From positions 1 through 63,828 of the forward strand of contig JBJMII010000085.1 of NCBI GenBank assembly GCA_045806925.1: DNA of 63,828 bases. Reading direction: 5' to 3'. The DNA comes from Mycobacteriales bacterium (lineage in GTDB: Bacteria; Actinomycetota; Actinomycetes; Mycobacteriales; CADCTP01). Numbering within the stretch: the stretch's first letter is position 1; every line of letters begins with the position of its first letter. Position numbers and translations under genes: made by a program. Of the stretch, positions 1 to 63,828 are shown in pieces. The notes beneath the pieces were generated by a model. The model did no database searches. It worked only from the letters and a program-made list of their open reading frames with translations, and had not been told where the DNA came from.

Positions 1-2
1 GA

Positions 3-23
3 AACTGTCGTAACCCTACAAGG
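3..23. promoter_or_regulatory. Putative FasR/MabR-type operator upstream of fabD
   Basis: TGT-N9-ACA core (TGT 6-8, ACA 18-20), about 70 bp upstream of fabD. Resembles the TTTTGT-N9-ACAAAA site recalled for mycobacterial fasII operons, but the flanks are degenerate. Confidence 0.45.
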
Positions 24-89
24 CACTCCGACACCACTTCGTGACCCGCGCCCTCCCGTCCGGGCCGCGCAGCGACCACGGTAGACAGC

Positions 90-1274
90 GTGCTGGCTCT
101 CATGTCCCCCGGCCAGGGCGCGCAGGCGCCCGGGATGCTCGCCCCGTGGCTGGAGCTGCCCGCGGTGGCGGCCCGGCTGCGCTGGCTGTCCACGGTCGCC
201 GGGCTCGACCTGGTCGAGCTGGGCACCACCGCCGGCGCGGACGAGATCCGCGACACCGCGGTCACCCAGCCGCTGCTGGTCGCCACCGCGCTCGCCGCGG
301 CCGCCGAGCTGGAGCTGCCGACGTCGGGCGCCGACGTGGTGGCCGCCGGGCACAGCGTCGGCGAGCTGGTCGCCGCCGCGCTGGCCGGCGTCTTCGGCCC
401 GGAGGCGGCCGTCGCGCTGGCCCGGCTGCGCGGCCGGGAGATGGCCGCCGCCTGCGGGCTGGCGCCGACCGGCATGTCCGCGGTGCTCGGCGGCGACCCG
501 GACGAGGTGGCCGCCGGCATCCAGGCGCTCGGCCTCACCCCGGCCAACCGCAACGCCGCCGGCCAGCTCGTCGCCGCCGGCAGCACCGAGCAGCTGGCCG
601 CCCTGGCCGCCCAGCCCCCCGGCGGCGCGAAAGTCCGGCCGCTGACCGTCGCCGGCGCCTTCCACACCCACTACATGGCCCCCGCCGAGGAGGCGCTCGG
701 CGCGGTCGCCGACGGGGTCGGCCGGCGCGACCCGGAGCTGCTGCTGCTCTCCAACGCGGACGGCACCGCGGTGCACACCGGTGACGAGGTGATCGGCCGG
801 CTGGTCCGGCAGCTGACCCGGCCGGTCCGCTGGGATCTCTGCCAGGCCACCATGCGCGACCTCGGGGTGACCGCGCTGATCGAGCTGCCGCCCGCCGGCA
901 CGCTGTCCGCGATCGCCCGCCGCGAGCTGCGCGGGGTGGAGATCGTCGCGGTGAAGACGCCGGCCGAGCTGGACACCGCCCGCGCGCTGGTGGCCAAGAT
1001 CGTGCACGGCGGGCAGGCCGAGCACACCCCGGACTGGCGGGTGGTGATCGCCCCGGCCGGCGGCACCTTCGCCACCGCCGGGGTCACCGAGGGCACCCGG
1101 GTGTCCGCCGGCAGCAAGCTCGGCGCGGTCCGCACCAAGAAGGAGGACCTCCAGGTCAGCGCCGGCTACGACGGGGTGCTGGTGGAGTGGCTGCTGCAGG
1201 ACGGCGACCTGGTGGATCCGGGCGAGCCGCTCGCCCGGCTGGTCCCCGAGCATGGGTGGGAGGACGGCGCATGA
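90..1274 (+). CDS. fabD: Malonyl-CoA:ACP transacylase with C-terminal biotinyl/lipoyl-like domain
   Basis: PGQGAQ, GHSVGE (catalytic Ser), AGAFH and PVRW motifs; first gene of the fab operon; about 75-aa C-terminal extension. Confidence 0.93.
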   Translation: MLALMSPGQGAQAPGMLAPWLELPAVAARLRWLSTVAGLDLVELGTTAGADEIRDTAVTQPLLVATALAAAAELELPTSGADVVAAGHSVGELVAAALAGVFGPEAAVALARLRGREMAAACGLAPTGMSAVLGGDPDEVAAGIQALGLTPANRNAAGQLVAAGSTEQLAALAAQPPGGAKVRPLTVAGAFHTHYMAPAEEALGAVADGVGRRDPELLLLSNADGTAVHTGDEVIGRLVRQLTRPVRWDLCQATMRDLGVTALIELPPAGTLSAIARRELRGVEIVAVKTPAELDTARALVAKIVHGGQAEHTPDWRVVIAPAGGTFATAGVTEGTRVSAGSKLGAVRTKKEDLQVSAGYDGVLVEWLLQDGDLVDPGEPLARLVPEHGWEDGA

Positions 1275-2236
1275 GGATCGCACCCGGCGTGCCCGGCGCC
1301 CGCATCCTCGCTCTCGGCGAGCACCAGCCGGCGAAGGTGGTCACCAACCACGACCTGGCTGCCCGGATGGACACCAGCGACCAGTGGATCCGCAACCGGG
1401 TCGGCATCGCCAGCCGGCGGGTCGCCGGACCGGACGAGTCGGTGGTCGACATGGCGGTCGCCGCCGGCGGCAAGGCAATCGCGGCCAGCGGTCTGGCCGC
1501 CGCCGACGTCGACCTGGTCATCGTCGCCACCTGCACGATGCCCAGCCCGATCCCGAACGCGGCGCCCCAGGTGGCGACCCGGCTCGGCATCCAGGCGCCG
1601 GGGGCGTACGACCTGAACGCGGCCTGCGCCGGCTTCGTCTACGGGCTGAACGCGGGCGCCTCCGCGATCACCACCGGCGCGGCCCGGCACGTGCTGCTGA
1701 TCGGCGCGGAGAAGCTGACCGACTGGGTGGATCAGCAGGACCGCTCGACCGCGATCATCTTCGCCGACGGGGCCGGCGCGGCCGTGCTCGGCCCGGCCGG
1801 CACCGAGGAGGAGATCGGCATCGGCCCGGTGGCCTGGGGCAGCGCCGGCGAGCGGGCGGACACCATCTACATCCGGGACCGCGACTCCTTCCTCTGGCAG
1901 GAGGGGCAGGCGGTCTTCCGGTGGGCCACCACCTCGCTCGCCCCGGTGGCGCTGGAGGCCTGCAAGCGGGCCGGGATCTCGGTCACCGACCTGGCCGCGT
2001 TCGTCCCGCACCAGGCCAACCTGCGGATCATCGAGGCGGTCGCCCGCAAGCTCGACGCACCCGGGGTGCCGGTGGCCACCGACATCGTGGAGTCCGGCAA
2101 CACCTCCTCGGCGTCGATCCCGCTGGCCCTGGCCCGGATGGTCGAGCGCGGGGAGCTGTCGTCCGGCGCGCCGGTGCTGCTGCTCGGCTTCGGTGCCGGG
2201 CTCACGTACGCGGGGCAGGTCGTGCTCTGTCCCTGA
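1271..2236 (+). CDS. fabH: 3-oxoacyl-ACP synthase III
   Basis: AACAGF (Cys), PHQAN (His), GNTSSAS (Asn), GFGAG. ATG at 1271 overlaps the fabD stop (ATGA). Confidence 0.96.
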   Translation: MRIAPGVPGARILALGEHQPAKVVTNHDLAARMDTSDQWIRNRVGIASRRVAGPDESVVDMAVAAGGKAIAASGLAAADVDLVIVATCTMPSPIPNAAPQVATRLGIQAPGAYDLNAACAGFVYGLNAGASAITTGAARHVLLIGAEKLTDWVDQQDRSTAIIFADGAGAAVLGPAGTEEEIGIGPVAWGSAGERADTIYIRDRDSFLWQEGQAVFRWATTSLAPVALEACKRAGISVTDLAAFVPHQANLRIIEAVARKLDAPGVPVATDIVESGNTSSASIPLALARMVERGELSSGAPVLLLGFGAGLTYAGQVVLCP

Positions 2237-2248
2237 CCTGTCCCTGAC
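2227..2248. repeat. 11-bp tandem duplication spanning the fabH stop codon
   Basis: CTGTCCCTGAC x2. Confidence 0.8.
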
Positions 2249-2277
2249 CGGCCCACCCGCAAGCCGAACCCGGACCC

Positions 2278-2369
2278 GGAACCAACGACCGGAACCAACG
2301 ACCGGAACCGACGACCTGGAAACGACGACCTGGAAACGACGACCTGGAAACGACGACCGGAAACGACGA
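2278..2369. repeat. 13-14 bp tandem repeat, about 7 units
   Basis: GGAACCAACGACC x2, GGAACCGACGACCT, GGAAACGACGACC(T) x3 and a partial unit; ends at the acpP RBS. Confidence 0.92.
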
Positions 2370-2381
2370 GAGGAAGACACA

Positions 2382-2630
2382 GTGGCGAACGAGGATGTCC
2401 GCGCCGGCCTGGCCGAGATCCTGGAGGAGGTCGCCGGCGTGCTGCCGGCGGACGTCAGCGAGGAGAAGTCGTTCACCGACGACCTCGACGTCGACTCGCT
2501 GTCCATGGTCGAGATCGCGCTGGCCGCGGAGGAGCGCTTCGGGGTGAAGATCCCGGACGACGAGCTGGCCAACCTGCGCACCGTCGGCGACGCGGTCGGC
2601 TACATCGAGAAGGCCCAGGCCGCGGCGTGA
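2382..2630 (+). CDS. acpP: Acyl carrier protein (FAS II)
   Basis: DLDVDSLSMVEI phosphopantetheine motif; GTG at 2382 after GAGAGGAAG. Confidence 0.96.
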   Translation: MANEDVRAGLAEILEEVAGVLPADVSEEKSFTDDLDVDSLSMVEIALAAEERFGVKIPDDELANLRTVGDAVGYIEKAQAAA

Positions 2631-2736
2631 CCGCGCGCGCAGGCTCCCGGCCGGATCGGGGAGCCGTCCGGCCGGCTGCCGCGCGCAGGGGTACGCCGAT
2701 GGGCGCGGTGCCGGGGAGCACGACCGAGGAGAGCCC

Positions 2737-3987
2737 ATGACCACCCGACCGACCGTCGTCGTGACCGGGCTGGGCGCCACCACGCCGCTCGGCGGCGACG
2801 TACGCTCCACCTGGGCGGGCCTGCTGGCCGGGCGCTCCGGGGTGACGCCGCTGACCGACGACTGGGCCAGAGACTTCCCGGCCCGGATCATCGCCCGGAT
2901 GGCCGTCGAGCCCACCACCGTGTTGGAGCGGGTGGAGGCCCGCCGGCTGGACCGCTGCCAGCAGGCAGCGCTGGTGGCCGGCCGGGAGGCCTGGGCGGAC
3001 GCCGGCTACGCCACTCTGAAGCGCGGCGGTGACGGCGACGCGGTGGACCCGGACCGGCTGGCCGTGGTGATCGGCACCGGCATCGGCGGCGCGCTGACGA
3101 TGCTCGGCCAGGACGACGTCCTGGAGTCCCGCGGCGTGCGCCGGGTGTCGCCGCTCACCGTGCCCATGCTCATGCCGAACGGGCCGGCCGCCGCGCTGGG
3201 CCTCGAGTTCGGCGCCCGGGCCGGCGTGCACACCCCGGTGAGCGCCTGCGCCAGCGGCGCGGAGGCCATCGCGCTCGGGCTGGACCTGATCCGGGCCGGC
3301 CGCGCCGACGTGGTCGTGGTCGGCGGCACCGAGGCGGTGGTGCACCCGCTGCCGATGGCCGGCTTCGCCCAGATGCGCGCGCTGTCCACCCGCAACGACG
3401 AGCCGGAGTCGGCGTCCCGCCCGGTCGACAAGGGCCGGGACGGTTTCGTGCTCGGCGAGGGCGCGGGCGTGCTGGTGCTGGAGCGGGCGGACCACGCCGC
3501 CGGCCGCGGGAAGAACCCGTACGCGGTGCTCGCCGGCGCCGGCATCACCTCCGACGGCTACCACATCACCGCCCCGGACCCGGCCGGCACCGGCGCCGCC
3601 CGGGCGATCAGCATCGCGCTCCGGGACGCCGACCTGTCGCCGGGGGACGTCGCGCACGTCAACGCGCACGCCACCTCGACTCCGGTCGGCGACGTCGCCG
3701 AGGCGCTGGCGATCCGCACCTCGATCGGTGACCACCCGCTGCTCACCGCGCCGAAGTCGATGCTGGGACACCAGCTCGGCGCGGCCGGCGCGGTGGAGAC
3801 GATCGCCACCGTGCTGACCGTCCATAACGACATCGTGCCGGTGACCCGCAACCTCGACGACCTCGACGACGACGTGCAGCTGGACGTCGTGTCGGTCGAG
3901 CCGCGCCGGCTGCCGGTGCCGGCAGCCGTCAACGACGCCTTCGGCTTCGGCGGCCACAACGTGGCCGTCGTGGTCCGCAAGCCCTGA
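2737..3987 (+). CDS. fabF: 3-oxoacyl-ACP synthase II
   Basis: SACASG (Cys), NAHATST, KSMLGH, FGFGGHN. Confidence 0.96.
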   Translation: MTTRPTVVVTGLGATTPLGGDVRSTWAGLLAGRSGVTPLTDDWARDFPARIIARMAVEPTTVLERVEARRLDRCQQAALVAGREAWADAGYATLKRGGDGDAVDPDRLAVVIGTGIGGALTMLGQDDVLESRGVRRVSPLTVPMLMPNGPAAALGLEFGARAGVHTPVSACASGAEAIALGLDLIRAGRADVVVVGGTEAVVHPLPMAGFAQMRALSTRNDEPESASRPVDKGRDGFVLGEGAGVLVLERADHAAGRGKNPYAVLAGAGITSDGYHITAPDPAGTGAARAISIALRDADLSPGDVAHVNAHATSTPVGDVAEALAIRTSIGDHPLLTAPKSMLGHQLGAAGAVETIATVLTVHNDIVPVTRNLDDLDDDVQLDVVSVEPRRLPVPAAVNDAFGFGGHNVAVVVRKP

Positions 3988-4033
3988 TGCCCGCCCTGAC
4001 CCGCACGGGCCCGCCCACCGTTTCGCACACCTA

Positions 4034-5479
4034 GTGAAGGAGTCTCAGGTGGCCTCCCCCCTGCTGGACCGGACGGACGACACGCCCGACTGGCGGGACC
4101 CGGCCGTCCGCCTCGCGGCGCTGCTGGACCCCGGGTCGCTGCGCAAGCTCGCGCCCTTCGACAACAGCGGCGCGTACGCCGCCCGGGGCACCATCGCCGG
4201 CAGCCGTGTGGTCGCGTACGCGACCGACCCGCAGAAGATGGGCGGCGCGATGGGCTCGGACGGCTGCCGGCACATCGTGGACGCGATCGACACCGCGGTC
4301 CGCGAGCGGGTGCCGGTGGTCGGGCTGTGGCACTCCGGCGGCGCCCGGCTGGCCGAGGGCGTCGAGGCGCTGGACGCGGTCGGCCAGGTCTTCGCCGCGA
4401 TGGTGCGCGCCTCCGGGCGGGTGCCGCAGATCTCGGTGGTGCTCGGCCCGGCGGCCGGCGGGGCCGCGTACGGCCCGGCGCTGACCGACATCGTGGTGAT
4501 GGGGCCGGGTGGCCGGGTCTTCGTGACCGGGCCGGACGTGGTGCGCTCGGTGACCGGCGAGGACGTCGACATGGAGCGGCTCGGCGGCCCGGACACGCAC
4601 GGGCGGCGCTCCGGCGTGGCGCACGTGGTGGCCAAGACCGATGCCGAGGCGCTGGCCGAGGGCCGCCGGCTGGCCGAGCTGCTGGCCCGGCCGGGCCGGA
4701 TCGACCTCGGCTCGCTGGCCGCCACCGACCTCGGCGAGCTGCTCCCGGACAACCCGAAGCGCGCGTACGACGTGCACCCGCTGATCGCCGGCCTGCTAGA
4801 CCCGGCGCCGGATGGGCAGCCGGCCGCGTCGGTGGAGCTGCACGCCCGGTGGGCGCCGAACATCGTCACCTCGCTCGGCCGGCTGGCCGGCCGCACCGTC
4901 GGCGTGATCGCGAACAACCCGATGCGGCTCGGCGGCTGCCTGGACTCGGCGTCGGCGGAGAAGGCGGCGCGGTTCGTGCGGATGTGCGACGCCTTCGGGG
5001 TGCCGCTGGTGGTGCTGGTGGACGTGCCGGGCTACCTGCCCGGGGTCGGCCAGGAGTGGGACGGCGTGGTGCGGCGCGGTGCGAAGCTGCTGCATGCCTT
5101 CGCCGAGGCGGTGGTGCCGCGGGTGACGCTGGTGACCCGGAAGGCGTACGGCGGGGCGTACATCGCGATGAACTCCCGCTCGCTCGGCGCGACCGCGGTC
5201 TACGCCTGGCCGGACGCGCAGGTCGCGGTGATGGGCCCGTCCGCGGCGGTCGGCATCCTGCACCGCAGGAAGCTCGCCGCGGCCCCGCCCGGGGAGCGGG
5301 AGGCGCTGCACGCGCAGCTCGCCGCCGAGCACGAGAAGGTCGCCGGCGGCGTCAACCGAGCCCTGGAGATCGGCGTGGTGGACGCGGTCGTCGAGCCCGC
5401 GGAGACCCTGCGCACGCTGGCCGAGGCACTCGCCGGCGCCCCCTCCGGCCGCGGCGCGCACGGCAACATCCCGCTCTGA
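4034..5479 (+). CDS. Acyl-CoA carboxylase carboxyltransferase (beta) subunit
   Basis: SGGARLAEG, DVPGYLPG, RKAYGGAY and C-terminal HGNIPL motifs; AccD6-like position in the fab operon. Start may be 4049. Confidence 0.93.
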   Translation: MKESQVASPLLDRTDDTPDWRDPAVRLAALLDPGSLRKLAPFDNSGAYAARGTIAGSRVVAYATDPQKMGGAMGSDGCRHIVDAIDTAVRERVPVVGLWHSGGARLAEGVEALDAVGQVFAAMVRASGRVPQISVVLGPAAGGAAYGPALTDIVVMGPGGRVFVTGPDVVRSVTGEDVDMERLGGPDTHGRRSGVAHVVAKTDAEALAEGRRLAELLARPGRIDLGSLAATDLGELLPDNPKRAYDVHPLIAGLLDPAPDGQPAASVELHARWAPNIVTSLGRLAGRTVGVIANNPMRLGGCLDSASAEKAARFVRMCDAFGVPLVVLVDVPGYLPGVGQEWDGVVRRGAKLLHAFAEAVVPRVTLVTRKAYGGAYIAMNSRSLGATAVYAWPDAQVAVMGPSAAVGILHRRKLAAAPPGEREALHAQLAAEHEKVAGGVNRALEIGVVDAVVEPAETLRTLAEALAGAPSGRGAHGNIPL

Positions 5480-5485
5480 CAGTGC

Positions 5486-5977
5486 TCAGCCGACCTGGTG
5501 CAGCCAGGTCACCGGGGCTCCGTCGCCGGCGTGCCGGTACGGCTCGAGCTCCGCGTCCCAGGCGGCACCGAGCAGGGTGTCCAGGCGGTGCGCGTAGTCC
5601 TCGCCGGAGCGGGCGGTGGCGACCAGCGCGCGCAGCTGCTCCTCCCCGACCACCACGTCCCCGTTCGCCCCGGTCGAGGTGCGGAAGACCCCGCGCCCGG
5701 GCACGTAGGAGATCCGCTCGCCGTCGTAGCCCTCGCTCGGGTCCTCGGTGACCTCGAAGCGGACCATCGACCAGGACCGCAGGGCGGCCGCGATCTTGCT
5801 CGCGATCCCGGGCCGGCCGGTCCAGGAGCACTCCGCGCGCAGCTGGCCGGGGGCGGCGGGCTGCGCGGTCCAGGTCAGGCTCACCCGGGTGCCGAGCACG
5901 CCGGAGATCGCCCACTCCGCGTGCGGCACCACGGCAGGCGGGCACGAGTGGACGTAGACGACGCCACGGGTCGGCAC
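5486..5977 (-). CDS. DUF3145 family protein
   Basis: RGVVYVHSCP..PHAEWA N-terminus and WDAELEPYR..VTWLHQVG C-terminus; RBS AAGGAGG; usual position convergent to the fab operon. Confidence 0.88.
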   Translation of the reverse strand: MPTRGVVYVHSCPPAVVPHAEWAISGVLGTRVSLTWTAQPAAPGQLRAECSWTGRPGIASKIAAALRSWSMVRFEVTEDPSEGYDGERISYVPGRGVFRTSTGANGDVVVGEEQLRALVATARSGEDYAHRLDTLLGAAWDAELEPYRHAGDGAPVTWLHQVG

Positions 5978-6112
5978 AGGGAACCTCCTTCTCACCACGA
6001 GGTGCGCCTTCCCCAGCGGCCTCGGGCGAGCCGGATCCCCGGTGCGCTGATCATTGTGCACGCCGCGTGCTGGAACAGCCAGCGGGACACTCCGGGAGCC
6101 GGGTGCGCGGGC

Positions 6113-6493
6113 TCAGCCCGGCCCGACGGTGCGGTAGCGGCGGTGGTTGCGGATCCGGGCGGCGGCCTGCGCGCCGCTGCAGGCCGGGCAGCCCGGGTGC
6201 CAGCTGCCGGGCCCGGCGTGCCGGGCCGGGTCCAGCGCCGGCGCGGCGAGCCCGACCAGGTCCTCCAGCTCGGCCCAGCGCAGCCCGTCGGCCTGCACCA
6301 CCATCCCGTGCCCGCGGCCGTGGTCGTCGTCGGCGACCAACGCCCGGGCCGCGTAGAGCCCGGCGACCAGGTCGGCCCGGTCCACCCCGGCGGCGGACAG
6401 CCGGTCCATCTCGGCCCGGACCGCGGCGCCGGCGGCGGTCAGCCGTGGCAGGTCCGGCTCCCGGACGATGGGCACGAACGGCTGGTCGGTCAC
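6113..6493 (-). CDS. Hypothetical protein (126 aa), probably SOS-regulated
   Basis: GTG after GGGGGAC; GC3-rich frame; HPGCPAC motif near the C-terminus; SOS box about 30 bp upstream. Confidence 0.6.
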   Translation of the reverse strand: MTDQPFVPIVREPDLPRLTAAGAAVRAEMDRLSAAGVDRADLVAGLYAARALVADDDHGRGHGMVVQADGLRWAELEDLVGLAAPALDPARHAGPGSWHPGCPACSGAQAAARIRNHRRYRTVGPG

Positions 6494-6522
6494 GCGTCCC
6501 CCGCACTGCTCGACGCTCGACC

Positions 6523-6536
6523 CGAACACATGTTCG
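6523..6536. promoter_or_regulatory. LexA (SOS) box, actinobacterial type
   Basis: CGAAC-ACAT-GTTCG matches the CGAAC-N4-GTTCG core; intergenic between divergent genes. Confidence 0.82.
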
Positions 6537-6750
6537 CACGATGGGCGGCCGACGCGCGACCCGGCTGCACGCCCGTGGAGCCGGACCGGCCGCCCGGGTC
6601 TCCCGACCCGGGACCCTGGTGCCGACCCGGGCGGGCTGGGACGCTGGCTGGGGCGGCGCTGCCGGTGCTGCACGACGCCGTCCGGCCGGTGCCGCGCCGG
6701 CTGCCGGACCGGTACGTCGCAGGCAGCACCGACGGGCAGGAGAGGCATCT

Positions 6751-7509
6751 TTGACCGAACACGGGGGGCCGCCGCCGGAGCACACACCGACGCAGGGCGG
6801 CTGGCTGGACCTGGACCTGGGCCTGGGCCACCACGGGCCGGAGCCGCTGCCGGTGCTGCGCCGCCGGCTGCTGGTCGCCGGCCTGGTGCTGCTGGTGCTC
6901 GGCGTCGCGCTGACCGCGGTGGTCGCCACGCCGCGCGGGCTGGCGGCGGTGCAGCGGGTGGACGAGAACTTCCGCGAGCTGATGGCGTCGCACCGCTGGC
7001 CGCCGCTGGTCACCGTCTCCAAGGCACTCAGCCTCGGTTTCGGCGTCCTGGTGCTGTGGCCGATCCGGGCGCTGGCGACGCTCGTCATCGCGCTGCGCCG
7101 GCACTGGCTTGCGCTCGGCGCCTGGGTCTGCACGGTGGCGCTCAGCGAGCTGGTCATCGGGCCGGTCAAGACGCTGGTCGACCGGCCGCGGCCGCCCGGC
7201 CCGCTGATCGCGACGTCCGGCGCGTCCTACCCGTCCGGGCACGCGATCGCCTCCGCGGTGACCGCGATCGGGGTGGTGATGGCGCTGACCAGCGGCCGCC
7301 GCCGGCTGCACTGGATGGTCGCCGCGGTCTGCATCGCCACCGTCGTGGCCCTGAGCCGGACCTACCTGTCCGCGCACTGGCTGTCCGACGTGATCGGCGG
7401 CTCGCTGATCGGAGCCGGGATCGCGCTGGCGGTGCCGGAGGCCTTCGAGGTGGTCCGGGACCGGCGCCGGGCGGTCAGCGCCGCTCCGGAACCCCCACCA
7501 GCAGGGTGA
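6751..7509 (+). CDS. PAP2 family membrane phosphatase
   Basis: KxxxxRPRP, SYPSGH, SRTYLSAHWLSD; TM helices. TTG start uncertain. Confidence 0.88.
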   Translation: MTEHGGPPPEHTPTQGGWLDLDLGLGHHGPEPLPVLRRRLLVAGLVLLVLGVALTAVVATPRGLAAVQRVDENFRELMASHRWPPLVTVSKALSLGFGVLVLWPIRALATLVIALRRHWLALGAWVCTVALSELVIGPVKTLVDRPRPPGPLIATSGASYPSGHAIASAVTAIGVVMALTSGRRRLHWMVAAVCIATVVALSRTYLSAHWLSDVIGGSLIGAGIALAVPEAFEVVRDRRRAVSAAPEPPPAG

Positions 7510-8086
7510 GCAGCCCACCGAGCAGCAGGCCGAGGCCGGCGCCGGCGACCACGTCGAGCGGGTTGTGCGCGCCGAGGTAGACCCGCGCCACCCCGACCGC
7601 GACGGCGAGCAGCACCGCCACCACCCGCCCGCGGCGGCCGAGGTACGGCCACAGCAGGGTGACCATCCCGACCGCGACGATCGCGTGCCCGGACGGGTAG
7701 GACAGCCCGGCCGGCGGCACGCCGCGCAGGATCGCCCCCGGCTCGTTCTGCCCCGGTCGCTGCCGCTCCACCAGCGCCTTGAGCACCTGCCGCTCGGCCA
7801 CCAGCTTCAGCGGGGCGAGCAGTACCAGCGCGAGCGCCAGCCGCCAGCGGCGCAGGGCCAGCGCGACCACGGCGACCACGATGGGGGTGACCAGCACACC
7901 GAGCAGCTGCAGCGCCCACATGACGCGCTCCAGCCAGTCGGGCAGCCCGTTGATCCACCGGAAGACCGCCTTCTCGGCGCCGGACACCGCGCCGTGCCGG
8001 GCGCCGAGCGACGCGAGCACGGTCAGTGCCAGGCCGACCAGCGCCACCCACAGTGCACCCACCGGGCGCCTGACTCGTCCGGCCAC
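7475..8086 (-). CDS. PAP2 family membrane phosphatase
   Basis: KALVERQRP, SYPSGH, ARVYLGAHNPLD. Confidence 0.88.
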   Translation of the reverse strand: MAGRVRRPVGALWVALVGLALTVLASLGARHGAVSGAEKAVFRWINGLPDWLERVMWALQLLGVLVTPIVVAVVALALRRWRLALALVLLAPLKLVAERQVLKALVERQRPGQNEPGAILRGVPPAGLSYPSGHAIVAVGMVTLLWPYLGRRGRVVAVLLAVAVGVARVYLGAHNPLDVVAGAGLGLLLGGLLTLLVGVPERR

Positions 8087-8099
8087 GGGGGCGGGTCGC

Positions 8100-8477
8100 T
8101 CAGTCGTCGGGATCCCTCACCACCAGCGACAGCAGCCAGCTGACCACACTGACCACGATGGCGCCCCAGAAGGCCGCCCAGAAGCCGTCCACCTCGAACG
8201 GCGCGCCCAGCGCGTTGGTCACCGCGGCGGTCAGCCAGAACAGCAGCGCGTTGACCACCAGCGCGAACAGGCCGAGGGTGAGGATGATCAGCGGCAGCGA
8301 CAGCAGCTTGGCGACCGGCTTGATGAAGGCGTTGACCAGGCCGAAGACCGCCCCGACGACGAGCAGCGTGCCGATCTTGCCGGCGGTGGTCCGGGCGGTG
8401 ACGTCCACCCCGCCGACGATCAGGGTGGCGACCCAGACCGCGACCGCGGTGAACACGACCCGCAACAGGATTCCCAC
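8100..8477 (-). CDS. Small 4-TM membrane protein ('phage holin family', YvlD-like)
   Basis: FGLVNAFIKP..LPLIILTLGLF..VNA..GFWAAFWGA pattern. GTG 8477 lies 7 nt after CATGCT; alternative ATG at 8489. Confidence 0.85.
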   Translation of the reverse strand: MGILLRVVFTAVAVWVATLIVGGVDVTARTTAGKIGTLLVVGAVFGLVNAFIKPVAKLLSLPLIILTLGLFALVVNALLFWLTAAVTNALGAPFEVDGFWAAFWGAIVVSVVSWLLSLVVRDPDD

Positions 8478-8548
8478 GGCGGACAGCATGGCGCATCCGC
8501 GGCCGGTTGTGATCACCCAGGCCGGCGGAACCGCGCGCCGGGTGGTGG

Positions 8549-9508
8549 CTAGCCCTTCTCGGCGCCGCTGGTCAGACCTTCGACCAGCTTGCGCTCAGCG
8601 AAGAAGAAGAGCACCACGATCGGCACCGTCAGCACCACCGCGCCGGCCATCAGGATGGTGCTCGGCACCTCGATGCTGCCGGACAGCCGGCTCAGCCCGA
8701 GGCTGACCGTCCACTTCGACGGCCGCTCGAGCAGGAAGAGCAGCGCGAACAGGAACTCGTTCCAGGCGATCATGAAGACGTACAGGCCGGTGGCGGTGAC
8801 CGAGGGGATGGCCAGCGGCAGGCTGATCCGGCGCAGCACCCCGAGGTGGGTCAGCCCGTCCATCAGGCCGGCCTCCTCGAGGCTCTCCGGGATGGTCTCG
8901 AAGTAGTTGCGCAGCATGTAGATCGCCACCGGCACCGTCTGCGCCACGTACACCAGGCCCAGGCCGGTCAGCGACCCCCGCAACCCCAGCCGGGTGAACA
9001 GCACGAAGAGCGGGATCGCCAGCACCATCGGCGGGAAGAGGTAGACGATCAGGAACATCCCGCTGATGAGCTTCCGGCCGCGGAAGCGCAGCCGGCTCAC
9101 CGCGTACGCCCCCGGGATGGCCGCCAGCAGCGTCACCAGCATGGTGACCAGCGCGACGAAGCCGCTGTTGCGCAGGAAGGTGAGGAAGCCCTGGCCGCCC
9201 TCGGCGCTCGACTTCAGCACCGACCGGTACGACCCCGCGGTGAGCTCCGACAGCGATACCCAGATCTTGCCGGGGTCGAGCACGACCTCCTGGATCGGCC
9301 GCAGCGACAGCACGACCATGTACCAGAACGGCGCCACGGTGACGAGCACCAGGAACCCGATCGTGAGGATCCGCAGGGTGCCCCAGACCCGCTCCTCGAT
9401 GCTGAGCTGCCGGCGGCGGCGCCGGCGCCCGGCAGCCGGGGCCCGGCGGGCCTCCTGCGCGGCCGGCGCGGTCCCGGTCTGCGTGACCGTCACGTCGGGG
9501 GTGCTCAC
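8549..9508 (-). CDS. Carbohydrate ABC transporter permease (MalG-like)
   Basis: IPESLEEAGLMDG EAA loop; AWNEF. Confidence 0.93.
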   Translation of the reverse strand: MSTPDVTVTQTGTAPAAQEARRAPAAGRRRRRRQLSIEERVWGTLRILTIGFLVLVTVAPFWYMVVLSLRPIQEVVLDPGKIWVSLSELTAGSYRSVLKSSAEGGQGFLTFLRNSGFVALVTMLVTLLAAIPGAYAVSRLRFRGRKLISGMFLIVYLFPPMVLAIPLFVLFTRLGLRGSLTGLGLVYVAQTVPVAIYMLRNYFETIPESLEEAGLMDGLTHLGVLRRISLPLAIPSVTATGLYVFMIAWNEFLFALLFLLERPSKWTVSLGLSRLSGSIEVPSTILMAGAVVLTVPIVVLFFFAERKLVEGLTSGAEKG

Positions 9509-10470
9509 CGGGCCGCCACCCGCTCCGCGCGGCCCGCGGCCCGCAGGTAGAAGGCGATGAGGCCGACCAGCACCAGCGCGAGCACGACCGCCTGCGCGGC
9601 GGCGAGGCCGACGTTCTTCTGCGCGGTCAGGAACTCGTACACCCGCACGCTGATCACCTCGGTGCCGGCGCCGCCCCCGGTCAGCAGGTAGACGTCGTCG
9701 AACTTGTTGAAGGTGAAGATGAACCGCAGCACCACCAGCAGCGCGATGACCGGCATCAGCTGCGGCAGGGTGACGAACCGGAAGCGCTGCCAGGTGGTGG
9801 CGCCGTCCATCCGGGCCGCCTCGTCCAGGTCAGCGGGGATCGCCTGGATCCGGGCCACCAGGAAGAGGAAGGCGAACGGGAAGTAGCGCCACGCCTCGAA
9901 GACGATGACGGTCAGCAGCGCGGTCGGCACCGGGATGCCGAGCAGCGAGCTGCGCTCGGTGGACAGGAAGGCGATCGGCTCGTTCCAGCCGAGGAGCTTC
10001 GTCCCCCAGGCGTTGACGATGCCGTACTGCGGGTTGAGCGCGACCGTCCAGACGAAGGTCGCGGCCACCACCGGCGTGATGTACGGCAGCAGCATCACCG
10101 CCCGCACCGCACCCCGGCCCGGGAACGGCCGGCGCAGCGCGAGCGCCGCGACCAGGCCGAGCCCGATCGAGCTCACCGTCCCGCCGACGGTGTAGAGCAG
10201 GGTCGTCCACAGCGAGTCCCAGAAGCCCGGCGAGGTGAAGACCCGCTGGAAGTTGGCCAGGGTGTAGTTGCCGACGATGCCGGCCCGGCGGATGTTGAGC
10301 AGCCGGATCCGCTGGAACGCCAGCAGGATCGCCCAGCCGATCGGCAGGATCACCACCGCCAGGACGATCAGCACCGTCGGGGACAGCAGCAGCCGCCCGG
10401 TCCGGGCCTCCTGCTGGCGCAGCGTCCGCCCGGACCTCCGCTCGGCCCGGTCGGTCGCCGCCGGCGTCAC
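9505..10470 (-). CDS. Carbohydrate ABC transporter permease (MalF-like)
   Basis: IPADLDEAARMDGA; GTGA overlaps with both neighbours. Confidence 0.93.
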   Translation of the reverse strand: MTPAATDRAERRSGRTLRQQEARTGRLLLSPTVLIVLAVVILPIGWAILLAFQRIRLLNIRRAGIVGNYTLANFQRVFTSPGFWDSLWTTLLYTVGGTVSSIGLGLVAALALRRPFPGRGAVRAVMLLPYITPVVAATFVWTVALNPQYGIVNAWGTKLLGWNEPIAFLSTERSSLLGIPVPTALLTVIVFEAWRYFPFAFLFLVARIQAIPADLDEAARMDGATTWQRFRFVTLPQLMPVIALLVVLRFIFTFNKFDDVYLLTGGGAGTEVISVRVYEFLTAQKNVGLAAAQAVVLALVLVGLIAFYLRAAGRAERVAAR

Positions 10471-11882
10471 TTCAGACCCTTTTGGATCTCCTCCACCGCC
10501 TTCTGCGCGGCCTGGGCCGCCTGCGCCGCGTCGCCCTTGCCGTTGACCAGGTCGCTGAGCGCCTTCGGCACCGGCAGCGGGCCGAGTGTCGCGCCGACCA
10601 GGTCACCCTGGCCCTGGGTGAGCCCCCACCGGTTGAAGGTCTCCGGCGACTCCTGCACCGCCTTGAGCACGTCCGTGCCGTAGAACTGGGACAGCGGGGC
10701 CTTGGTGTCCACGCCGGCCTTGAGCCCCTCCCAGGCCTTGAGGTACGACGTGTCGCCCGGCTTCGGGCCCTGCCGGGTCGGCACCTTGCCCTCCGGGGCG
10801 ATGGCCAGCCAGTCGACGTACTTGTCGGACATCATGTACTTGATGAACTGCCCGGCCGCGTCCTTCGGGGCCGCCGAGGTGGCCGCGAAGGACACGATCT
10901 CGCCGTAGAGCGACGGCTGCTGGCCGTCCGGGCCCTTGATCGAGGTGACCACGCCGCTGTTCTTCGCCAGCCAGGCCTTGTCCGCCTTGCACTGGGCGCA
11001 GCTCGGCAGCGCGTCGTTGCGCAGCCCGGCCAGCTCGTCGAGCAGGAAGGACGACCAGATGATCATCGCGGCCTTGCCGGCGAAGTAGGTCGCCCGGGTG
11101 GAGTCGACGTCCTGGTTGCCGCGGACCGAGTCCTCCCGGGCCAGCCTGCCGTACAGGTCGAAGGCCTGGACGCACTGCGGCGAGTCCAGCGTCACCTTCT
11201 TGTCGGCGCCGACCATCTCGCAGCCGTTCGCCTGGGCCAGGTACTCGAAGGTCTGCTGGGTGAACGAGTCACCCGGGGTGGTGGCCAGCGTGATGCCGGC
11301 GATGCCGCCCTTGTTCAGCGTCTGGGCGGCCTTCTCGATCGTCTCGTACGTCGTCGGCGGCTGCAGGCCGGCGGCCTGGAAGAGGTCCTTGCGGTAGACC
11401 AGCAGCTGCGCCCAGCCGTCGCTGGGCACCGCGAGCTGCTTGTCGCCGTCCTTGGTCAGCTCCAGGCTGCGGGCGGCGAACGTGTCCTTGCCGAGCTCGT
11501 CCACCACCTGGCCCGCGATCTCGGTGTTGAGCAGGTCGTTGGAGGCCAGCGAGCGGACCTGCGACAGCGGCAGCGCGGCGATGACGTCGGGCAGGTTGTC
11601 CGCCGCCGCGGCGGAGGTCACCAGCTGGTCGAACTGGTCCTCGGCGACCGCGACCACCTCGACCTTGACGCCGGTCTTGGCGGTGAAGTCCGCGGCCATC
11701 TTCTTCTGCGCCGCGACCCGGTCGGCGACGTCCTCGATGGTCCAGACCTTGAGCGACTTCGCGCCGCCCGTGCCGCCCTGGTCGCCGTCGCCGCCGCTGC
11801 TGCACCCCGCCGCGGCGAGGAGTGCCGCGGTGGCCAGTGACACGATGGCCAGGAGCGTTCCCATCCGCTGTCCCGATCGCAT
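10467..11882 (-). CDS. Carbohydrate ABC transporter substrate-binding lipoprotein
   Basis: Lipobox LAAAGC; LPDV and LVYRKDLF SBP motifs. Start may be 11864. Confidence 0.92.
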   Translation of the reverse strand: MRSGQRMGTLLAIVSLATAALLAAAGCSSGGDGDQGGTGGAKSLKVWTIEDVADRVAAQKKMAADFTAKTGVKVEVVAVAEDQFDQLVTSAAAADNLPDVIAALPLSQVRSLASNDLLNTEIAGQVVDELGKDTFAARSLELTKDGDKQLAVPSDGWAQLLVYRKDLFQAAGLQPPTTYETIEKAAQTLNKGGIAGITLATTPGDSFTQQTFEYLAQANGCEMVGADKKVTLDSPQCVQAFDLYGRLAREDSVRGNQDVDSTRATYFAGKAAMIIWSSFLLDELAGLRNDALPSCAQCKADKAWLAKNSGVVTSIKGPDGQQPSLYGEIVSFAATSAAPKDAAGQFIKYMMSDKYVDWLAIAPEGKVPTRQGPKPGDTSYLKAWEGLKAGVDTKAPLSQFYGTDVLKAVQESPETFNRWGLTQGQGDLVGATLGPLPVPKALSDLVNGKGDAAQAAQAAQKAVEEIQKGLK

Positions 11883-12100
11883 CCGGGGTCCTCGCTTCCG
11901 ACGTGCCGGCAGGGTCTGGGTCGGGCACCGGACACATCAGACGGCACCCGGCCGTCGATGACAAGTAACGATCCGATACGCGGGGTAGCCCGCTCGGGTG
12001 TTCGCTTTCTACTCCGACCGGCTCGGTAGGCGGCCGCCGGTGGGCCCGATGGCCGAAGGGGCCGCCGGGCCGCGCCCGGCGACTCCCCGGGCCCGCCGGG

Positions 12101-12271
12101 TCAGCGCACCCGCGTGCCGGCGCGCCGCTGGGCGACCTGCTCGCGGACGTGCGCGATCTTCGCCCTGCCCTCCGGGCTGCGCACGTAGTCCCTGGCCTGC
12201 TGGATCATCCGCCGGCCCTGCGGGCTGGCGGCGAACGCCGCGAGCGCGGCGAACATGCCCTTCTTCCGCAT
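12101..12271 (-). CDS. Small basic hypothetical protein (56 aa)
   Basis: MRKKGMFAALAAFAASPQGRRMIQQARDYVRSPEGR...; strong RBS AGGAGG. Confidence 0.7.
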   Translation of the reverse strand: MRKKGMFAALAAFAASPQGRRMIQQARDYVRSPEGRAKIAHVREQVAQRRAGTRVR

Positions 12272-12321
12272 CGGTGTCCTCCTGCTGTGGGGTCGGTGTC
12301 CGGGGGTCGGTCGTCCCCGTT

Positions 12322-13569
12322 CTACCCCGTCCCGGCGCCGGCACGACCACGGCGCAGCGCCCGGCCGGCCAGCCCGGCCGCGAGCACGCCGGTACCGGCC
12401 AGCACGCCGGCCACCGGCAGGCTCGCCGCGAGCAGCAGGCAACCGGCCACCCCCACCGCGGCCAGCGGCCGGGTGCCGGCCGGGCGGGGGGCGTCCAGGG
12501 TCCACGCGGCCGCGTTCGCGATCGCGTAGTAGACCAGCACCGCGAGGCCGGAGAAGCCGAGCGCGGTGCGCAGGTCCACGACCGCGGCGGTGACCGCGAC
12601 CACCGCGCCGATGACCAGCTCCGCCCGGTGCGGGACGTGGTGGCGCGGGTGCACCGCGTCCAACCAGGCCGGCAGCTCCCGGTCCCGGGCCATCGCCAGC
12701 GTCGTCCGGCTCACCCCGGCGAGCAGGCTGAGCAGCACGCCGGCGGCGGCGGCCACGGCGCCGAGCCGGACCAGCGGCGCCAGCCCGTCCAGCCGGCCGG
12801 CGGCCACCGCGTCGCGCAGCGGCGCGGTGCTCCCGGCGAGCCGGTCCGCGCCGAGCACGAGCAGCACGCCGACACCGACCAGCGCGTAGACGCCGACCAC
12901 GAGGCCGAGCGCGGTCGGCACCGCCCGCGGGATCACCCGGGCCGGGTCGCGCACCTCCTCCCCCAGCGTGGCCACCCGGGCGTACCCGGCGAAGGCGAAG
13001 AACAGCAGCCCGGCACCCTGGAGCAGCCCGTACGGCCCGAGGTCGACCGGGTGCAGCCGGGCCGGGTCGGCCGCGCCGCCGGCCAGGCAGCCGACCACGA
13101 CCAGGGTGAGCGCGAGCAGGGTGACCGCGACGAGCACCCGGGTCACCCCGAGCGTCCGGGTGACGCCCAGCCAGTTCACCGCGGTGAGGGCGAGCGCGGC
13201 GGTCACCGCGACCGGCCGCGGGTGCGCCGGCCACGCGTACGCCCCCACCGTCAGCGCCATCGCCGCGCAGCTCGCCGTCTTGCCCACCACGAAGCCCCAG
13301 CCGGCGACGAACCCCCAGGCCGGGCCGAGCTGCCAGCGGCCGTAGACGTACGTGCCGCCGGCCCGCGGGTGCACCGCGGCGAGCCGCGCACTGGACGTGG
13401 CGTTGCAGTACGCCACCCCGGCGGCGATCGCGAGCGCGACCGGCAGGCCGGTCCCGGCGGCCCGGGCGGCCGGCGCGAAGGCGGCGAAGACCCCCGCACC
13501 GAGCATCGACCCGAGCCCGAGCACCACCGCGTCCCCGAGGCCGAGCCGCCGACGCAGTGCCCCGGTCAC
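12322..13569 (-). CDS. APC family amino-acid permease
   Basis: LRRRLG..GSMLGAGVF, AGGTYVYG, FFAFAGY..LGEE; many TM segments. Confidence 0.92.
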   Translation of the reverse strand: MTGALRRRLGLGDAVVLGLGSMLGAGVFAAFAPAARAAGTGLPVALAIAAGVAYCNATSSARLAAVHPRAGGTYVYGRWQLGPAWGFVAGWGFVVGKTASCAAMALTVGAYAWPAHPRPVAVTAALALTAVNWLGVTRTLGVTRVLVAVTLLALTLVVVGCLAGGAADPARLHPVDLGPYGLLQGAGLLFFAFAGYARVATLGEEVRDPARVIPRAVPTALGLVVGVYALVGVGVLLVLGADRLAGSTAPLRDAVAAGRLDGLAPLVRLGAVAAAAGVLLSLLAGVSRTTLAMARDRELPAWLDAVHPRHHVPHRAELVIGAVVAVTAAVVDLRTALGFSGLAVLVYYAIANAAAWTLDAPRPAGTRPLAAVGVAGCLLLAASLPVAGVLAGTGVLAAGLAGRALRRGRAGAGTG

Positions 13570-13777
13570 CCGGTCATCCTCCCGCGCCGTCGGGCGACCA
13601 CCGCGATGTGGCCGGCCCGGGACCTCCGAGCCCGCGAGGAGGAACCCGGCACGTCGCTGGACGAGCGCGCGGACCAGCGCGACCAGCCGCACCGAGCTGC
13701 CGCGCCGGGGGTCCGGGAGCCGCCCACGGGACGAATCCGGTGGCGGCCGGCGGGACGGGACTGGGACAGTCCGCGCC

Positions 13778-14821
13778 ATGGACGCGTTCGCCCGGCTCGA
13801 CGCCCGGCTGCGGGAATGGGCGGAGCAGCGCGACTACTCCGGCATCGCGCGGATCAGCCGCGGCGCCGGGGTGGACTTCGAGGGCTGCTACGGGCTGGCC
13901 AACCGGGCGGACGGGGTGCCCGTGCACCCGGGCACCCGGTTCGGGCTCGCCTCGTTCACCAAGATGTTCACCGCGGTGGCGGTGGCCGACCAGGTCCGGG
14001 CCGGGCGGGCCGGCCCGGAGGGATTCGGCACCCGGGTGGTCGACATCCTGCCGGCCCAGCGCCGGCCGTCCACCCTGCTGCCCGAGGTCACGCTGCACCA
14101 CCTGCTCACGCACACCTCCGGCATCGCGGACTACGCGGAGGAGGAGGGCGACGCGGCGGTCGACTACGCCGACCTGTGGGTCGAGCGGGCCTGCTACCGG
14201 ATGCGCCGCCCGGCCGACTTCCTGCCGATGTTCGGCGACCTCCCGCCGTACCGGCCACCAGGCGGCCGGTGGCGCTACTCCAACGCCGGCTACGTGCTGC
14301 TCGGCCTGGTGATCGAGGAGCTGGCCGGCCGGCCGTACGCCGACGTGGTCGCCGAGCGGGTCTTCGGCCCGGCCGGGATGGCGGCCAGCGGCTTCTTCCC
14401 GCTGGACGAGGTGCGGCCGGACCTGGCCATGGGCCAGCTGCGCCCGGCCGAGCCCGGCGGGCCGTGGCGGACCAACATCTACTCGGTGCCGATCGTCGGC
14501 GGCGCGGACGGCGGCGCCTGCTGCACGGCCGCGGACGTGGACCGCTTCCTCCGCCGGTACGACGACGGCACGCTGCTCGGCCGGGAGCTGACCGACACCA
14601 TGCTCACCCCGCGGGTACCCGTCGAGCGGGGGCTGGACATGGGCTACGGCGTGCTGATCCACGCCGACCGGTGGGGGCACGGCGGCGGCGACCCCGGTTT
14701 CGAGATGCTGGCGCACCGGATGCCCGCGCAGGACGCCGCCGTGGTCGCGCTGTGCAACGTCAACGGCCTCGCGGGCGAGGTCCGCGACCTGCTGGTCGAG
14801 ACCGTGCACGCCACCGCCTGA
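13778..14821 (+). CDS. Serine hydrolase, beta-lactamase/PBP fold
   Basis: SFTK (SxxK), LLTHTSG, YSN, HGG. Confidence 0.9.
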   Translation: MDAFARLDARLREWAEQRDYSGIARISRGAGVDFEGCYGLANRADGVPVHPGTRFGLASFTKMFTAVAVADQVRAGRAGPEGFGTRVVDILPAQRRPSTLLPEVTLHHLLTHTSGIADYAEEEGDAAVDYADLWVERACYRMRRPADFLPMFGDLPPYRPPGGRWRYSNAGYVLLGLVIEELAGRPYADVVAERVFGPAGMAASGFFPLDEVRPDLAMGQLRPAEPGGPWRTNIYSVPIVGGADGGACCTAADVDRFLRRYDDGTLLGRELTDTMLTPRVPVERGLDMGYGVLIHADRWGHGGGDPGFEMLAHRMPAQDAAVVALCNVNGLAGEVRDLLVETVHATA

Positions 14822-14875
14822 GCCGCGCCCCGCACGTCGGACCGCGCGGCCGTCCACCGTGGGGCCCCGACACGG

Positions 14876-15586
14876 TCAGTACGGGCGGCGGGTGAGGCTC
14901 GCGTGCACCATCTCGGTGAGCGTGACGATGTCGAAGACCGGCAACCCGGTCCGCGCCTGCATCGCGTGCGCGAAGGGCACCAGGTCGGTGCACTCCAGCA
15001 GCAGCGCGCCGACCGCCGGGTCGTCCGCGACCAGCTGCTCGGCCCGGCCGAGCACCTCCCGCCGCAGCCGGTCCACGTCCAGCTCCGACCGCCGGGCCTC
15101 CAGCATGACCTGGCGGAACTCCGGCTGCTCCGCCATCCCGGCGACCGCCACCGGGACGTCCTCGGCGCCGACCGCGCGCAGGTGCCGCGGCGTCAGCGAC
15201 GGCCGCTTCGCGGTGAGCACCCCGACCTTCTGGTCCGGCCGCAGCATCCGGTGCACCATCGGCAGCTGCACCAGGCTGGACGTGTAGAGCGGCACGCCGA
15301 CCGCGGCGGCGAGCTCCCGCTGGAACAGCACCAGGAAGCCGCACCCGGTGGTGATCGCGCCGACGCCCTGCGCCTCCAGCTTGCGGGCCGCCGCGGCGAA
15401 GGGTTCCAGCAGCGCCGGGTCGGCCTGGGTGACCACCCGCTCCGCGGTCGCGCCGGCCACCACCTCGTACACCACCGGGAAGCCGAACGTGGCCGGGTTG
15501 CGGATGTGCCCGGGGATCTTGGTGAACGAGGTGTCCAGCCCGATGACCCCGATCGCGACGTCGGGCTGCCCGCCACTCATCTCCAC
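14876..15586 (-). CDS. Aspartate/glutamate/hydantoin racemase family protein
   Basis: TTGCGF and LLECTDL two-Cys motifs; LPVFD. Confidence 0.85.
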   Translation of the reverse strand: MEMSGGQPDVAIGVIGLDTSFTKIPGHIRNPATFGFPVVYEVVAGATAERVVTQADPALLEPFAAAARKLEAQGVGAITTGCGFLVLFQRELAAAVGVPLYTSSLVQLPMVHRMLRPDQKVGVLTAKRPSLTPRHLRAVGAEDVPVAVAGMAEQPEFRQVMLEARRSELDVDRLRREVLGRAEQLVADDPAVGALLLECTDLVPFAHAMQARTGLPVFDIVTLTEMVHASLTRRPY

Positions 15587-16911
15587 CGTCCCATCGCGAC
15601 CATCCTCTTCGGACGGCCCGGGCCGCGCCGGGCGGAGCCGAACCGGCCGAGCCGGAACGGCGCCAGGTCCAGCTCCGGCGGCTCACCGGCCACGATCCGG
15701 GCAACCACCTCCCCGGCCGCCGGCGCCAGCCCCATCCCGATCGTCCCGTGTCCACAGGCGACGGTCAGGTTCCGGTACGGTGCGGCGCGGCCGAGGAAAG
15801 GGATGCTGTCCGGCGTGCACGGCCGGAAGCCCCGCCATACCTCGACGATCTCGGTCCGCTCCAGGCTGGGCAGGAACTCCCGGGCCGTATCGAGCAGGCC
15901 GTCCACCCGCGCCCGGGAGAAGGTACCGTCCAAACCGGACAGCTCTAGGCTGCCGGCCAGCCGGAGCCGGTCGCCGAGCGGCGCCATCGCCACCGTCCCC
16001 TCGCCGAGCAGCACCGGCCGCCGCGGCGCGTTCGCCGGCATCCGCACGGTCACGCTGTAGCCCTTCACCGGCTGCAGCTCCAGGCCGACGCCCAGCCGGC
16101 GCGCGAGCTCGGTCGTCCAGCTGCCGGCCGCGAGGACCGTCTCGGCCGGCCGGAAGTCGCCGCGGGTGGTGCGCACCTGCCGCACCCGCTCGCCGGCGAC
16201 GTCGAAGTCGAGCACCTCGGTGAACGGGTGGATCTCGACGCCCCGGTCGGCGAGCAGGCTGGCCAGCTCGACGGCGAAGGCCGGCGCGTGCACGGCGCCG
16301 CCCTCGGGGTTGTAGAGCGCGCCGTGCACGGCGAAGTCCACGCCCGGCTCCAGCGCGGCCAGCTCGCCGGCGCCGAGCACCCGCAGCGGCACCCCGTGCG
16401 CGGCCGCCCGCGGGACGGTCCGGGCGGCCGCCTCGAAGCCCGCCGCGGTCCGGAAGGCGAGCACCATGCCGTCCTCCGTGAAGGTGGCCGCCAGGCCGCC
16501 GGACCCGGCCGGCGAGCAGAGCTCCCGCAGCATCGCCAGGCTGCGCTGCTTCAGCTCGACCAGCACCCGGTAGCCGGCCGCCGCGGTCGGCTCGTCGCAG
16601 GCCCGGCGGAAGTGCCACAGCCAGGACAGCAGCTCCCCGTCCCGGCGCAACCGGACCGACAGCGGGCCGGCCGGGTCGAGCAGCCGCCGGTACCGACCAG
16701 GGCCGCCGCCGGCCAGCTCCGCCGGCTGCGCCAGCGGCGCCGCGCCCTGGGCGCCGACGAAGCCGGTGTTGCCGGACGAGCAGGACTGCGGGCCGCCGAC
16801 CGGGCCGCGCTCCAGCACCGCGACGCCGATGCCGCGGCGGCGCAGGTGGTACGCGCAGAACAGGCCGGCCACCCCGGCACCGACGATGAGCACCTCCGGG
16901 TCGGGCGGCAC
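15577..16911 (-). CDS. FAD-dependent D-amino-acid dehydrogenase-like oxidoreductase
   Basis: GAGVAG, SSGNTG, PVKGYS, GFRPCTPDSIP, GHGTIG. Confidence 0.88.
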   Translation of the reverse strand: MPPDPEVLIVGAGVAGLFCAYHLRRRGIGVAVLERGPVGGPQSCSSGNTGFVGAQGAAPLAQPAELAGGGPGRYRRLLDPAGPLSVRLRRDGELLSWLWHFRRACDEPTAAAGYRVLVELKQRSLAMLRELCSPAGSGGLAATFTEDGMVLAFRTAAGFEAAARTVPRAAAHGVPLRVLGAGELAALEPGVDFAVHGALYNPEGGAVHAPAFAVELASLLADRGVEIHPFTEVLDFDVAGERVRQVRTTRGDFRPAETVLAAGSWTTELARRLGVGLELQPVKGYSVTVRMPANAPRRPVLLGEGTVAMAPLGDRLRLAGSLELSGLDGTFSRARVDGLLDTAREFLPSLERTEIVEVWRGFRPCTPDSIPFLGRAAPYRNLTVACGHGTIGMGLAPAAGEVVARIVAGEPPELDLAPFRLGRFGSARRGPGRPKRMVAMGRWR

Positions 16912-16913
16912 GT

Positions 16914-17003
16914 CTAGCTGCTCACGACGGAGAAGTCCGTCGGCCGGGCGACGACCTCGGCCATCGCGCCCTCGACGAGGTCGGCCCGGGCCGCCGCCGT
17001 CAC
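16914..17003 (-). CDS. Possible 29-aa coupled peptide
   Basis: GTG overlaps the methyltransferase stop (GTGA); TAG ends 2 nt before the next start. No homology recognised. Confidence 0.25.
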   Translation of the reverse strand: MTAAARADLVEGAMAEVVARPTDFSVVSS

Positions 17004-17914
17004 CGGGCCGCCCCCCGGCCGGCCGGCTTGCGGGCGACGATCATCCCCCAGCCGAACTCGCCGTCCGCGATGGCGATCTGCAACTGCTTGCAGGACTCGG
17101 CGAAGGCGAGCATCCAGTCCCGGGCCGCTGCGGTGTCCACTGTGGACGTCGTGTCGGCCGGGTCCGCTGTGGACGCTGTGGACGCTGTGGACACGATGGA
17201 CTCCGCCCGCTCGGCGGCGGTGCGGCCGAGCACCCGGTAGGTCTGCTTGAGGTGGGAGGCGAGGTCGAGGCCGAGCACGATGTCGAAGCCGGCCTGCTCC
17301 AGCGCGGCCTGGTAGCCGGCCAGCGAGTAGCCGCCGTTCCACCGGACCCGGTCGTAGACGTGCTTGCGGGCGCGCTCGCTCACCTCCTGCTTCGGCTGCA
17401 GGAAGTCGGAGAAGGCGAACAGCCCGCCGGGCCGCAGCACCCGGAACACCTCGCGGTGGGTGGTCGGCTTCTCCGGCACCAGGAAGAGCGCGTCCTGGCT
17501 GACCACGTGGCTGAAGGTGTCCGGCCTGAACGGCATCCGGGTGGCCGAGCCGTGCCGGAACTCGACGTCCAGCCCGCCCGCGCCGGCCAGCTTCCGCTTC
17601 GCGAAGGCGATCCGCTCGCTGCTGAGGTCCAGCCCGACGCCGCGGCAGCCGAAGCGCTGGGCGAGCTCGATGAGGAAGTTGCCGCACCCGCAGCCGACGT
17701 CCAGCACGGAGGACGAGCTGTCGATCTCCGCGTACTCGGCCAGGATCTCCGACGTCCGTGCGGACGCGGCCCGGTAGTCCTCGTCCCGCTCGCCGGTGAA
17801 GTAGCCGGTGTGCAGGACGCCGTCGGCGTCCCAGAAGCTCAGGTACGTGCCCAGGGTCTCGTCGAAGAAGGCCTCGACGTCCTGCTCGGTGTAGGTCTGG
17901 CTCGCCGTCGTCAT
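17000..17914 (-). CDS. Class I SAM methyltransferase (glycine/sarcosine N-methyltransferase or sterol-MT like)
   Basis: LHTGYF, VLDVGCGCG, RVLRPGG; RBS AGGAG. Confidence 0.88.
   Translation of the reverse strand: MTTASQTYTEQDVEAFFDETLGTYLSFWDADGVLHTGYFTGERDEDYRAASARTSEILAEYAEIDSSSSVLDVGCGCGNFLIELAQRFGCRGVGLDLSSERIAFAKRKLAGAGGLDVEFRHGSATRMPFRPDTFSHVVSQDALFLVPEKPTTHREVFRVLRPGGLFAFSDFLQPKQEVSERARKHVYDRVRWNGGYSLAGYQAALEQAGFDIVLGLDLASHLKQTYRVLGRTAAERAESIVSTASTASTADPADTTSTVDTAAARDWMLAFAESCKQLQIAIADGEFGWGMIVARKPAGRGAAR
17139..17192. repeat. In-frame 9-bp repeat inside the methyltransferase
   Basis: GCTGTGGAC x3 (17166-17192) plus a variant at 17139; encodes STASTASTA. Confidence 0.8.
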
Positions 17915-17934
17915 CGCCCGGCTGCTCCTGTCTC

Positions 17935-18025
17935 GGGTCGGTCTGAGGGTCGGTCTGAGGGTCGGGCCTGAGGGTCGGTCCCAGGGTCGGGTCGGGGGGT
18001 CGGGTCCGGGGTCGAGGTCCGGGGG
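17935..18025. repeat. Degenerate 12-bp tandem repeat
   Basis: GGGTCGGTCTGA x2 followed by decaying GGGTCG-led copies. Confidence 0.75.
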
Positions 18026-18026
18026 A

Positions 18027-18854
18027 TCAGGTGAAGGTGTCCTTGCGGACCGCGGTCAGGTGCGGCAGCGGCGGCGGGGTCACACTGGCGCCGCCGTCGA
18101 TCAGCTGGACGGTGCCGGTCACGAACGACGCCCGCTCCCCGGCGAGGAAGGCGATCACCGCGGCGACCTCGTCCGGCTGGGCCAGCCGGCCCAGCGCATT
18201 GTGGCTGCCGATCAGCCGCAGCTGCGCCTCGACGTCGCCGTCCCGGGCCAGCCGGGCGGCCGCCCGCTCCTCCGGCGGGGTACGGGTGATGCCCGGAGCC
18301 AGCACGTTCACGGTGATGCCGTCCCGGCCGACCTCGGCGGCCAGCGACTGGGCGAACCGCACGATCGCGGCCCGGGTCACCCCGGACAGCGCCAGCGGCG
18401 CCACCGGCACCGCGGCCGTCTCCGAGGTGATGAACAGCAGCCGGCCCCAGCCGGCCGCCTTGAGGTGCGGCAGCGCGGCCAGCGCCAGGCTCACCGCGGG
18501 CAGCAGCACCTCGTCCAGCGCGGCCCGGTACTCCGGCAGGTCGAACTGGTCGGCCGTGCCGATCGGCGGGCCGGCCCCGTTGACCACCACCACGTGCAGC
18601 GCGCCGAAATCGGCGGCCACCTCGTCCACCCAGCGGCCGACCGCGGCCGGGTCCCTGATGTCCACGCTGGTCGCGTGCACCCGGCCGCGCGCCACCTCCT
18701 TGAGCTCCCGCCCCGCGGCCGCCAGCCGCTCCGGGTCGCGGGCGCCGATGGCGACGTCGGCGCCCTCGGCGGCCAGCTCGCGGGCGGCGGCCAGGCCCAG
18801 CCCGCTCGACCCGCCGGCGACGAGCGCGACCCTGTTGTGCAGTCCCAGGTCCAC
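18027..18854 (-). CDS. SDR family oxidoreductase (atypical catalytic motif)
   Basis: GGSSGLG; SxxxR (SGVTR) in place of YxxxK; FVTG..IDGG; RBS AAGGAGG. Confidence 0.9.
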   Translation of the reverse strand: MDLGLHNRVALVAGGSSGLGLAAARELAAEGADVAIGARDPERLAAAGRELKEVARGRVHATSVDIRDPAAVGRWVDEVAADFGALHVVVVNGAGPPIGTADQFDLPEYRAALDEVLLPAVSLALAALPHLKAAGWGRLLFITSETAAVPVAPLALSGVTRAAIVRFAQSLAAEVGRDGITVNVLAPGITRTPPEERAAARLARDGDVEAQLRLIGSHNALGRLAQPDEVAAVIAFLAGERASFVTGTVQLIDGGASVTPPPLPHLTAVRKDTFT

Positions 18855-18865
18855 CAGGTCCTCCT

Positions 18866-19831
18866 TCACGTCCGGGTCCGCTGCGCCGCCCGCGCGCCGG
18901 CCGGGATGCCCGAGCCGAAGGTGCCGCGGTACCGGTAGCCGTACCGGGAGAACAACGGCCAGGACAGCGTCACCGCGGCCAGCTTGGCCGAGGCCGGCAG
19001 CGCGGTCCGCCAGGAGTCGTCGGACTCCCGCAGCACGGTCGGGCCGGTGACGAACCGGTCCGGGTTGCCGGTCACCGTGTGGTTGGTGTGCAGCTCGACG
19101 GTGCGGCCGCGCACCGGGTTCGCCGCCGGGTCGGCGCCGCACAGCCGCAGCAGGGAGTCGATCGTGCCGGCCGGATCGGCCATGAAGTCCTCGTACCGGA
19201 GGAAGAGCGAGCGCTCCCGGTGCCGGCGCAGGATGGCGGCCGCCGCCAGGTTGAAGCCGTACCAGTACGCGGTGCTGGTCCGGGACGGCATCACGTAGCA
19301 GTACTGCTTCTCCTGGCTCCACGACTGGGCCACCGCCCGCGGGTCCCGGACCAGGTGCACGAAGTACGTCTCGGTCCCCTCCAGGTACGGCAGCAGCGCC
19401 GCCTCGCCGGGGATCTTGGTGGTGTCCACCACCACCCGGGCACCGGTTCGCTCGGCGGCGGCGTGGTAGACGCGGGTCATCAGCTCCGCATGCGCGCGGA
19501 TGTCGGGGCCGTCCAGTCCCCGGTGGAGCACCCGCCAGGTGTGCCGGGTCCGGACGCAGGACCGCTGCCGCCGGATGACCTCGTCCGCGTGCGCCTCCGG
19601 GGACATCCCGGCCGGCCGGCCCACCGGCAGGATCTGCGACCACACCGGGCACCCGGTCAGGTGCCGGCCGCAGCCGCAGGAGCTGTTCGCGCCGCGGCCG
19701 ACCGAGTTCTTCCACAGGAAGTGCAGCTCGCCGACGTGGAAGAGGCCCGGCACCTCGTTCAGCACGTTGCCGACGATGGTGCTGCCGTTGCGGCACCAGC
19801 CGGTGATGCAGAGGATCGTCAGCGGGTCCAT
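18866..19831 (-). CDS. PAPS-dependent sulfotransferase family protein
   Basis: 5'-PSB-like GWCRNGST, CGCG..C..W, DTTK, 3'-PB LVRDPRAVAQS, LRYEDF. Confidence 0.87.
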   Translation of the reverse strand: MDPLTILCITGWCRNGSTIVGNVLNEVPGLFHVGELHFLWKNSVGRGANSSCGCGRHLTGCPVWSQILPVGRPAGMSPEAHADEVIRRQRSCVRTRHTWRVLHRGLDGPDIRAHAELMTRVYHAAAERTGARVVVDTTKIPGEAALLPYLEGTETYFVHLVRDPRAVAQSWSQEKQYCYVMPSRTSTAYWYGFNLAAAAILRRHRERSLFLRYEDFMADPAGTIDSLLRLCGADPAANPVRGRTVELHTNHTVTGNPDRFVTGPTVLRESDDSWRTALPASAKLAAVTLSWPLFSRYGYRYRGTFGSGIPAGARAAQRTRT

Positions 19832-19843
19832 GGCCTCCCCGGC

Positions 19844-21016
19844 TCAGCTCCCTGACGGCACCGTCGGCACGGACGGCGCCGGCTGGCGGGTCAGGGCGGC
19901 GACGGCGATCGCGGCCGCCGCGCAGGCCGCGCCGAGGACGAAGACCGCGGGGTAGCCGAAACCGGCCGCCACCGCCCCGGTCACCGGCCCGCCGACGATC
20001 AGGCCGAGCTCCCAGAAGGACGTGTACGCCCCGATCGCCGCGCCCTGCTTCGCCTTGTCGGTGCGGTCGAGCACCATCAGCGCCAGCGACGGGTGCAGCA
20101 GCGAGAAGCCCACCCCCATCACCAGGCCGCCGAGCACGGCGACCGGGAGGTTGGGCGCGACCGCGATGACCAGCAGGCCGACCGCCTCGCCGGCCGCGGA
20201 CCAGGTCGCCACCCGGCGGGGGCCGAGCTTGTCCGGCAGGTGCCCGATGACCAGCCGGGTCCCGGCGTAGACGGCGCTGAAGCAGGTCAGCACGGCGACC
20301 CCGGAGTGGACGCCGCGGGCGTCCAGGTGCAGGACCACGAAGGCGGCCAGTCCGGCGTACCCGACGGCGGCGAGCGCGAGCGCGGTCCCCGGCACCACCG
20401 CGGGCCGCAGCAGCAGGCGGCGGCCGCCGGGCTGGCCGGAGCCGGCACCGCCGGCCGCCGCCGGCACCGAGCTGATCAGCAGCAGCCCGAGCAGCGGCGC
20501 GGCCAGGCTGAAGGCCCAGACCGCCGAGTAGTCGATCCGCTCCAGCAACGCGCCGATGAAGGTGCCGGCCGAGATCCCGCCCCACATGCTGACCCCGTAC
20601 AGCCCGATCAGCTGGCCGCGGCGCTCGTGCGGCGCGATCGACACCGTCCACACCGCACCGGCGGTGAACAGCGACGCCTCGCCGACGCCGAGCAACAGCC
20701 GGACCAGCAGCAGCCCGGGCAGGCCGAACGGCAGGAAGTAGAGCAGCCCGCCGGTCGCCACGACCAGCGCGCCGAGCTGCATGACCCGGCGGTGGCCGTA
20801 CCGGTCGGCGAGGCCGCCGGCGACCGGCCGGACCAGCAGCGCGGTCACCGCGGTCGCGGTGACCACCAGCCCGACCACCACGTTGCCGCCGTCCAGCCGC
20901 TGCCGGACGAAGCCGGGCAGCACCGGGATGACCGCGGCCAGCCCGAGGTAGCCGCAGAACAGCCCGCCGAAGATGCCGACCAGGGCGAGCCGGGGGATCG
21001 CCGGCCGGTCGCTCAC
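19844..21016 (-). CDS. MFS transporter
   Basis: GGLADRYGHRR motif A and multiple TM segments; GTGA overlap. Confidence 0.92.
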   Translation of the reverse strand: MSDRPAIPRLALVGIFGGLFCGYLGLAAVIPVLPGFVRQRLDGGNVVVGLVVTATAVTALLVRPVAGGLADRYGHRRVMQLGALVVATGGLLYFLPFGLPGLLLVRLLLGVGEASLFTAGAVWTVSIAPHERRGQLIGLYGVSMWGGISAGTFIGALLERIDYSAVWAFSLAAPLLGLLLISSVPAAAGGAGSGQPGGRRLLLRPAVVPGTALALAAVGYAGLAAFVVLHLDARGVHSGVAVLTCFSAVYAGTRLVIGHLPDKLGPRRVATWSAAGEAVGLLVIAVAPNLPVAVLGGLVMGVGFSLLHPSLALMVLDRTDKAKQGAAIGAYTSFWELGLIVGGPVTGAVAAGFGYPAVFVLGAACAAAAIAVAALTRQPAPSVPTVPSGS

Positions 21017-22353
21017 CGGGCCGCCGCCACCCGGCGGACCGCCTCGACCAGCTGGTCGCAGTCGGCCAGCTCCAGTGTGGACGACAGCGGGACGTCCACC
21101 GCGTCCTGCAGGTGGCGGGTGGTCGCCGGCAGCAGCGCCTGGATGGCCGGCACGTCCATGTCGCCGAAGAGGAACCGCCAGTTCCAGAAGACCCGCACGT
21201 TGGTGTCCGCGCCGGAGCCGAGGTTGCGCGCGTCGATGCCCTCCCGGCACAGCGCGTGCGCGAACCACTCCGCGTCCCCGTCCGGGACCCGGAAGATGAA
21301 CGCCTCGCCGAGGAACGCCCCGGGCGCCACCGGCCGGCGGATCGCGATCTGCGGCACGTCCGCGAGCGCCGCGGCGACGTAGTCGTAGTTGCGGTGGAAG
21401 AGGCCCAGCCGGATCGGCAGCCGGGTCAGCTCGGCCCGCAGCAGCGCGGCCCGGATCTCGTCCATCCGGAAGTTGTACAGCGGCAGGTCCAGGTCGGAGC
21501 CGATGGGCGGGGCCCCGTCCGGGAAGTGCCGGCGCAGCCGCCCCTCGTACGCGCCGGACAGCACCACGGCCCGGGCGAACAGGGCGCTGTCGTCGGTGAC
21601 CAGGAAGCCGCCCTCGCCGCAGTTCAGCGCCTTGTCCGACTGCGTGCTGAAGGCGCCGGCCAGGCCGAACGTGCCGAGCTTGCGGCCGCCCAGCTCCGCG
21701 CCGAGCGCCGGCACCGCGTCCTCGATCAGCGGCACGCCCATCTCCGCGGCGAAGCTGATCAGCGCCTCCATGTCGGCGGCGAAGCCGCGCATGTGCACGA
21801 CCACGATGGCCCGGACCTCCGGAGTCCAGCGGCGGCGCAGGTCGGCGACGTCGAGGTGCAGGTTCTCGTCCACCTCGACCAGCAGCGGCCGGCAGCCGGC
21901 CAGCACGATCGCGCTCGGGGTGGCCACGAAGGTGAAGCCCGGACAGGCGACCTGCGAGCCGGCCGGCACCCCGGCGCCCATCAGCGCGAGCGCGAGCGCG
22001 GTGGTGCCGCTGGAGACCGCCAGCGCGTGCCGGCTGCCGAAGTACGCGCTCAGCTCGTCCTCCAGCTGGCCGCACTCGGTGTCCTGCTGGGCCCGGCAGT
22101 CGTAGCGGAAGTAGAGGTGGCTGCGGATCGCCCGCAGCGCCGCCGCCTCGTCCTCCGCGTGCACGAAGACCGCGCCCTTGTCGTACGTCGGCCACGGCGC
22201 CGTCCGGACCGGGGTCCCCCCGTCGACGGCGAGCCGGGTACGCTGGCCGCCGCGCAGTGGCCGAGTTGAGATCGCTACCTCGTCAGACTTTTCGATCCGA
22301 TCCAACGCCCGAACTCCAAGATCGTCTTGTTCGGCGCCGCGAGCTGCTGTCAC
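21013..22353 (-). CDS. DegT/DnrJ/EryC1/StrS PLP aminotransferase
   Basis: AVSSGT, FTFVAT, VVHMRG, IEDA, FSTQSDKALNCGEGG (PLP Lys). Start uncertain. Confidence 0.9.
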   Translation of the reverse strand: MTAARGAEQDDLGVRALDRIEKSDEVAISTRPLRGGQRTRLAVDGGTPVRTAPWPTYDKGAVFVHAEDEAAALRAIRSHLYFRYDCRAQQDTECGQLEDELSAYFGSRHALAVSSGTTALALALMGAGVPAGSQVACPGFTFVATPSAIVLAGCRPLLVEVDENLHLDVADLRRRWTPEVRAIVVVHMRGFAADMEALISFAAEMGVPLIEDAVPALGAELGGRKLGTFGLAGAFSTQSDKALNCGEGGFLVTDDSALFARAVVLSGAYEGRLRRHFPDGAPPIGSDLDLPLYNFRMDEIRAALLRAELTRLPIRLGLFHRNYDYVAAALADVPQIAIRRPVAPGAFLGEAFIFRVPDGDAEWFAHALCREGIDARNLGSGADTNVRVFWNWRFLFGDMDVPAIQALLPATTRHLQDAVDVPLSSTLELADCDQLVEAVRRVAAAR

Positions 22354-22501
22354 GGTGTCGGTGTCCGGTTCAGTGTTTACCCAATGATGCCCATCAGGGG
22401 AACCTCAATCACCTTGCAGTCTGCTGTGAGGGGACTACCTACAGCCACTTGGACGGGCCGGCGACCGGCCACGCTCGCCGAGACCCGGCTCGGCCCGCCG
22501 G

Positions 22502-22675
22502 TCAGTGCGGGATCTGGGTGAGGCCGGCCACGCTCTGCAGCCCGTACGAGACCGGGTAGTAGCGGTGGTCGTCGGCGGCGACGTACGTGGTGCTCCACCG
22601 GCCGGCCGCGTCCGCGGTCAGCGTCCGGCGCTTGACGTAGCCGACCTCCGTCCGCCGGTGGAACCAGACCTCGAA
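22502..22675 (-). pseudogene. Orphan 3' gene fragment
   Basis: Frame reads *FEVWFHRRTEVGYVKRRTLTADAAGRWSTTYVAADDHRYYPVSYGLQSVAGLTQIPH* with strongly GC3-biased codons and no usable start. Confidence 0.5.
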
Positions 22676-22758
22676 CTACTCGATCGCCTCGCTGACCGCC
22701 TGACGGCCTGACCGGATGGGCCGGGCCGACCACCCGGCCCGCCCCCGGCCGTCGCTGC

Positions 22759-23862
22759 TCAGCGGCGGCCGAGGGCCAGCGCGGCCGCGACGCCGGCGTG
22801 GTCGGAGGGCCACAGCCCGAAGGGCGCGCCCGGCAGCGGCGGGGTGCGGTCGCGCTGCTGCTCACCCAGCACGGTCGCGGCCGTCGCCCGCAGGCCGACC
22901 GGCTGGTAGAGCACGTAGTCGATCCGGTGGTCGAGCAGCGACTCCGGCAGGTTCAGGTCGTCGGTCTGCCCCGAGGTGAAGCCGCCGTCCGGCCCGTGCA
23001 CCTCCACCCAGGCGTCCGCCAGGTGCAGCGCGCCGGTGAGGATCCCGTACGCGCCGGTGCTGTCGTCCGGCCGGGAGTTGAGGTCGCCGACCAGCACGAC
23101 CGGCAGCGGCGACCCGGCCAGCAGGGCGGCCAGCTCCTGCGCCTGCAGGGCGCGCACGCCGGCGTGGAAGGCCTCGAGGTGGGTGTCGACGAAGCGGACC
23201 GGCTTGCCCAGCACCTGCACGTCCACCGACGCCCAGCCGCGCACGATCGGGGCACCGCCGAGCAGCGGGTTGGGCAGCGGCAGCGCCGCCGCGTACAGGG
23301 CGGCCTGCGGGTTGGACACCCGCACCGCCGGGTGCTGGTCGGCCCGGACCAGGATCACGTCCCGGTCGGTGAAACGGGCCAGCCCGCCGCTGGCCAGCGG
23401 CACCGCCGGGCTCTGGAAGTTGCGGCTGACCGCCACCGGCTGGTAGCGCTCGCCGCGGGCGGCCAGCGCGTCGAGCAGGATCTGCTGGAAGTCGTACACC
23501 GGCTGCAGCGTCGCCGGCGTGCTGCCGCGCTCCCACAGCACGACCTCCTGCAGGCCGACCAGGTCGGGGTCGGACCCGTCGATGAGCTTGGCGATCGCCT
23601 GCGCCCGCACCCGGAAGTCGACCTGCTCGACGTGGTCCCAGACCGCCTGGGTCAGCCCGGCCACCGTCTCCGGCGTCGCGGCGAACAGCGGCTGCAGGTT
23701 GGCCCCGAGGTAGAGGTTGTACGTTGCGACCTGGAGCTGGCGCTGCCCCGGCCACGAGGCGGACGCCGTCGAGGCGGTGGCCGCCGGCGCCACCAGAGTG
23801 ACCAGCAGGACGGCGAGGACGCGCAGGACCGCCCGCACCGGGCGCGAGGACGTGACGGACAT
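22759..23862 (-). CDS. Secreted endonuclease/exonuclease/phosphatase family protein
   Basis: Signal peptide; TYNL, GLQEV, THLE, VGDLNS, RIDYV, SDHAG. Confidence 0.9.
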   Translation of the reverse strand: MSVTSSRPVRAVLRVLAVLLVTLVAPAATASTASASWPGQRQLQVATYNLYLGANLQPLFAATPETVAGLTQAVWDHVEQVDFRVRAQAIAKLIDGSDPDLVGLQEVVLWERGSTPATLQPVYDFQQILLDALAARGERYQPVAVSRNFQSPAVPLASGGLARFTDRDVILVRADQHPAVRVSNPQAALYAAALPLPNPLLGGAPIVRGWASVDVQVLGKPVRFVDTHLEAFHAGVRALQAQELAALLAGSPLPVVLVGDLNSRPDDSTGAYGILTGALHLADAWVEVHGPDGGFTSGQTDDLNLPESLLDHRIDYVLYQPVGLRATAATVLGEQQRDRTPPLPGAPFGLWPSDHAGVAAALALGRR

Positions 23863-24068
23863 GGAACCCCCAGAAAGCGACCGGACGGGATGACCAGGCC
23901 CAGACCCTATCGGGCCCGGCCTCACCATGCGCCCCATTCGAGAGGTTCGCGCCGCGCCGGCCTCCGCCGTGCTGGCTGACGGCCCGAGCCGGCGCGGCCG
24001 TACGGTCTGGGCAGGCGGGCACGGGCCCGGGTGGGCCCGGTAGCGGCGTCCTGGTGAGGTGATGCGAC

Positions 24069-25958
24069 GTGTCAGGTGCGGAGCCGGCCGGTCCCGGGCC
24101 GCGGCCCGGACCGGTCCACCCGCGACCCCAGCTGGCCCGGCGGAGGTGGACGGACCTGTGCGGGAGCTGGGGCTTCGCCTACGACGACGAGGACGTGGGC
24201 CTGGACGAGGGCTGGCCGGAGCGGGCCGACGTCTTCTCCCGGCGGATCCGGGTGCCGTTCCCGCCGGAGTCCCCGGCCAGCGGGATCGCCGAGCCGGGCT
24301 TCCACCCGGTGGTCTGGTACCGGCGGACGTTCAGCGCGCGGCCCCGGCCCGGGGAGCGCCTGCTGCTGCACTTCGGCGCGGTGGACTACCGGGCGTCGGT
24401 GTGGGTGAACGGCCGGCACGCCGTCGACCACGAGGGCGGCCACACGCCGTTCCGGGCGGACGTCACGGCACTGCTCGCCGACGCCGACGAGCAGGTGCTG
24501 ACGGTGCGGGCGGAGGACCTCCCGGCCGACCTGACCCAGCCGCGCGGCAAGCAGGACTGGCAGGAGCGGCCGCACAGCGTCTGGTACGAGCGGACGACGG
24601 GCATCTGGCAGCCGGTCTGGCTGGAGCCGGTCCCGGCGGCCCGGATCGAGACGCTGCGCTGGACCCCGGACCTCGACCGGCGGGTGCTGGGCCTGACCGC
24701 GCGGGTCTCTCCGGCGGCCGCCCGGCTCGCCGACCCGCGGCTGCGGGTGCGGCTCTCGCTGCGCGGCGAGGTGCTCACGGAGGACACGTACGCGCTCGGC
24801 TCGACCATGACCCGGCAGCAGATCGGTCTCGACGCGGCGCGGATCGCGCACGACCGGCGCAGCTACCTCTGGGCGCCGGAGCACCCGAACCTCCTCGACG
24901 CGGCCGTCGCCCTGCTGGACGGGACCACCGTGCTGGACGAGGTGGACAGCTACGCCGGTCTGCGGGACGTGTCGGTCTCCGGCGGCCGGCTGCTGCTCAA
25001 CGGGCGGCCGCTGTTCCTGCGGATGGTGCTCGCGCAGAACTACTGGCCGCAGTCCCACCTCGCCGCCCCGCACCCGGACGCGCTGCGCCGGGAGGTCGAG
25101 CTGGTCAAGGAGCTCGGGTTCAACGGGGTGCGGGTGCACCAGAAGGTCGAGGACCCGCGGTTCCTGCACTGGTGCGACGTGCTCGGTGTCGCGGTGTGGA
25201 CGGAGCTGCCGAGCGCGTACGTCTTCGACGAGGTCGGGCTGACCCGGCTGGTCCGCGAGTGGACCGAGGTCCTGGCCCGCGACGCCGGGTCGCCCGCGGT
25301 GATCGCCTGGGTGCCCTTCAACGAGAGCTGGGGGCTGCCTCAGCTGCCCGGTGACGCGGCGCAGCGGCACGCGGTGCGCGCGCTCTACTCGGTCACCAAG
25401 GCCCTCGACCCGAGCCGGCCGGTGATCGGCAACGACGGCTGGGAGCACGTCGTCTCCGACATCCTGACCGTGCACGACTACAGCCAGTCGGGCCAGACGC
25501 TCCGCGAGCGCTACGGCAGCTACCCGGCGGTGCAGCACACCCTGCAGCGGATCCAGCCGTACCACCGGTCGATCCTGCTGCCCGAGCTGACGCCCGGGGA
25601 GGAACCGCTGATGCTCACCGAGTTCGGCGGGATCACCTACCGGCCCGACTCGGACGAGTTCTGGAACGGCTACGGCGCGGTGGACGACCCGGACCAGCTC
25701 TGCGCCCGCTACGCCGAGCTGGTCGGCGCGCTGCAGGCCAGCCCGGTGCTCGCCGGCTTCTGCTACACCCAGCTCACCGACACCGCACAGGAACGCAACG
25801 GCCTGCTCTACGCCGACCGCACCCCCAAGGTGGCACCGGCCGAGATCGCCCGGCTCAACCGCCGGCCGACCGCGTCGGTACCGGGCGACGCCATCGCCGA
25901 GATCCAGCTCGTGCACGGCCGGAGCCGCGGCGCTCCCCCGCCAGCCGCTCGCAGCTGA
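24069..25958 (+). CDS. Glycoside hydrolase family 2
   Basis: LHFGAVDY, GIWQPVWLE, GFNGVRVHQK, FNESWG, LTEFGG. Confidence 0.92.
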   Translation: MSGAEPAGPGPRPGPVHPRPQLARRRWTDLCGSWGFAYDDEDVGLDEGWPERADVFSRRIRVPFPPESPASGIAEPGFHPVVWYRRTFSARPRPGERLLLHFGAVDYRASVWVNGRHAVDHEGGHTPFRADVTALLADADEQVLTVRAEDLPADLTQPRGKQDWQERPHSVWYERTTGIWQPVWLEPVPAARIETLRWTPDLDRRVLGLTARVSPAAARLADPRLRVRLSLRGEVLTEDTYALGSTMTRQQIGLDAARIAHDRRSYLWAPEHPNLLDAAVALLDGTTVLDEVDSYAGLRDVSVSGGRLLLNGRPLFLRMVLAQNYWPQSHLAAPHPDALRREVELVKELGFNGVRVHQKVEDPRFLHWCDVLGVAVWTELPSAYVFDEVGLTRLVREWTEVLARDAGSPAVIAWVPFNESWGLPQLPGDAAQRHAVRALYSVTKALDPSRPVIGNDGWEHVVSDILTVHDYSQSGQTLRERYGSYPAVQHTLQRIQPYHRSILLPELTPGEEPLMLTEFGGITYRPDSDEFWNGYGAVDDPDQLCARYAELVGALQASPVLAGFCYTQLTDTAQERNGLLYADRTPKVAPAEIARLNRRPTASVPGDAIAEIQLVHGRSRGAPPPAARS

Positions 25959-26030
25959 GCCGGAGCGCGCCACCAGGTGCCGCACGCCAGGGCTCGCACC
26001 GCAATCTCTACTGGATTAGCGTGCAGGCCC

Positions 26031-26519
26031 GTGACCGTCACCGACGAGCTGCTCGCCAACAACGCGACCTACGCCGCCTCCTTCTCCGGTCCGCTGCCAC
26101 TGCCGCCGGCCCGGCACCTCGCCGTCGTGGCCTGCATGGACGCGCGGCTGAACGTCTACCGCATCCTCGGCCTCGGCGACGGCGACGCACACGTCATCCG
26201 CAACGCCGGCGGCGTCGTCACCGACGACGCGATCCGCTCCCTGGCGATCAGCCAGCGGCTGCTCGGCACCACCGAGGTCATCCTGATCCACCACACCGAG
26301 TGCGGCATGCTCACCTTCACCGACGACGACTTCAAGGCCGCGATCGCCGCCGAGACCGGCATCAAGCCGCACTGGTCCGCGGAGTCGTTCGCGGACCTGG
26401 AGGCCGACGTCCGGCAGTCGATCGCCCGGATCACCGCCAGCCCGTTCGTGCCGCGCAAGGAGTCGGTGCGCGGCTTCGTCTTCGACGTCGGCACCGGCCG
26501 GCTCACCGAGGTGTCCTGA
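26031..26519 (+). CDS. Beta-class carbonic anhydrase
   Basis: ACMDARL, IRNAGG, HHTECG Zn ligands. Confidence 0.94.
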   Translation: MTVTDELLANNATYAASFSGPLPLPPARHLAVVACMDARLNVYRILGLGDGDAHVIRNAGGVVTDDAIRSLAISQRLLGTTEVILIHHTECGMLTFTDDDFKAAIAAETGIKPHWSAESFADLEADVRQSIARITASPFVPRKESVRGFVFDVGTGRLTEVS

Positions 26520-26557
26520 CCGGTCGGACCGGGCCGCCGGGTCGCCGACGGGGGCGG

Positions 26558-27577
26558 TCACGGCCGGCCCGCCGCACTGCCGACGTGCAGGACGGCCGCG
26601 CCGCTGAAGCGGCCGTGGGCCAGGTCGCGCAGCGCCTCGTCGGCGCGGTCGAAGGCGTACGGCACCGTGGTCGCGGTGATCCGGTGCCGGGCGGCGAGGG
26701 TGAGGAACTCCTCGCCGTCCGCCCGGGTGTTGGCCGTGACGCTGCGCAGGCGGCGCTCCTGGAAGAGCTCGTCCGCGTACGTCAGGCCCGGGACGGCGGA
26801 CAGCCAGATCCCGGCGACGGCCAGCGTGCCGCCGCGGTCGAGCGCCCGCAGCGCGACCGGGACGAGCTCGCCGGCGGGCGCGAAGAGCACCGCGCCGTCC
26901 AGCGGCTCCGGCACCGGGTCGGCCGACTCCCCCGCCGAGTCGGCACCGAGCCGGAGCGCCAGCCGCCGGTTGCCCTCGCCGCGGGTGCGCACGTGCACCC
27001 GCATGCCCTCGGCCAGCGCGAGCTGCGCGGCCAGGTGCGCCGAGCCGCCGAAGCCGTAGATCCCCAGCCGGCCGCCGGGCGGCACCGCGGCGGCCCGCAG
27101 CGCGCGGTAGCCGATGATCCCGGCGCACAGCAGCGGCGCGGCCTGCTCGTCGTCGACACCGGCCGGCAGCGCGTACGCGTACTCCTCCCGTACCAGGCAC
27201 GCCTCGGCGTACCCGCCGTCGACGTGCCAACCGGTGAAGGTCGGCTGCAGGCACAGGTTCTCCGCGCCGCGCCGGCAGAACCGGCACGAGGAGTCCGTGC
27301 CGCCCAGCCAAGGCACCCCGACCCGCTCGCCCACCGGGAAGCGGACCGCCCCGGGTCCCCGCGCCTCGACCACGCCGACGACCTCGTGGCCGGGCGTGAC
27401 ATCGGGCCGCACCGGCGGCAGCTCCCCCTCGGCGAGGTGCAGGTCGGTCCGGCACACCCCGCAGGTGCTGACCCGCACCCTGACCTGCCCGGGTCCCGGC
27501 TCCGGCAGCACCCGCCGCACCGGTCGCAGCGGCCCGCCGTCGACCGGCCCCGGCCGTGCCACCACCCAAGCCCGCAC
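26558..27577 (-). CDS. Zn-binding alcohol dehydrogenase family protein
   Basis: CRTDLH, GHE, CRFC..ENLC, GFGGSA; TACCGT 6 nt before the GTG. Confidence 0.92.
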   Translation of the reverse strand: MRAWVVARPGPVDGGPLRPVRRVLPEPGPGQVRVRVSTCGVCRTDLHLAEGELPPVRPDVTPGHEVVGVVEARGPGAVRFPVGERVGVPWLGGTDSSCRFCRRGAENLCLQPTFTGWHVDGGYAEACLVREEYAYALPAGVDDEQAAPLLCAGIIGYRALRAAAVPPGGRLGIYGFGGSAHLAAQLALAEGMRVHVRTRGEGNRRLALRLGADSAGESADPVPEPLDGAVLFAPAGELVPVALRALDRGGTLAVAGIWLSAVPGLTYADELFQERRLRSVTANTRADGEEFLTLAARHRITATTVPYAFDRADEALRDLAHGRFSGAAVLHVGSAAGRP

Positions 27578-27581
27578 CGGG

Positions 27582-27968
27582 TCACGGTAGAGGACCCGGG
27601 CCACCCCGCCCGGCCGCCGCCCCGGAGGTCTCCCCCATGGGGTGGGTGATGGCATCGCCGGTGATGTCGACGGTGAGCCGGTCGACGAGGCCGGTGATGC
27701 GGACGAGCCGGTCCAGCTCGGCCGGCACGCCGCGCAGCCGCAGCGAGTTTCCCCCGGTCGAGGCCGCCCGCTGGACGACGGTCAGCACGGCGACGCCGGC
27801 GGAGTCCATCGCGGTCACCGAGCCGAGGTCCACCACGACCAGCCGGGCCTCGCCGAGCGCACGCAGCAGCACGTCCCGGAGCTGGGCGGACGTCCGGGTG
27901 TCCACTTCTCCGGCGACGGCGACCCACACCTCGCGGTCGAGCCGGACCGACCGGATCTCGACGCCCAC
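27582..27968 (-). CDS. STAS domain anti-anti-sigma factor
   Basis: VAGEVD, VVDLGSVTAMDSAG (phospho-Ser motif), ITGL; RBS GGAGGAGG. Confidence 0.88.
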   Translation of the reverse strand: MGVEIRSVRLDREVWVAVAGEVDTRTSAQLRDVLLRALGEARLVVVDLGSVTAMDSAGVAVLTVVQRAASTGGNSLRLRGVPAELDRLVRITGLVDRLTVDITGDAITHPMGETSGAAAGRGGPGPLP

Positions 27969-28078
27969 GGCACCTCCTCCCGGGGCGGCTCGTCCCGGGC
28001 TCTCGGGGGAGGGACCCCGGGACGAGCCGTCGGCAGAGGGACCTCGCCCCCGGGCCGGCATGACGGCATGCTGGGTGC

Positions 28079-28192
28079 GGTCCGGTAGACGTTCCGGTCC
28101 GGTAGACGTTCCGGTCCGGTAGACGTTCCGGTCCGGTAGACGTTCCGGTCCGGTAGACGTTCCGGTCCGGTAGACGTTCCGGTCCGGTAGAC
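28079..28192. repeat. Perfect 17-bp tandem array (6 full units plus a 12-nt partial)
   Basis: GGTCCGGTAGACGTTCC, no spacers; lies between the divergent STAS and recombinase-like genes. Confidence 0.97.
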
Positions 28193-28244
28193 AGGGTGCC
28201 CAGCCGTCCGTCCGGGACGGCGGCAGCCGCTGAAGGGGGGTGCC

Positions 28245-29102
28245 GTGCGGCCCGAGGAACCGTCCACGTACCCGTTCGCGTACCCGTCCGCGATCCGGCA
28301 GGCGTACGACCTCCTGCGCGCCGGGGCCGGCCCGGACAGCATCGCGCGCACCTGGAACGCGGCGGGCCTGCCGGCGCCGAGCGGGCGGCGCGGCGAGTGG
28401 ACCGCGGAGATGGTCCGCGCCGAGCTGACCAGCCACGCGCACATCGGCGGCGATGACGCGGTCCTGCCCGCCCTCACCGAGCCCCCGGCGGCGGTCGCGC
28501 CGGACCCGGAAGACGCCCTGCTGACCGCGGTCGCGGTCTGCGGCGTCTGCGGCGGCCCGGTGCGCACCGAGCGGCTGCCCGCCGACCTGCCGGCGTACCG
28601 GTGCGACGCCGACGGCGGCCACCTCTCCCGCAGCATGGGCCCGGTCGACTCGTGGGTCCGGTTGCGGGCGCTCGACCGGCTCGGCCGCCCGGACACCGCG
28701 CAGCTGGTGGCCGACCCGGACCGGCCGGACCTCTACGCACTGCGGGCGCACGCGGCCGGGCTGCGGACCCGGCGAAGCCAGCTGGAGCAGGCCGCTGCGA
28801 CCGGCGCGGTGGAGCCGTCGACCGCGACGGCCGGAGCCGACCGGCTGCGCGTCGAGCTCGCCGCGGTCGAGGACCAGATGGTCGACCACTCGCGCCGGAA
28901 CGTGCCCGCGTCGCTGACCGGAGCGGACCCGCTGGACGCGGCCTGGGACCGGCTCGGCACCGCCCGGCAGCGGGGCGTCCTGCTCGCCCTCGCCGAGCGG
29001 GTGGTCCTGCACCCGGTCACCGCGGGCCAGCGGGCCGGCGACGCGGACGTCCTGCGGGACACGGTCGTCATCACCTGGCGCCCAGAGCCGGCCGTGACCT
29101 GA
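28245..29102 (+). CDS. Large serine recombinase C-terminal (recombinase, zinc ribbon, coiled-coil) protein lacking the catalytic domain
   Basis: PFAY..AIRQAY..G..SIARTWNAAG..GEWT..VR; LL..CGVCG..YRC..H; coiled coil; W..L...QR; V.I.W end; RBS AAGGGGGG. Confidence 0.8.
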   Translation: MRPEEPSTYPFAYPSAIRQAYDLLRAGAGPDSIARTWNAAGLPAPSGRRGEWTAEMVRAELTSHAHIGGDDAVLPALTEPPAAVAPDPEDALLTAVAVCGVCGGPVRTERLPADLPAYRCDADGGHLSRSMGPVDSWVRLRALDRLGRPDTAQLVADPDRPDLYALRAHAAGLRTRRSQLEQAAATGAVEPSTATAGADRLRVELAAVEDQMVDHSRRNVPASLTGADPLDAAWDRLGTARQRGVLLALAERVVLHPVTAGQRAGDADVLRDTVVITWRPEPAVT

Positions 29103-30073
29103 TGACCGCACGGCCGCACCCCGCGCCGGTTGCCCCGGCGGCCCGGGGTGAGCACCCTGGCGCCGTGACGTTCCCTTCGGGTCGGCAGGTCGAGCTGCGG
29201 CACGGGACCCAGCGGGCGGTCGTGGTCGAGGTCGGCGGCGGCCTGCGGACGTACCGGCTGGACGGTGTCGACGTCCTGGACGGCTACGCCGAGGACCGGA
29301 TGTGCGACGGCGGCCGCGGCCAGCTGCTGATCCCGTGGCCGAACCGGATCGCCGACGGCCGCTACGAGCTGGCCGGCACCGGCTACCAGCTGGCACTCAC
29401 CGAGCCCGCGACCGGCAACGCGATCCACGGCCTGACCCGCTGGTCGCCGTGGCGGCTGGAGCAGCCGGCGGACGGGCGGGCGATCGGGTCCTGGGTGCTG
29501 CACCCGCAGCCCGGCTACCCGTTCCGGCTCGACTGCACGGTGACGTACCGGCTGGACGGCGCGGGCCTGTCCGTCACCATGGCCGTGGTCAACCGCGCCG
29601 ACCGGGACGCCCCGGTCGGGTTCGGTGCCCACCCGTACCTCGCCGCCGGTACCGGCCTGGTGGACGGCGCGCGGCTCCGGCTGCCCGCGTCGACCCGGCT
29701 GGTCACCGACGACCGGTCGATCCCGCGCGGGCGCGCGCCGGTCGACGGCAGCGAGTACGACTTCCGGGCCGAGCGCGCCATCGGCTCGACCGCACTGGAC
29801 ACCGCGTACGCCGACCTCGACCGGGACCCGGACGGGATGGCCCGGGTCCGGCTGTCCCGCGCCGACGGCCTGCAGGTCACGCTGTGGGCCGACGCGACCT
29901 TCAGCCACCTGCAGGTCTACACCGGCGAGACGCTGCCCGAGCCGCAGCGCCGGCGCGGTCTCGCGGTGGAGCCGATGAGCTGCCCGCCGAACGCCTTCGC
30001 CAGCGGCGACGGCCTGCGGCTGCTCGCCCCCGGTGGGACGCTCGCCGGCAGCTGGGGCATCACCACCGGGTGA
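29102..30073 (+). CDS. Aldose 1-epimerase family protein
   Basis: LIPWPNRI, NAIHG, GAHPY, QVYTG, AVEPM; TGATG coupling to the upstream gene. Confidence 0.9.
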   Translation: MTARPHPAPVAPAARGEHPGAVTFPSGRQVELRHGTQRAVVVEVGGGLRTYRLDGVDVLDGYAEDRMCDGGRGQLLIPWPNRIADGRYELAGTGYQLALTEPATGNAIHGLTRWSPWRLEQPADGRAIGSWVLHPQPGYPFRLDCTVTYRLDGAGLSVTMAVVNRADRDAPVGFGAHPYLAAGTGLVDGARLRLPASTRLVTDDRSIPRGRAPVDGSEYDFRAERAIGSTALDTAYADLDRDPDGMARVRLSRADGLQVTLWADATFSHLQVYTGETLPEPQRRRGLAVEPMSCPPNAFASGDGLRLLAPGGTLAGSWGITTG

Positions 30074-30145
30074 GGGCAGCACCGGGTGAGGGCAGCACCG
30101 GGTGAGGGCAGCCACCGGCTGAGGGCAGCCACCGGCTGAGGGCAG
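30064..30145. repeat. 16-17 bp tandem repeat (5 units) starting over a stop codon
   Basis: CACCGGGTGAGGGCAG x3, then CACCGGCTGAGGGCAG x2. Confidence 0.92.
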
Positions 30146-30157
30146 CCATCGGGTGGG

Positions 30158-31756
30158 TCAGAAGCGGCGCTGCCGGCGGAGCTTGCGCGGCCGCCCGTCC
30201 GGGTCGTACACGGTCCGGTAGAGCGGGTCCCCCCACAGCACCGTGGCCGGCGGGAGTCGCTGCTCGACGAGCGGCCGCAGCCGCCCCGGCGGCCGCGGCC
30301 CGCGGCGGCCCCGGTCGTGCCAGTCCTGCAGCGCCCCGGCCGCCGCGGCGAATGCCTCGACCGCCGAGCGCGGGTCGAGCAGGTCCGCGTCGTCGCCGTC
30401 GGCCCGGTCCAGGTGCTCGCGGGCCAGCCGCAGCCGCAGGTCGCGGGCGTACGCGCGGGGCCGCTCACCGGCGATCTCCCGCGGCGGCCGCTCGTCGAGC
30501 GTGTCGTCCAGCACGGCCACCGACAGCTCCGAGTCGTGCGTCCAGGAGCGACGGTTGACGTTGTCCGAGCCGACCGACGCCCACACGTCGTCGACGACGC
30601 AGACCTTGGCGTGCACGTACACCGGGGTGCCGGCGTGGTTCTCCGGTCCGTACACGTGGACCCGCTCGCCGCCCGCGGCCCGCAGCAGCGCCAGCGCCTG
30701 GACCCGACCGAGGACGTTCGGCGGCAGCGCCAGCCGGCCGTCCAGGTCCGAGTAGTGCGGCAGGACGGCGATCAGGTGCAGGTCGGGCTGGTCCCGCAGC
30801 GCGCCGGCGAAGGTGGCGGCCACCTCCTCGCACCACAGGTACTGGTCCTCCAGGTAGACCAGGCGGCGGGCCCGGCGCAGCACCTTGCCGTAGCCGTGGG
30901 CGACGCTTCGCTCCCCGTCCGGCGCGAACGGGTAGCGGCCGAGCCGGCGGGGATAGGTGCGCAGCAGCTGCACCGCGTGCGGGCCGGCCGCCGCCGGGTC
31001 CGGAAGCTGCGGCGGGAGCCGCCGGGCGGCGCGGTCGTCCCGCCGGAGCGCGTCCGCCAGCAGGTGGACCGGGTTCCGGCTGAGCGGCTGGGGATCGTCC
31101 CACCGCTCCCGGAAGACCGTCTCCACGTCCCCCACGGCCGGCCCGTGGATAGCCACCTGCACGTCGTGCCAGGGTGGGCGCGGCCCGTACACGGCCGCCA
31201 TCGGCTGCCGCTGCGGGTCGCCGGCGTGGGTTGCATCGTCGCGGCGGCTGTGACACAGGTCGATCCCGCCGACGAAGGCGACGTCCAGCTCGGGCCGGCC
31301 CGGGTGCCGGAGCACGACGAACTTCTGGTGGTGCGAGCCGCCGACCCGCACCCGCATGTCGAGCAGGCACTGGCCACCGGCGGCGTTGACGTCCTCGTCC
31401 AGGTGCCGGTTCTCCACCTCGGAGAACTGCAGCCGGTCCAGGTGCGACCGCCAGACCAGGCCCCGCACGTCGACACCCCGGCTCGCCGCCAGGCAGAGCA
31501 CCCGGGACACCTCGCTGCCCGGCTCGCCGGTCAGCCGCTCGTCCGGGTCGCCGCGCCAGTCCACGAAGAGCAGCAGGTCACCCCGGACCGCGCGCTGCAC
31601 CGCCCGCTTCAGCTCGGCGAAGTACGCCGAGCCGTGGACCAGCGGGCGGACCAGGTTTCCGCGCGACCAGGCCGCCCCGTCCGGATGCCGGTCGTCCAGC
31701 CGGCTCGCCGGGTTGCCGCGCTCCCCGGCGGTGAGGAACCAGTCAGCGAGAGCCAC
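30158..31756 (-). CDS. Phospholipase D family protein
   Basis: SHHQKFVV..GGIDL, PWHDVQ, YVHAKVCVVDD..GSDN. Start may be 31807. Confidence 0.9.
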   Translation of the reverse strand: MALADWFLTAGERGNPASRLDDRHPDGAAWSRGNLVRPLVHGSAYFAELKRAVQRAVRGDLLLFVDWRGDPDERLTGEPGSEVSRVLCLAASRGVDVRGLVWRSHLDRLQFSEVENRHLDEDVNAAGGQCLLDMRVRVGGSHHQKFVVLRHPGRPELDVAFVGGIDLCHSRRDDATHAGDPQRQPMAAVYGPRPPWHDVQVAIHGPAVGDVETVFRERWDDPQPLSRNPVHLLADALRRDDRAARRLPPQLPDPAAAGPHAVQLLRTYPRRLGRYPFAPDGERSVAHGYGKVLRRARRLVYLEDQYLWCEEVAATFAGALRDQPDLHLIAVLPHYSDLDGRLALPPNVLGRVQALALLRAAGGERVHVYGPENHAGTPVYVHAKVCVVDDVWASVGSDNVNRRSWTHDSELSVAVLDDTLDERPPREIAGERPRAYARDLRLRLAREHLDRADGDDADLLDPRSAVEAFAAAAGALQDWHDRGRRGPRPPGRLRPLVEQRLPPATVLWGDPLYRTVYDPDGRPRKLRRQRRF

Positions 31757-31874
31757 CGGTCGATCCAACCAGCCCTGTCGATTTCCGGCCGGACCGTTCG
31801 TCGGCATCAGTGGGCGCCCGCCGGGCGCGCCGTCCGGGGGCCGAACGGCTTTCCGGCCACCGAGAGGAGTCGAG

Positions 31875-32204
31875 ATGGGCAAGTACCTGTACCTGTACCG
31901 GGGCCCGGCCACCCCGATGGACGCCTTCACGCCGGAGCAGGGGGCCGAGCAGGCCCGCGCCTGGGGCGACTGGATGGGCCGGGTCGGGTCGGCGCTGGTC
32001 GATGCCGGCGCGCCGTTCGGCGCCCGGACGGCCGTCGCCGACGACGGGTCCAGCCCGGCGCCGAGCGACCAGAACGGCTACAGCATCGTCGAGGCCGACA
32101 GCCTCGAGGACGCCCGCAAGCTGGTCGACCAGCACCCGTTCCTGGCCGAGGGCAAGGGCCGGTTCAGCATCGAGGTCTTCGAGCTCGCCCCGATGCCGAT
32201 GTGA
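31875..32204 (+). CDS. YciI/DGPF-like protein
   Basis: MGKYLYLY, W..W, LVDAGAPF, GYSIVEADS, HP, IEVFE; RBS GAGGAG. Confidence 0.8.
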   Translation: MGKYLYLYRGPATPMDAFTPEQGAEQARAWGDWMGRVGSALVDAGAPFGARTAVADDGSSPAPSDQNGYSIVEADSLEDARKLVDQHPFLAEGKGRFSIEVFELAPMPM

Positions 32205-32346
32205 CGGACGCCGCCGCCCCGCACCGGGCGGCGGCCGGACCCGGCCGGCGGCGTGCCGGTCACGCCGCCGGCCGGGTCCAGCACGGCCGTTCGGCGGCCT
32301 GCCGGCAGCCGGCCGCGGTGCCAGTCTTGGACCGGACGGATCTGCA

Positions 32347-32480
32347 GGAACCAGCGTCCGGGAACCAGCGTCCGGAACCAGCGTCCGGGAACCAGCGTCC
32401 GGGAACCAGCGTCCGGGAACCAGCGTCCGGGAACCAGCCTCCAGAAGCAGCCTCCGGGAAGCAGCCGAGGGAGCAGCGCA
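32347..32480. repeat. 14-bp tandem repeat (about 6 near-perfect plus decaying units)
   Basis: GGAACCAGCGTCCG units decaying into the RBS of the TfoX gene. Confidence 0.92.
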
Positions 32481-32816
32481 GTGCAGATACCGAAGCCGAG
32501 TGAGGCGGACAAGGAGCTGTTCCGCTCCGTCGTGCCCGCCGACCCCCGGGTCGAGGTGAAGCCGATGTTCGGCAACCTCGGCGCGTTCGTGAACGGCAAC
32601 ATGTTCGCCGGCCTGTTCGGCGCCGCCATCGGGGTGAAGCTGGCGGCTGCGGACCGCGACGCGTTGGCCGCGGCGGGCGGCGGGGCGTTCGGCCCGCAGG
32701 AGCGCCCGATGTCCGGCTACCTGACGGTGCCGACCGGCGAGAGCCCGGCGCGGTGGGTCGGCAGGGCACTGGACCACGTCGCCTCGCTGCCACCGAAGAA
32801 GCCGCGCAAGAAATAG
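32481..32816 (+). CDS. TfoX/Sxy N-terminal domain protein
   Basis: KPMFG..FVNGNMFAG, RPMSGY, LPPKKP. Confidence 0.85.
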   Translation: MQIPKPSEADKELFRSVVPADPRVEVKPMFGNLGAFVNGNMFAGLFGAAIGVKLAAADRDALAAAGGGAFGPQERPMSGYLTVPTGESPARWVGRALDHVASLPPKKPRKK

Positions 32817-33137
32817 CGTCCCGGGGCGCGGCGGGTCGAGGGCAGACGACACCTGTGCTGGCGGCGAGGATCGGCATAGGGTGTTACTGCGTTGAACAGC
32901 TGAGCGCCTCCGGCGTCGGCCACCTCCAGACCACGGGCGGCCCGCTGGTCTCGTGTCTCGTCGCCCGTCGTGCCGAGAGCGCGGCGGCTGGGACTGCCGT
33001 ACGTCGGCGCGCACCCGCGCGTGCAGCCGCCGCATACCGTCGCAGCTTGGCCGCCCCGGCAGCCAGCTCCGACGGGATGCTCCGTGCGCTCCTCCCCGGC
33101 CGCGCCGCCGGCGGACCGACGACCGTCTGGAGGCTGA

Positions 33138-33980
33138 ATGGACGTAGCCACCCTCCCCCGCGCCGGGCCGCCGGCCCTGCCCACGCCGCCGTACCCCGCG
33201 CCGACCGATCTCCTCGACGGCCGGGGCGACGGCGGCAGGGGCGACCGGGCCCGGCCGCTGTTCTGCCGGCTCGCCGGGCTGGCTCCGGGGACGGTCCAGC
33301 ACCGCGAGCTGCGCGACCAGCTCGTCGAGATGCATCTGCCGCTGGCACGGTACTTCGCCCGCCGGTACACCGGCCGCAGCGAGCCGTTCGACGACCTCGT
33401 CCAGGCCGCCTCGGTCGGCCTGGTCAAGGCCGTGGACCGGTTCGACCCGTGGCGCGGCATGGCGTTCAGCACCTTCGCCGCGCCGACGATCCTCGGCGAG
33501 ATCCGTCGCCACTTCCGCGACCACACCTGGGCGGTACACGTCCAGCGCACGCTCCAGGAGCTCAGCGGGCAGGTCAGCAGGGCCGCGCGGGAGATGAGCC
33601 AGGAGCTCGGCCGGTCCCCGACGGTCCCGGAGGTCGCCGCCCGGACCGGGCTGTCGGAGGAGCGGATCACCGAGTCGCTCGCCTGCAGCGCGGCGTACGC
33701 GACGGTGTCGTTCGAGACCCCGGCCGGCGAGGACCACACGCTGGGCGACCGGCTCGGCGGCGACGACCCGGCACTCGACCACGTGGAGCTGCACGAGTCG
33801 CTGGGACGCGCCCTGGCCGTCCTGCCGTACCGGGAGCAGCAGATCCTGCAGCTGCGCTACTACGGCAACCTGACCCAGGCGCAGATCGCCGCCCGGCTCG
33901 GCATCTCCCAGATGCACGTCTCCCGGCTGCTCGGCCGGATCCTCAGCCGGCTCCGGCAGGAGCTGGTGCCCGACGACTGA
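33138..33980 (+). CDS. SigB/SigF/SigG family sigma factor
   Basis: DDLVQ..GLVKAVDRFDP, PTILGEIRRHFRD, LTQAQIA..GISQMHVSRL. Confidence 0.95.
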   Translation: MDVATLPRAGPPALPTPPYPAPTDLLDGRGDGGRGDRARPLFCRLAGLAPGTVQHRELRDQLVEMHLPLARYFARRYTGRSEPFDDLVQAASVGLVKAVDRFDPWRGMAFSTFAAPTILGEIRRHFRDHTWAVHVQRTLQELSGQVSRAAREMSQELGRSPTVPEVAARTGLSEERITESLACSAAYATVSFETPAGEDHTLGDRLGGDDPALDHVELHESLGRALAVLPYREQQILQLRYYGNLTQAQIAARLGISQMHVSRLLGRILSRLRQELVPDD

Positions 33981-34034
33981 TCCCGGTCGCCGGTCCGGTC
34001 TGACGACGTTTCGAATCCGCCCCTCCGGTCAGGT

Positions 34035-34451
34035 GTGAGCCATGCCGACGGGGCCGCCGTCCCCGCCTCGCATCCAAACCCTCGAGTGCGGAAGGACCGT
34101 GCCGTGACCCGGATCGCCGCCATCACCATCAACCGTCCCGAGGACGAGGTGCGCCGCCGGTGGCCGGGTGTCGAGCCCAAGCTGCCCCCGCTGCACGGCG
34201 GCGTGCGGCTGCACCCCGCCCCCGGCGGGCGGGGCACCGAGGTCCGCATCCCGTACGAGCAGGGCGGCATCGCCCAGAGACTGCTCGCGGTCACCGGCAG
34301 GGACAGGCGCCGGGTGCTGGAGGACGCGCTGCGCCGCTTCAAGCAGGTGCTGGAGACCGGTCAGGTGGTGCGCTCGGAGGCCAGCCCGCAGGGCACGGAC
34401 GCGGCCCGGCAGCGCCGCCGCCACCCGGCGCGGCCGGTCCAGGCGCCGTAA
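34035..34451 (+). CDS. Shortened SRPBCC/cyclase-like protein
   Basis: ITINRP..EV, PAPGGRGTEV, LRRFKQVLETG.VVRS; central part of the fold missing. Start may be 34104. Confidence 0.65.
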   Translation: MSHADGAAVPASHPNPRVRKDRAVTRIAAITINRPEDEVRRRWPGVEPKLPPLHGGVRLHPAPGGRGTEVRIPYEQGGIAQRLLAVTGRDRRRVLEDALRRFKQVLETGQVVRSEASPQGTDAARQRRRHPARPVQAP

Positions 34452-34492
34452 GCGCCTCCGACCCGACCACCGCGAGGAGACCAGGAGCCGGC

Positions 34493-35665
34493 ATGCGAGC
34501 GAACTGCTGGATGGGACGCAACACCGTCGAGGTCCGGGAGGTCCCGGACCCCAAGATCCTCAACGACCGCGACGCCGTCGTGCGCGTCACCTCGACCGCA
34601 ATCTGCGGCTCCGACCTGCACCTGTACGACGGTTACATCTCCGCCGTGCGGAGGGGGGACATCCTCGGCCACGAGTTCATGGGCGAGGTCGTGGAGACCG
34701 GCCCCGGGGTCGGCAACCTGTCCGTCGGCGACCGGGTCGTCGTCCCGTTCCCCATCGCCTGCGGCGCCTGCACCTCCTGCACGGCCGGCCGGTACGCCCT
34801 GTGCGAGAACACCAACCCGAACGCCGGCATGGCCGAGAAGCTGTTCGGGCACTCCCCGGCCGGCGTCTTCGGCTACTCCCACCTGCTGGGCGGCTACCCG
34901 GGCGGGCAGGCGGAGTACGTCCGCGTGCCGTTCGCCGACGTCGGCCCCGTCAAGATCGAGAGCGACCTGCCGGACGAGAAGGTGCTGTTCCTGTCCGACA
35001 TCTTCCCCACCGGCTACATGGGCGCCGAGATGTGCGACATCACCCCCGGTGACGTGGTGGCGGTCTGGGGCGCCGGACCGGTGGGCCAGTTCGCCATCGC
35101 CAGCGCCAGGCTGCTCGGCGCCGAGAAGGTGGTCGCGATCGACCGGTTCGACTACCGGCTCGCGATGGCCGCCGACCGCAGCGGCGCCCTGACGGTCAAC
35201 TACGAGGAGACCGACGTCCAGGACGCGCTGCGCGACATCACCGCCGGGCGCGGGCCGGACGCGTGCATCGACGCCGTCGGCATGGAGGCGCACTCGGGCT
35301 TCGCCCCGCTGCACGTCTACGACCGGGTCAAGCAGGCCGCGCGGCTGCAGACCGAGCGGGGGTCGGCGCTCCGGCAGGCGATCATGAGCTGCCGGAACGG
35401 TGGGACGGTCTCGGTCGTGGGCGTGTACGGCGGGTTCATGGACAAGTTCCCGGTCGGGTCGTGGATGAACCGGTCGATCACGTTGCGGACCGGTCAGTGC
35501 CATGTCCAGCGGTACACGCGTGACCTCCTGGAGCGGGTCGAGCGGGGCGAGATCGACCCGAGCTTCGTGGTCACCCACCGGCTTCCCCTCGACCGGGCGC
35601 CGGAGGGGTACGAGACCTTCAAGCACAAGCAGGACGACTGCGTCAAGGTCGTCCTGTCCCCCTGA
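34493..35665 (+). CDS. Zn-dependent (formaldehyde dehydrogenase-like) alcohol dehydrogenase
   Basis: AICGSDLH, GHE, CGAC..C, LSDIFPTG, GAGPVG. Confidence 0.93.
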   Translation: MRANCWMGRNTVEVREVPDPKILNDRDAVVRVTSTAICGSDLHLYDGYISAVRRGDILGHEFMGEVVETGPGVGNLSVGDRVVVPFPIACGACTSCTAGRYALCENTNPNAGMAEKLFGHSPAGVFGYSHLLGGYPGGQAEYVRVPFADVGPVKIESDLPDEKVLFLSDIFPTGYMGAEMCDITPGDVVAVWGAGPVGQFAIASARLLGAEKVVAIDRFDYRLAMAADRSGALTVNYEETDVQDALRDITAGRGPDACIDAVGMEAHSGFAPLHVYDRVKQAARLQTERGSALRQAIMSCRNGGTVSVVGVYGGFMDKFPVGSWMNRSITLRTGQCHVQRYTRDLLERVERGEIDPSFVVTHRLPLDRAPEGYETFKHKQDDCVKVVLSP

Positions 35666-35876
35666 CCGCTCCCCGGGTCGGCGGCTGCTCCCGGCCGAGC
35701 TGACACCCGCCTTCCGGTGGGCCCCTCCGCAGGAGGCGGGCCAGCACGTCGTGGTCCGTGGGGCTGGTACCGGGAGGCCCGGATGTTTACGGTTGATGGC
35801 GTCGGCAGAAGTCTTGAGTGGAAGCCGAACGCGCTCGACCGGCCCCCGGCCGGCCGGAGATGGAAGAAGGCCATCC

Positions 35877-36209
35877 ATGGTTGACCGCCACGACCAGCAT
35901 GTCGAGCTCACGGAGGACGGACGGGTCGTCGGCGTCGCGGCCGTCCACCCCGTCCAGGACTCCCCCGTCGTCCGCGCCGAGCTGCACGTCGAAGCGGGGC
36001 ACGTCCCGGTCGGCACCGGCGCCCGGCTCGTCGACGCGGTGCTGGATCTCCCCGAGACCAGGGAGGGCTGCCGGCTGGAGGCGACGGTCCCGATCGGCGA
36101 CACGGAGTCGCTGGACCGGTTGCGGGATCGCTGCGACGCCGTCGAGACCCGCCCGGCCGGAGCGACCTGCCTGGTCGACGCCACGCTTCCCGCCGGTGAG
36201 GAACGCTGA
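35877..36209 (+). CDS. Hypothetical protein
   Basis: RBS GAAGAAGG; GC3-rich frame; no clear motif. Confidence 0.65.
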   Translation: MVDRHDQHVELTEDGRVVGVAAVHPVQDSPVVRAELHVEAGHVPVGTGARLVDAVLDLPETREGCRLEATVPIGDTESLDRLRDRCDAVETRPAGATCLVDATLPAGEER

Positions 36210-36236
36210 CCGGACGCCGGCCCTACCTTGGCCGGC

Positions 36237-36485
36237 ATGAACTTCCAGGTCCACACGCCGACGGGCTGCCAGGACTACACCGGCGCGGCCCGTTACGACG
36301 TCGAGCATCCGGGCGGTGGGCTGCTGACCGTATGGACCGGCGACGGACGCAAGATCGTCTACGGACCGGCCGGCTGGCACCGCCTGGAGGAGCAGCCCGT
36401 CGCGGACGACGTCGAGCGGTCGGCGAGGCTGCGGGACGCCCGAGCGGACGGCGGCCCGGACGTCGTCGCCGCCCCGGCCAGCTGA
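36237..36485 (+). CDS. Small hypothetical protein
   Basis: TACCTT 7 nt before the ATG; beta-rich sequence GLLTVW..IVYGPAGW. Confidence 0.6.
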   Translation: MNFQVHTPTGCQDYTGAARYDVEHPGGGLLTVWTGDGRKIVYGPAGWHRLEEQPVADDVERSARLRDARADGGPDVVAAPAS

Positions 36486-36564
36486 GCGTCGGGGCCGGAC
36501 CCCGCCCGGTGGACCGGTGGACGGGCGCGACCGGCGTGCCGACCCGGATCGCATACTGTCCGCC

Positions 36565-37440
36565 ATGCCCCAGCAGCAGAACGGCGGCGGCGGGGAGACC
36601 GGCCGGCGAGCCGCCGTGCTCGGCTCGCCGGTGGCGCACTCGCTGTCTCCGGCCCTGCACGCCGCCGCGTACGCGGCGCTGGGCCTGACCGGCTGGAGAT
36701 ACGACGCGATCGAGTGCGACGAGGCCGGCCTGTCCGGTTTCGTCGACCGGCTGGGACCGGAGTGGGCCGGGCTGTCGCTGACCATGCCGCTGAAGCGGGC
36801 GGCGCTGCGGGTCGCGGACGAGGTCTCGCCGCTGGCCGCCGCGGTGGGAGCCGCGAACACGCTCCTCCTGGACGGCAGCGGCGGCCGCGGGCACCGGCGG
36901 GTGGACAACACGGACGTGCCGGGCATCGCCTCGGCGTTGCGGGAGGCCGGCCTGGAGCGGGTCAGCCGCGCGGTCGTGCTCGGTGCCGGCGGCACCGCCC
37001 AGGCTGCGCTCGCGGCGCTGGCCGAGCTCGGCGAGCGGCAGCCCACCGTGCTGGTCCGGGACACCTCCCGGACCTCGGAGCTGCGGACCGCAGCCGACCG
37101 GCTCGGCGTCCGCCCGACCGTCCGCGGCACCTTGACCCGGGCCCCGCTGCCCGAGGCCGACCTGATCCTGTCCACCCTTCCCCGCGGCGCCGCCGACCGC
37201 CTCCGCCCGGTGCGCTGGGACCCCGGCACGGTGGTCCTCGACGTGGTGTACGCGCCCTGGCCCACCCCGCTCGCCGCCGCTGCCGCCGAGGCCGGCTGCC
37301 GGGTGGTCAGCGGGCTGGCCGTCCTGCTGCACCAGGCGGTCGCGCAGGTCGAGCTGATGACCGGCCGTCCGGGTCCGGTCGAGGCCATGCGGGCCGGGCT
37401 CGCGGAGGCGGTCACCGCCCGCGCCGCCCGCCTCGGCTGA
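36565..37440 (+). CDS. aroE: Shikimate dehydrogenase
   Basis: GSPVAHSLSP.LH, TMPLK, ANT, NTD, GAGGTA, QA..Q. Confidence 0.93.
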   Translation: MPQQQNGGGGETGRRAAVLGSPVAHSLSPALHAAAYAALGLTGWRYDAIECDEAGLSGFVDRLGPEWAGLSLTMPLKRAALRVADEVSPLAAAVGAANTLLLDGSGGRGHRRVDNTDVPGIASALREAGLERVSRAVVLGAGGTAQAALAALAELGERQPTVLVRDTSRTSELRTAADRLGVRPTVRGTLTRAPLPEADLILSTLPRGAADRLRPVRWDPGTVVLDVVYAPWPTPLAAAAAEAGCRVVSGLAVLLHQAVAQVELMTGRPGPVEAMRAGLAEAVTARAARLG

Positions 37441-37522
37441 GGCGGCTACCGGATGGCTGTTCGACCAGGTCGTCGACGCGATGTCCGGGGCCCGGTGAGG
37501 TCGGTGAGGCAGCGCCGGCGGC

Positions 37523-38728
37523 CTACGCCACGGTGCCGGCCGGCGTCAGCCCGGTGGTGACGATCTGCCAGGCCCGGTCCAGTCCGGCCGCCAGGCAGCC
37601 GTCCACCACCGCGTTGGTCCCCAGCGCGCTGACCCGCAGCTCCGGCAGGATCGGGGCGCGCCGGCGGACCTCCCGGGCGACCGCGGCGAGGAACCCGTCC
37701 GCCTGCCCCACTCCGCCGCCGAGCACGATGAGCTCGGGGTCGGCGACCGCCACCACGGTGCAGACCGCCTTCGCCACCAGCAGCGCCTCGTCGGTGACCA
37801 CCGTGTGCGCGCGCGGGTCGCCATCGTCGGCGGCCGCGAAGACCGCCCGCGCCGTCACCGAGCCGCGCAGGCCGGCACGCCGGGCGGCCCGGACGATCCC
37901 GGCCGCCGACGCGGCGGCCTCGAGCGAGCCGCGGCGGCGCGCGTCCCGGACGTCGCCGGGATGGCCGCTGCTCAGCGGCAGGTAGCCGATCTCGCCGGCC
38001 GCGCCGTGCGCCCCGCGGTGCAGCCGGCCGCCCAGCACCAGCCCGAGCCCGATGCCGGTGCCGATCGAGACGAAGGCGAAGTCGGCGACGCCGCGGCCGT
38101 GCCCGTGCGCCTGCTCGGCGAGGGCGGCCGCGTTCACGTCGTTCTCCAGGCGCAGCGTCGGCCCGAACGCGGACCGCAGCTCGGCCAGGACCGACGGCTC
38201 GTCCCACCCGGGCAGTCCACCGGTCAGCTCCATCACGTCCCGCATCGGGTCGTAGACGCCCGGGCTGCCGAGCACGGTCTGGGTCACGTCCGCCAGCTCG
38301 ATGCCGGCGGTCGCGCAGAGGCTGTCCGCCAGCCGCCGCAGCTCGGCCACCCGCTCCTGCCCGGTGGCCGCTTCGGTCCGCACCGAGGACCGGGCCCGCG
38401 CGGCCCCGGACAGGTCGGCCACCGCGCCCCGCAGGAACTCGCTGCCGACGTCGAGGGCGAGCACGTAGCCCACCTCGGGCCGCACCTCGTAGAGGATCGC
38501 GGCCCGGCCCGGGGCACCCGTCCTGGTCCCGGACCGGCGGATCAGCCCGGCCCGCTCCAGGTTGGCCAGCGTCAGCGACACCGTCGGCTTCGACAGCCGG
38601 GACACCCGGGCCAGATCGGGCCGGGACACCTGGCCGTTGCCGCGGATGTAGTCGAGCAGCAGCTGCTCGTTGAGGGCACGGATCAGCTGCTGTCGCGCGG
38701 GCGAGCCACTCGCCACCCCTACCGACAC
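37523..38728 (-). CDS. ROK family transcriptional regulator (CsnR-like)
   Basis: N-terminal HTH (SRPDLARVSRLSKPTVS), ENDVN, GTGIG, GEIGY. Confidence 0.92.
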   Translation of the reverse strand: MSVGVASGSPARQQLIRALNEQLLLDYIRGNGQVSRPDLARVSRLSKPTVSLTLANLERAGLIRRSGTRTGAPGRAAILYEVRPEVGYVLALDVGSEFLRGAVADLSGAARARSSVRTEAATGQERVAELRRLADSLCATAGIELADVTQTVLGSPGVYDPMRDVMELTGGLPGWDEPSVLAELRSAFGPTLRLENDVNAAALAEQAHGHGRGVADFAFVSIGTGIGLGLVLGGRLHRGAHGAAGEIGYLPLSSGHPGDVRDARRRGSLEAAASAAGIVRAARRAGLRGSVTARAVFAAADDGDPRAHTVVTDEALLVAKAVCTVVAVADPELIVLGGGVGQADGFLAAVAREVRRRAPILPELRVSALGTNAVVDGCLAAGLDRAWQIVTTGLTPAGTVA

Positions 38729-38781
38729 GGGTGATCCTCCTCGGCGCGACGGGTGATCGACGACGGGCTCTTGCCGTCGGC

Positions 38782-38810
38782 TGATTGGAAGTCTAGTTTC
38801 CTAACTATCA
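38782..38810. promoter_or_regulatory. Putative ROK (CsnR-type) operator
   Basis: Imperfect palindrome TGATTGGAAGTCTA-G-TTTCCTAACTATCA in the divergent intergenic region; the right arm reads GTTAGGAAAC on the minus strand. Confidence 0.6.
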
Positions 38811-38954
38811 GCCGTCCACCAGCACCGAGGAGCTGCTGATGCACCCGCCGGTCGTGCCCGGGCCGGACTTCGGCGCCCCGGCACGCCGACGGCGTCCCCC
38901 TCACGAGCCGCTCGGCCGGCCCGGCACGACCCTGCTCAGGAAGGGACTGTCAGG

Positions 38955-40667
38955 ATGAGGCGCACCACGATCGCCGCCGCCGTCGCCATGTCGGTCAGCC
39001 TGCTGGCGGCCGCCTGCAGCGGGTCGACGACGGCCCAGTCCCCGAACAACGGCTCCGGCTCCGCCGGCAAGGAGGGGAGCAGCACCGACAAGGCCACGCA
39101 CAAGCAGGGCGGCTCGCTCACCATCGCCAACGTGCAGGGCCAGACCTGGACCTGCCAGTTCAACCCGTTCAACCCCGCGGTCAACACGGTGTCCCTGGGC
39201 TTCGTGTACGAGCCGCTGGTGTTCGTCAACCTGCTGCAGGACCAGAAGGAGACGCCGATGCTGGCGTCGTCCTACCAGTGGAGCGCGGACAAGAAGTCCA
39301 TCGTCTTCACGATCCGCGACGGGGTGAAGTGGAACGACGGCCAGCCGTTCACCGCGGAGGACGTCGCCTACACCTTCGACGTCATGAAGAAGGTGCCCGC
39401 GACCGACCTCTACGCGCTGTGGACCGGGGCGGGACTGAAGAGCGTCACCGCGGCCGGGAACAAGGTCACGATGACATTCGGCCAGGCCGCCGGGCCGTAC
39501 TTCTTCAACTTCGCCAACCAGGTCGGCATCGTGCCGAAGCACATCTTCTCCACCGGCGAGGCGGCCGCGCATCCGGACACGTGGGCGGACAAGAAGCCGG
39601 TCGGCACCGGTCCGTACACAGTGGACCCGTGTTCGGCGAACAACATCCAGTACGTCGCGAACCCCAGCTACTGGCAGCCGGGCAAGCCCTACGTCCAGAA
39701 GGTGCAGTACCCGGCGTACCTCGACAACGGGCCGGCCAACCTCGACCTGGCCAACGGCAAGGCGCAGTGGGGCAGCCAGTTCATCCCGAACATCAAGGCG
39801 CTCTACCTGAACAAGTCCAAGGACAACCACACCTGGTCGCCGCCGGTCACCAACGTGGAGATCGTCCCGAACCTCGACCCGTCGCACCCGGCAACCAGCA
39901 AGCTCCCGGTGCGGCAGGCGATCGCGCTCGCCATCGACCGGCAGAAGATCTCCCAGATCGGCGAGGGCGGCCAGCAGCCGCCGGCGAACCAGACCGGCAT
40001 CGTGGTGCCGACCTTCGAGAACTACTACGACCAGGCGGCGGTGGCCGCCGCGGGCTACGACAAGCCCGACCCGGACAAGGCCAAGACCCTGCTGGCCGGC
40101 CTCGGCTACACCGAGTCCAACCCGCTCAAGCTGACGATCATCACGATCACCGGCTACACCGACTGGGACGCCTCGCTCGCCGTGGTCAAGCACCAGCTGA
40201 AGCCCGTCGGCATCGAGCTCACGGTGGCCGACCTGGCGCAGCAGACCTTCGACGACCGGCTCTACAAGGGCGACTTCGACCTGGCCTACTACGGCCAGCC
40301 CGGCGGCCCGACGCCGTACTACGAGCTGCGCCAGATGCTCTACTCGAAGAACTCCGCGCCGATCGGCAAGCCGGCGAGCTTCAACTACGAGCGCTACCTC
40401 AACAAGGAGGTGGACGCGCTGTTCGACCAGTACCCGACGGCCGACGCGGCGGGGCAGGTCGAGATCATCAAGAAGGTCGGGGCCGCGATGCTGCGGGACA
40501 TCCCGATCATCCCCACCACCGAGTCGGTCAACTGGTTCCAGTACAACACCGCTGACATCGCCGGCTGGCCGACCGAGAACGACCCGTACGCCCAGCCGGC
40601 GGCGTTCAACGTCCCCGACGTCGAGCAGGTCCTGCTGCACGTCTACTCGAAGTCGGCGCAGAAGTAG
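38955..40667 (+). CDS. ABC substrate-binding lipoprotein, peptide/oligosaccharide family 5
   Basis: Lipobox LAAAC; FNPF, KWNDG.PFTAEDV, PVGTGPY. Confidence 0.93.
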   Translation: MRRTTIAAAVAMSVSLLAAACSGSTTAQSPNNGSGSAGKEGSSTDKATHKQGGSLTIANVQGQTWTCQFNPFNPAVNTVSLGFVYEPLVFVNLLQDQKETPMLASSYQWSADKKSIVFTIRDGVKWNDGQPFTAEDVAYTFDVMKKVPATDLYALWTGAGLKSVTAAGNKVTMTFGQAAGPYFFNFANQVGIVPKHIFSTGEAAAHPDTWADKKPVGTGPYTVDPCSANNIQYVANPSYWQPGKPYVQKVQYPAYLDNGPANLDLANGKAQWGSQFIPNIKALYLNKSKDNHTWSPPVTNVEIVPNLDPSHPATSKLPVRQAIALAIDRQKISQIGEGGQQPPANQTGIVVPTFENYYDQAAVAAAGYDKPDPDKAKTLLAGLGYTESNPLKLTIITITGYTDWDASLAVVKHQLKPVGIELTVADLAQQTFDDRLYKGDFDLAYYGQPGGPTPYYELRQMLYSKNSAPIGKPASFNYERYLNKEVDALFDQYPTADAAGQVEIIKKVGAAMLRDIPIIPTTESVNWFQYNTADIAGWPTENDPYAQPAAFNVPDVEQVLLHVYSKSAQK

Positions 40668-40739
40668 AGCCACCGCGGCGGTCGCGCCGATGATGGCGGC
40701 ACGGACGGCGGCACCGCCCGGCAGGGTGGGCAGGAGGAG

Positions 40740-41738
40740 GTGGGCGCTGTGCGGTATGTGCTCCGGCGGCTCGGATTCTTCCTGCTCACCCTGTGGGTGG
40801 CGCTCACGCTGAACTTCTTCATCCCCCGACTCATGCCGGGCAGCCCGCTGCAGGCGCTGCGGGACCGCACCCACAACAGGCTCTCGCCGGCCGCGCTGGA
40901 GCAGATGCTCACCTCGTACGGCTTCAAGCCGGACGAGAACCTCCTGGTCCAGTACCTGGACTACCTGAAGAACATGGTGACCGGGCAGTGGGGCGTCTCC
41001 ATCGGGGCCACCCTGGGTGAGCCGGTGACCCGGGTCGTCGGGCAGGCACTGCCGTGGACGCTCGGCCTGGTCGGCATCACCACGGTGCTCGCCTTCCTGC
41101 TCGGCTCGCTGATCGGCGTCCTCGCCGGCTGGCGTCGCGGTGGCCGGCTGGACTCGGTGCTGCCACCGGTCTTCGTGGTCACCTCGGCGCTGCCGTACTT
41201 CTGGGTGGGGCTGCTGCTGATCCTGATCTTCTCGGTGTGGACCGGGGGGCTGCTGCCGAGCGACTTCAACTACGACACCGGCCTGCAGCCGTCGCTCACG
41301 CCGGCCTTCGCCGGCAACGTGCTGCGGCACGCCGTGCTGCCGGCCGCCACGATCCTGATCGCCTCGATCGGCGGCTGGATCCTGACGATGCGCAACAACA
41401 TGATCACCACGCTGGCCGAGGACTACGTCCGGATGGGCCGGGCCAAGGGCCTGTCCGACCGCCGGATCATGACCGCGTACGCCGCCCGCAACGCGATCCT
41501 GCCCAACCTGTCCGGGTTCGCGATGTCGCTGGGCTTCGTGATCTCCGGCGCGATCCTGGTCGAGTACGTGTTCAACTACCCGGGCCTCGGCTACCTGCTC
41601 TACAACGCGGTGCAGAACACCGACTACCCGCTCATGCAGGCGCTGTTCATGCTGTTCACCGTCGCCGTCCTGGTCGCCGTGCTGCTCTGCGACGTCGCGA
41701 CGGCCTGGCTGGACCCGCGGGCGCGGGAGAAGGGATAG
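40740..41738 (+). CDS. ABC permease (DppB/OppB-like)
   Basis: PRLMPG, EDYVRMGRAKGL, FNYPGLG, LDPR. Confidence 0.93.
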   Translation: MGAVRYVLRRLGFFLLTLWVALTLNFFIPRLMPGSPLQALRDRTHNRLSPAALEQMLTSYGFKPDENLLVQYLDYLKNMVTGQWGVSIGATLGEPVTRVVGQALPWTLGLVGITTVLAFLLGSLIGVLAGWRRGGRLDSVLPPVFVVTSALPYFWVGLLLILIFSVWTGGLLPSDFNYDTGLQPSLTPAFAGNVLRHAVLPAATILIASIGGWILTMRNNMITTLAEDYVRMGRAKGLSDRRIMTAYAARNAILPNLSGFAMSLGFVISGAILVEYVFNYPGLGYLLYNAVQNTDYPLMQALFMLFTVAVLVAVLLCDVATAWLDPRAREKG

Positions 41739-41741
41739 CCG

Positions 41742-42689
41742 ATGACCGCGCTGCTGGTCGACGCCGGCACGCCGGCCCCGGTGCCCGGGCCGGTCCGGCG
41801 CCGGGCCGGCGGCGGCCTGTGGGCCGCGGTGCGGGGCAGCCGCAAGGCGCTGGTCGGCCTGGCGATCTTCGCGGTCTTCTCCGTCCTGGCCGCCGTGCCG
41901 CAGCTGTTCACGCCGGTACGCGACCCGAACGCGCTGGAGTTCCCGCCCGGCCTCGGCCCGTCCCGGGAGCACCTGCTCGGCACGACGGCGCTGGGACAGG
42001 ACATCTGGGCGCAGCTGGTCTACGGCACCCGGCAGTCGCTGGTGATCGCGCTGGTGGCCGGCTTCTTCGCCACCGTGCTGTCGGTGCTGGTCGGCGTCTC
42101 GGCCGCCTACCTCGCCGGGGTCCCGGGCGAGGTGCTGTCCATGCTGACCAACGTCTTCCTGGTGATCCCGACCTTCCCGCTGATCATCATCCTGGCCACG
42201 TACGCCGGGAAGGGAACCCTGCTGGTCATCCTGATCGTGCTCGTGCTCACCGGCTGGTCGTACGGGGCGAACCAGCTCCGGGCGCAGGCGCTGTCCCTGC
42301 GCAACCGGGACTTCCTCGAGTCCGCCCGGGTCAGGGGCGAGCGCCGGTCGTACGTCATCGTGTTCGAGATGCTGCCGACGATGACCTCCCTCATCGTCGC
42401 GAACTTCCTCGGGGCCGCGCTCTACTCGGTGCTGACCGCCGCCGGCCTGCAGTTCCTCGGCCTCGGCGACCCCAACTCGATCAGCTGGGGCACCATGCTC
42501 TACTGGGCGCAGAGCCAGCAGGCGCTGCAGAGCGGCATCCCGCAGTGGTCGATCGCGCCGGGCCTGTGCGTGGCCCTGCTCGGGGTGTCCTTCGCCCTGC
42601 TCAACTACGCGTTCGACGAGATCGGCAACCCGGCCCTGCGTCCGGTGAGGAGGAAGCGTGCCCGCCGCACCCGTGCTGGAGGTTCGTGA
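41742..42689 (+). CDS. ABC permease (DppC/OppC-like)
   Basis: HLLGT..GQD, FLESAR..G, FLGLG, SWG. Confidence 0.93.
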   Translation: MTALLVDAGTPAPVPGPVRRRAGGGLWAAVRGSRKALVGLAIFAVFSVLAAVPQLFTPVRDPNALEFPPGLGPSREHLLGTTALGQDIWAQLVYGTRQSLVIALVAGFFATVLSVLVGVSAAYLAGVPGEVLSMLTNVFLVIPTFPLIIILATYAGKGTLLVILIVLVLTGWSYGANQLRAQALSLRNRDFLESARVRGERRSYVIVFEMLPTMTSLIVANFLGAALYSVLTAAGLQFLGLGDPNSISWGTMLYWAQSQQALQSGIPQWSIAPGLCVALLGVSFALLNYAFDEIGNPALRPVRRKRARRTRAGGS

Positions 42690-43671
42690 CCTCCGGGTCG
42701 AGTACGCCACGTCGCGCGGCGCCGTCGCCGCCGTCGACGGCGTGGACCTCGACGTCCGGGAAGGCGAGTTCGTCGGCATCGTCGGCGAGTCCGCCTGCGG
42801 CAAGTCGACCCTGCTGTTCGCGATCGCCCGACTGCTCAGCCCGCCGGCGGCGGTCCGCGCCGGCAGCGTCGTCTTCCACGGCCACGACCTGGTCACCATG
42901 ACCGACCGGCAGCTGCGGGCGCTGCGCTGGCGGGACTACTCGGTCGTCATGCAGAGCGCGATGAACGCGCTGAACCCGGTGGCGTCGATCGGCGCGCAGC
43001 TCGAGGACGTGCTCGCCGCGCACACCGACATGTCCGACCGCGCCATCACCGAGCGCTCGGTCGAGGTGCTGCGGCTGGTCGGCATCGACCCGATCCACCT
43101 GCGCAGCTACCCGCACCAGCTCTCCGGCGGGATGCGGCAGCGGGCGATGATCGCGATGGCGCTGCTGTTCACCCCCGACCTGGTGATCATGGACGAGCCG
43201 ACGTCGGCCCTCGACGTGGTCGCGCAGCGATCGCTGATGGTGCAGATCAAGGACCTGCAGCGGCGGCTGGGCTTCGCGGTCGTGTTCGTCACCCACGACA
43301 TGTCGCTGGTCAGCCACTTCTCCGACCGGCTGCTGGTGATGTACGCGGGCCAGGTGGTGGAGGCGGGTCCCACCCGGACGGTCTTCGACACCCCGGCACA
43401 CCCGTACAGCCGGGGTCTGCTGGACGCGTTCCCGTCGATCCGGGGCCTGCGGGTGCCGCTGACCGGGATTCCCGGCAGCCCGCCCGACCTCGCCCAGCCG
43501 CCGGCCGGCTGCCGCTTCCACCCGCGCTGCCCGGTCGCGTCCGACGACTGCACCCTGGTCGCCCCGGAGCTCTATCCGGTGCGGGACGTGCGGGCACGGT
43601 GCCTGCTGCACGCTCCCCACCACCCGCCGGCGCCCGAGGCGGCGACCCGGGCCGAGGAGGTGCGTCGGTGA
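42658..43671 (+). CDS. ABC ATPase (DppD/OppD-like)
   Basis: [24 protein letters not shown]-terminal Cys motif. Confidence 0.94.
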
Positions 43672-44672
43672 CCGCCCCGCTGATCGAGGCGCGCGACCTG
43701 ACCAAGCACTTCAAGGTCGGTGGTGCCCTGTCCCGCACCGTCCTGCATGCGGTGGACGGCGCGAGCTTCGTCCTGCACCCGCGGGAGATCGTGGCGCTGG
43801 TCGGGGAGAGCGGCAGCGGCAAGAGCACGATCGCCCGGCTGCTGGCGCGGGTGCACAAGCCCACCGGCGGCGAGATCCTCTACCAGGGCCGCTCGCTGGC
43901 CTCGATGCGGACCCGCCGACAGGCGCTGGCCTACCGCAGCGACGTGCCGATGGTCTTCCAGGACCCGTTCAGCTCGCTCAACCCGGCCTACCGGGTCTCG
44001 CACGGGATCCTGCGCGGCCTCAAGCTGCACCGGCCCGAGCTCGGCCGCGCCGCGCGGTCGGCCGAGGCCGAGCGGGTGGTCGAGGCCGTCGGGCTCACCC
44101 CGGCGTGGGAGGTTCTCGACCGCTACCCGTACGAGCTGTCCGGCGGCCAGCGGCAGCGGATCGGCTTCGCGCAGGCACTGGCGTACCGGCCGAAGCTGAT
44201 CCTCGCCGACGAGCCGGTGTCCATGCTGGACGTGTCCATCCGGATCGGACTGCTGAACGTGATGGCCGCGCTGCGCGAGCGGGAGGGCGTGTCGTTCCTC
44301 TACATCACCCACGACATCGCCAGCGCCCGCTACGTCTCCGACCGGCTGCTGGTCATGTACGCCGGGCACATCGTCGAGTCCGGACCGACGGAGGACGTGC
44401 TCGCCGATCCGAGGCACCCGTACACGCAGCTGCTGCTGTCCGCGGTGCCCGACCCGCGGGCGCCGCTCGCGGTGGACGCCGGCGACGTCAGCGAGCCGCC
44501 ACGGGTCGTCGACCCGGGAGAGGGATGTCGCTTCCGCGGGCGATGCCCGCTGGCGATCGACGAGTGCGCCCGGATCACGCCGGTGCCGCGCGAGCTGGCA
44601 CCGGCCCACAGCGCGGCCTGCCACGTCGCGGGCACCGACAGGCCCGGCCCGGTGGGGGTGCTGCAGCGATGA
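43668..44672 (+). CDS. ABC ATPase (DppF/OppF-like)
   Basis: GESGSGKS, LSGGQRQR, DEP; GTGA overlap. Confidence 0.94.
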   Translation: MTAPLIEARDLTKHFKVGGALSRTVLHAVDGASFVLHPREIVALVGESGSGKSTIARLLARVHKPTGGEILYQGRSLASMRTRRQALAYRSDVPMVFQDPFSSLNPAYRVSHGILRGLKLHRPELGRAARSAEAERVVEAVGLTPAWEVLDRYPYELSGGQRQRIGFAQALAYRPKLILADEPVSMLDVSIRIGLLNVMAALREREGVSFLYITHDIASARYVSDRLLVMYAGHIVESGPTEDVLADPRHPYTQLLLSAVPDPRAPLAVDAGDVSEPPRVVDPGEGCRFRGRCPLAIDECARITPVPRELAPAHSAACHVAGTDRPGPVGVLQR

Positions 44673-45958
44673 AGATCGCAGTCGTCGGCGGCGGGAGCAC
44701 GTACACGCCCGAGCTGATCGAGGGATTCGCCCGTCGCTCCGGCGTGCTGGCGGTGGACGAGCTGGTGCTGCACGACATCGCCGCGGAACGGCTGGAGGTG
44801 GTCGGCGGGCTGGCCCGGCGGATCCTGGCCAAGCAGGAGTTCCCCGGCCGGCTGGTCACCACCGGCTCGCTGGAGTCCGCAGTGGACGGTGCGACCGCCG
44901 TGCTCGTCCAGCTGCGCGTCGGCGGGCAGCAGGCACGGCTGGTCGACGAGACGCTGCCGGGCCGCTTCGGGCTGCTCGGCCAGGAGACCACCGGTCCCGG
45001 CGGCTTCACCAAGGCGTTGCGGACCGTGCCGGTCGTGCTCGGGATCGCCGAGACCGTCGCGAAGCTTGCCGAGCCGGACGCGTGGATCGTCGACTTCACC
45101 AACCCGGTCGGCATCGTCACCCGGGCGCTGCTGGACTCCGGGCACCGTGCGGTCGGGCTGTGCAACTCCGCGATCGGGTTCCAGCGCCGGCTGGCCCGCA
45201 CCTTCGGCGTCGCGCCGGAGCGGGTGCGCCTCGACCACGCCGGACTCAACCACCTGACCTGGATCCGCCAGGTGTTCGTCGACGGGGTGGACCGGCTGCC
45301 GGAGCTGCTCGGCTCGGCGGCGGCGGACGAGCTCGCCGCGGACAACGGCCTGCCGGCCGACCTGCTCCGGACGCTGAGCGCGATCCCGTCGTACTACCTG
45401 CACTACTTCTACTGCACCGACGAGGCGGTCCGGGCCCAGGCGACCGGCCGGCAGCGGGCCGAGGAGGTGCTGGAGATCGAACGGACGCTGCTGGCCATGT
45501 ACGCCGACCCCGCCCTGGACCGCAAGCCCGAGCTGCTGGAGAAGCGTGGCGGCGCGTACTACAGCGAGGCCGCCGCGGCGCTGGTCACCTCGCTGCTGAC
45601 CGGGGACGGGGCGCACCACTACGTGGACGTCCGCAACGACGGCAGCATCGCCGGCCTGCCGGACGAGGCGGTGGTCGAGGTACCCGCGCTCGTCGACACC
45701 GACGGCCCGCACCCGGTGCCGGTGCTGCCGCTCGCCCCGGAGATGCTCGGACTCGTCCAGGCCGTGACCGCGTACGAGGTGCTCACGATCGAGGCCGCCC
45801 GGACCGGGGACCGCGGCACGGCACTGCGGGCCCTGGTAGCCCACCCCCTCGTCCGGCAGTGGGACGTCGTGGTGCCGCTTCTCGATGCGCTGCTGGAGGC
45901 CAACCGGCGGTACCTGCCGCGGTTCTCCGACGGGCGCCCGCCAGCGGCCGATGGCTGA
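44669..45958 (+). CDS. Glycoside hydrolase family 4 (6-phospho-beta-glucosidase/CsnH-like)
   Basis: GGGSTYTP, GQETTG, FTNP, GLCN, GLNH, RGGAYY. Confidence 0.94.
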   Translation: MKIAVVGGGSTYTPELIEGFARRSGVLAVDELVLHDIAAERLEVVGGLARRILAKQEFPGRLVTTGSLESAVDGATAVLVQLRVGGQQARLVDETLPGRFGLLGQETTGPGGFTKALRTVPVVLGIAETVAKLAEPDAWIVDFTNPVGIVTRALLDSGHRAVGLCNSAIGFQRRLARTFGVAPERVRLDHAGLNHLTWIRQVFVDGVDRLPELLGSAAADELAADNGLPADLLRTLSAIPSYYLHYFYCTDEAVRAQATGRQRAEEVLEIERTLLAMYADPALDRKPELLEKRGGAYYSEAAAALVTSLLTGDGAHHYVDVRNDGSIAGLPDEAVVEVPALVDTDGPHPVPVLPLAPEMLGLVQAVTAYEVLTIEAARTGDRGTALRALVAHPLVRQWDVVVPLLDALLEANRRYLPRFSDGRPPAADG

Positions 45959-46928
45959 GCACGTCGTCGGGGTCGACGGGGGCAACTCGAAGACCGAGGT
46001 GCTGGTCGCCTCGACCTCGGGCCGGGTGTTGGCCCGCCGCCGCGGGCCCGGCGTGGTGTCGCCGCTGGCGGACCCGCCCGGCTGGCGCGACCGGCTCAGC
46101 ACGCTGGTGGAACAGACCCGGCGCGACGCCGGGATCCGGCCCGGCCGGCCGGCGGCCTGCGCCGTCTACTTCCTCGCCAACGTCGACCTCGCCGCCGAGC
46201 GCCGCATCGCCCAGCGGGCGCTGGAGAGCACCGGCCAGGCCGAGGTCACGGTCGTCCGGAACGACACGCTGGCGGTCCTGCGGGCCGGCGCCGGTCGCGG
46301 CTGGGGGGTCGCGGTCGTCTCCGGCGCCGGCATCAACGCGGTCGGCCTGCACCCGTCCGGGCGCTCGGCGGGCTTCCTCGCGCTCGGTGACTACACCGGC
46401 GACTCCGGTGGCGGTCTCGATCTCGGCATCGCCGGGCTGGGCGCGGCGGTCCGGGCCCGGGACGGCCGGGGCCCGGCGACCCTGCTCACCGCGTCCGTGC
46501 CGGCGCACTTCGGGCTGCGCCGGCCCGAGGACGTCGCCGTGGCCGTCCACCTGGGATCGATCCGGTACGACGGGCTGCACGTGCTCGCGCCGGTGGTCTT
46601 CGCCGCCGCGGCGGCCGGGGACGAGGTCGCGGTGCACCTCGTCGACGCCTTCGCCGACGAGGTCGCCGTGATGGCCACGGCGCTGATCCGGCGGTTGCGG
46701 CTGGTCCGGACCGACGTCGAGGTGGTGCTCGGCGGTGGCACGCTGCAGACCGGCGACGCCGTGCTGCACGACCGGGTGACGGCGGGCATCACGGCGGTGG
46801 CTCCCCGGGCCCGGGTCGGCGTGCTGGACGTGCCGCCCGTCTTCGGCGCCGTGGCGGAGGCGTGGGCCGCGGTCGGCGCCGCCGACCCGGCGCTGCGCCG
46901 GATCCGGCGTGCCCTCGCCGCCGGCTAG
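45951..46928 (+). CDS. BadF/BadG-type sugar kinase (CsnK/GlcNAc kinase-like)
   Basis: GVDGGNSKT, ND, GAGIN, VVLGGG. Confidence 0.88.
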   Translation: MAEHVVGVDGGNSKTEVLVASTSGRVLARRRGPGVVSPLADPPGWRDRLSTLVEQTRRDAGIRPGRPAACAVYFLANVDLAAERRIAQRALESTGQAEVTVVRNDTLAVLRAGAGRGWGVAVVSGAGINAVGLHPSGRSAGFLALGDYTGDSGGGLDLGIAGLGAAVRARDGRGPATLLTASVPAHFGLRRPEDVAVAVHLGSIRYDGLHVLAPVVFAAAAAGDEVAVHLVDAFADEVAVMATALIRRLRLVRTDVEVVLGGGTLQTGDAVLHDRVTAGITAVAPRARVGVLDVPPVFGAVAEAWAAVGAADPALRRIRRALAAG

Positions 46929-46965
46929 GCCGGCGGCGACTGCCGCTGCCGCCTGGCGACAAGGC

Positions 46966-46993
46966 GGGAGGCCCGCGCGGTGGCGGGCCTCCC
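46966..46993. terminator. Intrinsic hairpin between convergent genes
   Basis: GGGAGGCCCGC-gcggtg-GCGGGCCTCCC, a perfect 11-bp stem. Confidence 0.8.
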
Positions 46994-47010
46994 TGCTGGT
47001 CGGGTGGTGG

Positions 47011-48666
47011 TCAGCAGAAGCTGAGCCGTCCGATGCGGGTGATCCACTGGCCGTTGGACTGGAAGATCTCCTGCGCGGTGACCGCGGTGCGGCCGGCGGG
47101 GCAGGTGGGGCTGGCCGCGGTCGGGTCGATGGCGACCGAGGAGAGGTCACCGAAGCGGGTGTTGCTGGAGGTGGACGATCCGGTGGCGAGGACGAGCCCG
47201 GTGCCGATCAGGGCGGGGACGCCGCCGCCGGGAGTGACGCCGTCGACGGTGTTGGAGGTCGGGACGCCGGCGGGGGTGTCCGTGTAGGCCCAGTTCAGCC
47301 AGAGGTAGACGACGTTGGCACCGGCGTCGGCGACGCCGATGGAGGGGTTGAAGTCGTCGCTGGTGCCGCTGCGGAAGGCGTTCTGGGCGGTGACGGTGTT
47401 GCTGGAGACGCTGATCGCGCCGTAGCGGACGCCGGGGAAGCTGCCGATGGCCTGGGCGTGCGTGAACCAGACGAAGCCTTCGTCCTGGAAGGGTGGTGCC
47501 TGGATGCGGCCGTCGAGCGGGTCGAGGGTGGTGGCGGTGCCGGGCTGGTTGACCCGCCGGGGCGGGGCGCTGAAGGCGGAGCTGGCGACCGCGAGCGGGG
47601 TGAGGGTGGTGCCGGGACCGGCCGAGTTGTTCATGCGGTAGAGCTGGTAGCCGGTGCCCGGGATGGACCGCAGGTAGTAGGTGTCGGTGGTGGCGGCGAT
47701 CGGGATGCCGGTCACGGTGACGGGGGCGGTGGAGAAGCCCACGGCGAAGGAGGAGAAGCTGAAGCCGGCGCCGGCGTAGGCCGCGGACTTCGGGATGGCG
47801 AACACGGCGGAGTTGATGTAGGTGAAGCCGCCGGTGCTGGTGCGCCGGAAGTTGTTCGACGAGGAGAGCAGCGCGACCCGGTCCTGCCCGAGGTAGGGGT
47901 AGTCGAGCAGCGTTCCGGCCGGGTAGAGCGACCCGGAGAAGGTGACGGTGTAGACCCACCAGGTGCCGCAGCCGTCCGCGGTCTGGCTGGTCAGCAGGAA
48001 CAGGGTCGGCGTGGCGGCGGTGCTGGCGGGCACCGGGATCACGACCAGGGAGAACCGGTTGTTGAGGTTGTCCCACTGGATGTGCGGGTCGGAGATCGAC
48101 GCGCTGGTCCCGATGAACGTGTTCAGGCCGACGCCGCAGAGGGTGCCGCCGGTCTTGTTGAACACCTGCAGGCGAAGGTTCACCACGTGCGCGATCTGGG
48201 TGGGGCTGACCGCCGCGTTCGGGTCCGGTGGCTGGCAGCCTCCGCAGTTCGAGCCGGCCTGGGTGATGCCGTTGAAGTTGGCGTCGACGGTGGTCGGCGC
48301 GGTCAGCGGCCGTACCGTCCGAAGGTCGGTGTTGGGCCCGGTGCGGGTAGCGGTGGCGCCGAGCACCGGCTTCGCGGCGGTCGCCGGACGGGCCGGCAGC
48401 GACCGTCCGGCCGGCCGGCCGTCGCGGCCGAGCGGGCCGAAGCTGCGGCCGTGGGGAAGCAGCTGCGCGCCGGCGGCGGCGCGGTGGACGTTGACCGGGC
48501 GCGCCACCGCGACACCCTCGCCCTGTGGCGCCTGGCCAACAGCCGACGAGGTGGTTGACGCGGGTGACGCTGGTGAAGCGGAGGCGCCGCCTGCGCCGGC
48601 GGTGAGCATGCCGAGGACGACGGCACCGGCGGCGGGGAGCGCCACGCGGTGATACCAGGATCGCAC
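47011..48666 (-). CDS. Secreted Ser/Thr-rich hypothetical protein (probable beta-propeller)
   Basis: Signal peptide; PPDPNAAV, DPHIQWD, DYPYLG, RFGDLS motifs; RBS GAGGAG. Confidence 0.8.
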   Translation of the reverse strand: MRSWYHRVALPAAGAVVLGMLTAGAGGASASPASPASTTSSAVGQAPQGEGVAVARPVNVHRAAAGAQLLPHGRSFGPLGRDGRPAGRSLPARPATAAKPVLGATATRTGPNTDLRTVRPLTAPTTVDANFNGITQAGSNCGGCQPPDPNAAVSPTQIAHVVNLRLQVFNKTGGTLCGVGLNTFIGTSASISDPHIQWDNLNNRFSLVVIPVPASTAATPTLFLLTSQTADGCGTWWVYTVTFSGSLYPAGTLLDYPYLGQDRVALLSSSNNFRRTSTGGFTYINSAVFAIPKSAAYAGAGFSFSSFAVGFSTAPVTVTGIPIAATTDTYYLRSIPGTGYQLYRMNNSAGPGTTLTPLAVASSAFSAPPRRVNQPGTATTLDPLDGRIQAPPFQDEGFVWFTHAQAIGSFPGVRYGAISVSSNTVTAQNAFRSGTSDDFNPSIGVADAGANVVYLWLNWAYTDTPAGVPTSNTVDGVTPGGGVPALIGTGLVLATGSSTSSNTRFGDLSSVAIDPTAASPTCPAGRTAVTAQEIFQSNGQWITRIGRLSFC

Positions 48667-48890
48667 GATTTCTCCTCGAAGGACGTGATGATGGCCGACC
48701 GGTACGATCTAGCGGCCAGTGACGGGATCCCTGCGACGGAGTGTGCTCTGACGATCACATTGCGTCAAGGATGCGCCGGATGACCCCGGTGCCGGAATCA
48801 GACCGCCGGGAAAGAGGGCGCCTGGACGACCATGCTCGGCCAGCCGAGGAACCCCAGCCGGGCCTGGCTCGTCACATCGGGGTGAGCCGC

Positions 48891-49298
48891 ATGACCCGAG
48901 TGGTGCTTCTGGCGGCGGTGGGCGTGCTGGCAGTGTCCGGCTGCGGACGCGGAGACACCGGCGCCGGCGCCCCCGACTCCGGTGTCGAGGGCCACACCAT
49001 GGTCGATGGCGGCTGCCCCATCCTGCGGCCCGGCTCGCCCTGCCCGGACCTGCCCATCCGCGCGAGGATCACCGTCACCGGCCCGGACGGCGAGCAGGTC
49101 ACCACCCAGGAGACCGGTGTCGACGGCCGCTTCCGCATCCCCCTGCCACCCGGCAGCTACCTGCTGCACCCGGCCAACACGACCGACGCGCTGCTCCCGC
49201 GGGCCCTGCCGGTCCGCGCCACCGTCACCGCCGGTCGCTACCAGGACGTACGGATCATGTTCGACTCCGGTATCCGGGCACCCTCCCCCGGCGGCTGA
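48891..49298 (+). CDS. Lipoprotein with carboxypeptidase-regulatory-like beta-sandwich
   Basis: Lipobox AVSGC; CP..CP; DGRFRI.LPPG.Y; DSGIR. Confidence 0.75.
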   Translation: MTRVVLLAAVGVLAVSGCGRGDTGAGAPDSGVEGHTMVDGGCPILRPGSPCPDLPIRARITVTGPDGEQVTTQETGVDGRFRIPLPPGSYLLHPANTTDALLPRALPVRATVTAGRYQDVRIMFDSGIRAPSPGG

Positions 49299-49322
49299 CC
49301 GCCACGCCCATAGGCTGGCGGC

Positions 49323-50264
49323 GTGCACCTGCGGGTGGGTCTGCACGCGGGCCAGCAGTTCGCCACCTTCGCCGAGTGTCTCGACCTGTGGGTGCGGGCG
49401 GAGGCGCTCGGCTACGACTGGGTGTCGGTCTTCGACCACTACCGACCGCCGCTCGGGGGTCCGGACGGGCCGTGTCTGGAGGGGCCGACCCTGCTCGCCG
49501 CGCTCGCCGCCCGGACCGGCAGGGTCCGCTGCGGCATGCTGGTGCTCGGCGTGCACCACCGGCACCCGGCCGCAGTGGCGTCCATCGCCGCGACGCTCGA
49601 CCAGGTCAGCGGCGGCCGGCTGGAGCTCGGGCTGGGTGCCGGCGGCCCGGACCTGGCGCACGAGCAGTGGGGACTGCCGTGGCCGGCGCCGGCCGACCGG
49701 GTCGCGCTGCTCGACGAGACCTGCCGGATCCTGCGCTCGCTGTGGCAGCGGGACCGGACGACGCACCACGGGCGCTGGTTCCGGCTGGAGGGGGCGACCC
49801 TTCAGCCCAAGCCGGTGCAGTCCCGGCTGCCGCTGGTCATCGGCGGCGCCGGGCCGCGGCTGCTGCGGGTCGCCGCGGAGCACGCCGACGTCTGGAACAC
49901 GCTGCCCGGCACGGTGCACCGCTACCGGGCGACCGCCGGGCTGCTGTCCGACCGGTGCGCCGACGTCGGCCGGGACCCGGCCGCGATCCGCCGGTCGATC
50001 ACGTTCCGGGCGGTGCTCGGGGAGACGCCGGCCGAGGTGTCGGCGCGGCGGGACGAGGTGTTCGGCCGGCTGCCGGCCGGGTCACCGGACCTCGCGGAGT
50101 ATCTCAGCGTCGGCACCCCGGAGCAGTGTGTCGCCGACCTGCTGCCGTACGCCGAGCTGGGTGTGCGGGACTTCCTGCTCGGGGCGCGGCCACCGGTCGA
50201 CTGGCGCACGGTGGAGCTGATGGCGACGGCCGTCGCTCCGGCCCTGCGGGCCGCGGTGGGGTGA
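49323..50264 (+). CDS. LLM-class (luciferase-like, possibly F420-dependent) oxidoreductase
   Basis: AEALGYD..DH, TLDQVSGGRLELGLGAG, PKPVQ, IGG, ADVWN. Confidence 0.9.
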   Translation: MHLRVGLHAGQQFATFAECLDLWVRAEALGYDWVSVFDHYRPPLGGPDGPCLEGPTLLAALAARTGRVRCGMLVLGVHHRHPAAVASIAATLDQVSGGRLELGLGAGGPDLAHEQWGLPWPAPADRVALLDETCRILRSLWQRDRTTHHGRWFRLEGATLQPKPVQSRLPLVIGGAGPRLLRVAAEHADVWNTLPGTVHRYRATAGLLSDRCADVGRDPAAIRRSITFRAVLGETPAEVSARRDEVFGRLPAGSPDLAEYLSVGTPEQCVADLLPYAELGVRDFLLGARPPVDWRTVELMATAVAPALRAAVG

Positions 50265-50270
50265 GCGCGC

Positions 50271-51317
50271 TCAGACCCGACCCGGCTCGTCGGCGCGGAA
50301 CGGGGCCCGGCCCAGCCGGCGGGCCACCCCGGCGGCGAGCGGCGCGGCGAAGCCGCCGTACACGAACGGGGACAGCTCCTCCGCCACGTCACCGGGCACC
50401 GGCAGCGTGACCAGGGCCTGCCCGGCGACGGCGGTGTCCGCCTCGTGCACCACGGCGACCACCCGGCGGCCGGCCGACCGGGCCCGGGCGGCGACCTCGG
50501 CGGCCCGGGCGTGCGCCCCGCCCGGGGGCGCGACCAGCACCACCGGCATGTCCAGCGGGTAGGCGAACCTCTCGACGTGCCACCACTCCTCGACGTCCTG
50601 GCCCACCGTGAGCGTCCCGGCGGCCTCCACCAGCTTCGCGGCCGCGAAGAGCGCGGTGCCGTGGCTCGGGCCGCCGCCGAGCACGACCGCGGCCGGCGAG
50701 CTGGCCAGCACTCCGGCGGCCTCCGCGCACGGGCCGGCGAGCACCTCCAGCGTGACCTCGAGCAGGTCCGCCGCGGCGGCGATCGGCTCCGCCGGGCGGC
50801 CTCCGAGGCGCAGCGCGAGCAGGGTGAGCCCGAGCAGGCTGGCCTGGTGCGTGCGGACACCGGCGGACCGTTCCGGCCGGGGCAGCTCGACCAGCACGGT
50901 GCGGTCCGCCGCGGCGCTGAGCGGGCTGCCTCCCGCACCGGTCACGGCCAGCGTCGTCGCGCCCGCCCCGGCCGCCGCGCGCAGCGCCCGCAGCACCCGC
51001 TCGGTCCGCCCGGACGCCGAGGTGCCCACCACCAGGGGGCGGCCCGGGCCGTCGAGGTGGAGCGCCGCGGCGCCGTACTCGGCGAACCGCAACGCGGGCT
51101 GCGGCTGGCAGGCCACGCCGGACCGTTGGAAGGCCAGCTCGGCGGCGTTGCCGGCGTGCAGCGAGTCACCGTCGCCGACCAGGTAGACCCGGGACGGGGA
51201 CAGCCCGCGCAGCGCGGCGTCCACCCGCCGGGTGACCACCGGCGTCAGCGAGCGCAGGTCGCCGACCAGCGCGGCGGACTGGCGCAGCAGCACGTCCGGC
51301 CCCGGCAGGTCAGCCAC
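50271..51317 (-). CDS. Double SIS-domain sugar-phosphate isomerase/deaminase (GlmS-C/FrlB-like)
   Basis: GDGDS, TSASGRT, KLVEAA, EEWWH. Confidence 0.82.
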   Translation of the reverse strand: MADLPGPDVLLRQSAALVGDLRSLTPVVTRRVDAALRGLSPSRVYLVGDGDSLHAGNAAELAFQRSGVACQPQPALRFAEYGAAALHLDGPGRPLVVGTSASGRTERVLRALRAAAGAGATTLAVTGAGGSPLSAAADRTVLVELPRPERSAGVRTHQASLLGLTLLALRLGGRPAEPIAAAADLLEVTLEVLAGPCAEAAGVLASSPAAVVLGGGPSHGTALFAAAKLVEAAGTLTVGQDVEEWWHVERFAYPLDMPVVLVAPPGGAHARAAEVAARARSAGRRVVAVVHEADTAVAGQALVTLPVPGDVAEELSPFVYGGFAAPLAAGVARRLGRAPFRADEPGRV

Positions 51318-52122
51318 GCGGCTCCAGCCCGCGCACGATCCCGACGTACGAGCGGACCCGCTCCACGTCGATCCGGCCGCCCCAGCCGCCGTCCTCCAGG
51401 CAGCTGCCGACGAACGCGCCGTCCACCCCGGCCAGCAGCCGGGCGGCACTCGCGTGGTCGGTGTGCCCGGACAGCAGGATCGGCAGGTCCGGGGTGACCG
51501 CGCGGACCGCGGCGACCGCCGCCAGCGTGCGCTCCGCGTCCGGGTGCCCGAGCGTCACGGCGTCGGCGCCGACGAGCCGGGCGGCGCGGGCCGCGGGCCC
51601 GGCGTGGTCCCGCTCGCCGGCCCAGCGGAACTGGCTGGAGTCGACGTCGGCGACCACCGCGACGTCCCAGGCGTCGATCTTCGCGCGGTACGCCATCACC
51701 GCCTCCGGGTCGGCCTCGACCGGCCCGTGCGCGCTCAGCGTGGCGCCGACCAGCGCCCCCGCCCGGACGAATGCGCCGCCGGCGGTCTTCGCCACCGCGA
51801 GCGACGCGCGCACCGCGTTGCGCATGATCTGCACGCCGACCGCGAACCCGGGCCGGGTGGCGTCCGCCACCGCGCGCACGATCAGCGCCATCGCCGCGGT
51901 CCGGGCCGGGTCCGCCTCGTCGCCGGTCGGGTAGACCCGGTCGACGGTCTGGACCAGGCAGCCGTCCGCACCACCGGCGTCCAGCGCCTGCGCCGAGCCG
52001 ACCGCGGTCCGCACGATCTCGTCCAGGCTCCCGGCCCGGTGGAACGGGGTGCCGGGCAACGGCTGCAGGTGCACCATGCCGATGACCAGCCGGTCTCCGG
52101 TACCCAGCCGCAGCTCCCCCAT
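51310..52122 (-). CDS. BtpA/SgcQ family TIM-barrel protein
   Basis: VIGMVHL.PLPGTP, GADG, DGAFVGS; TGATG coupling. Confidence 0.87.
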   Translation of the reverse strand: MGELRLGTGDRLVIGMVHLQPLPGTPFHRAGSLDEIVRTAVGSAQALDAGGADGCLVQTVDRVYPTGDEADPARTAAMALIVRAVADATRPGFAVGVQIMRNAVRASLAVAKTAGGAFVRAGALVGATLSAHGPVEADPEAVMAYRAKIDAWDVAVVADVDSSQFRWAGERDHAGPAARAARLVGADAVTLGHPDAERTLAAVAAVRAVTPDLPILLSGHTDHASAARLLAGVDGAFVGSCLEDGGWGGRIDVERVRSYVGIVRGLEPRG

Positions 52123-52976
52123 CAGCGGATCCGCAGCCGCTTCAGGTGCCGGCCGGACGGCGCGGCCCCGGTCGGCGCCGCCGTACGGCCGTGGAAGTAG
52201 CGCCGGTTGTCGACCACCACCACCATCCCGGGTGCCCAGCGCACTCCCGCCGCCGGACCGGGCCGGTAGAGCGCGGCGAGCAGCCGGCGCAGCACCGCGC
52301 CGACCTCGGCGGCGCCGGCGTCGCCGGTGTGCACCCAGTCCAGCCGCTCCCCGGCGAAGTCCCGGAACGAGAAGACCGTCCGGTCCCCCACCGTACGCAC
52401 GATGCTCGGCCCGGCGGTGCTCGCCCGGTAGCGGGTCTGCGCGAGCACGCCGAGCGAGCGCTCGTCCAGCGCCGCCGCCACCTCGGCCATCGGCACCAGC
52501 GCGGTCTGCGCGCCGACCGCACTCCGGCCGGGCTGCAGGCACATCAGCACGATGTAGCGCGGCTGGTCGGCGACCGGCCGGCCGCTGCCCTCCGAGTGCA
52601 GGGTGAGCGGGCCCTGCGAGAACGGCTGCAGCGCGACGTCCGCGGTCCGCCCGTGCAGGTCCCGGAGGTTGAGCACGACGCCGTCCTCGACGAACGGCTG
52701 CACCGCCGGGTCCAGTTCCGGGGTGAGCGTGCCGAGCAGCCTGCCCAGCGCCCGGAACTCGGCGGTGTCCAGCGACCGGTCCAGCGCGAGCACGGCCAGC
52801 CCGTCCCGGCCGAGCGCGGCCAGCACCCGGTCCGCCAGCAGCCGCGGACCGTCCGCGGCGGCTGCCGGCATCGGCTCCGGTGCCGGGCCCGGCAGCACCG
52901 CGCCCCGGTCGAGCAGCTCGGCTCGCAGCCGGACGTGCCGGTCGCCGGCGGCCTCCACGAACGAGCCGGTCAGCAC
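52122..52976 (-). CDS. TauD/clavaminate-synthase-like Fe/2OG dioxygenase
   Basis: LHSEGS (HxE), DNRRYFHGR, LKR; RBS GAGGTGG. Confidence 0.82.
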   Translation of the reverse strand: MLTGSFVEAAGDRHVRLRAELLDRGAVLPGPAPEPMPAAAADGPRLLADRVLAALGRDGLAVLALDRSLDTAEFRALGRLLGTLTPELDPAVQPFVEDGVVLNLRDLHGRTADVALQPFSQGPLTLHSEGSGRPVADQPRYIVLMCLQPGRSAVGAQTALVPMAEVAAALDERSLGVLAQTRYRASTAGPSIVRTVGDRTVFSFRDFAGERLDWVHTGDAGAAEVGAVLRRLLAALYRPGPAAGVRWAPGMVVVVDNRRYFHGRTAAPTGAAPSGRHLKRLRIR

Positions 52977-53093
52977 GAGGCCGAGTAGACCACCTCGCCC
53001 GGACCGCAGCCAGCGACCGCCCGCGCGGTTGTCCGGGCCCGGTCGTGGTCCGTACGGTGCGGGGAACCTCCTGCCGCTGCCGGAAGGACGGTC

Positions 53094-54041
53094 ATGGACC
53101 TCAAGTTCGACCCGGATCGGCACATCCGCAGCGTCCGGCACGGTCGCCTGGTCAGCCTGCTGGACTCCGAGCGGCGGGTGCTGCGCGGCGTCCGCGGGAT
53201 CGTCGGGGTGTTCGAGGAGCTCGACGACGGGACCGAGATCGGCGCGGACAGGCTGATCATGGAGTCGGGCTCGGAGTTCGAGCTGCACACGCACCCCGGC
53301 GCGCACATCCTCTACGTGCTGCGGTCGCGGGGCCACATCCACGTCGACGGCGTGGACTACGAGATCGGCGAGGGCGACACCGTCCTCGTCCCGGCGCGGT
53401 ACGTGCACGGCGTCCGGACCATGCGCTCGGTGGCCGCGCCGCTGGAGATCCTCGCCTTCGGGGTGCCGCACCTGCCGCTGGCGTCGGCGGAGCGGATGAC
53501 GCTGGTGAACCCGCCCCGCCCCGCGCCCGCCGACCAGGGCGGCGGCTCGTGGGAGGTGGCCACGGACCCGGCCGAGGTGCACCAGCTGCTGCACGACTCG
53601 GACGCCCACCAGGCCCGGCAGAGTGGCTCGCCGGTGCCGCAGCGGCAGCTGGAGACGACCGTGCGGCACGTCCGGGACGGCGCGGTCCACCTGCTGCGCC
53701 GGGACGGCGTGGCGGTGGCGATGTTCACGCTGAGCTGGTCGCCGGCATTCGACGAGGACGAGTCGATCTTTCCGATCGCGGTCCGGGCGGCGTACCTGTC
53801 CCGGCTCTCGGTCGCTCCGGCGGCGCTGGCGAGCGGATCCCTGGACGGCCTGCGGTGCGTCCGCCGGGCTGTCGAGCTGGCCGCCGAGGCCGGCGCGGAC
53901 GCGCTGCGCTGCGAGGCCAACCCGGACCTGGCCGGGACCCGGGCCATGCTCGACCGGCTCGGCTTCGTGCAGTGCGGGCCGGTGCACGCCGACGACCGCG
54001 GCCGCCGGTGGGTCTACCTGCACCGGCCGCTGGTGGCCTGA
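53094..54041 (+). CDS. Cupin + GNAT fusion protein
   Basis: HTHPGAHILYV..G..VPARYVHG cupin; C-terminal YLSRLSV..LRCE..LDRLGF GNAT-like region. Confidence 0.75.
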   Translation: MDLKFDPDRHIRSVRHGRLVSLLDSERRVLRGVRGIVGVFEELDDGTEIGADRLIMESGSEFELHTHPGAHILYVLRSRGHIHVDGVDYEIGEGDTVLVPARYVHGVRTMRSVAAPLEILAFGVPHLPLASAERMTLVNPPRPAPADQGGGSWEVATDPAEVHQLLHDSDAHQARQSGSPVPQRQLETTVRHVRDGAVHLLRRDGVAVAMFTLSWSPAFDEDESIFPIAVRAAYLSRLSVAPAALASGSLDGLRCVRRAVELAAEAGADALRCEANPDLAGTRAMLDRLGFVQCGPVHADDRGRRWVYLHRPLVA

Positions 54042-54047
54042 CCCGGG

Positions 54048-54947
54048 TCAGCGCCCGCCCGGGACCGGCCGCCAGCCGTGCCCGCGCTGCTCGGCGACGT
54101 ACGCGCGCAGCAGCGCCGCGGCGGTGCCGTCACCGATCGGCGTGTCCGGTGCCGGGTGCACGAACAGCGGCAGCGAGACCCGGGACGACCGGTCGCCACC
54201 GGCCGGCGGGTTGCGTACCCGGTGCTCGACCGCCGGGTAGTGGCCGCCGGTGGCGGCCTGCAGCAGCAGGCCGCCGTTCACCACCGCCGAGCGGGGCGGC
54301 AGCGGCAGGTCCCGCCACCGCCCGGCCGGGTCGCGGACCTGGAGGCCGGGACGGCTGGGCGCGGGCAGCACGGTGAGCAGGTTGACGTCCTGGTGCGCCG
54401 CGGCCCGCAGCCGGCCGGCCGGCGGGCGGTCCACCGGCACGTAGTGCTGGATGCGCAGCAGCGAGCCGGTGGCGCCGGAGACCATCGCGTCCAGCGGCAC
54501 CGCCGGGCGGGCGGCCGCGGGCAGCCCGTCCTGCAGCCAGCCGAGCAGCGTGCGGGCCAGCCGCAGCGCGCCGGTGAGGTAGTCCCGCGCGGCCGGACCG
54601 ACCTCGACCGGGTAACGCCCACCGACGCGCAGGTGGAAGTACTCCTTGCGGTCCCGGCCGGCCGCGGCGTCCTCGGGCCGGCTCGGGAAGTAGCCGCCCG
54701 GCTCCCCCGGGTGGGCCAGGTACGCGTGCTTCGCCGGGGTGCCGAAGAAGTCGAGCCACTCCGCCGGGATGGCCGCGGCCAGGTCGGCGAGCCGGTCCGG
54801 CAGCGCGAGCACGGCCAGCCCGCACTCGTGCATCGAGCCGGCGAAGCGCGCCGGCGCGCCCGACCCGGCGACGTCGACGCTGACGGGTCGGCCGGAGCCG
54901 ACGCGGACCGGCCCGGCGGGGTCGCCGGTCCCGGCGGCGGGGGTCAC
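54048..54947 (-). CDS. Isopenicillin-N-synthase-like Fe/2OG oxygenase
   Basis: DRKEYF, LLRIQHY, AHQD, GLQV, HRV, RVSLPLF. Confidence 0.87.
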   Translation of the reverse strand: MTPAAGTGDPAGPVRVGSGRPVSVDVAGSGAPARFAGSMHECGLAVLALPDRLADLAAAIPAEWLDFFGTPAKHAYLAHPGEPGGYFPSRPEDAAAGRDRKEYFHLRVGGRYPVEVGPAARDYLTGALRLARTLLGWLQDGLPAAARPAVPLDAMVSGATGSLLRIQHYVPVDRPPAGRLRAAAHQDVNLLTVLPAPSRPGLQVRDPAGRWRDLPLPPRSAVVNGGLLLQAATGGHYPAVEHRVRNPPAGGDRSSRVSLPLFVHPAPDTPIGDGTAAALLRAYVAEQRGHGWRPVPGGR

Positions 54948-56632
54948 CGCGCGCCGGGCGGCGCCGGGTCGCCGTCGTCCCGGTCCCGCAGCGTCTCGGC
55001 GAGCTGCGGCCGCAGCACCTTGCCGGTGGGCGTGCGCGGGATCCGCTCCAGCCGGACGATCCGGCGCGGGCCCAGCCGGGCCGGCAGCGCGGCGCCCAGC
55101 GCCGCCCGGACCCGCTCGTCCAAGCCGTCCGCGCCGTCCGCGCGGGCGGGGCCGTCCAAGCCGGCGGGGCCGTCCGGGCCGGCGCCGGTCACGATGCCGG
55201 TGACGATCCGTTCGCCCAGGAACCGGTCCGGAACGGCGACGCTGGCCGCGTCCCGGATCCCCGGGACGCTCAGCAGCACCCGGTCGATCTCCTCCAGCGA
55301 GACGCTCTCGCCCTGGACCTTGGCCACGTTCTTGGTCCGGCCGGTGAGCACGAGGTGCCGCCGGCCGTCCGCGCCGACCACCTCGTGGCCGAGGTCCCGG
55401 GTGTGGAACCAGCCGCCGGCGAAGGCCTCGGCGGTCGCCTCCGGATTGCCCAGGTAGCCGGTCATCACGTTGTGCCCGCGGACGCAGACCTCGCCCCGGG
55501 TGCCCGGCGGGGCCGGCTGCCCGTCCACCAGCACGGCGACCTCGTTGCCGGTCACCGCGGTGCCCACCGCCGGCACCTCGGCGTCCAGCACCAGCCGCCG
55601 GTACTCCGGCTCGGGCAGGTCGACCGGCAGCGTCGTGGCGAAGTTGACCGTCTCGGTCAGGCCGTAGCCCTGGACCACCCGGACGCCGAGCCGGTCCAGC
55701 ACGGCCCGCGCGGTCCGGGCCGGCAGCGGGGCGGCGGCCGAGACCAGGTGGTCGAGCCCGGCCGGCGGCGGCCGCCGCCAGGTCTCGACGAGCGCCTCCA
55801 GGATGCTCGGCACGACGCTGGCGACCCGGGGCCGGAACCGCTCCACCAGGCCCGGGTAGCCGAAGGGGTCGAAGCCGCCGGCGAGCACCGCGTGCGCGCC
55901 GGACCACAGGGTGCCGAGCAGGGTGAAGTGCAGGCCGTTGACGTGGTGCACCGGCAGGCAGCCGAGGAACCGGTCGCCGGCGGACAGCCGGTGGTGCCGC
56001 CGCACCGCCTCGGCGTTGACCACCGCGTTGTAGTGCGACTGCACCACCAGCTTGGACTCCGCGGTGGACCCCGATGTGCCGAAGCACAGTGCTGCCGACG
56101 CCGGGTCGAGGTCCGCCGCCGGAGGTGTGGGCCGGTCCGGCAGCGCCGCCGGTGCGGGCAGCGGCAGCGCCTCCGGCAGCGCGCCGGCCGGCACCGCCGG
56201 GGACCGCAGGGCGAGCCGCGCGCCGGCCGCCCGCAGCTGCCGGCGGTGCCGGTCGGGCGGCCCGTCCGGCGGCAGCAGCAGCGCCGGGCAGCCGGATCGC
56301 AGCAGCGCCAGCACGGCGAGTGCCGACGGCAGGTCGTTGACCGGCAGCAGGCCGACCGGCTCGCCGGGCCGGAGCTCGAGGTCGGCCCGCAGCCAGCCGG
56401 CCAGGCGGCCGGTCAGCTGGCCGACCTCCGCGTACGTCACCGTGCCCGCCGACCCGTCCGGTGCGACGGCGGTGAGGTACGGGTCGCCGCCCCGGCGCGC
56501 CGCCTGCTCCTCCAGTCGCGCGGCGAGCGTCGGCGGGATCGGCAGCCGGTCGGCGAAGCGCCGGCCGCGCCACCGGTGGGCGAGCTCGGCGTCGGAGCCG
56601 ACCGCCCAGCCCGCCCGCGGAGCGCTCGTCAT
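54944..56632 (-). CDS. Class I adenylate-forming enzyme (acyl-CoA/acyl-ACP ligase)
   Basis: GTSGSTAESK, GYGLTE, WFHTRDLG, GRTK, PRTPTGK. Confidence 0.92.
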   Translation of the reverse strand: MTSAPRAGWAVGSDAELAHRWRGRRFADRLPIPPTLAARLEEQAARRGGDPYLTAVAPDGSAGTVTYAEVGQLTGRLAGWLRADLELRPGEPVGLLPVNDLPSALAVLALLRSGCPALLLPPDGPPDRHRRQLRAAGARLALRSPAVPAGALPEALPLPAPAALPDRPTPPAADLDPASAALCFGTSGSTAESKLVVQSHYNAVVNAEAVRRHHRLSAGDRFLGCLPVHHVNGLHFTLLGTLWSGAHAVLAGGFDPFGYPGLVERFRPRVASVVPSILEALVETWRRPPPAGLDHLVSAAAPLPARTARAVLDRLGVRVVQGYGLTETVNFATTLPVDLPEPEYRRLVLDAEVPAVGTAVTGNEVAVLVDGQPAPPGTRGEVCVRGHNVMTGYLGNPEATAEAFAGGWFHTRDLGHEVVGADGRRHLVLTGRTKNVAKVQGESVSLEEIDRVLLSVPGIRDAASVAVPDRFLGERIVTGIVTGAGPDGPAGLDGPARADGADGLDERVRAALGAALPARLGPRRIVRLERIPRTPTGKVLRPQLAETLRDRDDGDPAPPGAR

Positions 56633-56707
56633 CCGACCGGTGCCTCCTGCTGCGCGGGCGCGTGACGACAGCCGCCGAAGCGTGCCGACGGTGCCAGACT
56701 ACGAGCC

Positions 56708-57871
56708 ATGTACGCCTATGACGAGATCCGTCACGTACATCTGGAACCCACCAGCCGGTGCAACGCCGGCTGCCCGATGTGCGCCCGGAACTCCTGCGGC
56801 CGGCCGGCTCCCGGGCTGCGGCTGACCGAGCTGTCGGCCGCGGACGTGCGGGCCATCCTGCCGGCCGACTTCCTGGCCCACGTCGAGGGCTTCGACCTCT
56901 GCGGCGCGTACGGCGACCCGGCGCTGACCACCGAGCTGACCGACATCCTCGAGCACGTCCGCGGCGGCTCGCCGGACTGCCTGGTCACGCTCTACAGCAA
57001 CGGCGGCATCCGGTCGGCCGGCTGGTGGCGGCGGCTCGCCGGCGTCCTCGGTCGGCCCGGCCGGGTGGTGTTCGCCATCGACGGGCTGGGCCGGACCAAC
57101 GGGATCTACCGGCGCGGGGTCGACTACGACAAGGTGATCGAGAACGCGACCGCGTTCATCGACGCGGGCGGCGAGGCGCGCTGGGAGTTCCTCGCGTTCC
57201 GGCACAACGAGCACCAGGTGGCCGAGGCCCGCGCGGTCAGCGAGCGGCTGGGCTTCGCCGAGTTCTCGGTGAAGAAGACGCAGCGGTTCCTGGAGCCGAC
57301 CTACGACCACGTGCCGGAGGTCGCCCGCGGCGGCGGCGACCTGAGCCGGTTCCCGATCTACAGTTCCGCCGGGACGGTCGTCGGGCACCTGGAGCCGCCG
57401 GCCGACCCGCAGCTGGTCAACCGCACCGCCGCCGCCTTCCCCGAGCTGGTGGCCGAGCACGGCTCACTGGACGCGCTGTTCTCCGCCACCCCGATCTCCT
57501 GCCCCGTGCTGGACACCGCGAGCGTGTTCGTCGGCGCGCAGGGTTACGCCTTCCCCTGCTGCTGGACGTACGTGCAGGCGACCCGCCCGGCACTCAACGG
57601 CTTCCGGCCCGACGCGGACCGGCAGACCTACGACCTGGTGCAGGCCACCGGAGGCTTCGAGGCGATCGACGCCCGCCGGGTGGGCCTGCGCGCCGCCGTG
57701 CACAGCGAGCTGTTCGCCGCGATCGAGCGGAGCTGGTCGTGCTCGTCGGTCGGCGAGGGCAAGCTCAAGGTCTGCGCGCGGGCCTGCGGCACCCGCTTCC
57801 CGGCGTACTTCGACCAGTTCGTCTCGGTCGACCTGCTCCCCCGGTCGCTGTACCGGCCGGCCGCCGGCTGA
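56708..57871 (+). CDS. Radical SAM protein with C-terminal twitch/SPASM-like Cys
   Basis: CNAGCPMC (CxxxCxxC), GDP, SNG, IDG; C-terminal CP..G.AFPCC..CARAC. Confidence 0.9.
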   Translation: MYAYDEIRHVHLEPTSRCNAGCPMCARNSCGRPAPGLRLTELSAADVRAILPADFLAHVEGFDLCGAYGDPALTTELTDILEHVRGGSPDCLVTLYSNGGIRSAGWWRRLAGVLGRPGRVVFAIDGLGRTNGIYRRGVDYDKVIENATAFIDAGGEARWEFLAFRHNEHQVAEARAVSERLGFAEFSVKKTQRFLEPTYDHVPEVARGGGDLSRFPIYSSAGTVVGHLEPPADPQLVNRTAAAFPELVAEHGSLDALFSATPISCPVLDTASVFVGAQGYAFPCCWTYVQATRPALNGFRPDADRQTYDLVQATGGFEAIDARRVGLRAAVHSELFAAIERSWSCSSVGEGKLKVCARACGTRFPAYFDQFVSVDLLPRSLYRPAAG

Positions 57872-57881
57872 GCGGCCCGGC

Positions 57882-58880
57882 TCAACGCGCCGAGAAGGCG
57901 TACGTGGTCCGCCACCGCTGCACCTCGCCCGGGTCGATCCGGGCGCTCGGGAAGTCCGGCCGGTTCGGCGCGTCCGGCCACGGTCCTGGCTGCAGGCACA
58001 GCCCGGCCCGCGGGCGCCGGTAGCCGTCGGCGGAGTAGACCCCCAGCCCGCTGTGGTCGGTGTGCACGGACAGCACCCGGCCGCTGGCCGGGTCGTGCAG
58101 CTCGGCGGCCGGCCCGGCACCGGGGACGAAGAAGGCGTCGAGCACGGTACGGCCGATCGGCCGGCCCCGGCCGAAGTCCAGCGACGAGCCGGCGACGTCG
58201 CGCGGCGGCCCGGGCAGCGGCACGAACCCGGCGTCGGCGGCCAGCACGCGGGCCGACGGCAGCCGGAGCAGGTGCCGGTCCACCGGCCCGGCGCCGGCGA
58301 GGTTCCAGAACGCGTGCGTGGTCAGCCCCCAGACCGTGCTGGCGGTGGTGCTCGCCCGGTGCTCGACCACCAGCCGGCCGGCCGCGACCCGGTACTCGGT
58401 CTCGGCGGTCAGCTCGCCCGGATAGCCCTGGTCACCGTCGGGGCTGCGCAGCCGCAGCAGCACGGCCGGCTCGCCCCCCACGGTCGCGTCCTCGGCGGCC
58501 CACACGTGCCGGTCGAACCCGGCCGGACCGCCGTGGATGTGGTGCGGGCCGGCATTGCGGGCCAGCCGGTGCTCGACCCCGTCGAGCCGGAAGCGGCCGC
58601 GGCGGATCACCCGGCAGAACCGGCCGAGGGTGGCGCCGACGTAGTCGCGCCGGCCCAGGTCGAGGTGCGCGGCGAGCGGCAGCCGGAGCAGCACGTCGCC
58701 GGGCCGCCCGCGCCGGTCCGGCACCCGGACCCGGGCCAGCGACGCCCCGTAGGTCCACACCGTCACCACCGGCCCGGCCCCGCCGGGATCGAGCGTGTAG
58801 GCCTCGACCTCGACCGGTCCACGGCAGCCGGGTGCGATGCCGACCGGCTCGCGCCGGACCCCCCGGCGCCCCGCACCCAT
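57882..58880 (-). CDS. Aldose 1-epimerase (mutarotase) family protein
   Basis: GATLGR, HIHGG, DGDQGYPG, TTHAFWNL; CLQP where CLE is typical. Confidence 0.87.
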   Translation of the reverse strand: MGAGRRGVRREPVGIAPGCRGPVEVEAYTLDPGGAGPVVTVWTYGASLARVRVPDRRGRPGDVLLRLPLAAHLDLGRRDYVGATLGRFCRVIRRGRFRLDGVEHRLARNAGPHHIHGGPAGFDRHVWAAEDATVGGEPAVLLRLRSPDGDQGYPGELTAETEYRVAAGRLVVEHRASTTASTVWGLTTHAFWNLAGAGPVDRHLLRLPSARVLAADAGFVPLPGPPRDVAGSSLDFGRGRPIGRTVLDAFFVPGAGPAAELHDPASGRVLSVHTDHSGLGVYSADGYRRPRAGLCLQPGPWPDAPNRPDFPSARIDPGEVQRWRTTYAFSAR

Positions 58881-58904
58881 GCGGGCAGTATGGGCTCCGC
58901 GTGC

Positions 58905-60473
58905 TCAGCCGCCGGTGCCGACCGCGGCCCGCTCCTGCAGCCGGCTGATCGCCGCCCGCAGCTCCGGCCAGCGGCGGGCCGAGGTGACCCGGACGACCGA
59001 CCCGGACAGGCAGAAGGTCAGGATGCCGGGCAGGACCGACACCCCGGTCTCCCGCAACAGCTGCCGGAAGCACAGGTAGGAGTCGTCCCACTCGGCGAAC
59101 CGGACCGCCGCGTTCACCGACCAGTGCGGCCGCAGCACGTCCGCGACCGCGGACAGGCCGGACACCGCGGCGTCCCGGAGCACCCGCAGGCCGTCCTCCC
59201 GGCCGGCGCGGTCGGCCAGGTAGCTGTCGTACGCCGCCTGCAGGTGCCGCCCGGTCAGCCCGTACGTCGGCTCGAACTCGGCCAGGTGCGCACCGGAGAG
59301 CTGCCCGTCACCGGCCACCCGCCAGCGCTCCATCCGGGCCAGCACCTCGACCAGCGTGTAGAGCACCGACGGCGGACCGCCGTACGTCGTCGAGGCGTAC
59401 TCGTAGTACTCCGCGACGAACCTCGGGTCGGCCAGCAGCCAGCCGATCTTCAGGCCGGGCGCCGACCAGTTCTTCGACAGGCTCGACACGCGCACCACGT
59501 TCGGCGCGCACCGGGCCGGTGAGCACCGGCGCCCGGGGCCGAGCCACTCGTGGCACTCGTCCAGCACGACGGTGGTGGCCGGCGACGCGGCGTGCACGAG
59601 GCGGCCCAGGTCGGCCTCCGTGACGGCGGCGCCGGTCGGGTTCCCGACGGTCTGCAGCAGCACCAGCGGGGTGTCCGGGCGCAGCGCGGCGATCAGCGGC
59701 TGGAGGCCGGTCTCGCCGCCGTCCGACGCCAGCGGGACCAGCCGGACCGGCCGGCGCCGGGCCACCGCCTCCACCAGCGGCGGGTAGTTCGGGACCGCGC
59801 ACAGCGCGACGCCGGCGGTGGCCGCCGTCGAGCTGAGCACGAAGTCGGCGACCGAGCTGACCGCCATCGTGCCGCCCATCGTCAGCGCGACGTTGCCGGC
59901 GTCGTACGGCTCCCGGCCGAGCAGCGCGTTCTCGTAGCGGGCCACCGCCTCCCGGACGGGCAGCCGGCCGCGCGAGTCGGAGTAGCCGTACCAGTCCTGG
60001 GCGAGGGCGAAGCGGACGCAGTCCTTCAGCGTCCCCGGCAGCCCCCAGGCCTGCTCGTCGACCGCCCCGCCGGACAGGACGACGTCGGCGCTCGCCCGCA
60101 GGTCTCCGTAGAGGTCGTCCCGGAAGAACCAGTTGAACAGCTCCTTGACGAAGCGCGCGGTGCCGGCGCCGGAGAGCACCTCGTCCGGGTGCACGGTGCG
60201 CAGGACCGGCCGGGACCGCCACCGCTCCGCCAGCCAGGGCCGGTGCCCGTGCCGCCCGAGCTCGCACTCGACCCGGCCCAGCCAGAGGTCGCGCAGCTCG
60301 AACGGGTCGCCCGGGTCGCGGGCGCGCCGGTAGACGTCGAGCACCCGGTCGTCCACCCCGGTCCGGAACCGGTCCCCGAGCCGGCCGGGTGCCGGTGCCC
60401 GGCGGGCGGCCAGCCGCGCGTCGTCGGGCAGCTCCGGTGCGCGCGCCGGCGGTGGTGGGTCGAACAGTGGCAT
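58905..60473 (-). CDS. Fold-type I PLP enzyme (aminotransferase class I/II) with N-terminal extension
   Basis: GYSDSRG, GNPTG, DECH, SLSK..PGLKIGW, LPG..RV. Confidence 0.85.
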   Translation of the reverse strand: MPLFDPPPPARAPELPDDARLAARRAPAPGRLGDRFRTGVDDRVLDVYRRARDPGDPFELRDLWLGRVECELGRHGHRPWLAERWRSRPVLRTVHPDEVLSGAGTARFVKELFNWFFRDDLYGDLRASADVVLSGGAVDEQAWGLPGTLKDCVRFALAQDWYGYSDSRGRLPVREAVARYENALLGREPYDAGNVALTMGGTMAVSSVADFVLSSTAATAGVALCAVPNYPPLVEAVARRRPVRLVPLASDGGETGLQPLIAALRPDTPLVLLQTVGNPTGAAVTEADLGRLVHAASPATTVVLDECHEWLGPGRRCSPARCAPNVVRVSSLSKNWSAPGLKIGWLLADPRFVAEYYEYASTTYGGPPSVLYTLVEVLARMERWRVAGDGQLSGAHLAEFEPTYGLTGRHLQAAYDSYLADRAGREDGLRVLRDAAVSGLSAVADVLRPHWSVNAAVRFAEWDDSYLCFRQLLRETGVSVLPGILTFCLSGSVVRVTSARRWPELRAAISRLQERAAVGTGG

Positions 60474-60588
60474 CTGGGTTCCCGGTGCGTCGAGGCAGGG
60501 GCGGCACCCGCCACGGCGGGTGCGGCCGCGGCGCCGGGCGCGGTCCGGCGACCACGGCCGCCGGCCCCCGGCCGGTTAGATTGCCGAC

Positions 60589-60840
60589 ATGGGCGACCTC
60601 ATCGCGGCGGTCGCCGCCGTGGCCCGACGGCACCTGCCGGCGGAGGCCCGGGCCGCGGCGGTCGACCAGGACACCGACCTCGCCGAGCTCGGCCTCGACT
60701 CGGTGCGCGTGGTGGGCTTCATGGTGGACGTGGAGCGCACCTTCGCCGTCTCCTTCCCGGACCAGCTCGTCGACGCCGCGACCTTCCGCACGCCGCGGGC
60801 GGTCGCAGAGGCGGTCCGGACGCTGCGCGGCGCCGGCTGA
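60589..60840 (+). CDS. Stand-alone acyl/peptidyl carrier protein
   Basis: LGLDSV..VE..F..FPD..F.TP; TAGATT 6 nt before the ATG. Confidence 0.9.
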   Translation: MGDLIAAVAAVARRHLPAEARAAAVDQDTDLAELGLDSVRVVGFMVDVERTFAVSFPDQLVDAATFRTPRAVAEAVRTLRGAG

Positions 60841-60990
60841 TCCCGTGCCACCCGGCGCCTCGCGCCGGTTCCCGGAATCTATCCTGCTGCCCCGGCGCCC
60901 GGGCCGGGCTCGGGAAGTCGCCGGCGCCAGCGCGGTCGCTTCGGGCGGCCCGGTCTTGCGACCCGGCGCGGCGGACACCAGGCTGGCGGC

Positions 60991-62343
60991 GTGTCGGCCA
61001 GCAGGAGCCGGTCCTCCCCGTTGCTGGCGGCGACCGTGCAGAACGCGAGACGCTCGCCGCTGTACGCGGCCGACCCGGACTGGCAGGCGGTGGCCGCGGG
61101 AGCCGGGGCGTTCGAGGACCTCCCGTTGATGACGAAGGAGATCTACCGCAGCCGCAGCACCGACCTCCTGCAGCCGCCGGACGTCGCGATCCAGCACACC
61201 AAGGGCACGACCGGGGAGGTCACCTTCCGCTACCGCAGGGCCGGCGACGCCGAGTTCCTGGCCGGCGTCCTCGCGGCGGTGTGGGAGTCCGGGTACGAGC
61301 CCTCGGTGCGGCGCCCGCTCGTGCTGCGCGAGCTGGACGGCTCGCACGGCGGCCCGGTGGCGGAGGCGGCCGGCACCGGCGTCCTCACCGCCAGCGACGA
61401 TCCCGCCGGGTTCGAGCGGGCGGTGCACCTGCTCACCCGGCGGTTCCGCGTCGCCGGCCTCGGCGACCGGGTCGCGGTCGTCTCCGGCCGGCTCCGCTTC
61501 CTGATCATCCTGACCACGACGCTACGGGAGCGCGGCATTCCCGCGGCGTCGCTCGGGGTCGGCGCCGTGCTCACCTACGGCAGCTTCGTCTCCCGCCGCT
61601 GGCGCGCCTTCCTGGAGGACTTCTGGGGGGTGGGCCTGCTCGACTCGTACTCGCTCTCCGAGATCTTCGGCTCGGCCACCAGGTGCCCGGACTGCGGGGA
61701 CTACCGCTTCGACGAGCCCTCGGTGCACGCCGAGTTCGTCAGCCCGGCGACCGGGGGGCCGGTGGACGAGGGGTGGGCGGTGCCGGTCCTCACCGAGCTC
61801 TACCCCTTCGTGACGCACGAGCCGCTGGTCCGGTACTGGACGGGCGACCTGGTCCGGCTGGATCCCCGCGGCTGCTGCGGGCCCGGCTCCTTCGCGGTGA
61901 AGGGACGGCTGGAGTCCGCGGTCCGCGACCTGGACCGCACACCGGCGCGGGTGCTCGTGCCGTGGACGGAGCTGGTCGAGGTCCTCGAGGACGTCGAGGG
62001 TCTCGCCTGGGAGGTGGACCCCTTCGACTGGTCCACCCGGGACCAGCGGGTCAGCGCGGCGCTGCGGGCCGCCCCGCTGGGCGTACCGCAGATCGCCACC
62101 CGGGTCCGCGAGGCAGCGCCCGGCGTCCGCCGGATCGAGCTGGACGCCGTGGTTCCGGACTGCCGCGCGGGCGGCGGGGAGCAGGTCGCCGAGCACCTGC
62201 GGCAGCGCCTGCTGGTCGGCTGCGCGCTGCTGGCGGAGGCGGTGCAGGAGGGGGCCTACCAGCTGCACGTCCGGGTCGTGGACCGGCTCCGGCCCCGACC
62301 GGGGCGGGAGGCGAGGACGCTGATCGACCGGATGGGCAGCTAG
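60991..62343 (+). CDS. Phenylacetate-CoA-ligase-like (PaaK-type) adenylate-forming enzyme
   Basis: LPLMTK, TKGTTG, YSLSE, PLVRYWTGD, KGR. Confidence 0.8.
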   Translation: MSASRSRSSPLLAATVQNARRSPLYAADPDWQAVAAGAGAFEDLPLMTKEIYRSRSTDLLQPPDVAIQHTKGTTGEVTFRYRRAGDAEFLAGVLAAVWESGYEPSVRRPLVLRELDGSHGGPVAEAAGTGVLTASDDPAGFERAVHLLTRRFRVAGLGDRVAVVSGRLRFLIILTTTLRERGIPAASLGVGAVLTYGSFVSRRWRAFLEDFWGVGLLDSYSLSEIFGSATRCPDCGDYRFDEPSVHAEFVSPATGGPVDEGWAVPVLTELYPFVTHEPLVRYWTGDLVRLDPRGCCGPGSFAVKGRLESAVRDLDRTPARVLVPWTELVEVLEDVEGLAWEVDPFDWSTRDQRVSAALRAAPLGVPQIATRVREAAPGVRRIELDAVVPDCRAGGGEQVAEHLRQRLLVGCALLAEAVQEGAYQLHVRVVDRLRPRPGREARTLIDRMGS

Positions 62344-62358
62344 GGCCGGCCCGCCCCG

Positions 62359-62407
62359 GGCCTCAGGGCCTCAGCGGCCTCAGGGCCTCAGGGCCTCAGG
62401 GCCTCAG
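62359..62407. repeat. 8-bp tandem repeat (6 units) including the PhyH stop
   Basis: GGCCTCAG x6 with one inserted C. Confidence 0.9.
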
Positions 62408-63150
62408 CGGCCGGTGCGCAGGCCGTCCCGGGCGACCTGCTCGGCCCGGTCCATGGCCGCCTGGTCGATCCGCGCGCTCGCGCCCTCGAACGTCATGGCG
62501 AAGGCGGCGCGGGACCGGGACCGGGAGCGGTTGGGCAGCGCCCGGTGGACGGTCACCGGATGGTGGGCGACGGCGTCGCCGGCCCGGAGCTCGACCACGA
62601 CCTCGGCGGCCTCCTCGGCCGCCGAGAAGTCGGTGATGCCGAGCGAGAAGCCCCGGACCCCGGTGAAGGCGTGCGGCCGCATCCCGCGTCGGTGCGAGCC
62701 GGGGAGATACCGGAGGCAGCCGTTCTCCAGGTCCACCGGCTCCGTGGCGAGGAAGATCTGCGTCCCGCTCGGCGGGGTCAGGCAGAAGGCGATGTTGTCC
62801 TGGTGCGGCGGGGTGGGGTGGTCGGCGCCGGCCGGCTTGTTGAGCCACATCGGCGGCCGCGCGGTCACCGGCTCCCCCAGCAGCGCGCCGGCCAGGGCCA
62901 CCCAGCGCGGGTCGCGGCGGTAGTCCTCGAAGAACGGGTCGACATTCATCCGGTGGATCTGCCGGACCACCCGCCGGCCGTCCGGGAACTCGTGCCGGAA
63001 GACTTGGCTCGCCGGCAGCCCCGGCACGACCTCCCGCAGGAACCGGTCGATTTCCGAATTCAGCCGGTCCAGGTCGTCCGGCCCGAGGAATTCGCGGACC
63101 ACGACATAGCCGTCCCGGTCGTATCGCGGCTTGTGCTCGGAGTAGTCCAC
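62404..63150 (-). CDS. Phytanoyl-CoA dioxygenase (PhyH) family Fe/2OG enzyme
   Basis: YDRDGYVV, NKP..TPPHQD, ENGCL..PGSH, VHRALPNRS..R. Start uncertain. Confidence 0.9.
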   Translation of the reverse strand: MDYSEHKPRYDRDGYVVVREFLGPDDLDRLNSEIDRFLREVVPGLPASQVFRHEFPDGRRVVRQIHRMNVDPFFEDYRRDPRWVALAGALLGEPVTARPPMWLNKPAGADHPTPPHQDNIAFCLTPPSGTQIFLATEPVDLENGCLRYLPGSHRRGMRPHAFTGVRGFSLGITDFSAAEEAAEVVVELRAGDAVAHHPVTVHRALPNRSRSRSRAAFAMTFEGASARIDQAAMDRAEQVARDGLRTGR

Positions 63151-63177
63151 GCTGCTGCCGATCCCGACGCCCGAGTC

Positions 63178-63206
63178 TTGACAGAGCCGGCGAATAGTAG
63201 CATAGT
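63178..63206 (+). promoter_or_regulatory. Principal-sigma-type promoter
   Basis: TTGACA-N17-CATAGT in an AT-enriched intergenic region upstream of 63318. Confidence 0.6.
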
Positions 63207-63317
63207 ATTTCGCCGAGAGGCAAGCCGACTCATTGTCGTGGGGGGCGCCATGGATCCGCGGGCCGGCGCGCGAAATGCCTTCCGGGAGTCGTGTCCCGCC
63301 GCCGTCCGGAGCATTCC

Positions 63318-63828
63318 GTGACGATCGGGCTGGCGCGCCGCATCCCGAACCCGCGATTTCTCTGTCTCTACGCCCCCTTGCAGTACACCCCGGAGGAGGT
63401 GATCCGGCCGGACAGCTCGCTCGGCCTGCCCTACCTGTACGCCGCCCTCGCCGCGGCCGGCTTCGAGGTGAGCCTGCTCGACACCAGCATCGGCCGGCCC
63501 GACCGGGACCGGCTGGCCGACACCTTCTACCGGCGGACGCCGCTGCCCGAGATCTCACCCGACCACTTCCGCATCGGGATGACCCCCGAGCGGATCCTCG
63601 AGGAGGTCGAGGACTTCGACGTCGTCGCGGTGAGCTCGATCTTCACCCAGCAGACGTCGCGCTGCCTGGAGATCGGCCGGCTGGTCAAGCAGGCCTACCC
63701 GGACAAGATCCTCATCGCCGGCGGCGTCAACGCGCGGAGCCTGAAGTCGGTCTTCTTCGACCACGGCTACGACGTGGTGTTCGTCTCGGAGTCGGAGAAG
63801 CCGCTGGTCGCCTTCGCGTCGTTCCTGA
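63318..63828 (+). CDS. Cobalamin-binding protein, probable class B radical SAM enzyme (N-terminal part, runs off the window)
   Basis: Hand translation: SLGLPYL..L...GFEV.LLD, RIGMT, DVVAVSSIFT, VKQAYP..I.AGG.NA, DVV..ESE. Open to the window edge; the CxxxCxxC motif is not reached. Confidence 0.85.
   Translation, partial: MTIGLARRIPNPRFLCLYAPLQYTPEEVIRPDSSLGLPYLYAALAAAGFEVSLLDTSIGRPDRDRLADTFYRRTPLPEISPDHFRIGMTPERILEEVEDFDVVAVSSIFTQQTSRCLEIGRLVKQAYPDKILIAGGVNARSLKSVFFDHGYDVVFVSESEKPLVAFASFL

Follow-up and report, generated by a model that had tools for sequence, protein, structure and literature searches.

A headless large serine integrase gene, very probably domesticated in uncultured soil actinobacteria, and its putative link to a stress-type sigma factor module

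The locus and the encoded protein

We analysed a stretch of 63,828 nucleotides (the window) from a Mycobacteriales genome that is 79.9% complete. At 28245-29102 on the forward strand, the window carries a gene that encodes a large serine integrase or recombinase (LSR) reduced to its C-terminal body, with no catalytic domain and here called headless, as judged from the open reading frame, Pfam, homologs, an AlphaFold model and structure matches. The frame is intact, starts with GTG and encodes 285 residues, its codon bias is gene-like (GC1/2/3 of 0.81/0.58/0.97), and a purine-rich ribosome-binding site precedes it (28232-28240, forward strand), in agreement with the uninterrupted frame and ribosome-binding site of the original prediction. 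Read along the forward strand, the protein consists of a recombinase domain (RD) reduced to its HTH core (residues 13-78, 28281-28478), a zinc ribbon domain (ZD; residues 92-146, 28518-28682), the ZD/coiled-coil (ZD/CC) junction with the coiled-coil base (residues 147-176, 28683-28772), the coiled-coil tip and return helix (residues 177-218, 28773-28898), and C-terminal helices with a beta-hairpin that completes the ZD (residues 219-279, 28899-29081).

The Pfam Recombinase family (PF07508) matches residues 16-68 with 23.8 bits, above the cut-off of 21.1, and this match spans profile positions 6-56 of 102. An alignment to 30 close LSRs showed that the beta-hairpin of the RD, about 16 residues long in LSRs, is deleted family-wide, so that the RD is indeed shortened, as had been claimed. 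Its recognition helix, W52-R58, is highly conserved among the members that have an RD (W52 in 37/37, D55 in 35/37 and R58 in 36/37). Of the profile matches that had been expected, Recombinase was present and Resolvase absent, but Zn_ribbon_recom (PF13408) gave no Pfam match to the window protein at E<=1. The predicted Cys3-His zinc ribbon is nevertheless real, since its ligands are conserved throughout the family: C99, C102 and C120 occur in every one of the 44 aligned members and H126 in all but one, and Y118 and R129 are invariant (44/44).

The AlphaFold model, which was built from 45 homologs and has a pLDDT of 84, comprises a small helical domain, a beta-ribbon with C99, C102, C120 and H126, a two-helix coiled coil (residues 163-218) and a terminal hairpin. 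The best five structure matches from a set of 48,161 solved chains were the C-terminal domains (CTDs) of the PhiC31, Bxb1, SPbeta and LI integrases with Z scores of 10.3-12.3, the ZD of Bxb1 aligning over 116 residues (Z 10.6, rmsd 3.2 A). Foldseek agreed on this likeness with 16 matches at E<=0.001. The zinc ribbon, the coiled coil and the LSR-type C-terminus of the original prediction are thus supported by structure as well.

We found no YxRxS motif on the forward strand between 26001 and 28300, and a stop codon lies in frame 18 codons upstream of the gene; the claim that a YxRxS resolvase domain is absent from the gene and from its upstream region therefore stands. In the 79.9% complete genome of the window, there was no match anywhere to Resolvase (PF00239) or to the N-terminal 160 residues of 55 close full-length LSRs. 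In addition, scans that covered 17 window proteins by Pfam and 45 by PHROGs (E<=1e-12) yielded no integrase, transposase or conjugation families, no tRNA genes lie within the window and its GC content is flat. The predicted lack of phage or ICE genes nearby held among these scanned proteins. Their sole phage-labelled match was to phrog_382 ('minor tail protein with lysin activity') at 13778-14821, 14 kb away in an otherwise non-phage region; only a portion of the profile is covered, and a shared hydrolase domain is the probable cause.

Divergent from the headless gene lies a gene for an anti-anti-sigma-like STAS protein (27582-27968, reverse strand; Pfam STAS/STAS_2), and a motif search identified an ECF-type promoter-like motif, CGTCATG-N16-GTCCC, directed towards it (28038-28065, reverse strand). 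The headless gene itself is preceded by a perfect tandem repeat of 6.8 units of 17 bp (28078-28192), which occupies the region where most relatives carry an ECF-type motif. Other intergenic tandem repeats, with units of 8-17 bp, are located at 2273-2369, 17935-18032, 30063-30155, 32347-32465 and 62358-62412 of the window, and in L046, whose homolog is the other RD-bearing member without the promoter motif, a 15-bp repeat lies upstream of the gene. A SigB/F-like sigma gene lies 4 kb downstream of the headless gene. The window also includes two small secondary-metabolism-like gene groups (102-5479 and 14876-22164), which contain an acyl carrier protein as well as methyltransferase, SDR, MFS and aminotransferase genes.

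Directly downstream is an aldose 1-epimerase gene (29165-30073, forward strand; Pfam and orthologs), which most likely has its own start at GTG 29165, judging from orthologs in 10 of the 12 other genus genomes that align from the codon matching this GTG. In none of the eight loci read does the epimerase ortholog stand beside the headless gene. The TGATG that had been taken to couple the two genes exists in the letters, but translational coupling was rejected on the grounds of this start and of orthologs that never adjoin the headless gene.

Distribution, descent and selection

A homolog search returned 59 matches: the window protein, 55 headless homologs and three full-length LSRs. The headless homologs are 205-370 residues long, 47 of them 263-346 residues, and none has YxRxS within its first 80 residues. 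By profile search, one copy is present in 8 of the 13 genomes of the window's genus and in none of the three other genomes of the same taxonomic family. The gene was not found in three genus genomes that are 96-100% complete (G007, G008 and G009), which implies gene losses within the genus and indicates that the gene is dispensable. Among 401 genomes of the order, matches at E<=1e-20 occurred in 28 that lie outside the genus, and 21 of these loci were read, revealing 20 full-length LSR frames and one frameshifted LSR. When 185,579 species genomes were scanned by pattern, six strong loci emerged, all within the same set of genomes, and a pattern scan of viral contigs (IMG/VR) found no relative of the family; a plasmid search gave one weak match. 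No fused forms were found among 7,989 candidates of 649-2000 residues, which is weak evidence, and the best long match in a length-free search scored far below the family.

In a quick tree of 117 rows, a single branch (SH-aLRT 100) separated all 43 headless members tested from 74 LSR CTDs. The branching within the family broadly follows the GroEL and RpoB trees, as judged by eye with these two marker genes, and the genomic position of the gene varies between genomes. The closest phage relatives are the serine integrases of the mycobacteriophages Curiosium and LastHope, with 30% identity. The window gene derives from an actinobacterial phage-type serine integrase.

Our own GY94 fit (13 sequences, 276 codons) gave a family omega of 0.12. 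IQ-TREE gave an omega of 0.22 for five syntenic orthologs of the headless gene, compared with 0.12 and 0.19 for two syntenic neighbours. NG86 ratios of distant pairs reached 0.9 and are saturated (GC3 about 0.95). Because the family is uniform in length, single-copy, of roughly vertical descent, with an omega far below 1 and without mobile context, we are highly confident that it has been domesticated in uncultured soil actinobacteria, as the original prediction had proposed for the window gene. That prediction named full-length homologues only, together with neutral evolution, as the mark of a pseudogene relic; what we found were 55 headless homologs and an omega of about 0.12.

A gene of integrase origin in an incomplete genome (79.9%) could also be one half of a split recombinase with its catalytic domain elsewhere, or a neutral prophage relic. 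We consider this highly improbable, and it is largely refuted by the data. PF00239 is absent from six of the eight carrier genomes, including ones that are 97-98% complete, and in the other two it is part of full-length recombinases, which makes a split catalytic partner unlikely. An omega far below 1 also argues against a relic, and a truly broken LSR (L092) provides a contrast, as its catalytic half is retained in another frame.

The C-terminal regions of LSRs that we compared (LI/A118 4KIS, Bxb1 9IU2, PhiC31 9TEH/9IF5, SPbeta 9DXD and Curiosium/LastHope gp43) have in common with the headless family the HTH core of the RD, the zinc ribbon, the coiled coil inserted in the ZD and the terminal beta-hairpin. 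In contrast to LSRs, the headless proteins lack the alpha-E dimer helix along with the catalytic domain and the RD beta-hairpin, their coiled-coil tip is eroded, their charge is negative, one subclade has lost the RD altogether, and their genes are chromosomal, single-copy and not part of a mobile element. The median net charge is -3 in the family and -7 in the window protein, compared with +5 in LSR CTDs. In seven members (L020:8256-8891 from G002 and the metagenomic proteins P0027, P0047-P0049, P0051 and P0062), an in-frame deletion has removed the whole RD, leaving the family N-terminus, zinc ribbon, coiled coil and C-terminus in 205-229 residues; these members form a clade with deep branches and support of 93/92.

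Along the protein, omega is lowest at the coiled-coil base (0.046), where D162, G172, R174 and R176 are invariant, the segment before the coiled coil (0.064) and the C-terminus (0.08), intermediate in the RD core (0.10), return helix (0.11) and ZD (0.13), and highest in the linker (0.21) and coiled-coil tip (0.24); the per-domain tests fix branch lengths, so that their significance is overstated. According to PMC11795197, directionality factors (RDFs), which are moonlighting phage proteins, dock on integrases at the ZD/CC junction, including the ZD-proximal coiled coil, and unrelated proteins use this same site. On the basis of the alignments, the most constrained part of the headless protein appears to be the equivalent of this old docking surface. 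The synapsis surface, on the other hand, appears to have decayed: in the alignment to the 30 close LSRs, 29 of 41 members have a coiled-coil tip that is 2-15 residues shorter, with the full length of LSRs (51 residues) kept in the window copy and 11 others.

These features bear on the DNA-bridging role that had been proposed. The ends of the coiled coil mediate integrase dimerisation and the LI CTD dimerises through its coiled coil (PMC5499577), and thus a headless protein with a full-length coiled coil, as in the window, might pair two DNA sites or structure the nucleoid through coiled-coil contacts. However, the part needed for synapsis is both shortened in most members and the least constrained segment of all, the dimer helix is missing and the net charge is negative. 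We therefore regard this role as disfavoured and very unlikely.

The window copy is divergent. Of 111 conserved positions, it departs from the family at 17, more than any other of 37 members, and the YGTCAYG-N16-ST motif described below is absent upstream of it. Neither a sigma-kinase ortholog nor RsbR/RsbS homologs were found in its approximately 80% complete genome. On its branch, omega rises to 0.34 for the RD and to 0.27 for the ZD, while the coiled-coil base and C-terminus remain at background level (0.157 and 0.088). Together with the tandem repeat upstream, this divergence could indicate that the family is functional and the window copy alone is decaying after losing its promoter and the sigma-kinase module. 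We find this reading improbable, because the frame is intact with a GC3 of 0.97, the omega of the whole branch is 0.22 and significantly below 1 (2dlnL 10.7 against omega=1, GY94 fit), and constraint on the coiled coil and C-terminus is undiminished. The window copy is still under selection, and either its target has changed or DNA binding is being shed. In one soil RNA run, 8% of the words were present and one 151-base contig matched 29000-29150 exactly; DNA carry-over is possible, so that this match is not counted as expression.

Promoter motif and sigma-kinase neighbourhood

At five loci (G002, G004, G005, L046 and L052), the headless gene is divergent from an operon headed by a gene for an ECF-type sigma factor with a fused RsbT-like HATPase domain (the sigma-kinase); behind it come genes for RsbR-like and RsbS-like proteins and, on contigs that extend far enough, for RsbU_N. 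Elsewhere, an SRPBCC gene precedes the headless gene (G003, G011, G012 and five metagenomic loci) or a RidA-like gene abuts it (G001 and L044). The sigma-kinase is present in 7/8 carriers and 1/5 non-carriers of the headless gene, although these genomes are kin and the counts are not independent. The fusion operon at L015:7087-9779 (G004) and at L110-L116 has its own conserved promoter-like motif, YGTCAYG-N16-STCC, and our literature search gave no description matching an ECF-sigma/RsbT-kinase fusion with RsbR/RsbS-like partners. A small GNAT-like gene accompanies the module (window 35877-36209, L015:6671-7045, L052:2072-2359 and L193:4653-5006); the one near the headless gene of the window also occurs by it in G004 and L052. 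For the G004 headless member and its neighbouring sigma-kinase, complex prediction gave a score of 0.27, with the mark at 0.32, which weighs neither for nor against an interaction.

We also found a common motif, YGTCAYG-N16-ST, upstream of the headless gene in 8 of 11 regions, of the sigma-kinase in all 8 regions, of the GNAT-like gene in 3 of 4 and of STAS genes in 2 of 2, against a background of 42/3447 genes (1.2%) in the window's genome; the pattern was set only after these same upstream regions had been inspected. It resembles the ECF41 promoter, TGTCACA-n16-CGTC (PMC3426412), in its -35 box and its 16-bp spacer, and the sigma-kinase genes of G003 and G011 are preceded by the exact CGTC -10 box of ECF41. 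It differs from ECF41 in its usual -35 box, CGTCATG, and in a more variable -10 box, and the linked sigma factor has an RsbT-like HATPase domain instead of the ECF41 extension. The motif is best read as a promoter and not an operator since it survives in G009, where the sigma-kinase is present and the headless gene is absent. It also occurs at about twice the frequency of a reversed-pattern control in genomes without headless gene and sigma-kinase, and for this reason we infer, rather than observe, the cognate sigma factor.

The alternatives that the motif is an operator of the headless protein or an att remnant were rejected owing to this retention in G009 and to a PWM search around 20 full-length LSR loci, in which the best score was 16.0, compared with 20.6-25.2 for the training sites. 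Motif searches of the upstream regions revealed no operator for the headless protein, a scan for sigma-70 promoters and terminators found nothing, and no genome-wide regulon emerged in the window's genome, where CGTCATG shows no enrichment in upstream regions (36 against 34 expected) and a spacer of 16 is not preferred. An identical 34-bp sequence, possibly an insertion-element end, occurs three times in G003 (C1:1039538, C2:1355532 and C2:2319333).

The third role that had been put forward, an integrase inhibitor, is possible. A headless protein might act as an anti-phage decoy that occupies att-like sites, or that sequesters phage RDFs or replication proteins, and so blocks integration or excision. 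Its nearest phage relatives are mycobacteriophage integrases, RDFs bind the ZD/CC surface of integrases (PMC11795197) and the patchy presence of the gene is typical of defence genes. The putative stress-type promoter does not fit such a decoy, nor do strong purifying selection and roughly vertical descent with no fast turnover; defence or phage families were not found among the neighbours scanned, and the coiled-coil tip that would be needed to poison integrase synapses is eroded. We therefore regard the decoy as distinctly unlikely.

Proposed function and implications

We tentatively propose, giving it somewhat less than an even chance, that the headless protein is a putative stress-regulon, partner-switched DNA-binding regulator that does not cut. 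An ECF sigma factor, probably the RsbT-kinase fusion, would transcribe the headless gene, and the protein would bind a fixed DNA site through the zinc-ribbon hairpin and, where it is retained, the recognition helix. Partners docking at the ZD/CC junction, the former directionality-factor site, may then switch it. In this scheme, the window copy would be a divergent member in which the promoter motif is gone and the DNA-contacting domains are relaxed. What the data show are the integrase origin, the loss of catalysis, selection, the erosion of domains and the gene neighbourhood; DNA binding, partner binding and regulation are inferred.

This proposal is favoured by the recognition helix, which is fixed where the RD is present, and by the isolated CTDs of Bxb1 and PhiC31, whose affinity for att sites is near that of the full-length enzymes (PMC5499577). 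It is also favoured by the divergent sigma-RsbT operon at five loci, the common upstream motif, the co-occurrence in carriers, and the low omega at the coiled-coil base and C-terminus, the former RDF hotspot. The transcription factor role of the original prediction accordingly fits best of the three proposed there, although it is still unproven. On the other side, the proposal is weakened by the loss of charge, of the RD beta-hairpin and, in some members, of the whole RD. Among the Bxb1 hairpin positions that face DNA is R323 (bioRxiv 10.1101/2024.05.09.593242); its equivalent is usually Ala in the headless family, which disfavours unchanged DNA binding. The absence of an operator from our searches and a window copy without motif, sigma-kinase or RsbR/RsbS weaken the proposal further, as do the dispensability of the gene and a motif that persists without it in G009 and exceeds its control in genomes lacking the sigma-kinase.

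Several of these observations would suit a protein-binding adaptor in which DNA binding is vestigial and the ZD/CC core tunes the stress switch through a sigma-kinase, STAS or GNAT-like partner. Every member keeps this core, the RD-less clade of seven persists, positive charge has been lost, and the strongest constraint falls on the coiled-coil base and the C-terminus, where the window branch shows no change despite its relaxed RD and ZD; unrelated proteins are, moreover, known to dock at the ZD/CC junction (PMC11795197). However, the 37 members that have an RD strongly conserve its recognition helix, with an RD omega of 0.10. In the LI integrase, the RD helix makes contact with three base pairs, and a 9-bp motif is recognised by the ZD alone, through its hairpin (PMC3783163), so that DNA binding may survive the loss of the RD. 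For these reasons we consider the adaptor fairly unlikely, and the DNA-binding regulator remains our preferred reading.

The headless family resembles other domesticated regulators and recombinases of mobile elements (Ner/SfsB, Xre antitoxins, Hin and sporulation integrases; PMC8987985) in being fixed in the host, under purifying selection and likely regulatory. Those described in that source are small HTH factors or active recombinases, unlike the headless proteins. Unusual LSR gene arrangements are also known from the serine integrase triplets of streptococcal ICEs, but according to PMC4701971 all 42 keep a Resolvase domain with its serine and reside in ICEs. Our literature search, with subscription journals and supplements outside its scope, found no description of an LSR without catalytic domain that is kept as a host gene, and the headless family is apparently a real domesticated family, undescribed so far.

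We also observed a second, independent and more distant headless LSR family at L187:1501-2661, L188:1495-2652 and L189:826-1680 (G002, G008 and G009), with 284-386 residues, Recombinase and Zn_ribbon_recom present and Resolvase absent. These genes are located in acetyl-CoA carboxylase/ketosynthase operons (G002 and G008) or adjoin a condensation-like gene (G009). Many relatives of 270-390 residues exist, some of them named in Micromonospora, Streptomyces and Kitasatospora. At least 82 relatives under 400 residues are among the 120 matches listed, none with YxRxS near its start, and one member, P0232, is fused to an acyl-carrier domain. Within the genus, the second family was found only where the first is absent or RD-less (0/7 versus 3/6, p=0.07, in kin that are not independent). 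The existence of two such families suggests that the beheading and retention of integrases occurred more than once.

On a wider view, which we hold to be speculative and on balance unlikely, actinobacteria would have turned headless LSRs into host regulators at least twice. The RDF site would have become an allosteric input that connects a stressosome-type kinase/sigma circuit to DNA output through the zinc ribbon, with the second family acting similarly in biosynthetic clusters. If this is true, the headless proteins would represent a new class of integrase-derived transcription factors. The findings imply that the label 'recombinase family protein' has been given, in actinomycete genomes and their biosynthetic clusters, to many proteins that are not recombinases. 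Our analyses also draw attention to the ECF-sigma/RsbT-kinase fusion with its RsbR/RsbS-like partners and candidate promoter. Overall, the family traces a route from phage integrase to host protein in which the cutting domain is dropped while the zinc-ribbon core and the RDF docking surface are retained. It provides a natural deletion series, from the full integrase through forms without the catalytic domain and with a shorter coiled coil to forms without the RD, which marks the integrase parts that fold and are selected on their own and is useful for engineering integrase DNA-binding modules.

Follow-up and report, generated by a model that had tools for sequence, protein, structure and literature searches.

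An sbz-like gene cluster with additional radical SAM and oxygenase genes, predicted to draw on NAD as a building block

The window analysed here, a stretch of 63,828 nucleotides that makes up the whole of contig C85 of a Mycobacteriales bacterium, carries at its right end nine sbz homologues together with additional tailoring genes, and we consider it highly likely from the gene sequences that this cluster would use beta-NAD and SAM to make a new azaindane alkaloid. Nine adjoining homologues of one characterised pathway are far beyond chance. Because the core sbz genes are accompanied by extra radical, oxygenase and carbamoyl-transfer genes, the product is likely to be a relative of altemicidin that has not yet been isolated. 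The use of NAD as a natural-product building block is recent knowledge, and among the members known are a tRNA-synthetase inhibitor and a compound with antitumour and acaricidal activity. The surprise is moderate, since a specialist would know the class at once. According to a 2026 review, the only NAD-derived compounds isolated are altemicidin, SB-203207 and SB-203208, SbzP homologues are present in >200 genomes, and clusters carrying additional radical SAM and Fe/2OG genes are promising (PMC13518217).

Gene content and the sbz-like core

A preliminary description of the window had listed 14 contiguous genes from position 49323 to the window end and had proposed a small-molecule pathway that depends on a carrier protein and lacks NRPS and PKS enzymes; both points are borne out. 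All 14 genes are present (Table 1), 13 with Pfam matches in a profile search and the 14th by its fold. In the ten open reading frames whose listed coordinates are the gene coordinates, the GC content at the third codon position is 0.95-0.98. For comparison, 51 SbzP loci (with 10 kb on either side) were gathered by peptide patterns from the window's SbzP homologue; they are partly kin. None of these 51 loci has a match to the two genes that precede 49323 on the left, and so the left boundary is correct. On the right, the B12 gene is truncated by the contig end, since the window is all of C85. The host is a soil bacterium, and its genome is 80% complete.

Table 1. Features of the cluster; percentages are amino acid identities to the sbz proxy
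Feature	Position	Strand	Basis
F420-type luciferase-like reductase, SbzF homologue	49323..50264	+	Pfam Bac_luciferase; 60% to proxy SbzF
SIS-domain protein, SbzN homologue	50271..51317	-	Pfam SIS; 49% to proxy SbzN; start codon inferred
BtpA-family protein, SbzO homologue	51310..52122	-	Pfam BtpA; 62% to proxy SbzO
TauD-type Fe/2OG dioxygenase, SbzQ homologue	52122..52976	-	Pfam TauD; 51% to proxy SbzQ; start codon inferred
Short-clade cupin fused to SbzI-type carrier-protein-dependent GNAT acyltransferase	53094..54041	+	Pfam Cupin_2; GNAT 60% to proxy
Extra 2OG-Fe(II) oxygenase, no sbz counterpart	54048..54947	-	Pfam 2OG-FeII_Oxy; start codon inferred
Adenylation enzyme, SbzL homologue	54944..56632	-	Pfam AMP-binding; 57% to proxy SbzL
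Radical SAM enzyme, predicted SPASM/twitch type, no sbz counterpart	56708..57871	+	Pfam Radical_SAM; CxxxCxxC
Aldose 1-epimerase-like protein (mutarotase), SbzH homologue	57882..58880	-	Pfam Aldose_epim; 56% to proxy SbzH
PLP-dependent SbzP/PseP homologue, predicted NAD + SAM [3+2] annulase	58905..60473	-	Pfam Aminotran_1_2; PDB 8K3H; 62% to proxy SbzP
Carrier protein, SbzG homologue	60589..60840	+	Pfam PP-binding; 39% to proxy SbzG
Orphan PaaK/CapK-like adenylate-forming enzyme	60991..62343	+	Weak NCBIfam PaaK matches; fold; no Pfam match
Short tandem repeat	62358..62412	.	Unit GGGCCTCA, 6.6 copies; between two convergent genes
PhyH-family Fe/2OG dioxygenase, B12 trio member	62404..63150	-	Pfam PhyH; start codon inferred
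B12-dependent radical SAM enzyme, N-terminal third of about 520 aa	63318..63828	+	Pfam B12-binding; start codon inferred

Of the 14 genes, nine have a homologue in the sbz cluster (SbzP, Q, I, G, L, N, O, H and F), and therefore the cluster, previously described as unrecognised, can be called an 'NAD-BGC'. The match to the characterised cluster holds for gene content (39-62% identity), but the gene order differs and five genes have no sbz counterpart. Identities were measured against the proteins of L022, an sbz-syntenic locus used as a proxy for sbz; its reading-frame lengths follow sbz Table 1, and by our own count 15 of 187 positions distinguish its GNAT from SbzI. Among the 51 SbzP loci, the core genes recur as follows: TauD in 47, SIS and BtpA in 45 each, ligase in 42, luciferase-like reductase in 39, mutarotase in 35, and GNAT and carrier protein in 30 each.

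In altemicidin, the azaindane core is built by SbzP from beta-NAD and SAM. The preliminary description had seen no signature scaffold enzyme; on homology and conserved residues, the PLP enzyme is that enzyme, a predicted NAD + SAM annulase. It matches PseP (PDB 8K3H) with an E-value of 1e-162 and 545 bits, the runner-up in the PDB reaching 39 bits. Its residues F117, Y122, W161, R170, K334 and Y404 align with F413, Y418, F457, R466, K629 and Y699 of PseP, so that the catalytic lysine (K629) and four of the five substrate-binding residues (F413, Y418, R466 and Y699) are kept; the fifth position, F457, is a tryptophan here and in 51 of 54 family rows. A quick-version SbzP tree gave no resolved placement for the window's row.

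The other core proteins also keep the features expected of their families. The TauD enzyme has an HxE...H motif and, in the PDB, matches only PseP, through the N-terminal domain of the latter (E 4e-61); its gene stop is overlapped by the start of the BtpA gene. The top NCBIfam models for the SbzF homologue are F420-dependent luciferase-like monooxygenases, below cut-off, and an F420 ligase is encoded in the host genome. The carrier protein retains Ser38, and hydrophobic residues occupy all six of its SbzI-contact positions (41, 42, 45, 46, 61 and 66).

Proposed pathway and acyl group

The pathway set out here is drawn from gene content, homology, kept residues and co-occurrence, and each of its reactions is a prediction on those grounds. 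By homology with sbz, the PLP enzyme would join SAM and NAD into an azaindane dinucleotide (step 1), which the TauD enzyme would hydroxylate at C2 (step 2). The SbzL-like ligase would attach a small, polar acid to the carrier protein (step 3a), from which the GNAT domain would move it to the C1 amine (step 3b). BtpA, SIS and mutarotase proteins would remove ADP-ribose (step 4), and the F420 enzyme would reduce the ring (step 5). The remaining steps are put forward more tentatively. The acid might be made from cysteine via the fused short cupin (step 6). In place of the late sbz steps (step 7), PhyH or the extra 2OG enzyme might add hydroxyls, one of which might be O-carbamoylated by a carbamoyltransferase encoded on a second contig, C156; a HemK-like enzyme might N-methylate the carbamate or a ring nitrogen, and methylation of an unactivated carbon might fall to the B12 radical SAM enzyme. 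Further changes would come from the second radical SAM enzyme and from the PaaK-like ligase.

Residues 143-313 of the cupin-GNAT protein match SbzI (PDB 8ZT3/8ZT4) with an E-value of 6e-56, and it is this match that identifies the GNAT half, which has no Pfam match. For SbzI, docking places the dinucleotide site at R48, D86, E138, N140, D164, R168 and R170 (PMC11685415); the first six are kept in the GNAT domain, and R170 is replaced by tryptophan. The cupin half is 37% identical to proxy SbzM over 90 aa and shares its HTHPGxH..H motif, the N- and C-terminal extensions being absent; the same fusion is found in locus L020. Cupins of the long (SbzM) type occur in 19 of the 51 loci and short ones in 15, 17 having neither; long and short are never found together, as expected of substitutes. 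An SbzJ orthologue lies within 10 kb in only 5 of the 15 short-cupin loci. The acyl group may be 2-sulfamoylacetate or a near relative. In three pocket-lining stretches of the ligase, 3 of 40 positions differ from the proxy, but the pocket is uninformative on the acid because it is alike in nearly all NAD-BGCs, cupin-less ones included.

Additional enzymes and competing readings

The B12 fragment is 70-73% identical to full-length proteins with B12-binding and Radical_SAM domains in loci L041-L048. As the preliminary description had supposed, the cluster extends past the window: contig C156 encodes the C-terminal 31 aa of the B12 enzyme, a carbamoyltransferase and a HemK-like methyltransferase, and is very probably its continuation. 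No piece bridging C85 and C156 was found among the listed contigs of four soil DNA runs from one study; near-identical pieces of both contigs are present in these runs at similar depth (about 2-8). The best of the four runs may be the source sample; no RNA runs are among those listed.

The B12 enzyme occurs in 5 of 50 SbzP genomes, every time inside the cluster. A search of 400 genomes by this enzyme alone added one, G300, with a full NAD-BGC including PhyH, carbamoyltransferase, HemK-like methylase and 2OG genes. All six other genomes carrying the B12 enzyme have it together with the carbamoyltransferase, PhyH and SbzP. A metagenome scan with the B12 fragment gave at least one weak locus among the 596 pattern matches listed. 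That the trio works without the core, as the absence of TauD and BtpA nearby in L044 and L045 might suggest, was rejected, both being found together on another contig of each genome. In the PDB, the carbamoyltransferase comes closest to GdmN, to a novobiocin carbamoyltransferase and to TobZ, which is an O-carbamoyltransferase. A PDB comparison brought up no close relative of the B12 enzyme, and so methylation is a family-level guess. Pactamycin PtmB/PtmD, considered as a precedent for the pairing of carbamoyltransferase and HemK methylase, was unsupported; a review calls PtmD an O-methyltransferase.

With its six relatives, the cluster would, on balance, represent a second branch of NAD products, in which the B12 radical SAM enzyme, PhyH and carbamoyltransferase give a C-methylated, (methyl)carbamoylated azaindane of unreported structure. 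If true, this would be radical chemistry on a cofactor-derived ring, so far uncharacterised. The recurring module is found in named Streptomyces isolates, which makes the question of what else NAD-BGCs make directly testable.

The extra 2OG oxygenase has an HxD...H...R motif and homologues in 6 of the 51 SbzP loci. The radical SAM enzyme of 387 aa scores 24 bits against Pfam Radical_SAM (cut-off 29.5), with CxxxCxxC at residues 18-25. Four further cysteines (C265, C285, C356 and C360), nearly invariant among 71 sequences, are predicted to hold an auxiliary cluster of the SPASM/twitch type. Its structural model has a pLDDT of 96, and its best fold matches are SkfB and BlsE at 17-18% identity. 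A 66% homologue lies beside SbzP in L052. A 50% homologue in G090 sits in a locus with no SbzP match across the approximately 38 kb fetched, so this enzyme family is not confined to NAD-BGCs.

These enzymes bear on another reading, in which radical SAM enzymes and oxygenases rebuild the ring skeleton by contraction, expansion or decarboxylation to give an NAD-derived product that is no longer an azaindane. It is in keeping with the two radical SAM enzymes and the two additional Fe/2OG enzymes that lack sbz counterparts, with the distance of the B12 enzyme from any solved methylase and with the presence of BlsE, a nucleoside decarboxylase, among the top matches of the 387-aa enzyme (profile E 1e-4; fold E 2e-10). 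However, the BlsE match has only 17% identity and a TM-score of 0.46, and SkfB scores equally; homologues of the azaindane-acting SbzQ, I, N, O, H and F are all kept (49-62%), and the substrate residues of SbzI are largely intact. Ring rebuilding is therefore improbable.

The PaaK-like enzyme (TM 0.67-0.74 to AMP-binding/PaaK models) has only two homologues among 8000 candidates scored. Its gene was found in none of the 51 SbzP loci and in no compared cluster, the six B12-type clusters included, and its membership of the pathway is uncertain. Among NAD-BGCs, this ligase and the SPASM-type radical SAM enzyme are rare extras. On C156, a separate radical-SAM-rich, peptide-modifying operon directly adjoins the methyltransferase gene. 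Both observations, along with a ligase pocket almost identical to that of proxy SbzL, would fit a core that makes altemicidin or desmethyl-altemicidin, the five extras and the C156 genes being passengers or part of a neighbouring peptide-modifying operon. We judge this less likely still: the B12 enzyme, carbamoyltransferase and PhyH accompany SbzP in all six genomes above, whereas no gene of the peptide operon has a close match in those loci (the sole match is 31% over 59% of one radical SAM enzyme); the extra 2OG and radical SAM genes lie in between genes of the core, and SbzE and SbzJ orthologues were not found in the 80%-complete genome.

The original suggestion of a sugar-phosphate-derived unit joined to an oxidised acyl unit by no known scaffold enzyme, to which the sugar-handling folds of the SIS, BtpA and mutarotase proteins and the lack of NRPS/PKS had pointed, is hardly credible now that the PLP enzyme, its catalytic residues kept, is seen to be homologous to SbzP/PseP and the three proteins match SbzN, SbzO and SbzH, which strip ADP-ribose off a pathway intermediate (PMC13518217), and would not provide a sugar-phosphate unit.

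Comparison with known and related clusters

The sbz cluster of Streptomyces sp. NCIMB 40513 makes altemicidin, SB-203207 and SB-203208 (PMC6331615; PMC13518217). The window resembles it in the nine homologues and in the residues kept in SbzP, SbzI and SbzG. In contrast with sbz, its genes are shuffled into alternating units, its cupin is of the short clade and fused to the GNAT, and it adds the extra 2OG, PhyH, SPASM-type radical SAM, PaaK-like and B12 radical SAM genes, with the carbamoyltransferase and HemK-like methyltransferase on C156. For the SbzJ aldehyde dehydrogenase, the best matches in the 80%-complete genome are at 35-37% (true orthologues in other loci are at 62-85%), none on C85 or C156; for the ring N-methyltransferase SbzE the best match is 27%, on another contig, and an SbzK orthologue was likewise not found. 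There is no aminoacyl-tRNA synthetase (SbzA) in the window or on C156; the host genome has one IleRS and one GluRS elsewhere, and no second GluRS was found in it. None of the cluster genes is annotated as part of the SbzB/C/D beta-methylphenylalanine module. Because SbzJ, SbzE and the tRNA-synthetase gene were not found and the cupin is of another clade, this is not the altemicidin cluster. Self-resistance through alt_ValS, suggested by the L052 cluster and by two ValRS types in the host, was set aside after all 13 genomes compared within the genus had given an alt_ValS match, 10 of these above cut-off.

PsePQ (PDB 8K3H/8K3I) is a Pseudomonas SbzQ-SbzP fusion, both halves of which match window proteins at the E-values given above; in the window, the dioxygenase and PLP enzyme are separate genes, 6 kb apart.

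For NAD-BGCs as a class, the review PMC9516700 (section 6 and Fig. 4 legend) already records radical SAM, PhyH, amidotransferase, glycosyltransferase and glutamyl-tRNA synthetase genes in clusters with SbzP homologues, and its Fig. 4 may already include a B12-type cluster; the portions of the NAD-BGC literature examined describe no product or enzyme of one. All six uncharacterised B12-type NAD-BGCs (L041, L042, L044, L045, L048 and G300) have the B12 radical SAM enzyme (70-77%), carbamoyltransferase (63-70%) and PhyH (54-59%), four have the HemK-like methylase and three the extra 2OG enzyme. The 387-aa radical SAM enzyme and PaaK-like ligase are in none of the stretches fetched. In those of L041, L042 and G300 there is no cupin match, and a paralogue of glutamyl-tRNA synthetase is present. 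Between the PhyH and B12 genes, L041 and L042 have a different radical SAM gene and a glycosyltransferase gene, and the L045 and L048 clusters contain a second SbzP copy in which the lysine is replaced by arginine.

Predicted scaffold enzyme of the cluster

The cluster starting at position 49323 is an NAD-BGC, a known class that includes the altemicidin (sbz) cluster, and carries a tailoring module not previously characterised. Its contig, C85, is the entire window and belongs to a 3.96-Mb genome (222 contigs, 75% GC, 80% complete). All 14 contiguous genes of the preliminary description were found, 13 with Pfam matches of the kind it stated; for the remaining one, a PaaK-like ligase, PaaK-type matches are weak and the fold is that of adenylate-forming enzymes. 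The last gene, encoding a B12 enzyme, is truncated by the contig end. That description rightly expected the cluster to continue past the window, as pieces on a second contig indicate, but its statement that no signature scaffold enzyme is present does not hold: the PLP protein is a homologue of SbzP and PseP.

In the PDB, the sole strong match of this protein is PseP (8K3H, 545 bits; next match, 39 bits). SbzP joins beta-NAD and SAM by [3+2] annulation in the first step of altemicidin biosynthesis, and PseP is its structural stand-in (PMC13518217). The catalytic K629 of PseP and its binding residues F413, Y418, F457, R466 and Y699 (PMC13518217) correspond to K334, F117, Y122, W161, R170 and Y404 in the window protein; at the position of F457, 51 of 54 rows have tryptophan, the usual residue. 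Of 8000 candidates scored, 292 match this family of about 520-aa proteins at E ≤ 1e-20, and three of the 120 matches listed have a TauD fusion. The cluster is patchily distributed, with SbzP in none of 12 same-genus genomes and one of 400 same-order genomes (E ≤ 1e-60).

Two other clusters with the B12 enzyme have a second SbzP copy, 51-54% identical to the window's, in which arginine replaces the catalytic lysine; this copy may be a partner pseudo-enzyme, or an enzyme that binds NAD for a different function. The main SbzP of both, like that of locus L044, has histidine at the Y699 place.

Probable continuation on a second contig and the B12 module

Homologues of the truncated B12 gene encode combined B12-radical SAM proteins of about 520 aa, with a carbamoyltransferase next. 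No other piece of the gene was found in the genome at E ≤ 0.001. On contig C156 of the same genome, a carbamoyltransferase gene starts 365 bases from the contig end, followed by a methyltransferase gene; the carbamoyltransferase is 61-64% identical to those of three B12-type clusters (L041, L045, L048), and the 31 codons immediately upstream match the B12-family C-terminus. Among 120 proteins compared, the same two (P0136, P0135) are closest to the window's N-terminal fragment (81% and 80%) and to the C156 tail (83% and 81%). At the C156 end, part of a histidine kinase is encoded by roughly the terminal 260 bases and reads in frame into the 31-aa B12-enzyme tail; this fusion is probably an artefact of misassembly. 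Four soil runs each contain both contigs, at similar depth; the pieces listed from those runs include none bridging them. We consider the join very probably real.

The best solved relatives of the C156 carbamoyltransferase are GdmN, a novobiocin carbamoyltransferase and TobZ. The methyltransferase gives weak HemK-type matches and has an NPPF motif, a mark of nitrogen methylases.

The B12 enzyme occurs in five of 50 SbzP genomes (locus L055 left out), every time within the cluster. Used alone as a query on 400 further genomes of the L048 family, it found one more, whose locus is a full NAD-BGC. B12 enzyme, carbamoyltransferase and PhyH orthologue (54-59%) stand together in all six other B12-type clusters, joined by a HemK-like methylase in four and a 2OG enzyme in three (L044 stops at a contig edge). 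In a quick SbzP tree that leaves the window's place unsettled, the B12-type clusters occupy two or more distinct branches with good support, suggesting that the module is transferred as a whole.

The 387-aa radical SAM protein has four extra conserved cysteines; its model (pLDDT 96) best matches SkfB and BlsE, both remote. It belongs to a large family, with 680 clusters at E ≤ 1e-30; members occur in two of 50 SbzP genomes and adjoin SbzP in one of them. The PaaK-like ligase, with two homologues among 8000 candidates scored, is an uncertain case, a candidate pathway member only.

Neighbouring genes

A seven-gene operon on C156 converges on the cluster's methyltransferase and looks like a separate RiPP pathway, possibly glycosylated. 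Its 110-aa peptide ends in GGGGYY and weakly resembles Os1348/Franean1_4349-type precursors (scores < 0.9). None of its genes is closely matched in the NAD-BGC loci compared, and no literature was found on DUF6365. In the window, a small operon is possibly an amino-sugar or sulfated-metabolite pathway. The 551-aa protein beside the cluster has no Pfam or NCBIfam match and was not found in 51 related loci. A second aldose 1-epimerase is 31% identical to the SbzH proxy described below, against 56% for the cluster copy.

No tRNA synthetase was found in the window or on C156. Paralogues inside other clusters possibly hint at the targets of those clusters' products. Downstream of the cupin-less L042 cluster, a ComA protein might supply a sulfonate acyl group.

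Features of the window and of compared loci (L064, contig C156; other L-handles, SbzP loci or flanks)
Feature	Position	Strand	Remarks
PLP protein, SbzP/PseP homologue	58905-60473		522 aa
PaaK-like ligase	60991-62343
GGGCCTCA tandem repeat	62358-62412		6.6 copies, between convergent PaaK-like and PhyH genes
551-aa protein	47011-48666	-	Immediately left of cluster; signal-peptide-like start
Aldose 1-epimerase	29102-30070	+	Ordinary type
Small operon	17003-22305	-	DegT-type aminotransferase, MFS transporter, sulfotransferase, short-chain dehydrogenase, methyltransferase
C156 end	L064:11978-12336		Histidine-kinase fragment and B12 tail
C156 operon	L064:1367-8874		110-aa peptide, two radical SAM enzymes, nucleotidyltransferase, DUF6365 glycosyltransferase-like protein, pyruvyl-transferase-like protein, KedN5-like B12 radical SAM
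Second SbzP copies	L045:3041-4591; L071:1-1593		Lys to Arg
Glu-type tRNA-synthetase paralogues	L065:11858-13498; L067:9646-11283; L080:12321-13955		Three B12-type clusters
Cys-type paralogue	L035:13626-15116
alt-Val-type paralogue	L052:11750-14251
ComA phosphosulfolactate synthase	L068:962-1714

Comparison with the altemicidin cluster

As a stand-in for the sbz proteins we used locus L022, whose ORFs follow the sbz order with lengths as in the sbz Table 1; by our count, SbzI and the GNAT of this locus differ in 15 of 187 residues. Nine of the 14 cluster genes have sbz counterparts, because they match this proxy at 39-62% identity (P and O 62%, F and I 60%, L 57%, H 56%, Q 51%, N 49%, G 39%). 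The sole PDB match of the TauD protein is the N-terminal SbzQ-like domain of PseP, and the C-terminal half of the cupin fusion corresponds to 8ZT3/8ZT4, identified as SbzI in PMC11685415.

We also examined 51 loci around PLP-gene relatives (10 kb on either side where the contig allows; tblastn, E ≤ 1e-4), which contain TauD in 47, SIS and BtpA in 45 each, ligase in 42, LLM in 39, mutarotase and cupin in 35 each, and GNAT and ACP in 30 each. In two split clusters (L044, L045; G074:C175, G075:C44), the genes for TauD and BtpA are found together, on a contig other than that of SbzP.

Judged by homology, the pathway would very probably begin as published, with annulation of beta-NAD and SAM, C2 hydroxylation, carrier-dependent N-acylation, removal of ADP-ribose and F420 reduction. 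The sugar-phosphate-derived unit proposed earlier falls away, since the SIS, BtpA and mutarotase homologues are the published trio that strips ADP-ribose (PMC13518217; PMC9516700); PMC11610977 agrees on the pathway. For the acyl group, 2-sulfamoylacetate or one of its relatives has about an even chance. SbzM and SbzJ make this acid from cysteine (PMC6331615; PMC10989515), and of that pair the cluster has a distant cupin only. The enzyme families tip the balance slightly towards late hydroxylation, O-carbamoylation, N-methylation and radical C-methylation. SbzI requires a free C2 hydroxyl (PMC11685415), and therefore any carbamoylation there would follow acylation.

The window's cupin belongs to a clade of short proteins, about 140 aa in length, sharing the His motif of the SbzM type but lacking its extensions. 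None of the 51 loci has both a long and a short cupin (19 long, 15 short and 17 neither; the loci include kin and are not independent); this fits a substitution of short for long, a pattern that need not imply the same reaction. The cupin-GNAT fusion recurs in one of 11 loci having both.

SbzJ, SbzK and SbzE orthologues were not found in the 80% complete genome. Conversely, five of the 14 cluster genes lack an sbz counterpart, and across the 51 loci their relatives number six for the 2OG oxygenase, five for PhyH (three close), five for the B12 enzyme, one for the radical SAM and none for the PaaK-like ligase. Titles and abstract openings, from a search with most subscription journals outside it, gave no further NAD-BGC product, and no literature was found joining NAD-BGCs or SbzP with a cobalamin-dependent radical SAM enzyme and carbamoyl. 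Radical SAM, PhyH and tRNA-synthetase genes are already known in NAD-BGCs (PMC9516700), and clusters of the present type may already stand in the supplements of the primary papers.
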